From Hormiphora californensis (taxonomy: Eukaryota > Animalia > Ctenophora), in assembly GCA_020137815.1 (NCBI GenBank), contig CM035356.1, forward strand, positions 2,294,001 through 2,358,000: 64,000 nucleotides of DNA. Reading direction: 5' to 3'. Position 1 is the stretch's first letter, and every line of letters starts with the position of its first letter. The notes beneath the pieces are model-generated. The model did no database searches. It had not been told where the DNA came from and was given only the letters and a program-made list of their open reading frames with translations. The translations under genes were made by a program, and so were the position numbers. Shown in pieces: positions 1-64,000 of this stretch.

Positions 1-59
1 ACACGCTGCATTTCCTGTATTGGGTACTGTGGAAGTGTTTGCTCTGTCGTGGTCAGTTG

Positions 60-2020
60 CTGCAAATTTTTTTTAAAAAAAATTGCCCAAAAACCCCCCA
101 AAAAAAAAAACCCCTTTTCCCCCCCAAAAAAGGGGGGGCCCCCCCGGGGCCCCCCCCCCCCCCCCCCACCCCCCCCCGGGGGAAAAAATTTTTGGGGGAA
201 AAAAAAAAAATTTTTTTTTTCCCCCCCCAAAATTAATTTTTTTTAATTTTTGGGGAAAAAAAAAAATTTTTTTTTTTTAAAAAAAAAAATTTTTTGGGGG
301 GTTAAAAAAAAAAGGGAAAAAACCCCCCTTTTTAAAAAAATTTTTTTTTTAAAAAAATTTTTTAAAAAAAAAAAAAAACCCCCCCCCAAAAACCCCCCCC
401 CAAAAATTTTTTTTAAAAAAAAATTTTTTCCCGGGCCCCGGGGGGAAAAGGGAAAGGAAAAAAGGGGGGGGGAGAAAGAAAAAGGGGGGGGGAAAAAGGG
501 GAGAGAGGGGGGTTAAAAGGGGAAAAAAGAAGGGGGGAAAGGAAAAAAAGGGGGGGGGAAAGGGGGAAGGGGGGGAAAAACCCCCCAAAAAAAAAGGGGA
601 AAAAAAAAAAAAAAACCAACCCCCAAAAAAATTTTTTTTAAAAAAAAAAACCCCCCCCTTTTTTTTTTTTGTTTTTTTTTTCTCTTTTTTTTTTTTGGGG
701 GGGGGCCCCCCCCCCCCCCTTTCCCTTTTGGGGGGGGGTCCCCTTTTTTTCCCCGGTTTTTCTCTTCTCTTCCCCCTTTTTTCCCCGGGGGCCCCCCCCT
801 TTTTTTCCCCCCCGGGGTTTTTCCCCCCCCCTTTTTCCCCCCCTCTCCCCCTTTCCGGGGGGGGAAAAAAATTTTTTTTTTTTGGGTTCCCCCTTTTTTT
901 CCCTTTTTGAAAAGGGGGGGGGAAAAAAAATTTTTTTTTTTTTTTTTTTTTTCCCCCCCCCCCCCCCTTTTTTCCCCCTTTTTTTTCCCCCCCCCCTTTT
1001 AAAAAAAAAAAAAGGGGGGGGGGGGGGGAAAAAAGGTTTTTTTAAAAAAGGGAAATTAAAATTTGTGGGTTTTTTTTTTTTTTTTCCCCCCCCCCCCCCC
1101 CCCCCCCCCCCTTTTCCCCCCCCTTTTTTTCCCCCCCCCCCCCTTCCCCCCAAAAAAACCCCCCCCCCCGGGGGCCCCCCTTTTTTTAAAAAAACCCCCC
1201 CCCCCCCGGGGGAAAAAAGGGGGAAAAAACCCCCGGGGTTCCTTTTAAAAAAGGGGAAAAAAAGGGGGTTTTTGGGGGTTTTTTTTTTTGGGGGGTTTTT
1301 CTTTGGGGGAAAAAAAATTTTTAAAAAAAAAAAAAATTTAAAATCCCGAAGGGGGGGGGGAAAATGCTTTTTTTCCCTTCTTGGGGTTTTTCCTTTCTTT
1401 CTCAATCTTTAAATCTCTATCTCTTCGCTCTTTCTTTCCCTTTGGCATAACCCCCCTTTTTTCTATATGGCTTGTTTCTTTCCACCCCCTTTTTCCCCTT
1501 TCTTCCCCTCTCCACCCTCCGTGGAACGAAACCCCATTGTGACATCTGGGTGCCCGGGGACGGTAAAACCCTGAAACAAGGGTTTTGAGGGAAAGGGTTT
1601 TTTGCTTTTTTTTCCCGGGTTTTGCCCCCCCCCCCCCCCCCCCCAGATAGCATATTTTTGAATTTTGGTCATCAGGGTGGAAATAGACCCCGGGGGACAA
1701 AAAGTCGTATGGGAAAATTTAGTATTTTCCGTTAGGCGATCTCAAGTTTCTTAAAGAGCAGGATATCATTGATAAGGGTATGCTTTGTCATGTGCTTTAA
1801 AATAAAATAACGTGCATGATTCTAGTGATTCAGGAACGAAAAACAAACAAAAAGATTTTTGAGTCCCCGGATAAACCCCAGAACCCAGAAAAAATTTGGG
1901 GAGAATTAAACTTTTCAATGACCTTTTTTCTGAAATTCTCCTGGCAATTCCCAAAATATACCCCCCCCCTTCCCCCTAAAGACACTGGTGCCTGAAAACC
2001 ACAACTTGGCGCCGGGGGGG
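60..2020. other. Homopolymer-degraded, low-quality sequence (probable read/consensus artefact)
   Basis: Almost pure runs of A/T/G/C that grade into normal sequence between ~1400 and 2020. ORFs here are only poly-K/F/P/G. Confidence 0.85.
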
Positions 2021-2021
2021 G

Positions 2022-5000
2022 CAGGCCTGGCCGTGTACAGGATGCCAGCGGACGAACCAAAGTTGTCTGTAGCAGGTCTTGTAACACGTGTGGAGGTAAG
2101 TGTTACTCCTCGCGGTGTGGGAATTAATACCATGTTGAGTAGATGACTAAACAAACATGTTTATCATTATAACCCCGTAAATTCTGATTCACAACCATTC
2201 GACCTCAGCTCGATCTAATACATCAAAATATTCGTTTCTCTCACACGTAGTTGCATACTAACTATCGTCTATCAATAGAATCTGAACACACCCTCTCTTG
2301 TGAGGTCTTTAGCTTGATATCGTGTCCCCCTTTACACACACACATAATTACAGTATCTATTGCTCCCACAAGCTATACTAACCTCTCCCTCTCTCTTTAT
2401 CTGTGTCTTTCTCTTCTCTCTGTGTTTAAGGTAAACCAAACAACTCTCCCTCTCTCCCGACAGATCCCTAGTAAAGGATGTATCATGATCTCTCCTGCTT
2501 GCACATATCTCACCCTACTATCATCACACAGCTTCTCACCCCCAAACTTCAATTAATATTCACTCCCATACTATTCCACCATTGATTACAGGAAACCAAG
2601 AAGAAGAAGTAGACAATAATTCAGAAAGGACTTGTCCTGGAGATTTGACCTGGTTTGGGCAGGATTGTGCTCCCTGTCACACAACATGTCAGGTATGAAA
2701 CAGTTAGCACACATTATCAGCTTTGTCACTGTGCTGGCAAGCGCAAAGGCGGCCTTAATCTGTGTCTTTTGAGAAAATCAATTCTTATCCGTTGTTGCCA
2801 TGGTAGAATTATATTTTCACAGTTCACTGCATTTTACCAAGCCTGAATATGATACTCCCCTCGACCAATAACGGATATATATATAGGCCACCCACTGGTA
2901 GTTACTGAGGCGACGGGAGGTGAACACTTCTTATTGGAAAACTGCCAATGATACATCACAGTATATGATGTTGCATTAGGTCATACCTCCCTATCCTTGC
3001 TCCAGTCTAAAATGATTATACAGCTGAGCTTCTCAGGGTAAAAGTTCATTACGTGCAAAAAAGCGTCATCTTTTTCCAATCGTCAGCAAAACCAGCAGCT
3101 CAGTAAACACACATAGAGCAAGCTACCGGTACTCCAACGGTGCTCCATTAACCTTGCCTGCCAACTTGCAGTATTTGTCATTATGTAATAGAGAGTGTGA
3201 CAGCATACCATGTAGTAGCATACTATAAGACACATGACTGATGACATGCAACTCTCTAGGGAGCACCTACAGTGTTTAGTGACAGATTTGTAACTAACAT
3301 GGATACAAAAAGGAGGCCTTTATCTTATATCATCTTTACCTTCTCACTCATTCCAGATGTAGAGAATATTCCAGAGTGTAACTTAGTAAATCAAGGACAG
3401 GAGTTACAATTGGAGCGTTTGAAGCAACATGCTATGCATACTTTGCATAGTCCAGAGCACTTACTGCCAAACAAACAACCACTCTATCCCAACCCTCTTC
3501 TCCCTCCATCTCTCTGTTGCAGGGTACGGTATCGTGTGAGTGTAGGAAGGAGGTATGTGCGTGTCCAAGATCTAGACCAATCCAGGCGAGCAAGACCCGG
3601 TGTATAGTAGCTGAACAATGTAACAACGGTAAGTGGAGTTATACACATGTTACATAGACCCACGTGACACACAGAGAGAAACTCTTATAATAGCAAGAGT
3701 GGGAAGGAAAGTTTCTTGTCTATCAAGAGAAAACTAAAATTCGTTCTTCATCTTCTTCGAGAAGCCCTTACTTGTGGTTTCACGAACCCTCACTAAAATG
3801 ATGAGGGGCATGTGGTCGAGCGTGTGTAGAACATGCGGCGGCGGGTATGATATTTACTAACTTATATGGTGAAACATGATCTAGCGTTCTTTGATCTTAA
3901 AGAATGTTCACGTGGATGTGGTAAATCAATCGCTGGGTTAGAGAGGGATGGAGTCAAATGGGATTTATACACACAGTTCACTCTTTTATCAGGAAATATT
4001 ATATGTAAAAAACTACCGAGCAGCGGTACTCAAAAAGCCCTTACTTGAGGCGCACCCAATGGGTGCGCTAGTTATCAAAAACGCCCAAAATGGGTGAGAG
4101 AGAGATTGTTATCTTTGGGTGCTAGTTGTTTGTGAGCGCCACCCACTTGTAACAAACTCTCTTTCTCTCACTTTGGTCGTTTTTGGTATTTGTCGATATC
4201 TCGCGTCACAGATAAGGTAGAGACACCGCGGGTATGCTGTTTACTAACCTTCATATACATGGTGAAACATGATCTAGCGTTCTTTGATCTTAAAGAGTGT
4301 TCACGTGGATGTGGTAAATCAATCGCTGGGTTAGAGGGATGGAGGCAATGGGATTTATACACACAGTTCACTCTTTTATCAGGAAATATCATATGTAAAA
4401 AAGGAAATATTATATGTAAAAAACTACCGAGCAGCCATACTTTTTAGCTATACAACTGTCTGTAAACTCATGTGATGCGGGGGGAAGTATACAGAGTCTG
4501 TAATGATTACAGTCTGTAATGATTACAGACTGCCTTAGTCTAGCAATACAATAAAACACACTATGCCACACACACACACGTACGTACATGTTTTGTCCAA
4601 AGGTATATTGTGTACACACTGAACAGTTAACTCATTACACACGTACACAACATCAAGATACACAGGAACACGAAGAGATACTGTACTGAGTTCGCTATAT
4701 TTTATTGGTGGTAGATACTCTTTTAACTAGATTTACAACACATTTATATTTTCTACTGTTAGCTTCTGTTAGAGCGAGTTGAATACATAATGACCATTCA
4801 TTGGAGTTCTAAAGGCTCTCTAGTAGAGAGAGAAAGTTTAAAGAGCAACTTTGTTCATCTGGCATGTTGTCTACTATGTAGCGGTCATGATGATAGTTTT
4901 ATATAATAGTACAGTGTAACAATACAAACACAGGACACTCTTCTGAGTTTGTTATTGTGCTACACAACTAGAAGCCGCTTAGATTATCACACACATTACA

Positions 5001-5706
5001 TAGCGGGGTATTGTTATTATTCGAACAGTAATAATAACATCATGGAGTATAGACCATGGCTAACTATAAATAATAGCCAATAAATATATTGTTCGTGGTA
5101 TTATTAGACCTCTATTTACCAAACAATATTATATGCCCAATATAGCAGCACTTTATCTACTCATGTTTCTGTGATGATTTCATTCAGGTTTTATAATCGT
5201 CCCCGTGCTAACAATAATTGTCACACACCCTGTTACACTCCCTGTTACACACCCTGTTACACACCCTGTAACACACCATGTATCCTGGCCAGGTTACGAG
5301 GTGTGTAGGTATAGAGCGGTAAAGAATGGGAGACTAATACCTGATGTTGATATACACCCACGGGAGGAATTCAACCTCATCTGTGACAAGGATCATACTG
5401 TAAAAGGGTCCAGGTAAATATCGGACACACACCTTGTTCAGGATCATGTTGTTGAACAAACAAACCCCATGACTCTACCAAATCGACCACTTTGTTCATA
5501 ATCTGCATAATCATGATGTTGAAGATACCTCAGTTATACACCCCCCCCCCCGCGTTGTACACTCCAACTTCATGATCCAGGATTATATATTCCCAATTCT
5601 AAAACCTGTCATATATTTCTGATAATGCCTATCTTTCAGGATAGTGACATGCGGCTACAACGGTCGACTGCTCGGCAAAATTGGACGATGTGTTCCGGTC
5701 CAATAG
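2022..5706 (+). CDS. 3' part of a multi-exon Cys-rich extracellular protein: ShK-like end + TIL domain + Sushi/CCP domain
   Basis: Phase-consistent GT-AG exons: ~2022-2095 (..VVCSRSCNTCG), 2592-2692 and 3523-3628 (CPGDLTWFGQDCAPCHTTCQGTVSCECRKEVCACPRSRPIQASKTRCIVAEQC, TIL-type spacing), 5293-5413 and 5640-5706 (CRYRAVKNG..FNLICDKDHTVKGSRIVTCGYNG..GRC, Sushi-type). AATAAA follows the stop. The 5' end is lost in degraded sequence. Confidence 0.75.
3762..4435. repeat. Intronic local duplication (~190 bp, two copies); first copy bracketed by a 13-bp direct repeat
   Basis: ~3840-4025 recurs at ~4228-4435. AAGCCCTTACTTG occurs at 3762-3774 and 4035-4047. Confidence 0.7.
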
Positions 5707-5891
5707 AATAAATACTTATCTAGACAGCTTTAGAACTTTGATTTGATGTTTGCAAAAGAGTGAGAAATTTTCTGAACATAAATCCATTGAACAATTTATA
5801 TTTGTGATCCCAAAGTCCCAAAACTTAATCACTTTGCATGATGGAAGGGCCCTAAAAAATTTCTTTACTGACGACGTAAATTTTAAAACAG

Positions 5892-6046
5892 TAAAGTCGG
5901 ATTTTTTGAAACTGTCACCCCCAAATGACCGCGCATGTGAAATTTATCAATTTTGACGCGCACACCACACGTTAACATGTGATGTGACGCGCAAAAACAT
6001 TCCGCGCACGACAAGGGGGGTGACAGTTTCAAAAAATCCGACTTTA
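5892..6046. mobile_element. MITE family A (TIR AAGTCGGATTTTTTGAAACTGTCACCCC, TA-flanked)
   Basis: ~30-bp terminal inverted repeats; the same TIR recurs at ~12592-12817 and ~13728-13881. Confidence 0.85.
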
Positions 6047-7242
6047 TAGCCGTTTAATACTTCTTGTTGGTTTTTTCTTTGTTTGCTTTCTTCCACTCCC
6101 AAACCCAAATATCACACACAAGTCACACGTGTTTTCATGGTACGGCCCCACAAACTATGTGTATCACACTTGCCTGTGAAATAAATGGTTACATTGTATA
6201 AATAGATTCATAATCTGTGATTCTTGCACCCACGTCTGTCACTTACTTCGCACACCGGCAAGGGAGGGGTAACTTCGTTACCAAGTCTGTCACTAACTAT
6301 TATAGACTGCGAATCACTCGCTCGTTAACCACATACTGCATCTTACCATATATTCTAGACACACATATATCAACTAGTCTACACTGGGATTTTCTAACAA
6401 TAAAACTTCTGACATCACAACACTGTCTTATCTCTAAGTAGCGGCCGTTACCTCCGACAAACTGGTTAAAGCACAAAAAGCGACATGTTATCTCAATACA
6501 TTAAGTCATATGAGAAACACTGTCTTGTATTTCTGGGCCACCCAGTACCTGTGTGATGAACACCGATTGAAGTCACACACATATGACGCTGGTCGCTGAT
6601 ACGTACCTGTGCAGCTAGGTCACACCCGCACATGTGTGTACGTGTGTTGTTTGTGTAATGATGTGTATGTGTGTTTGGATAGTGTAGCTATCCAACCCAA
6701 ATCATGATCTCTCTCCTCATCCTACACGTCACACCTAGGTCTACTGCACAGATATCAAGGTGTGTGGAACAGAAGGAACAAAGGAAATCAAATTCTGGAA
6801 GATATGAAGGCCAACATACCCTTAGTTTTTATTGGGCCACGCGGTATTTCACTTTCTACAACACACCTTTAATAATTGAAGGGCACTACTATAATCCTCT
6901 CACTAATGTTTTGTCGTACGTGACACAGTATGCTCGCCAAGTCACAAGTACAAGAGAGGGCACACCCAAGTATGTGAGGAAAACCCGTCATTATGCAGAA
7001 TGCTAATATAGAATCTACCAGTAACCAGACACTGGCCCGACACTCGTGTCGTGCAATCTAACTGATTACAATTTTACGCTCCTATTTTCCGATCCCCTCC
7101 AGGTGTTTGTGAGTCTGTCTGTACGTGTGGATTTCTACAACTGTATACTACAAGTTTTTCTAACCCCCTCCATCTCAATTTCCCGTATTCTCCCACTTTA
7201 TGTTCGGGAGACAACTTCTCATTACCATTCGCCAACTCATAC

Positions 7243-7400
7243 CTAAAACAAAGTTGTGCCATTACTCACGTGTGCACTATCCTCAAGTTCAATACATTCT
7301 GATTTAGCATTTGCTCTGAGTGCTGATTTGCAGTGCTCGTATTGCGTTTCTTGGTCCTTAAGCTGGTCCTTAGACGACTGAGGGAGGAAATCATTTAGAA

Positions 7401-7466
<66 letters not shown>

Positions 7467-7556
7467 GTGATAGAGAAGAGATAGAGAGAGAGAGAGAGCG
7501 AGAGAGAGAGGAGAGAGAGAGGAGAGAGAGAGAGAGAGAGAGTGACAGAGAGAGAC

Positions 7557-7588
<32 letters not shown>

Positions 7589-10283
7589 GAGCAGATGAGA
7601 AGAAGGAAGCAGGGGAGAGAGCAGATAGAGATAACGAAGAGTAAAAGAGAGAAAAAGAGAGATAGAGAAAGACCGGTAATGACTAAATGTGGTGATTATA
7701 AAGTAAAGGCTATATATGATGTAAGGTAGAAGCTTTTATCATTTTGCTTACGAAAAGCTGCTTTTATGTTCGGAGATACCCCTGAACCTCACACTCAATT
7801 CTCCTCCTTCCCCTATTATATATCGAACCCCCACTCGGCACTCACCTTGCAAGCTGGCTCAGCGGTGGCACCACACAGTTTCAACAAGGCATCACCGGGT
7901 GCCATCATATCGGGCGAGTTGGGATGGGAGACACTGAGCAAATAATTATATTAGAAGGGTGAACTATTTAGGGAACAAAAAAAAATTTATTCAATGTGAT
8001 GTAGCTTACTTTAGTTTCTTCTCTATATCGACCAGAGTCCCCATACAACAACCCATTAGTGACGTTCCTTGTTTCACCAACTGAGAGAGGGTACAATATT
8101 AAATACCCCCATCGTTATAATAGTTAGGCAGTACTAATGATGAAAGGGCCAAATCTTGGACAAAATTTGTAACAAGCTAATTTCTTCACCAACCGGCTCA
8201 GATGGGTGTCTAGTAATGCCAAAAAAAATCAATGATGATCGGGAGCGCGCACGCTCCGTAGCACGCGAAAATGTTTCACGTGCATTTCTAGCTTAGAACA
8301 AAAAATGAAAACCAACTTAGGAAAGGAGTAGAGACAAATCTGAGGGCACTAAAATGTGTGGCGTCCTCGCATTAGTGGGGGTAGGTGCCGGAATTAAGTC
8401 TCTATCTCATCTGGTTAATTAGATAATTGGATAATTAGGTTTGTGCATAACCGTTTTTTGGCTATACGGCTATAGCCACTTAGGAATGGTTTAGAGACTT
8501 TTCACTGGTGCCATTTTGTTCAGAACAAAATTTTAATCTAAGAGTTGTGGAAAAATTTAGGGCCTATCTCTTACCGTTTAGGCGTAATTTGCGCTGAAGG
8601 GATGCCAAATTAGTCGAAAATGCGAAAAAATGAGTTAATTGGCTTCCTTTCACCGCAAATTACGCCTAAACGGTAAGAGATAGGCCCTAAATTTTTCCAA
8701 AACTCCTAGATTAAAATTTTGTTCTGAACAAAATGGCACCAGTGAAAAGTCTCTAAACCATTCCTAAGTGGCTATAGCCGTATAGCCAAAAAACGGTTAT
8801 GTGCAAACCTAATTATCCAATTATCTAATTAACCAGATGAGATAGAGACTTAATTCCGGCACCTACCCCCACTAATGCGAGGACGCTACACATTTTGTCT
8901 CTACTCCTTTCCTAAGTTGGTTTTCATTTTTTGTTCTAAGCTAGAAATGCACGTGAAGCATTTTCGCGCACTACGGAGCGTGCGCGCTCCCGATCATCAT
9001 TGATTTTTTTTGGCATTACTAGACACCCATCTGAGCCAGTTGGTGAAGAAATTAGCTTGTTACAAATTTTGTCCAAGATTTTCACCAATACTCCCTAACT
9101 ATAATAACTCAATACATTTACAATACAAAGCTCTCTCTCAGCTGGACCAAGTTTTACTATACAGTCGGACCCCGATTTAACGGCACCCTCGGGGGAAAGG
9201 GTTTTGTCCGTTAAATCGGGGTGTCCGTTAAATCGGGGTAGAGCATATTTGGCCCATAAAACCCTATTTTTGTCCAAAATACTCTACTGAAACACTTCTA
9301 AGTGTTAAATGCAATGTCCATGTATTGATTACATGATAATTTCTATTTTCTGATCAGAAAAATAAAATGATTTTTTTTTAATTTCAAAAAAGTTATAAAA
9401 TTTTTCTACATACTACATATCAACCACGTCCGAATCGTTTATCGAATCAGTGCATCTTATCGCATGTCTTGCTGCTAATTAGACGGTTCGAAACGAACCG
9501 ATACGTGATACCATGCCGAATCTGGGCACTTGAAGCGGGGTGAGGAAGAATTCGAATTTCAAAATATATTTTCCTCTGAAAATTCATGGGGAGCACCGAT
9601 CAAAGCATTGACAATCATTCTGTAGAATTTTGCAAAAAAAGTTATGAAAATTTTTCAAAGGTATATAAACCACGTCCGAATCGTGTTTCGAATCAATGCA
9701 TCTTATCGCACTTCCTGTCGCTAATTAGACGGTTCGAAACTAACCGATACGTGATCCCCATGGGGCCAGTTTAACAAGCGTCAAAATTGCCACTCGATGG
9801 GCCTCATGGGGATCACATATCTGTTCGTTTCGAACCGTCTAATTACCGGAAAGACATGCAGTAAGGTGCACCGATTCGAAACACGATTCGGACGTGGTTA
9901 CACCTTTGAAAAATTTCAAAAAAAATTTCAAAAAATTTTCAAAAAAAACTCAAAAAATTTTTGGGGGAAATTTATCCTGCCGTTAAATCGGGGTGCCGCT
10001 AAATCGGGGGCCGTTAAATCGGGGTCCGACTGTAACTGTAAACAGATATAAAGCTTCTATCACTATGTTAGAACCTTAATCATCATTATATTGAAGGAGG
10101 AAAACAAACAACTCAAGAACAGCTGCTAAACATTACTTTCAGAGGATAAGTCTTACCGTTGAACAGTTCGTATTACAATTGCATTCGCTTGATCCTGTTC
10201 CACACTTTGAGACGTCAATGGCGTCCAGGTTGCAGTACTGAGAGAGGAGATAGGTGAGAGAGGAGGGAGAGAGAGAGAGAGAG

Positions 10284-10358
<75 letters not shown>

Positions 10359-11972
10359 GAGAGAGAGAGAGAGAGAACCACCTCACTAAAAAGTATGCAC
10401 ATACAGTATTCAGATGAGGAAGTGATTACAGCTGCTACAGACTATAACTAGTAACTACACTATACTAGACGGTACTAAACTTGTATAATTAGACAATGTT
10501 GAATGTACTCTGCAGTTTAAAAGTTAAGAAACTGTGCCTTGTTACTATGGGATTCAATATAAAATAAGTCCTTTATTCAGCACATACATTCAAATTCCTC
10601 TCTTGGGTCTGATTATACAATCTAAAAAGTTAATTAACTCACAGAAATCTTGTTTGCTTCATAAAGGTACAAGGCAGTTGTCATTGCCTTTAGGATACAG
10701 TACTCTCCCTCCTCTCCGTTCGCTTGTTGAGCTGAGGAAAGTACAATGACATAACGTGAAGAAGATACTTATTACTACTCTACTGCCAACTTGGTAACTT
10801 TTCTCCAACATCTCAAGGCAAACATTTATCCCAAAAACGTCATTTAGTAACTGCATAAATTACAGTTTGAGAGAGACACAGTGCAGTCCCACAACCCAGA
10901 AACATGAACTACTCACGTTCTTGGATGCATGCCAAATCAAAAATATCCTCCATCTGAGTTCGAGAGAGGCCGATTTCTGTAAGTGCTTCTGGTTGCAGGC
11001 AGGCGTGGACGATGTTGATTATAGGTATCATGCACCCATCCTGACATAACTTCTTTAACTTTGGTAGCAGAACCTTGAAAAACTCCAATACCTGTAGAAT
11101 TGTATGAGATAATCTATTGGGTGGCTCAAATGAATGTTTTTGCTGTGTAGTTACCACACAGTTTTCCACCACAGGTCTCTTGTCATACACCGCTAAACAT
11201 GGACTAAAAACAACAGAACGATCCCTCACTACATATTTTGGTCGTTTTCAACGAGTTGGAGATCATCAGAAGAACGCCTCTAATGAATGTATATTCAATC
11301 CGACCAAATTTAGATGTTTTGAATGGAACAGCCATGTTTCTATGGTAATATCAGATTGATTACACCACCTAATGTATATCGTACCTTTCCTGTCTCAGCA
11401 TCGGGGCTGGCAATACAGCTGTACATGTTATTGGCACATTCCTGGCCCCACATTGATACAGCTTGCTTCTCCATCACCTGTGAGAGAGAAGACGATAAAA
11501 TTGGGAGTTGGGTGCCCATAATATCTCGATCAGTAATGAAATTTGCCCAGATCAGTCATTTTCAAACTATCTCTATGTTGGTGTGGGAACATTCTAATCG
11601 AAACGAGATGTTTAGTATAAGCTCCAGGTAACACTGACGAGCACTTTCTCCGGCATCTAGTTACAGATCTAGTGTGAGAACATACCTTGAATGTGTCCAC
11701 AAAGGAGAGAGTGTTTTGGAGACACGATTCGCTCATCTTCGATATCTCTATCGTACACTGAGAAATAAAACAAAGTATAGCGATCATACAATTATTGGGT
11801 TTTAATCTGATATCATGAAATACTTGTTTTTTCCTAAACTTACCTCAGGAGTAAAGTTGATGAGATCTGCACCACCTGCTTGGCGTCGCTTTCTTACAAG
11901 ATTTCCAAGGTCTGACAGAAAACCAGCTGCAATTCCAAATAGTAAACATTGTAAAATAAGAGTGCGTCCCAT
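7243..11972 (-). CDS. Uncharacterised secreted cysteine-rich protein (signal peptide, RKRR-Q convertase site), >=9 exons, ~300 aa
   Basis: Exons 11844-11972 (MGRTLILQCLLFGIAAGFLSDLGNLVRKRRQAGG..), 11686-11757, 11385-11477, 10917-11091, 10643-10731, 10157-10237, 8010-8080, 7846-7933 and 7270-7377 are all GT-AG and phase-consistent. The 3' end is unresolved: read-through stop at 7243 or a further exon. Confidence 0.8.
7398..7670. repeat. (GA)n microsatellite; other GA/TC tracts at ~10260-10376, 17940-18177, 30115-30268, 34438-34552, 41376-41450, 44820-44898, 49812-49890, 53310-53410 and 60700-60990
   Basis: Direct inspection. Confidence 0.95.
8151..9081. mobile_element. Foldback/palindromic element (~930 bp, ~450-bp arms) in an intron
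   Basis: AATCTTGGACAAAATTTGTAACAAGC at 8152 is the reverse complement of GCTTGTTACAAATTTTGTCCAAGATT ending at 9080. The arms pair inward to a ~40-bp loop near 8605-8645. Confidence 0.85.
9162..10032. mobile_element. MITE family B (TIR CAGTCGGACCCCGATTTA, TA TSD; Tc1/mariner-pogo-like)
   Basis: TA|CAGTCGGACCCCG...CGGGGTCCGACTG|TA, with internal repeats of the TTAAATCGGGG motif. A shorter copy lies at 48418-48607. Confidence 0.9.
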
Positions 11973-12591
11973 CTTCTACCCTATAAACAACAAAAGGAGT
12001 TAGTAACATGATTAATGTTTAATATGATTGATATTGAAAACATTTAAATCGCTTTTGAGTGTTTATCTCGATCCACTTATATAAGAGTTAGGCTGAAGAC
12101 TTAAAACTCGTCCAAGCCATTTAGGCATTTTATTATTTGTGGTGTGCTCTTGGATCTAGGGCGCCGTTACGATCTGGGTGCAGTGTCTACAGGCCTGTTT
12201 ACTAAACTGTGTTTAGTGTTAGTTAGGTGCGAGTTGCGACGTGCGTGCTGCCATAAAAGTATCGTGCATTGAAATGGCTCTAACCACCAAACCACTCAAC
12301 CGACAACCGTTTTGGCTAATTCAAAGTTTATCTGATAGGAAATACAAAGCCCTAACCCCAACCCTACTTTAGCCCTAACCGTGAAAACCGTAAGACGTGC
12401 GTGCTGACACTCAAAAGTCAGGGACGCAGCTGACAAAAGTAAAAAGTAAAAAACACAGATTTTAACGTTTCTTGATTCTTGAACATATTTATGGTACGAA
12501 ATTTTCTTGGGTCTAGCGCTGCAGAAAACGTAAGCGGCCTGGCAACGGTAGTAAGCGCTGCCGCGGCTTGAGCTCTTTCTAATGCGCGATA

Positions 12592-12817
12592 TAAAGTCGG
12601 ATTTTTTGAAACTGTCACCCCCCTGAAATAACAAAATTTGCCATATCTCCGGTTCCTGATAAGATAGAGACTTGAAATTTGGAGGTTCGGAAGAACTTGG
12701 CAAGATCTTCGTAACCTCCAAATTTCAAGTCTCTATCTTGTCAGGAACCGGATTTATGGTCATTTACGAAATTTGAAAATACCCAGGGGGGTGACAGTTT
12801 CAAAAAATCCGACTTTA
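12592..12817. mobile_element. MITE family A copy with a different, palindromic interior
   Basis: Same TIR as the 5892 copy; internal hairpin at ~12640-12760. Confidence 0.85.
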
Positions 12818-13399
12818 TATGAATTTTCATTCAAAAAACGTGTTTCCCACTTATTTTGGAATGCGCTGCAGCCCCCTCATGCGCGCACCCCCGCAACGAG
12901 GGGACTGGAGAGAATGCCGCGCGCGCGTTTGGCCTGATCCCGGCTGGGTCGAAGATAACTTTGCGGTCGAAAAAACGGCGGTGCTTATAACTTTGGCTCC
13001 TGAAGTCCGTTTGACTTGATTCTTTCACCAGTTGTTAGATCTGACGATTATCTACCTTGCTGTTTTTGAGAGAAGTTAATTGGACTTAAGGAGGCTGAGC
13101 AATAGCCGTTGAAAGATGGGTTGTTTTCAAAAAGTGACGTCACAGATTCTTGCAGGGACACCTTTTTTAAAATTTCATTCAAATTTTGATTTTACCGCAC
13201 TCGATTTTGCGGAGTTTGGTTCATATCTCCTGTTCCTGATAAGATAGAGACCTGAAACCGGTTGCATTTGAAAGCTGTTATCTTCCTCTTTCCAACGCTA
13301 CCAAAACGATTTCTGTACCTTATCTGGAACCGGAGATATGATTGATTATGTATTCCCCCCTAGCGCGGTATTCCCTCCAGGCCCCTTATATTATATTAT

Positions 13400-14690
13400 A
13401 AGGGGCCTGCAACGTATGCCAACCACTTATTCTTGTACCACATGAGATTGACATGGACATGTCCAAAGTTGAGAAACTGGCTAGGGATGCTCGTGTTGAG
13501 ATCGCTAAATCAAATGAGGGCCACAACTCTGAAGCTCTTAAAGTCCATTTTTATTCAACTGTTCACCCTCCAACTCGTGCGCGTGCGATATTTTAATTTA
13601 CGCTGCGCGCGCTACACGTTAACATGTGATAGACGCGCAAAACAATTCCGCGCACGACTTTGGGGGGTGAACAGTTGAAAAAAAATGGAGTATAAGAAGT
13701 TGCTGACCAGAATATCATGCCCGAAACTAAAGTCGGATTTTTTGAAGTTGTCACCCCCCTTTTCGTGCGCGGAATGTTTTTGCGCGTCACATCACATGTT
13801 AACGTGTGGTGTGCGCGTCAAAATTGATAAATTTCACATGCGCGGTCATTTTGGGGTGACAACTTCAAAAAATCCGACTTTAGTGAGATGTCTTGACCTT
13901 GCGGCTTGCAGGAGAATCTGGTGCATCAGGATGGCTTACGACCAGGCCTTACCCCCATTTGGGCTTTGAGCTTAACCAGTTAGAATTTGTTGACTCAATA
14001 GCTCTACGGTATGGATTTGAAGCGAAAGATCTAGGCTCAACATGTGCCTGTGGTAAGCCTAACGATACCGATCACACCTTGTCATGTGCTAAGGGCGGTT
14101 ATACAATTCTCAGACACGATAATATCAGAGACCTTATGGCTGAGATTTGTTCATATGCCGGCTTCAAAGCTGTTGAAACTGAAAAGCTTCTGCAACCATG
14201 TCCAGACGGTATCCAGTTTCACCCATCGGCAAACACTGCTCCTGACGCACGAATGGATGTGGTCGCACTAGACCTGTGGCGTAAATCGCAACTTGCCCAC
14301 ATGGATGTGAGAGTCTTTCATGCCAATGCGCCGTCCCATATCAACACGCCCATTGATCAACTCTACCGAAGGAATGAGTCAAGCAAAAAGCAATCTTACG
14401 GTAAACGGGTTCGAGAAGTTGAAGGAGGGACATTTTCTCCATTGGTCATGAACACAGCGGGTGGGATAGCGAATGAGTTTCACAAAGTCTTGAAGACACT
14501 CTCATCCCGAATCTCAACAAGAACAGGAGAACCATACGCTGAAGTGATGGCTCACCTCAGAACGAGGTTACGGTTCTCACTACTGAGGACATGCCTCATA
14601 GCCTTGAGAGGAAATCGGAGGAAGATCGCCATCGCCAACTTAGCTTGCACTGAGCTTGTTACGTGAAGTGAATAAGTAGAGGATAAGAAG
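13400..14690 (+). mobile_element. 5'-truncated restriction-like-endonuclease non-LTR retrotransposon (CRE-clade-like), interrupted by two MITEs
   Basis: ORF 13893-14666 has GASGWL, a CCHC knuckle (CACGKPNDTDHTLSC), RHD, and RMDV..DVRVF..KK..YG.RVREVEGGTFSPLV (PD-(D/E)xK-type RLE). Coding-like sequence continues upstream (13400-13550, 13685-13727) across palindromic inserts at ~13553-13683 and 13728-13881. Confidence 0.85.
13728..13881. mobile_element. MITE family A copy (inverted relative to the 5892 copy) inserted in the CRE-like ORF
   Basis: TA|AAGTCGG...CCGACTT|TA; the interior matches 5892-6046 in reverse. Confidence 0.85.
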
Positions 14691-14708
14691 AATTATCAAG
14701 ACCATGAA

Positions 14709-14833
14709 TTAAAGTCCGTTTCAAGCGACTTGACCCGTAATTCTTGGAATTCGGCGCATTGCGCGTGTATTTACAAAGGGGAAATCCTGAATGTCCAGGA
14801 ATCTCAGGTCAAGTCGTTTGAAACGCACTTTAA
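14709..14833. mobile_element. Short hairpin MITE (TTAA-flanked, AG...CT ends)
   Basis: TTAA-AGTCCGTTTCAAGCGACTTGACC...GGTCAAGTCGTTTGAAACGCACT-TTAA. Confidence 0.7.
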
Positions 14834-15233
14834 TTTATTATATGTTGTTTGTGTGACTTTCTTAGAAGTTTCCCACTTAACTTTTCTATTTTTTTCTCTT
14901 CTTTCGCCCGAAAAGTGGGCCCTGGACCCACTGGACCCAATGACCCAGGCTTTCTTCACCCCTTAGCGCTCTCCCCTTAAAAAAATATCATCAGGAACCG
15001 GAGCTTTGTTCTGCAGGGGTGAAGAAAGCCTGAGTCCAGTGGGTCCACCGTCCAGGACGGAGGACCTACTTTTTGGAACTTCTGCTGCAAAGAGTTTTTG
15101 TCAGCAGTCAGTATTTTTGTTTGTTTATCATTTAACATTAATTGATTGATTCAAATATGTGCAAGCCAATTATCGAATCCCACTGACTTGTCTAGACATT
15201 GGGTTTTATGGAACCAAGATAAGTGAGAAGAAG

Positions 15234-21275
<6,042 letters not shown>

Positions 21276-21700
21276 TATTGTGTGTTATTTATATTGACCA
21301 TTGTGTGTGACATTTATATTGAGAGAACTTATAGAGGGCATTTGTTAACCCCCACAACAAGAGGGCTTTGAACCTTTGTAGTTGCATTATCTAGAATTAA
21401 ATGTAGCCAGACGGTGCCTGACCACTATCCCGCTAAAACGGCTGTTCAAATGACGTCAGACGCCATCTGTCAGGGCATTGGTCTGACCCTAATTCTCATT
21501 TCTTCCAGTTCTACACGCGGAGCGCACGAGAACTGTGGTCAGAGCATTGACCATAGTAAATGGAGCTAACCAGATAGGCCAGGTTTATATCACCCCAGGC
21601 CCCGTCTAGTTCTACCTTGTTTTGTTTAAACCCGCTGTGAGACAGGGTCGAGCGAGGCAAGTTCTACCTAGATCGGTTATTTGTTTTTACCTGAGTTATA

Positions 21701-22899
21701 CAGGGTGTCCCACTGTCTTTGCGTGACCTGTGATTTTGGGTGATGTGTGGGTTCCATTCAAATGCTCATAACTCATCGAAAAATAGGTCAAAACGGTTCA
21801 ACTAAAAACAGTGTTGTAGAGAATTGTCAGGCGAATATTTGGGTACAAGATTGATGTTCCAAGTCTTACCAACCGTCAGATATATCGTCTTAAAGTCAAA
21901 AATACGTGTTCATGAAATCCGACCGGGGTTCACGTTTTGAAAAATTCACAAATGCAAAGTTGCTCGGATCACATTGCATCCCTCATAAGAGTTGTAGGAA
22001 ATTGTCTGGCGGTCATTTTGCTACCCGAGTTTTTGTCCTAGCTCAATGTTTAGAGTGTCTTATGACTGTCAGAACTGCAATTTTCACAAAAGTGGTCTCA
22101 GGTATCGCATTACATTTTGCCCTGTTATGAAGCTCATTGCTGCTTGAATAACATCTTAGTGCATGATAGGGTTGAGATAGACCACTTGCGTATCCTACAC
22201 ATTAACAGGGACCTTGCCAAATCGTCATAACAACCCTGTCAAGTGTCTAGATGAAATTGAGACGATATGTGCTGATTATCATGGGATTACACACGACACC
22301 GAGCCACCTAATTAGGCGTTGTGAGCCGATACCAACTAAGACTCAGCGTAGACAAATCTTTATGTTCCTACAGTCATAACGCAACTAAAACGTAGATCTA
22401 TGGATAAAATCATGGTATCAAAATGAACCTAAGACGATTCCAATGAAGCTCTTATAAATTTCAAACCATTTTACCCATTTGTTGATGACACGTGATCCCC
22501 TCAAAAATGTTGCTTGAATTTCGTCTTTAGACAGTCATAAGACAGTCTAAACATTAAGCTAGGACAAAAACCCGGGTACCAAAGTGACCGCCAGACAATT
22601 TCCTACAACTCTTATGAGGGATGCAATGTGATCCGAGCAACTTTGCATATGTGAAATTTTCAAAACGTGAACCCCGGTCGGATTTCATGAACACGTATTT
22701 TTGACTTTAAGACGCTATATCTGACGGTTGGTAAGACTTGGAACATCAACCTTGTACCCAAATGTTCGCCTGACAATTCTCTACAACACTGTTTTTAGTT
22801 GAGCCGTTTTGACCTATTTTTCGATGAGTTATGAGCATTTGAATGGAACCCACTCATCACCCAAAATCACAGGTCACGCAAAGACAGTGGGACACCCTG
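21701..22899. mobile_element. Non-autonomous Tc1/mariner-type element with ~370-bp TIRs, TA TSD
   Basis: TA|CAGGGTGTCCCACTGTCTTTGCG...CGCAAAGACAGTGGGACACCCTG|TA. Confidence 0.9.
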
Positions 22900-23543
22900 T
22901 ATATTACTTCTATCAAATTTTTACCAACTTCCTGCCATGTGACATTGTGGGAACATAGGATATATTATACTGATACTGTACTGACTGGACACCAAATTGT
23001 TTTCTACACCCCAGTTATGTCTGTGTTTCACTTTGTTGTTATTCGGTTGCTAGGCTAGGATAATAGTTATCGTGCGATTCGCGGTATGATAGGTGATACT
23101 CACACACGGACACAGAGGTGACGTGTCCTGCCCAACTACCCTGTTACCTGGCCCATTCACGGAATCTCAGAATCCAAATCTCAAAGTGCTCAACTCTAGC
23201 CTAGCAACCGTTATCAATTAAAACAGAAAAACAAGGTATCTAAAAATCCAGAAATGAAATAAGGCATCAACATATTAACATGGTGCACGTTTTTCACCTC
23301 TTTATCACACGTGGAAATCAAATAAAAATCGCCAAAACATATCGGCATAGTATAGAGGAAGAGATGGAGGAAGAGAAAGGGAATGAGAGGGGAGAGGGAT
23401 CGAAAGAGATACATATTGTTAACTATTTTCACACTGTTGAACAAAAAAGCCCTAAAATTTCCAATCCCACTTCTTATCTTATCGACAACAACTTTATTTA
23501 AACAATTCCTTATATCGAAATGTTATGTCTACTATATTGTCTT

Positions 23544-37594
<14,051 letters not shown>

Positions 37595-38158
37595 CTCTAG
37601 TTAAGAAGAGAGGGAGATAGAGAAAGAGATGATAGAGAGAGAGATAGATAATAGCGGATAAACTAAGTTATGTGTACATATTAGTTTGAGAAAACAGGAG
37701 AAGAAAATGGGAGAGAGAGAGAGTGAGATGTCTGAGGAAAAAAAAGAATGACATTTGAGACGACAGAAAAGAAACAAACGATACAGCGGATGTAAAATGG
37801 ATAAAAACATTATCAATGTAAATAATATAATAATATATGTTAGGCTAATATATAATCTTGGAACCCCAAAAATATACTCCTGCACACACACACATATATC
37901 GGTTGAGTCAAATCTTCCACGTGAAATCTCTACCTCTTAGTAACATAAATAAACCTCATAAATCTATTAGGCACAATATCCCCTTCTTTTCCTGCATACT
38001 AGAGTGAAGATATATTCGAGATAAGGCAGCAACCCCAAGTAAATCTATACCTAAAAACAACTGTCTGTAACACATAAAACCTTCTTATGCCATATTTAAA
38101 ATTCACACACCAACCCAATATATTCAAATAAAAAACACACCCTCCCATGATACCTATT

Positions 38159-39783
38159 TCACCTTGACTTGGCAAACATAACAGCGATAGGTTTGTCCTC
38201 CAGCACATAACCATGGCAATCCTCAAGAGCATCTGCTGCAGCTTCAACCGATGGGAATGTTACAAATGCCTGTCCCTTCATTTGGCCCCGTGTCATTAAC
38301 TTGATCTCACCTTCACCGCTGTGAAACTCAAAATAAGGTTTGAAGAGAACACGTAACCGCTCTTCCGTCACTGATTTCGTGTTGATGTTCTTGATATAAA
38401 GTTTGATTGATGGTTCTCCCGCGGTATACTTTTTGAACACGCTCAACTCAACAAGTTTCTCATCGGGGAGTCGTTGAGATTTCACCCTCGCTCGGTGACT
38501 CTCATACGCCACAACATGTGCTGGCTTTTGCTTCTCCATGAACTTGAGCACAGTGGGGACTGAGATGGCTGCTGCTGGAGTTGGGTCAACTGGAGGGGTG
38601 TGGGAGGAAGAGGGCAGTTGTGGAACATTCACCGAGGGGGTTGTGGTGGGAGCTGAAGGGGGAGCTATTTGTCGTGCTGGAACAGAAGAGGAACTACTCG
38701 TGGTATAGGGCAGTGCTTTATGTAGCGTTGGAGGAGGGACTGTACTGGGTCGTGGAATTGTACTAAGAGGAGGGATTGTACTGGGCGGAGGGACTGAACT
38801 AGGAGGAGGGATGGTACTGGGTCGTGGAACTGTAGCGGTACTAGGAGGAGGGACTGTACTGGGTCGTGGAACTGTACTGGGTCGTGGGACTGTACTGGGC
38901 GATGGAAATGTAGCGGGACTAGGAGGCGGGACTGTACTATGAGGTACTGATGTTGACATAGCCGTCATTATGGAAACGGTAGGAGTTGTTGAAGGGCCCT
39001 GGTCTTCACCATCACTAAGTTCCATATCAGTCAACCTTTGGAACCTTCGAACTCTCCGCACCAGACTCAATCCTCTTCCTCTTCCTTTCGTCAATCAGCA
39101 ACTTTCGTCTTAGATTCAATGAATTCCTGTGTTGCTAATCGTTTACTCTCCATTATTTCCTTCTCTTTCTCGGCGTGGATCCTCCACAGTCCCCATCCCC
39201 ATCTGATTCTAGTTCTGATTCTGAGGAAGATGGAAGGGCCGGCTGTATCTTTAGCACTGCTATCAAAGAGGGACTTCTCAGAGGACTGGGTAAACGGTGG
39301 GGGAAGGTTCATTTTGTTCATTAGGTGAAGAACTTGGATGTAGAATTGGGGCACTGCTACCAAGGCGTGGGAAATATTGTTTAGAGTATGTGATGTTGGG
39401 GGCGGGTAGAGGTAATGAAGGGATGGATCTGGAACAGACTCAGTGGTTTTGGGAGGTGCCTGCTCCGCCTGGTGTCCCGGCTCTGTTGGCTCCGTATACA
39501 ACATGGGGTCAGGCGGCTCAACTGGCATAAAGTTCTTATCAGAGTATTGTACCACTAGTCTGGTGCCAAAAAGCGGAGCTTGGTGAAGTTTTTGCAGAGC
39601 AATATCTGCCTCTTCTTTGCTCATAAACTCAGCAAACGCTGTTCCTTTCATAATACCCTTCGGGCTCATAACACTGACTGATCGAGCACCAAAATACTGG
39701 AGAAGATCGGCAACTTCTTCGCTGGTCAAATCCAAGGGAAGTTTTTTAACCATGAGAATTGTTGGACAATGAACAAAAGACAT
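38159..39783 (-). CDS. RNPC3: U11/U12 snRNP 65K protein (two RRMs), intronless, broken by indels at ~39030-39240
   Basis: N-terminal RRM (KGTAFAEF), YLYPPPT..TLNNISHALVAVPQFYIQVLHLMNKMNLPPPF, SSSESELESD in a shifted frame, and a C-terminal RRM (GEPSIKLYIKNI..KLMTRGQMKGQAFVTFP..HGYVLEDKP). Confidence 0.9.
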
Positions 39784-40805
39784 GCTGGCCGGTTCCTGAA
39801 ATACTATATATCAGTGTACTTAAAATAGAGAAGAATTTAACTCGACAAGTGGCTAACGCCGGTAACTGAGAGAGAAAATTGAAAATTTGCGAGAAAATGT
39901 TCGTCTCGCGAAATTTCGGTTTTGAAAGTTTGATTTCTGAAATTCAGATCACGTCGAGAATTTAAAATCGCAGCGCGCGCTCGAAATATTATGAACGCGC
40001 AAATAAAACACGCGCAGTAAGATTTACAAATCTGACGTTTCAATCAGTTAGTTTGATTGTCTATTTATTGGTCTAAAATTTAGGTTTGGTTGACAAAATA
40101 ACAACTCAGATATGGCAGTCATTAATAATGTTCATTTAAGACTTCAATATTTACACGGATACGGATATATCTACCTTCAAGGATTCATTTTTCTCTCATT
40201 CCTTTCCAAAACATGGTATTATTAGCGGAGGGTTTATAGGTCAAGGTAATCTAACAATTCCCTTACCCTACATTCTAAAACTTGGGTAGCAGGGTGAGCG
40301 AGATGCTCAGCGCCCACAATATGGCCTAAAGCCAATGTTTTATCACAGGGATCAAGCTATATTTTCATCTTGAAATAAATTAAGGGATGTCACACATGTT
40401 CGTACACTAACAACGAGAAAGCAATCAGCGATATACGAAAAATACAATTACTCCTCTGCTCACGATTTTCCCACAAGGCATGTGATTAACCGCGTTATAT
40501 AATTATCTGAGCCCTAATATCGATAAATTTTCCTTTAAATATTATTCAATATATCTTATATGACTTTTAAAAACTAAATCAGCTTCCTCTCTCTCTCTCT
40601 TTCATCCAGTTTAAGTAAACCCGAGCTGAATTTCTTATTAGTTCGGTATATCTCCCACCGTCACAATTCACAAATCACCTAAATAAATTACAACGCAAAG
40701 TTCATCCTCTTCTCTGTGGCAGTTCATCTTCCAACATAGTTCTCTCTCTGAGTATTTCAGCAGCTAACGCAGTAGTATTAGTGGTTCACCCACAATGAAC
40801 CGAAT

Positions 40806-41372
40806 TTATCTGACGGTTGTATCAACACTTGAGAGGTCCGAGAGTTCTGAAATAAATTGGAATTTAAAAAATGAAAGTTGTGAAATCACATCTTCAAAAC
40901 AACTGCTAATATATGTTTCCAATGTCTTGGGCATTGTGTTGCCTTACCTGTGCTAATTGTAACGGGGGTGAAGTCGGAAGCACTGGCTGGAGGTGGAACA
41001 TAACTTTGTTGGGATGTAGCGGCACCCATCATACCACCAGGACTACCAGTTGAGTAGAGGGGGTGGCTGAGGGAGCCCGGATGTAGGCCCGGGGGTGGGG
41101 ACAAGTGAGTCAGGTTGGAGGGAGGACTGGAACTACTGGGGAATGCCATGTGACTCTGAAATGAGAAGAGCGGGTTAGAGGACTGGGCCATTAACAAAAC
41201 TGAATTTTAGTTTTGTAATTTCTCTACTAATTCTTAAAATGAAGTGTATTATTATTTTGAAGTGTAGTATAGTACGCGTGTAGAGATATAAGTGGGGAGC
41301 CCTTGAAGTTCAAGTTTGTATTTTACAAGTTTTGTACCACTTCCCAGCAGAAGGTTAGTGGAAAACAACAAC

Positions 41373-41447
<75 letters not shown>

Positions 41448-41646
41448 GAGAGGTAGGGGGAGAAAACTCTGTAGTTGGAGGTGTTGAGAGCTCTGTTACA
41501 CTTGTACAGTGTAGAAAGACACATGTTGCCCACTCAGTAGAGATTGGTCTCCAAACCCAATTAGGGTGCCCCTGTTACAAACAAATCTTGAGGTCTCACG
41601 CCATCACACCATGCACTTCCATCTGTCTCACTGTCCCCCTCAGTTA

Positions 41647-41713
<67 letters not shown>

Positions 41714-44700
41714 TCAATCTCTTCTTTCACTATATCTCACAACATTCTCTCCACTTGCTCTCCTGTCTAGCCGATTTTGACAGAGAGAGAGGAGAAGAAA
41801 TAGAAGGAATGGACCCGATAATTAATCAATATTTAGCTACCGTTAACCCGAGTACGCGATAGTTCATTTTAGGGATATAATATAGGTAAACACACACACA
41901 CGCATTGAGCAAGCTCAATGTTTAGCTATTCTCCGGCTGGGTATAGGGCTGAGGTACTGGCAAGATATAGTAGGATCGCTACTGCCCACATGTCAAGTTT
42001 ATTCGGATATACAAGTTTAAAAGGTTGGGGGGTCACTAATATATAATATAGGGTTTATTATTATACCGACATGCGCCTAGTTGGAAATTCAGCACTACAG
42101 TATTTACTGAAGGCAGTAACTACAAATCTAGATCTAGATCCACAAGGAATATATGATGGTATTTCCTAATAAAATATTTGTTTCTTAATTAACTAATTAA
42201 TTGTTCCTTAATAAAGTAATAAATGGTTATTACCTGTCCAAAGTAGGGCGATGTCCTCATGGCGGTGTTGTAGCACTGAGTGGAGTAGGGGGAGTGGGGT
42301 CCAGTTGTTGTACAGGGAGGCGCCACATAGGGTCCAACACCACCCATACAATTGGGGTCCTACAATTGGGAGAGATATTGGTTAGATAGTTGCAATCATT
42401 TGCGAGTTTGGTGAAATCGTGGTTTTTTGAGATGTTCTATAGAATTGTTTGAGAGGGAAGGGGGGGGGGGGCTGAGAAACCAATGGTCGGAGTGAGTAAT
42501 GAGGGGGGGGGGGGTAGAAATGTAGTTATATGATTGTATGACATTTAGTGGGTAAGCGTACCAAAAGCTCTGGGAGAAAGTGAGATAGGGTGTGTGAGAG
42601 AGCGAGCACGGCGTGCCTGGTGAAATTTTAACACGACCTAGCATGCAACGGGAAACCACCACTTGTACGTGGTAGCTGAGGGTCTACAGAATGGCGCTAC
42701 GGTGCGGGAAAAAAAAGTCCATGCCCTAAAATCGTTTTTTTTACTTTTATTTGATTTGGGTCAAAATTGGCTATATTAAACGTGGTCCCGAAAAATTCAT
42801 AATGACTTAGCACACGAAATATGTCACCCCCTACCTATTTTTGCACGTAGAATCGATTGCCGTTGAAGTCGAATCTCTAAAATGACTGTAAAATGGTCAA
42901 AAGTTGATTTTTTACCATTTTTTGGAGGTTTTTGGCCCCTAAACCATTGAAAACGTTGAGATAGGAATTTGAAACTAGTGCCAATCGTTAAAATGGTCAT
43001 TTTTCTACCAAGAACCAAGTTTTCGTGTATATCCGATTTATGGTTAGATTTGGGCAAATTGTTGAAATCTGCCAACTAGGAGAACCGTAACTTGATTTTC
43101 TTGTTTTTTGGATTTTGGCATTTTTGACAAACTTCTGATTGAAATGGTCAATCGGGACCATGCTTAAGTTGTTTATGGGACAATTTTCGACTAAAATCCA
43201 AGATTTCATACCAATCCAATAACAGATCGTTGATTTATAGAAAATTTAAGTAGGCAAAACGGTCAAAATGACAACTTTTCTTGCTTATTTTGACCGTTTT
43301 GCCTACTTAAATTTTCTATAAATCAACGATCTGTTATTGGATTGGTATGAAATCTTGGATTTTAGTCGAAAATTGTCCCATAAACAACTTAAGCATGGTC
43401 CCGATTGACCATTTCAATCAGAAGTTTGTCAAAAATGCCAAAATCCAAAAAACAAGAAAATCAAGTTACGGTTCTCCTAGTTGGCAGATTTCAACAATTT
43501 GCCCAAATCTAACCATAAATCGGATATACACGAAAACTTGGTTCTTGGTAGAAAAATGACCATTTTAACGATTGGCACTAGTTTCAAATTCCTATCTCAA
43601 CGTTTTCAATGGTTTAGGGGCCAAAAACCTCCAAAAAATGGTAAAAAATCAACTTTTGACCATTTTACAGTCATTTTAGAGATTCGACTTCAACGGCAAT
43701 CGATTCTACGTGCAAAAATAGGTAGGGGTGACATATTTCGTGTGCTAAGTCATTATGAATTTTTCGGGACCACGTTTAATATAGCCAATTTTGACCCAAA
43801 TCAAATAAAAGTAAAAAAAACGATTTTAGGGCATGGACTTTTTTTTCCCGCACCGTAGCGCCATTCTGTAGACCCTCACTACCACGTACAAGTGGTGGTT
43901 CCCGTTGCATGCTAGGTCGTGTTAAAATTTCACCAGGCACGCCGTGCGAAGAGAGAGAAGAGAGAGAGAAGAGAGAGCGAGAGGAGAGAGAGAGAGAGGA
44001 GAGCTAGAGATAGATAGATCGCGCTATCTAGAGAGAACGCGAGCGATATAGCGATATAAGCCGAGAGATATATGCATAGATAGAGGCGCGAAGCAGCGAT
44101 CCTGCCCCCGTTTCGCGCTAAAATGGGGCAGCAGAGAGAGAAATATCGTGAAAAAGACGTGGAGATGACTATTTATCTCTGCAATAGATTGGCAGGTAAC
44201 AACTATAACAGCAGATATACTCTCTATCTCTTTCTCTCTCTCCCTCTCTCTCTGCTCGAGGGGATATACGATATAACCTCATGGTTAGACGGAGGTAGTC
44301 AGTCAGATGGTCCGACTACTCAGACACAGTAACGAAGTAGATGTATCAGAGAGGGGGAATATACAGAGATATCAGAGATATATACAGAGAGAAGATATTC
44401 TGGATGATTTTAGTTAGTAGTCCTAAGAGAGAGAGGGGAAAGAGGGAGAAAGAGGGGGATAGAAGAAAAAATAAAATAACTTTAGAATTGCTAAAAGGAA
44501 TAATGTTTGCTATCGACCTAGGTTTCCCAACTAGTTACCCCACAGCCAGGTCTATTTTTACAACCCCCCCCCCCTCCCAGACTGTTGCAGTCCTCATACA
44601 TTGCGGGGGGGGGGGGGGCATATCATTTCGTAACAGACTACCCAGCTCAGACCTCAAACACCCATTCAGGAGTTGGCGGGGGCGAGAGAAAAAGAGGGGG

Positions 44701-44835
44701 AGTGGAGAAAAAGAGGGATCACGCCCGTCTTAGCAGGAGGGGGGCTGTTTGTTTTCCCTGATGTGCTCTCATTTTCCGTTCCAGACCCCCGGAGCCCCCC
44801 ATATCCGTGTGCGTCTAGGGAGAGAGCGGGAGAGA

Positions 44836-44902
<67 letters not shown>

Positions 44903-45823
44903 TGGGGTAAAGTTCACCTAGAGATCGGAGCGAGAAGGTGTAGGAAATGAAGTCATGGCTGGTGTATGATCTTAGCAAGTGCATGATGTCTCGTCATGTA
45001 CTTGATGACATCACTAATTAAATCACTAATTACGTCACTAACTACGTCACTAACTACGTCACTAACTACGTCACTATACTTACTGAAATGAGAGCGAAGT
45101 CTCCATAGTAGTTGTTGTTGATGGTCGGGTTGATCGCAATGGTCTGAGGCATGCCAGGACTCATGGTAAGGTGACCAGGTCGTCCCACAGTGGGAGGTAC
45201 AGGGGAGGGGATCATACCTCCACCTCCACCACCTCCACCGCTACTTCCGCTGTTCTTCCTCCTCCGTGATTTGAAGACAGTGACAACGGGGGCCTTTCCA
45301 GTTCGGTTGGAGGCATCGATCATGGGTTGGACAATTCGTCTCCGGGCGTTGATAAACCAGTTGTTTACTTGGAGGATGGTCAGGCCGGTATCTTGTGCTA
45401 GGGCTCTCTTCTGGTCTTCCGAGGGGTATGGGTGCTGCAGGGAGATGGGGGTTAGAAATGGACTGCAAAATATACAGGGAGTTCAATCAGGCATGTATAT
45501 GTTATTCAGTCTGTTTTGACTTGACAGACCTGTCTACTAAACGTTTTAACACCTAATTGAGTTTGCTTGCAAACAGAGTGTTTATAGGCCAACTTCAAAA
45601 ACAAACAAACAGTGGCAGGGAGATTTGCAATAAGAAGAGTTAGAATACGTTTCACGCAGCTGGAGTGAAAACTGAAGGAGTATCTGAAACCCCCCATATC
45701 TTACCGTGAGATGTTGAAAGAGCCAGGCCTTCATGATATTGGTAGCTGACTTGGGGAAGATGCCTCGTTTCTTTTGGGTTGATTTCGTGTCTTTCTGATG
45801 CTCTGGTTCACAGTGGGGAATTC
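40806..45823 (-). CDS. MEIS: Meis/homothorax TALE homeobox gene, 3' five exons (MEINOX exons not in view)
   Basis: Exons 45705-45823 ([24 protein letters not shown]), 45084-45434 ([44 protein letters not shown]), 42234-42359, 40948-41155 and 40806-40846 (stop) are phase-consistent. Confidence 0.92.
42607..43946. mobile_element. Compound palindrome: TA-flanked foldback element (42700-43855) inserted at the centre of a CAC...GTG MITE
   Basis: Outer arms are CACGGCGTGCC...AATGGCGC and GCGCCATT...GGCACGCCGTG. The inner element is TA|CGGTGCGGGAAAA...TTTTCCCGCACCG|TA with ~570-bp near-perfect arms and a ~20-bp loop. Confidence 0.85.
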
Positions 45824-48417
45824 CTGAGTAGAGAGACACAATGTTAGTTGAGTTACCATGGTAACACGAGAGACACTGTTATCCAAGTTACCATAGTAAC
45901 CTGGCACTTGCTCAACCCTCATGCTCACCACGGGAGGGTTAGAACATAACACCATGGCAGATGGCACCCCACTGCATTTATATCCCATCAGAATCAAGCT
46001 ATGGTTAGCTATGCAAAATTAAAATACCCTAACCATTATAATATGTACACTGTATGGGGTCGGGGTATTGTCATAGATTTTTTCTGAGGTAGTAAGCTTT
46101 TACCTACAGTGTTATTTTGGGGCAGGTTCAATCACCCCTCTTACGGGGATCTTTTCAACGGGGGGCCCACATGTTTTGTGAATACTGAAAGGGGGACAGC
46201 AGGGGGTTAGAGTTTGTTGAGTAACAAGTTAGAGTAGAGTTAAGGGTTAGAGTTACTAAAATCATTACTACAATTCGTGCTTACTCCCCGCTATGCATTA
46301 TGAAACAAAAAAACCGAAAACCAGCATTTTAGCGCCCCCCCCTTAAAAATTTCCCAAAAAAACTAGTGCCCAATCAAAATGACAAAAGAATCCCCAAAAC
46401 CGCTGAGCCTTTGTCGCTCTCTAATGTATTTCAGACGGTTGTCAGTACTGTAGTTATAGGCTCCCCTGATTTATAATAGTCTAGTCATTATGGACTGTCC
46501 AGACGCAGTTGATTTCGAGAGGTTAACCCCGCAGCCACCGTGTTCCTACGCCACCACCAAAGCCCTCTAGGTCTATCGGAACCGCGAATTGACAGGAGGA
46601 ATTATAAGGGTGCACCGGAGTGCAAAGTTTCCGTTTTATTCTTCTCTCTTCTCTCCTCCTCTCTCCTCCCCCCTCCATCTCCCCTCTCTCTCTCTTCTCC
46701 TCCCCTCCCTCTCCTCCCTCTCTCTCCCTCATTAAAAGCCTCGGTCCCCAAAAAATCATTTGCACCACTGATATTACTGTCAAAGTTTTAAACATCTCGG
46801 GACCTCTCCCCCCTTCCCTTTGCTATTATTTTTACATTTACCTTTTTTCGCCCATTTTCCCTTTAATCTACTTTCTAAGCTTCTTCGTTCTTTATTGGAC
46901 GTATTACAACATTATAATGAATTCCCCTCCCTGGTTATAAACCCCCCTCTCATCCCCGCTTCATCCCCCAAAAAACCCTCTGGGGAAGTACTGAAATCAA
47001 GGGGTGCAATTTGTGTGCACGTAAGGATTCCTTCTCCTCTTTTCTCTCTCTTTTTTTCCCCTCATCTCTCTCTATCCTCTCTCCCCTCTCTCTCCTCCCC
47101 CTCTCTCTCCCCTCCTCTCTTCTCTCCTCTCTCTCCTCTCTCTCCTTTCTCTCTCTCCTCTCTCTCCTCTCCCCTTCTCTCCCTCTCTCTCTTTTTTTGC
47201 TCTTTTCTCTCTCCCCTTCCTTGTTTTAAACTTTTTTTTTTAAATCGTCTTCCAGTAAGTGCAATAAGGTTTTAAAGACACTTATGAACTGAAATCTGAA
47301 TACAGATTAAAAAGAGCAACAGATAATATATAAGTGTATGTGAAAGCATTTATCGCGCTAAAGTCTTAAAAAGTCTACTAGAGAGTCGATATACATCTTA
47401 CCCCCCCCATGTTTAGTTGTTCAAGGGCTTTGTGGCGTCGAGGGGACCTGAAAACAGTAGAAATATCATGCCAGAGACATGTAATTTATGTATCTTTATC
47501 TATGTTTCCATTTCACTTACAACACAAAAACCTAACTAAATTTTTTTGACTTGGGGTAAAACCATGGGTGTCAAAAGTTAGCTCTAGGTCTCCTGAGTAA
47601 CCATCCGGAGACTCTAAGCGAATTTCCGGCTCGTTACGCGCAAATGCTTTTCCCGGTAGAGGAATTATTGGATGTGTTGTCGCGTGAAAATTGCTTCGCG
47701 CCAAGACCACTAACGAGGTGTCATCGCGCGCACCTCTAAAAGACGAATGAGTTGCGTGTGACAAGGGAGTGTGCAGGGCGTGACTGTCACGCCCCCTTAC
47801 ATATTACTCAATTTAAATGTTACAAAGAGCCTATGATGAGGTATCACATGGCTCTCAGTCAGTGAATCTCATTAACATATGTGAGACATGATACCTCATC
47901 AGGATATAGTCCGTGGCTTTAATTAGATTGGTCACGAGAACCGTTACACATACCGCGTTAGAGGTGGTACATTAGCAGTGTAGTAGTAGGAAAAGCTTGG
48001 TATAGTGATACCCTCCTCATTTAACGTTACTCTCCCTATATCCCAGGTCAGTATTCCATGAAGCACTCGGTATTTCGCGGGAACATCAACATAACAGGGC
48101 CGGCTTATCAATTCAATGCTTCCAAAACACCTGAGATAGTGATCAATGTGAGTTACTTATTTTATGTACTAAAACAGCTCATAACATAACATGAACAACT
48201 ATTCGAGTGAAACTCATTAAAATTACCTTAGTCGTGGACATTTCAGCAAGGAGTTTTATCCATATTCAACAGAGAGTGTCAATCAGAGAGTGTCAATTTC
48301 ATTTCACTGGTATTGTTCTTTTAATTTGTGTACTACCATGATGCTATTACATGAATTGTTGTTACATGAATTATTACACGAGAGACATTCATTTACAATG
48401 GAGGAACAAGGACGGTA

Positions 48418-48607
48418 CAGTCGGACCCCGATTTAGTGGCAGGATAATCTTCCCCCGATTGCCTAGCTAGACTGTGTTTTACAAGTGTAAAGGGAGGGTT
48501 AGAACATAACAACCCCCGATATAGGAAATTAACCCCGATTTAGTGGACACCCCGATTTAGGGGCCAAAACCCTTCCCCGAGGATGCCATTAAATCGGGGT
48601 CCGACTG
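48418..48607. mobile_element. MITE family B short copy inside the Academ element
   Basis: TA|CAGTCGGACCCCG...CGGGGTCCGACTG|TA. Confidence 0.85.
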
Positions 48608-48682
48608 TAGTTATATTAGAAATCGTGTAGAAATAGTATATTATCAAACGGTGGGGAGATCTCAAGAGATCTCAAATGAAAT

Positions 48683-49827
48683 TTATTGTGATGATGGCAA
48701 CGATATAACTGGAGATGGCGGGGAGACTGGAGATGGCAGGGAGACTGGAGATGGCGGGGAGGCTGGAGATGGCGGGGAGGAGGCCTGGTAATTTCGCTCC
48801 GCCTTGACCACTGAAATGGTAAGAGCTTTTTGGAATCATTTCAAAAATGAGAGCGACAGAGAGGGATGGATTTAGGCGCCGGCAGGCACCTCCGACAATT
48901 TCAGGCAGCGATCATCTACTCCATCTTTCAGCTACCCTACCCCTCATCTACTCCATCTTTCAGCTACCCTACCCCTCATCTACTCCATCTTTCAGCTACC
49001 CTACCCCTCATCTACTCCATCTTTCAGCTACCCTACCCCTCATCTACTCCATCTTTCAGCTACCCTACCCCTCATCTACTCCATCTTTCAGCTACCCTAC
49101 CCCTCATCTACTCCATCTTTCAGCTACCCTACCCCTCATCTACTCCATCTTTCAGCTACCCTACCTCTCATCTACTCCATCTCTCAGCTTCCCTACCTCT
49201 CATTTACTCCATCTCTCAGCTACCCTACCCCTCATCTACTCCATCTCTCAGCTACCCTACCTCTCATTTACTCCATCTCTCAGCTACCCTACCCCTCATC
49301 TACTCCATCTCTCAGCTACCCTACCTCTCATTTACTCCATCTCTCAGCTACCCTACCCCTCATCTACTCCATCTCTCAGCTACCCTACCTCTCATTTACT
49401 CCATCTCTCAGCTACCCTACCTCCCATCTACTCCATCTCTCAGCTACCCTAGCTGAGATGGGGTCTAACTCTAGCCCCTGGTCAGCCAGGTCTAACTATA
49501 GCTTATTTCAGGTGGGGTGAGATGGGGTCTAACTCTAGCCCCTGGTCAGCCAGGTCTAACTATAGCTTATTTCAGGTGGGGTGAGATGGGGTCTAACTCT
49601 AGCCCCTGGTCAGCCACCTGTAACTCTAGCTCATTTCAGGTCGGGTGAGATGGGATCTAACTCTAGCCCCTGGTCAGTTGCTGACCAGGGGCTAGAGTTA
49701 GACCCCATCTGGAGATTTGGGAAAGATCTCTCTAGTTGAGGGTGTTCGGTGACAGATCTGCGTGTAACCTCTGCGGAATCGGACGAGGGGAAGCTTGCCT
49801 TTTGCGAACATAGAGATAGAGAGAGAT

Positions 49828-49876
<49 letters not shown>

Positions 49877-51717
49877 GGGAGGGGGAGAGAGACAAATAAA
49901 GAGAGAGGCCCCTCACTTTGTTTTGGTGAGTAGGTATCGTCACCGTCACTCTCCGTCCTAACTCCTGAAATGGAAAGAGCTTTTTGGAATCATTTCAGTA
50001 TCACCCACAGTAGGGGAAGAGGGGCAGGGTACGCCATGGCCCAAGTACTGTGTGATTTTAAATGACTGGGACTGGAATATTGCAAATTGCGTGAAAATTA
50101 TAGCATCTTTCGACTTCAAATTTTGGGACATGATAAAACTAGGTTGTAGCAATTTTCTCCTAGTTTTACAGCAAATTTCAATGTTCCTGAATGAATCTAT
50201 TGCCCAAAAACCTCCTCCAACTTTACACAGTCATATCTCTGGAGTCTAATGAGATAAAGAGTTCAAATTTTTAGGAGAGACAGATAAGACAATTTCGAAT
50301 GTTTTGTCTGCTTTACGAGTTGCTACAATTTACCATTTGTTCACAGGAACTGTTTAAAGTGATGTAAGACGCTCTAATTAGGCCAAATTTAGGTCATTTT
50401 ACCCCTCAAAGATCACATGTCCAGCTGCATCTAGTGGGCTAATGAGGCCTTGAACACGCATACGTCACGTGTTACTACAGGGCTACAGATCTCCTTTTCC
50501 ATCTTGAACCAGCAGACATGTTCATGGCGTCTGGAAGTGATAACAAGCTGTAGAAAACCAGACAGACTAGATGCTCTCTACTTCAACGTATCACTCTCTC
50601 CCTTTCTCGTTATAAGGTCACGTGACTGGAATTGGGATCTCGACATGGGAGAGAGAGAGAGAGAGAGAGAGAGAGTGTGTGAGAGAGAACGCTTTGTAGA
50701 CACTGTGATCATGTCGAGATCCCAATTCCAGTCACGTGACCTTATAACGAGAAAGGGAGAGAGTGATACGTTGAAGTAGAGAGCATCCAGTCTGTCTGGT
50801 TTTCTACAGTTTGTTACCACTTCCAGACACCATGATCATGTCTGCTGGTTCAGGATGGAGAAGGAGAGCTGTAGCCCTGTAGTAACACGTGACGTATGCG
50901 TGTTCAAGGCCTCATTAGCCCACTAGATGCAGCTGGATGGAGACTGTGAACATAGTTACAGTGAGGAAGGGTAGAATATTGCACGTGCAACTCTTACTGT
51001 CTTCACTTCACTCTGATTTTGTTTCCTCCTATCCCGACTCCACCCCACAGCGCCACCATCTGTACCATCACCCACCAAAAACCAAGGATCAAGCCCCTAT
51101 TGTGTAATGTGTATACCCGTAAACCAAGTACAAGGCAGTAAAGAACTTCTAACCTCTAACAGGACCCCATATTTCCACCCACCACCCACCACAGCACAGG
51201 TATAACTGAGTCGGCGGTGTTAGTGCTATACGTCTCATAATCGTCCACACAGGGGTCAGGGACATGGAATGAAATATATTTGCCATCACCCCAATTACTA
51301 GACACCAGTTTATTGGATATACATACTTACGAGCACTGGAAAACATAGTTCCGACTTGGAAAGACTCTTCCGTTTTCTCCGGTAGATTTTCCGTTGTATC
51401 TTCGCTTCTTTCTTCTGTGTCCTCCTCGTCCATTATCTCATCATACAAATATTTAATCTTCTTAATCTTCTTTCGTAAATTTTCGTATTTCACCTCCAAT
51501 TTCCGTGTCCTCTTCTTCCACTCCATAGCGGTCTTTTCCAGTTCAATCTCCCTTTTTTCTCCCTCTTCCAATTTCCGTAATAATTCCAGATTATCACCCT
51601 AAATAGATTGACGTTAACAGTTAACCTACAGTATTCATTACCAACTACAAATACCTAGTTCTTAAAATTTACCTCAATTTTATTCATGTGATTCATCGCC
51701 TCACGCAGTGGTTCCAT
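48683..51717 (-). CDS. Second Academ-internal gene: small coiled-coil/acidic protein (~162 aa), divergent from the transposase
   Basis: Exons 51673-51717 (MEPLREAMNHMNKIE), 51331-51598 (coiled coil + acidic region), 49917-49964 and 48683-48810 (SPPSPV repeats; stop overlaps AATAAA) are phase-consistent. The last two exons are less certain. Confidence 0.6.
48913..49710. repeat. 32-bp minisatellite (same family as the 24.9-27.1 kb arrays) followed by ~4 copies of a 64-bp unit ending in an inverted partial copy
   Basis: CTACTCCATCTYTCAGCTACCCTACCCCTCAT x~17, then TGAGATGGGGTCTAACTCTAGCCCCTGGTCAGCC.. units, then the inverted CTGACCAGGGGCTAGAGTTAGACCCCATCT at 49681-49710. Confidence 0.9.
50420..50937. 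mobile_element. Palindromic MITE-like insert (~225-bp arms, GA-rich loop) inside Academ
   Basis: TCCAGCTGCATCTAGTGGGC...GCCCACTAGATGCAGCTGGA. Confidence 0.8.
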
Positions 51718-51991
51718 TCTGCAGAATCAAAGTAAATTTTTGAAATGTTAAATGGCCCAATTTTGAAATTTGGCCACAAGCTGAAATTTTTTAACAAGTC
51801 TTTTTTAGTTTTAATCAGGCAGCGCCGCAATTCAATTAGGATCATGCGCGCAGCGCGATTTTCATTTAATGCACTTTTAGATTATGCAAAAATCCGATGA
51901 ACTAACTTTTGAACCATTTTTTGTGAACGAAAACTTGTTGAATGTCAAGGCATAATGAAATAACAGAAAATCAACTTCGTTCTACTTCATC

Positions 51992-53312
51992 ATGCATTGT
52001 ATTGTTTGCCGTTTAAAGGATCTCAAGGTTTGCTTATATTACTTTTCTGTGTCTCGATCATTTCAGGTTTTAACACGGATAACCTGGACAGGATTCGAAA
52101 TCAGCCCATTTCCTAAACCGATTTGCTATATCGCTAGAAAATTCAAGGTTTAACTTTAGTCTGTTGTTTAATGGTTAACCATGATTACAAATGCCAAATT
52201 TGATATGAGTACTGATACCTTTTCTCATCATCAGGGCGGTGGACGACAAGCAGCAACAGCAACGACATCAACCCCCAAAAAAAGCCATCTGCAAAAGATT
52301 ACGGACAAGGCATTCGGTAATCTTGCCAACGCGTTGCTAGGGGGTGAGCATCGAAAGTTTTTTGAGGATCATTTCACGAGAGAAGAGTACCCTGAAGGGG
52401 TATGTTTTAATCACTTGATTTACTTTTTCGCACAAAAGCAGAGGTACATCCACAAGAAATGTCGTAACAAACTCACCAAAACTGTTCTTCAATATGATGA
52501 TACAAGGGTTTTCCTCTGGGACCACCCGGACCGAAATTGGACTCATGGCGAGGGCCAGGAAGAATCTTTACCATCTTTGCCATCTGGGAGCGGTACCGTT
52601 GTCACTCTCTCCTGCGCTCCTGGGTCACCAGCCACGACTTGTCAATCTACATCTTTTCAACCTGCCACACCGGTCACGTCTTGTCAGCAACCTGCATCTT
52701 TTCCACCTACCACACCAGAGACTCAATCTCCAGCTGTTCGAACAGAGGATTCCTATTTCCCTAGGGACGGAGGTGCCCTAGTAGAACTTAAAGTGGTTAG
52801 ACGGGAGATGATCGCGGCAAATGACAGTCCCTACCAAGGTGACATTTCAAATTTTGATTCAGTAGCTCCAACCTCACTACTTCGAGCGATGTGTTTTCTA
52901 CTTACGGGTGAAACAGCTAGATATCAGGAGAGGAGATTCCGTGCACTAGGAGACATTATGATGAACCACGTTATAACCAGATCATCAGCAGAACCTAGAG
53001 TAAGTTACCATCTCGAAATATGTGTGGATTTCATTACCCCCCCCCCCCCCCCCCCCCCATAACTCATATATATACAGACCATTTTGTAATTTAATCATTT
53101 TACCAGGAATCTTTCCGGCTTGAACGGGAAAGAGATACGCCAACACTGGTGTACAATTCGCTTAAGGTGTATAATGCCACGCACCAACGGGCCCCATTGG
53201 ATACTATGTATAGGAGCCTTTCTGTAAGTATTATAGCATTACTCCACGCTTCCTCCCTCTCACTCTCCATCCAGGCCATCATTCTGTTTCTTTGAATCAA
53301 ATCAATCTCTCT

Positions 53313-53361
<49 letters not shown>

Positions 53362-56300
53362 TCTCTCTCTCTCTAGACTACCTCTCTCTATCTCTCTCTT
53401 CCTCTCTGTCTCTATTTCTCCTGTATTTTGACGTGGATTTATGTTGCAGACTCTTAGCTACGAAAGAACACGGAAGATTTTTGTTTCGATGGCCGACCGA
53501 ATTCTCCGCCAGTATAAATCAGATGGAGAGGCATTTCAAGCTACACCTGAAGATGCATCTGACGATACTGCCTACTGCTACCTACAGGTACCCTTCAATG
53601 CTCCACATGATGTCTTCGTGGTGTTCCGGCACGACAATATTGATCGGAATGCCAGAGATCTTCTAGGAACTACTCATTTCCACGGCACCTCAATCAGTGT
53701 GGAATACTTCCCTACACCAGGTAAAATATACACATTAGCATGTAACAAGTAGCATGTGCCATAAAATACGCCCACCACTAACATATGTAATGCCATTCAC
53801 ACTTGATGGTTACAACTTATAATATATTATTTGCCAGGGTGATGGATTGTTTGAAATCAAAATACGTGACCTATGAATTAATACAAACTATTCCTTCCAG
53901 AAAACCCAGGGAGAGAACGGGAACATGTCGCCTACAAGGAGGTAGACAAGCTGTCCCTGTCAGCCCCAGACCTCTGTATCGAGGTAGATGACACTTTCTT
54001 CATCCCCAAAGCTGCTGTTGATCTAGTCACTCGATTTGAGTACCTCCCCATTGACGCTAATCTGGTAAATATTAGAAAAATTTGAATACCCCCACCCCAC
54101 TAAACTGGAAGTAATATATTCGGTGTGTTCTGTGTATTTGCAATACAAGTAACAAATCATATCGATAGGTATCTGACTGTTTAAAAGAACAGTTTAACTG
54201 GTTGAATGATGAAAGGGTACTTCCATGGGGAGTTTATCACAGCCGGTACCAGGAAGAGACATTGCCATCAGTGACAGATGCACTACCTGTTATTGACAAG
54301 AAATCAGATGACCCTGCAACTGTACTGCACTGTCTTAACATAGCAATGTAAGGAAGGGAGGGAGGGAGCTAGAGAGGGAGGTAGAGAGTGACGGGGAAGT
54401 GACGGGAAGGGGGCTTAATTATAAAGATGCAAATACGTGTCCTATTCACAAATGCATATCCTATCCACACGTTCAAATAGAGGGGGTTGCCACGGGGTGC
54501 CCTAGCTGGGTATGGTAGGTTGCACGTGCAGGTTGGTGCAGGGGGTGAGAGGGGTGCTTCTGGTGAGGGAGAGTGTGGGTATTCGGGTCAACGAGTGCTC
54601 TACTTCAATAATACATATCAAAAGTGCTATAAATTGAACATTTCAGACGGGGAACCAAGTTTTTGAACCCGGGTCAAGTTGCTGTGGATGTGGCAGATCA
54701 ACCAATCTACAAACAGGCTAAAAGAATACAAATGGCCATGGCAGATAAGGGATATGGAAAGCAGATTGTCTTTCTTATTTTAGGACCATTCCACATAGAG
54801 AAGGTAAACTCGAAAAAATTAGTAAATATTTATTTCGTTGAATGATTGACAGTCTATTTTTTGCATTAGTGGAAATCATACATACATACATAATGAGCGT
54901 TAACTTGTTTTTTAGGTGACATTGGATATGGGGGTACTTCTTGTGGGAAATGTCGGATTGTCTGAGTTATTAGACAAGACAAAGATGAGTGTGGCCGGGG
55001 CTGGTGAAGCTGTGAAAGGGACAGGAAACCAGCTGAGGACGTTATACATCTTCCAGGTTTTTCTGTACGTGCTTCACCAGTTTAAATCGGAGTGTACGAG
55101 TCCTTCAACGGAATCACCTGCCTACCGATTTTGGGATACAGTTTACCGGTATCTCATGTTGCTGTTGGGGCTACACTACGCAACCAGGGCTCGGAACTTT
55201 TCAATGTACGAGGCCCTGCTAGAGACAATGCTGCCCTTCTTTTTCTCACTCGACAGAATGAATTACCAGGTAACAAAAAACATAATATACTGAATGTGTA
55301 GGGATATATATATTATATGTATGTTATTTTCATTGCTTATATAAAACATACACGTACTTATTACATACTTGCCTACTTGAAAACAAGTTATATTTTTTGG
55401 CTTTAACCCCCATTTTTTTCCTGTTATCCAGGTGTGGCTTACAGTATTCCTAGACGATCTACGCCAACTACATGCAGAGAACCCGGCACTAAGGGAGAAA
55501 TTCGAGTCTGGGTGTTTCTTTTCGTGCGAGTCAGGGCGACCTTTTAGTTCTGTTGCACTTGACCAGTCCCATGAGTTTGTCAACCGACGACTGAAAAACT
55601 GCATGGCACCACTCGGATCAGATGATAGTTTAGCGTACAACTTAGCTGGCCCCCAGATCTCCCGAGAATGCAGTGCATATGAGGAAATGTCTGACCTTCG
55701 ACCTGCAGGGGAACCCAGTAATGAGAGACATGATGACAACGCTGGTACCATTCTTCGTTTTTCGGAAGATGTGAGGAACCTGAAAGCAGCAATGTCAGCG
55801 AATCCGTTTACTACAGGGTCTGTATGTTATCTAAACAATGGTTCTGAAGTGCCACGTTCTGACGAGATGGTTTCGGGAATTGAGAAGATGGAAGAGGACG
55901 GGAGGAAAGCAGCAACCAAGTTCAGGGAGGAACGACTCTTCACATCAACGGTTCCTGTAACAGCTACAGTACACAAGGTGAACCTGCTGATGGCAGGAGA
56001 AGAGGATGTCACCGCAAGAAAGGAGGGGAAGAAGGCTGAAAAAGTGGCAGTTGACATTTTGGGGAAACTGGCCAAAGTGGCTCCTTTAAGACCACAGCTG
56101 GTGATGACCGCCCTCCAATACGATATTGATAACGTGGCACATGTCTTTGTCAATGGAGGTCAACTGCATCAACCACCCAAGTCTGCACTTCTCACACTTG
56201 CCAAAGAATTTGTGTTTCTTGGACAGAAGAGCGGATCCGGAGCTGCTATTGCTGATCTTTCTGTTGTTGTGACCCAGTTGGGGGCAAACAGCAAAGCGTC

Positions 56301-58064
56301 CACCTTCACCACCTTCTTCAGCTCGGTCTGGGCTGAATTAAACTCAATTGGTAAATTCCCAATTATTTTTAATACTCTATTTTAGTATTATTGACAACAT
56401 ATTATACGGGTTTCAATAATTTATTTGCATTTAAAGTTGTAATTAATGAATGAAACCCTTTCTCAGATCGGCGTGCTCGACGGCTGGACATTGTTGGGGA
56501 TAATTATAGGGACCACCACATCCTTAAGGAGAGTGTTAGGTAAGAACAAATAGTTAATTTAGTTCGAACACTGTATTCAAGATTAAGAAGTTCCGTGTCA
56601 GAGTTTTGATATCATTTCTGGGCTGTACAAATGAACCAGACGGGTTATCCAATCACCCGATTGTCAAATGCATAAAACCACATACTTTTGTAGGACAGAG
56701 CGAGGTTCAGGGACAGAGATCAATTTCAACGGGAGAACACAGTTCCCTAAGAACTTCATCGGTGATTTCCTGCGGAACAACAACAACAAAAATAAGTTGT
56801 ACGACCTGATGGCCCCTTACTTTATGCAGCGGGCACAGGACAACGATTTGAAAATTGCTGTGACCCATGGAAGGTGCGTATTATTACTTTCATCAATCAC
56901 AGCGTAAAACTATTTATTGAGTATGTGACAGTGAATTGTATGAGACAAGTTCTTTAAATACACTATTTCAACGGGTGAATTGTCTCGGATTCGCTGAAAA
57001 ACTGCCGTGCATTTATTTGATTCAATGCTGATGATTAATTACAACACAGGAAAGTGTCAAAGACGTGCAGGAGTGACCTCGAATCATCCACTCATCTGGA
57101 GGCAGATATAAGGATCGTCCAACACATCTTGGATCAAATGAGGCATGCCGATCCCCCCTTGGATTATATAACCGTAAGGTAAGATCGAGAAAAACCAACA
57201 TCAAAGACATGTAACTGTTTTTGTATTCAGACTAATATAAACTACCTATTCATTTACTCAACAGACTAATATAAACTACCTATTCATTTACTCAACAGAT
57301 CAAATGACACTGACGTGTTGGTGATTTTGCTGTCGTACATGGAGGAGCTAGAGAAAACGAGGCCGAGCTGCATCATTTACCTCGACACCGGTGTTGGTAA
57401 GGCAAGGTACACCATTGACCTGTCTACAATGTATCTGTCTTTGGGTAACATCCGGTGCAAAGCGCTTCGTTTTCTCCACGCTTTCACCGGATGCGACTTC
57501 ACTCCAGCATTTTTCGGCCAGGGAAAGCTAAAGGTGGTTAGGGCAGCATTTGAAGATCTTGATCTTTGCAAGGTCATGGCCACTTTAGCTGTGGACATAT
57601 CAGTGTCGAGGGATCAGTTGAGGGCAGTCACAGACTTTGTTATGCGGCTGTACAAATATGATGGGTTAACTGCCACCGAGGCCCGGTTCCGTGCCCTTCC
57701 GTTGGCAACGCAGTGGAGGAAAATGCCACCGACGGAGGGGGCAATCCACTGCCAAGTTTGGAGGGCTACCTACATTGCAGCCTCCTTTTGGGGGAAAGGA
57801 TGCAACCCCGTCCCAACGATTCTCTCTCCAGCAGGGTTTGGGTGGAGTGTAAAGGACAACCAACTCAGTTTTGTGTGGAACAAGGACACAACCAGCAGCC
57901 CAGTGTACCAGCAGCCCATCACAAGCTGTGTGTGCCGGTCAGATGGGGGATGTAAACGGTGTAAGTGTGTGAAGATGAGAATGACATGCACCCCTCTCTG
58001 CAAGTGCAAATGTGCCCACGTGGCCAGTCTACTAGTTGATCAGGTGATTGCTGATATGGACTAG
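51992..58064 (+). CDS. Academ transposase + XPG/PIN-like nuclease + Cys8 zinc finger, 13-14 exons, ~1370-1400 aa
   Basis: Exons 51992-52027 (tentative), [52067-52147 optional], 52235-52999, 53107-53223, 53450-53720, 53901-54064, 54169-54347, 54647-54803, 54916-55269, 55432-56350, 56467-56539, 56694-56873, 57050-57178 and 57299-58064 keep frame with no stops. Motifs: HDNID, LNPGQ..DQPIY..AK.IQ, GPFHIE, DRMNY..WL, FSSVALDQSHE, HLEAD, SNDTDV, HAFTGCD, MPPT, and a C-terminal CxC..CxxCxC..CxxxCxC. Confidence 0.9.
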
Positions 58065-59313
58065 TACCAGACACCAGTAATATTGATTGCTGTTTATTTA
58101 TTCATTTTATTTGTTTACTTTTATGACTGTATGGGATGTGGTACAGTTCAGAACCCGGTGAACCCCTGTGTTTTGATATTTCTTTGGTGAGGAACCCGCA
58201 ATTCGAACCTATCACCCACCCACCTGCCTATAAGAACCCTCCGTCCCCATGTTCTATCATTTCTACACTATTTCTAACTACCTCCCTTGTTCCTCCAGCC
58301 CTGCCAATAAGATAATTTATATCTCGTGCAATAATTCATGTAACAACAATTCCTGTAATAGCATCATGGTAGTAAAAGAACAATACCAGTGAAATGAAAT
58401 TGGCTCTCTGTTGAATATGGATAAAACTCCTTGCTGAAATGTCCACGACTAAGGTAATTTTAATGAGTTTCACTCGAATAGTTGTTCATGTTATGTTATG
58501 AGCTGTTTTAGTACATAAAATAAGTAACTCACATTGATCACTATCTCAGGTGTTTTGGAAGCATTGAATTGATAAGCCGGCCCTGTTATGTTGATGTTCC
58601 CGCGAAATACCGAGTGCTTCATGGAATACTGACCTGGGATATAGGGAGAGTAACGTTAAATGAGGAGGGTATCACTATACCAAGCTTTTCCTACTACTAC
58701 ACTGCTAATGTACCACCTCTAACGCGGTATGTGTAACGGTTCTCGTGACCAATCTAATTAAAGCCACGGACTATATCCTGATGAGGTATCATGTCTCACA
58801 TATGTTAATGAGATTCACTGACTGAGAGCCATGTGATACCTCATCATAGGCTCTTTGTAACATATTAAATTGAGGTAATATGTAAGGGGGCGTGACAGTC
58901 ACGCCCTGCACACTCCCTTGTCACACGCAACTCATTCGTCTTTTAGAGGTGCGCGCGATGACACCTCGTTAGTGGTCTTGGCGCGAAGCAATTTTCACGC
59001 GACAACACATCCAAATAATTCCTCTACCGGGAAAAGCATTTGCGCGTAAACGAGCCGGAAATTCGCTTAGAGTCTCCGGATGGTTACTCAGGAGACCTAG
59101 AGCTAACTTTTGACACCCATGGTTTTACCCCAAGTCAAAAAAATTTAGTTAGGTTTTTGTTGTTGTAAGTGAAATGGAAACATAGATAAAGATACATAAA
59201 TTACAGTCTCTGGCATGATATTCTACTGTTTTCAGGTCCCCTCGACAGCCACAAAGCCCTGGAACAAAACCTGAAACATTCGGGGGGGTAAGATGTAATT
59301 ATCGACTCTACTA

Positions 59314-62300
59314 TATCGCCAAATGGCGCCATTTGGCGATAAGAATAGCAAATTTTCAATGCTTTCAAAAATATGACGCTCGCCACTCGGCGCCGCGTGG
59401 CGCCATTTGGCGAAAAAATCGCCAATTGGCGCCGAACGGCGCCAAATGTCGCCAGTTGGCGCTAAACGTCGCCATTTGGCGCCAAATGTCGCCATATGGC
59501 GCCAATTGGTGACATATGGCGCAAACTGTTTGTCAAATATTAGTCGCCATTTGTCGCCAAACGTCGCCATCTGGCGCCAAACGTCGCCATTTGGCGCCAA
59601 ATGTCGCCATATGGCGCCAAATTTTTGTCAAATGTTTGTCGCCATATGGCGCCACTTGGCGCCGAACGTCGCCATTTGGCGCCAAATGTCGCCATACGGC
59701 GCCAAATGGCGACGTTCGGCGCCAAGTGGCGACAAATGGCGACGTTTGGCGCCAAATATTTGACAAAAATTTGGCGCCAAATGGCGACGTTTGGCGCCAT
59801 ATGGCGACATTTGGCGCCAAATGGCGACTAACATTTGGCAAACATTTTGGTAAAAGGGTCATGACCCTAAGTGACCAATTTTTGGCGCCAATTTTCGATT
59901 TTTTGGCGCCAAAAACCATTATTGGCGCCAAATATTATCGCCAATAAAAAATACCGGCGCCAAAACGCGATTTGGCGCCGGTTTTTTTGGCGCCAAAGCT
60001 CTTTTTGGCGCCGGCTTTTGGCGGTTCACTTGGGTGAACCCTAAAAAATTGGCGCCAATTCTGAAATTGGCGCCACCCATCCTTGACCCTAAGTTTTTGG
60101 CGCCAATAATTCATCATGTGACCCTTTTGTAATAAAATCGGTGCCAGAAACTCGTTGGCGCCAATATATAGCGCCAATTTTTGGCGCCAATTATTCATCC
60201 TGTGGCCCTTTCGTAACAAAATATTGGCCCAAAATGATGTAAATTGGCGCCAATTTATGGCGCCAATTTATGGCGCCACATAAAGTTTGTAATTTGCCGT
60301 CCGTAGAAATGCTTGGAGTGGTGATGATGATGGAGTAACCTATAAGCGTGCAACACTAGCGTGCAACAATTACCACTTTTGCCCGTGCGAATCAAGTGGT
60401 TGTTATGGCGGGTAGGCAAGGTCAAATGCGTGAATACTGCACGTGCATGTTGTTGGATGCGTGTTATGTGTTCGGGTGTTCCTGCCATCTACAACTGGGG
60501 TTCCCATGATTGCCAAAGCTTTCCTACCTATAGGTACGTACGCACGTACGTATACGTACCCCCAATACAGCTCCAGTTCTACGAATCTTTATCACCTGAT
60601 TCAATATATTTGAAGGGAACCTCTTCCTCAATCCTTATCACCATCCCTACCACTCTACCAACCTTTATATTCTTCAGCCCGACATGATGAAGAGATGGAG
60701 TGAGAGAGAGAGAAAGAGAGAGAGCTGAGAGAAAGGGGGAGAGAGACAGAGAGAGAGAGAGAGAGAGTAGAGAGAGAGAGAGAGAGAGACTAAGAGAAGA
60801 TAGAGAGAGAGAAGAGAGAGCGTTATAGCATAGATCTTATCTTTCTATATCTCTCTCTCTCCCTCTCTTTCTCTCTCTTTCTATCTTTCCCTCTCCTGTA
60901 CTCTCTCTCTCTCTCTCTCTCTTTCTCTGATACTCCTCTCTCTTCTCTCTTCTTCTCGTCTCCTTCTCTTTCTCATCTCTTTCCCTCTGAGAAAGATAGA
61001 AGATTAAGATCACGTAGGTACATCCAACGGGGTTCGACTAACGTCTAAGATGCAGGGTCCAACCAACAGGCTTTCTTGTCCCTAAGATCTGTTACTTGAC
61101 ACTCCGTATCTTAATTTTCAATAATGTACCTAAATTACAGCCAGTACCTAATGTTAAATGGCATTCCTCCACGTTTGAAGGGCCCAGTTATAACTGGAAA
61201 GATGCGTGTGACGAGTTTCGGGGTCAGACATTGTGATAGTACCACTGGTAATGAAAGTTATCCGCACAAATGCCAGCATCTGCAAACTGAGCTGTCTGGC
61301 GGCGCCAGACAGCTCTGACAGATCCTGACAGTGCGCTCAGATGGGGTCACGGCGCCAGACAGAAACTGAATGTTTTGTTTTTTTGGCGCCAATAATTGGC
61401 GCTAATAAATTGGCGCCAAAAAGTGGCGCTAACAACTAGCGCTCAAGGGTTACTTAGTCGAAATTTTAAAGTTGGCGCTAATGATTGGCGCCAATTTTCC
61501 ATCCTATGACCCTAAATATTCAACAAATTGGCGCCAACAGTTGGCGCCAACTTTCGCCAGAGTTGGCGCCAAAACTTAGGGTCAAGGATGGGTGGCGCCA
61601 ATTTCAGAATTGGCGCCAATTTTTTAAGGTTCACCCAAGTGAACCGCCAAAAGCCGGCGCCAAAAAGAGCTTTGGCGCCAAAAAAAACCGGCGCCAAATC
61701 GCGTTTTGGCGCCGGTATTTTTTATTGGCGATAATATTTGGCGCCAATAATGGTTTTTGGCGCCAAAAAATCGAAAATTGGCGCCAAAAATTGGTCACTT
61801 AGGGTCATGACCCTTTTACCAACATTTTGCGCCATATGGCGCCATTTGGCGCTATATGGCGATATTTGGCGCCAAATGGCGACGTTCGGCGCCAAGTGGC
61901 GACAAATGGCGCCATATGGCGACGTTTGGCGCCAAATGGCGACTAACATTTGACAAAAATTTGGCGCCATATGGCGACGTTTGGCGCCAAATGGCGACAA
62001 AAATTTGAAAAAAATTTGGCGCCAATTGGCGACGTTTGGCGCCAAATGGCGACGTTAGGCGCCAAATGGCGACAAATGGCGCCATATGGCGACAATCGTT
62101 TGACAAACATTTGTCGCCATATGGCGCCAAATGGCGACAAACGGCGCCATTTGGCGAATTAATCGCCAGTTGGCGCCACGTGGCGCAGAACGGCGAGTGT
62201 CCTACTTTGAAAACCAATAAAAATATTATTGATACATCGACAATTTGCGCCAAATGGCGATGTTTGGCGATGAGTATCGCCAAGTGGCGCCAAACGGCGC

Positions 62301-62722
62301 CATATGGCGAAAAATTCGCCGAATGGCGCCATTTGGCGGCACTTTGTGACGATTGGCGCCAAACGGCGCCATTTGGCGACGAATGGCGCCAGATGTCGCC
62401 AAACGGCGCCATTTGGCGACTTGATCTCCTGATCACTTAATGGCGCCAAATGGCGCCATTTGGCGATAACAATTTTGCGCATGTTTTTTTTCAGACTTTG
62501 TACCATCGCCACGTGGCGATACCGCCAAGAGTCGCCAATATTTGGCGAATGGCGATCGCCACTGGCGCCACGTGGCGCCGCGTGGCGCCACGTGGCGCCA
62601 CATGTGGCGCCAAATGTGGCGCCAAATTTTGGCGCCAAATGGCGCCATTTATTCGCCACGTGGCGCCATTTGGCGAATTTGATGGCGCCATTTGGCGCCA
62701 TATGGCGCCATTTGGCGCGCAC
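59314..62722. repeat. Inverted pair of GGCGCC-rich, 10-bp-periodic arrays (foldback-like element) around a ~1.1-kb spacer
   Basis: Units TTGGCGCCAA/ATGGCGACGT. Unique anchors (GGGTCATGACCCTAAGTGACC; CCACCCATCCTTGACCCTAAG) at ~59855-60100 recur inverted at ~61570-61815. Confidence 0.85.
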
Positions 62723-63219
62723 GACCTAATCTTTCATACTACCCTATAACCTGCGTCATTTGAGAGTTTGAATTGACGCACACAGAATTGTAACTTGTCA
62801 TATCATCATAGTAGGAGTACTACAAAGACCCTATAGACAGTACCTGAAGCTTTGTTTCCCATGTTGCAATGGTGAAGTTGCACTGCAGAGCCTTTCGTGA
62901 TCAGTCTCCCTTCCCCGATAATTTATAATAGGTCCTCCATCATTCTCCTTTTATGGCTCTATATCATTCTCATATTGTTCAGTGTTCACTGAATACTGTT
63001 CAGTGTACTGCATGTCTTAGACCTTGGTGTACTGAGAAGGAGCATTATACCATGCTGATTATGCACATGAGATGGACGGGAGAGAAGAGAGAGTTGTCTC
63101 CCCGTCCCTCACTAATGATCCCTTTAGCTGTACTTGGTTTGTATTATCCTTGTTAAACGTTTGAACCCCCTCCTTTGCCTGATATAACTGCATAGTAGTA
63201 GCTCACCACCCACCCAGTT

Positions 63220-63373
63220 ATGAATGAAACATTGGATTTGGATTGGACTGGTAATGGTACCTCCCACTATCTCTTCAACGCTCAGCTGTGTCCCCTAATG
63301 AGACTATCCGAGAGGAATAGTAGCACTGGGTTAAATGTGGCGTGGGGCATCATCTTCTTGATCCTTGGAATAG
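63220..63373 (+). CDS. Possible first coding exon of a GPCR-like membrane protein
   Basis: MNET..NGT..NSS glycosylation-rich N-terminus, then hydrophobic LNVAWGIIFLILGI ending at an ag/gtac donor. No downstream exon confirmed. Confidence 0.35.
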
Positions 63374-64000
63374 GTACAAGGCACATGGGGGATGTTTTGA
63401 TGCCTTCCTCGTTCAATAAACTTGCTCCTTTGCTCCTTTCTCGGACCATTTATAGAACTGAGCGAGAGGAAGGTTCTATACGAATCCTAACCACCCTTAC
63501 ACTTTACAGGTGGTATAGCGTTGAACATTGCAACGTTACGAGGGATCTACAGTACCGCAACACACACCAGAGACTCCTTTAGATCGGTAAAACACACTAT
63601 AGTGCACTAAATCATAGATAGAGACTCATTCAGATTCGATCGGTAACCAATCTGCTTTTTTTAACTTGAGAAGCATAATCCAAAATGAAGTTTCCAGCAA
63701 GTTATTAACAACTAAAACATTATATATCGATGTCTAATTGTACCCAAATTCCTACAACACTGTACCAGCTTCCCCAGGCTGTCTACATGAATGTTTCCAT
63801 ACTAGACATCCTACAGGGAGTGTGTTCCCTCTACAGTGGATCTATCCTCCTATCTAACTTCACGTGGAACGAGAGTGACGGGGGAGGTAAGAAAACGAGG
63901 GGGTAGGTGGGGAGTAGTAGAGGGGTAAGAGGGGCTGGGGACCTGGGGTGAAGTAGGAATACAATAAACTGGATGTGGGCATGATATTATACTAGATTAT

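What the first reader, a model, noticed from the sequence alone, without database searches (positions are those of the whole stretch)
47379..59313. Apparently intact, intron-rich Academ transposon with ~1-kb TIRs
Seen: near-identical long TIRs, and a transposase that splices through 12-13 canonical introns with no stop or frameshift, even though host genes in this read carry indels. Known: Academ elements have TAG ends and a transposase-XPG-Cys8 protein. Inferred: the element is young or active, and this many introns in a DNA transposon gene is unusual.
Basis: partly seen in the sequence, partly recalled or inferred. Interest (0 to 1): 0.8.

Follow-up and report, generated by a model that had tools for sequence, protein, structure and literature searches.

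The report
Intron-rich Academ transposon in comb jelly
A 12-kb cut-and-paste jumping gene of the Academ type, likely from a comb jelly, has matching 0.9-kb ends and an unbroken enzyme gene that would need 11-12 introns spliced out, so it is likely young and still able to move although the relatives examined are about half as long and show no such introns.

Summary
Real. 47379-59313 is an AcademX-type DNA transposon in a likely pleurobrachiid ctenophore. It has TAG...CTA ends and 910-bp terminal arms; all 18 arm differences in the window are likely assembly errors, since short-read contigs carry the right-arm version at double depth. Eleven GT-AG introns (probably a twelfth) join a stop-free 1375-1409-aa protein. 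It is 25% identical to intronless relatives, and a relative's model matches P-element/Hermes transposases and Exo1/XPG nucleases. Coding variants are 15 of 18 synonymous; a second sample differs at 7 of 4164 bases. So the element is intact, under selection and probably young and low-copy. Not shown: splicing in RNA, movement, a target-site duplication. None of 47 related loci has a multi-intron gene; full-length ones are 5-6.4 kb. The intron count is unusual for AcademX but not for DNA transposons: plant CACTA genes have 11-24 exons. A 3.6-kb spacer holds nested repeats and a possible second gene. The scan noted other Academ elements before, one with eight exons, on other DNA. The defining Academ paper could not be read.

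The parts
47379..59313 (.). Whole AcademX-type element, 11,935 bp in the window
   Evidence: TAG...CTA ends, long inverted arms; TIR contig starts exactly at TAG in 3 of 4 runs, one base further out in the fourth
47379..48276 (+). Left TIR core (imperfect extension to about 48417); window copy carries likely assembly indels; contains a high-copy host repeat segment at about 47524-47618
58404..59313 (-). Right TIR core, 910 nt (imperfect extension to 58279)
48416..48609 (.). Nested TA-flanked MITE (26-nt arms), high-copy in the genome; also next to element sequence in the second sample
48912..49710 (.). 32-bp minisatellite (16.9 copies) and 64-bp tandem/hairpin; the 32-bp unit is shared with the palindrome at 24356-27695
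50420..50937 (.). Nested hairpin repeat, 228-nt arms, 96% complementary
51331..51718 (-). Candidate second gene, head-to-head with the transposase: exons 51718-51673 and 51598-51331 join in frame (K/E-rich, coiled-coil-like); further candidate exons 51096-50998 and 49964-49917. Unverified
   Evidence: splice signals; no homolog or family found
51992..52147 (+). Probable first coding exon (ATG, CxxC), followed by an 87-nt intron 52148-52234
   Evidence: weak donor, strong acceptor, 13-aa match to a P. bachei relative
52235..52999 (+). Exon with YxHxxC motif and Ser/Pro-rich linker (alternative start ATG at 52181 gives the 11-intron, 1375-aa model)
53107..55269 (+). Six exons of the transposase core: 53107-53223, 53450-53720 (DNxD), 53901-54064, 54169-54347, 54647-54803 (DQP and H566), 54916-55269
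55432..56350 (+). Largest exon: conserved D731/E735 of the transposase core and first acidic residue of the nuclease domain
   Evidence: 67% identical to a P. bachei fragment
56467..58064 (+). Four exons of the XPG/FEN-type nuclease and 9-Cys tail: 56467-56539, 56694-56873, 57050-57178, 57299-58064 (stop)

Best explanation
This is an intact AcademX-type cut-and-paste transposon, likely autonomous, low-copy and recently mobile, whose lineage likely gained 11-12 host-type introns during a long stay in comb jellies. The host spliceosome would remove the introns to give one protein of about 1400 aa (splicing inferred from signals and homology). Its P-element/Hermes-like DDE core (D374 or D377, D534, E735 in the 1375-aa numbering; roles inferred) would bind and cut at the TAG ends and join them to a new site. 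The fused Exo1/XPG-type 5' nuclease would trim the flap or overhang at the junction, leaving the 3-bp duplication seen in relatives (inferred, untested for any copy here). Because the element moves as DNA, introns and nested repeats are carried along at no cost to the reading frame. The long arms were likely built and kept identical by copying between the ends, since both carry the same captured host repeat.
For: Stop-free spliced frame whose junctions fall inside conserved motifs. 91 of 108 highly conserved columns kept, against 82-112 of 93-112 in 13 homologs, with all acidic motif residues but one (E1094 to L) and all 9 tail cysteines. Model of relative P0283: residues 1-434 match P transposase (Z 10.3, rmsd 4.7, 272 aligned) and Hermes (Z 6.6); residues 598-963 match Exo1 (Z 13.6, rmsd 3.9, 263 aligned) and XPG (Z 11.3). 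Arms identical in short-read contigs, at depth 134-136 against 61-63 inside and 59 in the flank in run X1. Second sample: 7 differences in 4164 bases, both coding ones synonymous. All listed coding variants: 15 of 18 synonymous, or 16 of 23 with five doubtful rows, against 23% expected, p 1e-7 and 3e-6. A sister family at about 88% identity is present in the second sample. 0 of 47 related loci show more than 419 nt of excess length against 1756 nt here; 14 of 47 are single ORFs over 1200 aa. 10 of 30 relatives with TAG...CTA ends show a 3-bp TSD.
Against: No TSD at this copy (TAC vs TAT), and the two flanks do not continue each other as one repeat. 21 conserved columns are changed or missing, more than in the P. 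bachei relative P0023 (93 of 111 kept), and the branch is long (1.68, quick tree only). Contig depth close to the flank depth fits a single locus, and the tool warns that depth is no copy number. The structure match is for a 25%-identical relative; the window's own last exon gave only weak matches (best Z 6.2 to XRN1; Foldseek E 0.77 to FEN-1). The 47 comparison loci were picked on the last exon and many come from a few assemblies, so they are not independent. 12 of the 18 coding variants come from one contig of the sister family.
Confidence: 0.75

Rival explanations
1. A domesticated, single-locus host gene derived from AcademX. Introns accumulated after it stopped moving, as in TLEWI or domesticated piggyBac genes, and the arms are kept alike by local conversion.
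For: Element depth equals flank depth in X1 and X6; strong purifying selection; long branch and several changed motifs; many introns are typical of domesticated transposases (bioRxiv 10.1101/656579 passages).
Against: Complete TAG...CTA ends and 910-bp identical arms, whereas TLEWI lack TIRs. A sister family exists in the same species. Introns and exons differ by only 0.17% between two samples. The flank contig runs on 29 letters in sample S1 but 107 in S2, a hint of a different or empty site whose letters I could not see.
Confidence: 0.12
2. A recent but already immobile copy: the gene is intact but the element is silenced or damaged at its left junction (flanking deletion or assembly join between two copies), so it is not active now.
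For: No TSD; error-rich left flank not covered by contigs between 47353 and 47391; three nested repeats in the 5' spacer; low apparent copy number.
Against: The terminal sequence itself is intact in short-read contigs of both samples; nested repeats lie outside the coding exons; no disabling change in the second sample's contigs over 53891-58291.
Confidence: 0.11
3. The introns are an artefact of forcing a decayed, insertion-riddled intronless copy into frame.
For: No RNA support in hand; introns 5 and 10 hold high-copy host repeats.
Against: All 11 gaps are GT-AG, 10 with GTAA donors; leave-one-out scores put the donors in the top 0.1-17% of GT sites. Seven of 11 lengths are not multiples of three yet the frame closes. 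No terminal inverted repeats in the introns and boundary repeats of only 0-6 nt. Exon variants are synonymous.
Confidence: 0.02

Closest known systems
AcademX lineage of the Academ superfamily (Kapitonov and Jurka 2010; Kojima 2020; neither held, known here from a passage of PMC10045372, and from recall)
   Same: One large transposase-nuclease protein with a Cys-rich tail; TAG...CTA ends like the related loci fetched here; 25-26% identity over 1150-1260 aa to full-length relatives.
   Different: 11.9 kb against 5.1-6.4 kb for full-length related loci and a mean of 5565 bp for curated bivalve Academ (PMC10294476 passage). 11-12 introns against none detected in 47 loci. Identical 910-bp arms against 25-304-bp arms mostly at 68-90% identity. 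3.6-kb spacer with nested repeats and a possible second gene. TSD not readable.
Pleurobrachia bachei gene models sb/3474633 (P0013), sb/3460723 (P0023), sb/3461740 (P0022)
   Same: Same protein family in a close ctenophore; P0013 is 64-67% identical over about 100 aa of the largest exon; P0023 and P0022 group with the window protein in a quick tree (97 SH-aLRT, long branches).
   Different: P0013 is a 135-aa fragment; P0023 is only 26% identical; their exon structure and ends could not be fetched.
Intron-rich CACTA elements (maize En/Spm, soybean Tgmt*; PMC2613891 passages)
   Same: Autonomous-type DNA transposons with many spliceosomal introns (tnpA 11 exons; Tgmt* gene 24 exons).
   Different: Plants, another superfamily; most of those introns lie in the accessory tnpA-like part, whereas here they interrupt the DDE core and the nuclease.
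TLEWI Tc1-like elements of bivalves (bioRxiv 10.1101/656579 passages)
   Same: Low-copy animal DNA transposases that gained GT-AG introns within one host lineage.
   Different: 2-5 introns, no TIRs, proposed to be domesticated; this element keeps long intact TIRs and has 11-12 introns.
AcademH (helicase-bearing Academ)
   Same: Same superfamily; a two-gene head-to-head layout is recalled for AcademH, not read in a call.
   Different: Helicase and 9-10-bp TSD; here a fused nuclease, no helicase-like ORF seen, no 9-10-bp duplication.

Membership tests
AcademX | DDE transposase of the Academ type | tested here: met
   25% identity over more than 1150 aa to a family whose model matches P and Hermes transposases; DNxD, DQP, H, D..E motifs kept. 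The name Academ for this family is recalled; no Repbase sequence was available.
AcademX | Direct match to a curated Academ reference sequence or profile | not testable with these tools
   No Repbase/Dfam; Pfam gave no family for 10 exon translations, as PMC5751038 reports for Academ (passage).
AcademX | Nuclease (XPG/FEN type) encoded by the element | tested here: met
   Relative's model Z 13.6 to Exo1 and 11.3 to XPG; D962, D1005, E1095, D1097, D1124, D1126, D1187 kept; own last exon weakly matches XRN1/Exo1/GEN1/XPG.
AcademX | C-terminal Cys8-type cluster (feature recalled) | tested here: met
   9 cysteines at 1331-1359, all conserved in homologs.
AcademX | TIRs with TAG...CTA ends (feature recalled; seen in related loci) | tested here: met
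AcademX | 3-4-bp target-site duplication (PMC10045372 passage) | tested here: inconclusive
   TAC left vs TAT right in a stretch with many assembly errors; relatives show 3 bp in 10 of 30.
AcademH | Helicase gene and 9-10-bp TSD | tested here: not met
   No long ORF or Pfam helicase hit among the frames examined; flanks share no 9-10-bp repeat. A heavily spliced gene in the spacer was not scanned exon by exon.
Domesticated transposase gene (TLEWI/PGBD5-like) | Loss of TIRs | tested here: not met
   910-bp identical arms.
Domesticated transposase gene (TLEWI/PGBD5-like) | Single fixed syntenic locus across individuals and species | tested here: inconclusive
   No genome held; depth ratio near 1; flank contig lengths differ between samples but their letters were not shown.
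Active autonomous transposon | Spliced transcript and demonstrated transposition | not testable with these tools
   Only contigs of DNA runs hold the stretch.

The most novel reading that the evidence does not exclude
A ctenophore lineage of AcademX that became fully host-gene-like while staying mobile: about 12 newly gained introns inside the catalytic domains, kilobase arms rebuilt from captured host repeats, and a second head-to-head accessory gene. If other ctenophore elements do the same (an unchecked scan note reports an intron-bearing LINE in this genome), comb-jelly genomes may select for spliced transposons, for example because unspliced transcripts are silenced, and sister families would give a dated series of intron gains.
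Probability: 0.3. Interest if true: 0.68.

Novelty: new variant of a known kind. Interest (0 to 1): 0.42.

Why it matters
Introns are described as rare in animal class II elements and as a step toward domestication (bioRxiv 10.1101/656579). A TIR-complete, apparently young element with 11-12 introns in its catalytic gene shows that heavy intron gain need not end mobility. It offers a compact system for dating intron gain in the ctenophore lineage, since the relatives examined lack these introns. It is also one more intact candidate for testing what the fused XPG-type nuclease of AcademX does, though intronless single-ORF relatives (14 of 47 loci here) would be easier for that test. It does not define a new kind of element.

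Tried and rejected
Genome-wide copy search: no whole genome is held. Expression: no RNA holder listed; the one guessed-RNA run X8 laid 0 records and organism-B run X7 matched only short repeats; neither counts for or against. Pfam named none of 10 transposase exon pieces. A PDB sequence search with alignment A1 gave only a designed toroid protein and Exo1 at E 0.7. Foldseek of the last exon gave nothing at E<=0.001; Foldseek of the relative's model listed no transposase among the rows shown. Candidate second gene: no homolog among 20 candidates of 81-261 aa, Atlas best 0.85, no tblastx hit in 80 loci. Atlas hits for the N-terminal exon (viral RdRP, 0.84) were rejected as noise. Introner origin of the introns: no shared sequence between introns beyond one 12-nt match and no clear terminal inverted repeats. 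The profile comparison of five N-terminal models was confounded by truncation and only its first domain score was used. Micro-introns of 39 and 42 nt were rejected on short matches to P0023 and P0022. No upstream exon of the TALE homeobox gene was found in 44 minus-strand frames on either side, so insertion in its intron is unproven. Rfam: 0 matches. The careful tree did not finish; only the quick tree was seen. Kojima 2020 is not held. Rows left out of the 15-of-18 count: five at 57755-57767 beside a 3-nt insertion (added back as 16 of 23), intron and 3' rows from repeat contigs, and one row the tool did not show.
Full report
Observation. The two ends form an inverted repeat from 47379 to about 48417 and from 58279 to 59313: 1002 of 1011 aligned columns are identical, with 52 gap columns. 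The strictly shared core is 910 nt and differs at 18 columns in the window, 16 of them indels. Short-read contigs laid on the left arm carry the right-arm letters. In run X1 the contig over 47392-47578 shows 2 mismatches and 9 gaps and the next one 3 gaps, which are the numbers my arm-to-arm alignment gives for those intervals. The 16 unaligned letters before 47392 equal the right-arm length back to TAG. These contigs have depth 134-136 against 61-63 for internal sequence, so both arms likely share the same words. I read the arms as identical and the left-arm differences as assembly errors. Sample S1 may be the source of the window; sample S2 (X5, X6, another study) shows the same corrections.

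Gene model. Twelve exons between 52181 and 58064 join through 11 GT-AG introns of 104-299 nt into 1375 codons without a stop. Ten donors are GTAA; leave-one-out scores place donors in the top 0.1-17% of GT sites and acceptors in the top 0.2-19% of AG sites. Junctions fall inside motifs that are continuous in intronless relatives. An upstream exon at 51992-52147 with an 87-nt intron gives 1409 aa and adds a CxxC that matches a Pleurobrachia relative over 13 aa. Two in-frame micro-introns are possible, but short matches to P0023 and P0022 favour reading them as coding. So 11 introns are firm by homology, 12 are likely, and none is confirmed by RNA. Runs of S1 hold 0.97-0.98 of the sampled words of 51000-58300, so the coding region is accurate.

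Host. RNPC3 is 89% identical to a Pleurobrachia bachei protein, 70% to Bolinopsis and 36-46% to the other named animals and fungi among the 120 hits listed (the P. bachei source of that id series is shown). I infer a pleurobrachiid ctenophore. The best hit of the largest exon among 212 at E<=0.001 is a P. bachei fragment at 67%. Two more P. bachei models group with the window protein in a quick tree with long branches. This fits vertical persistence in ctenophores; horizontal transfer was not tested.

Protein. The model is 25-26% identical over 1150-1260 aa to full-length relatives. It keeps 91 of 108 columns that are at least 85% conserved among 30 homologs, including D374, D377, D534, H566, D731, E735, the nuclease acidic residues and nine tail cysteines; 21 of 112 columns are changed or missing (numbering of the 1375-aa model). 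A model of relative P0283 (pLDDT 86) matches P-element transposase (Z 10.3), Hermes (6.6) and ISCth4 (6.0) in residues 1-434, and Exo1 (13.6), XPG and GEN1 (11.3) in residues 598-963. The window's last exon alone gave weak matches to the same nuclease superfamily. PMC10045372 (passages) states that AcademX carries a nuclease and makes 3-4-bp TSDs, AcademH a helicase and 9-10 bp. The label Academ for this protein family, the TAG ends and the Cys8 tail are recalled, not read from the defining papers.

Age, selection and copy number. Five S2 contigs covering 4164 bases differ at 7 positions: two synonymous, five non-coding. For scale, a published pleurobrachiid has 2% single-nucleotide heterozygosity (PMC8527503, passages); I did not show that this is the same species. 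A separate S2 contig over 55947-56028 carries 12 changes, 10 synonymous, which marks a sister family. Over all listed coding variants 15 of 18 are synonymous against 23% expected (p 1e-7; 16 of 23, p 3e-6, with five doubtful rows). Contig depths inside the element roughly equal the left-flank depth in X1 (61-63 vs 59) and X6 (120-130 vs 112) and exceed it in the uneven runs X4 and X5. The tool warns that depth is no copy number, so I take this only as a hint of low copy number. The flank contig continues 29 letters past 47352 in S1 and 107 in X6, and an X3 contig runs 27 letters past 59315 unlike the window. Both hint at other alleles or sites, but the letters were not shown.

Against the reading. 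There is no clean TSD: TAC left, TAT right, in a stretch not covered by contigs (47353-47391). The right flank is a GGCGCC-rich repeat that does not continue on the left. A flanking deletion or an assembly join cannot be excluded. Activity is therefore inferred, not shown.

Comparison set. Of 80 related loci from metagenome contigs (best 80 of 463 confirmed, scan incomplete), 47 span at least 900 aa of a reference protein. None exceeds three times its protein span by more than 419 nt, against 1756 nt of introns here, and 14 are single ORFs over 1200 aa. Their best inverted arms, found in 24 of 47, are 25-304 nt. Thirty loci gave a TAG...CTA pair and 10 of these have a 3-bp TSD. The set is biased toward an unbroken last exon and toward a few assemblies. 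Three unnamed long ORFs in the window protein's clade span intron positions 8-11, but they may come from transcripts.

Spacer. Between the left arm and the gene lie a TA-flanked MITE, a 32-bp minisatellite, a hairpin repeat and a candidate minus-strand gene with two well-signalled exons. The candidate has no homolog in three searches and stays unverified. High-copy host repeats also sit in both arms and in introns 5 and 10, which suggests long residence in this genome lineage.

Literature. Searches found no paper on intron-rich or ctenophore Academ; the single hit for Academ plus ctenophore (PMC10379824) concerns Tc1/mariner and was seen as a listing only. Kojima 2020 and Repbase could not be read and may already record such cases. 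bioRxiv 10.1101/656579 (passages) calls introns in class II elements rare, with 2-5 in TLEWI and up to 12 in a domesticated gene. PMC2613891 (passages) gives 11 exons for En/Spm tnpA and 24 for Tgmt*. PMC5751038, PMC10294476, PMC10799480, PMC4455052, PMC9587614 and PMC12221973 were seen as passages only; no supplements were opened.

Verdict. A real, intact AcademX-type element that is likely young and low-copy, and a structural variant of its family: double length, 11-12 introns, identical kilobase arms. Interesting to transposon and intron specialists but within known kinds: interest 0.42.

Noticed in passing
window 24356-27695: 3.3-kb palindrome with 1644-nt arms at 97% and a central 32-bp minisatellite, the same unit as 48912-49451 inside the Academ; its ends are not TAG...CTA.
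   Followed up: partly
window about 42617-43945: Second long palindrome (arms about 660 nt) downstream of the homeobox exons of the TALE-class gene; fold-back elements look common in this genome.
   Followed up: no
window 59314-62720: GGCGCC-rich 10-bp repeat element with inverted arms (59480-60106 vs 61563-62156, 84%) abutting the right TIR; high-copy in both samples. A GC-rich motif marks ctenophore loop anchors in PMC12221973, but I did not see its letters.
   Followed up: partly
window 57228-57299: Intron 11 ends in a perfect 34-bp duplication that includes its acceptor, like the 'mirage' exon-edge repeats noted elsewhere in this genome.
   Followed up: partly
window 55947-56028: A contig of sample S2 with 12 changes, 10 synonymous: a sister Academ family of about 88% identity in the same species.
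   Followed up: partly
window 38159-39810 (-): RNPC3 (U11/U12-65K, minor spliceosome; name from homologs) with residual assembly frameshifts.
   Followed up: partly
window 45069-45810 (-): TALE-class (Meis-like, recalled) homeobox exons about 1.6 kb left of the element; upstream exons not found in the window.
   Followed up: partly
window 1-1700 and 46600-47390: Homopolymer-rich, low-quality sequence typical of unpolished long-read consensus; the second stretch hides the left target site.
   Followed up: partly
window 13887-14666, 18964-20261, 30826-32685, 35268-36392: ORFs that look like a retroelement fragment, a papain-family protease, a 619-aa Cys-rich membrane protein and a LINE ORF1-like protein, by eye only.
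   Followed up: no
L017, L026, L027, L063: Internally deleted Academ-type copies of 2.6-2.7 kb with TAG...CTA ends and 3-bp TSDs that keep the nuclease end.
   Followed up: no
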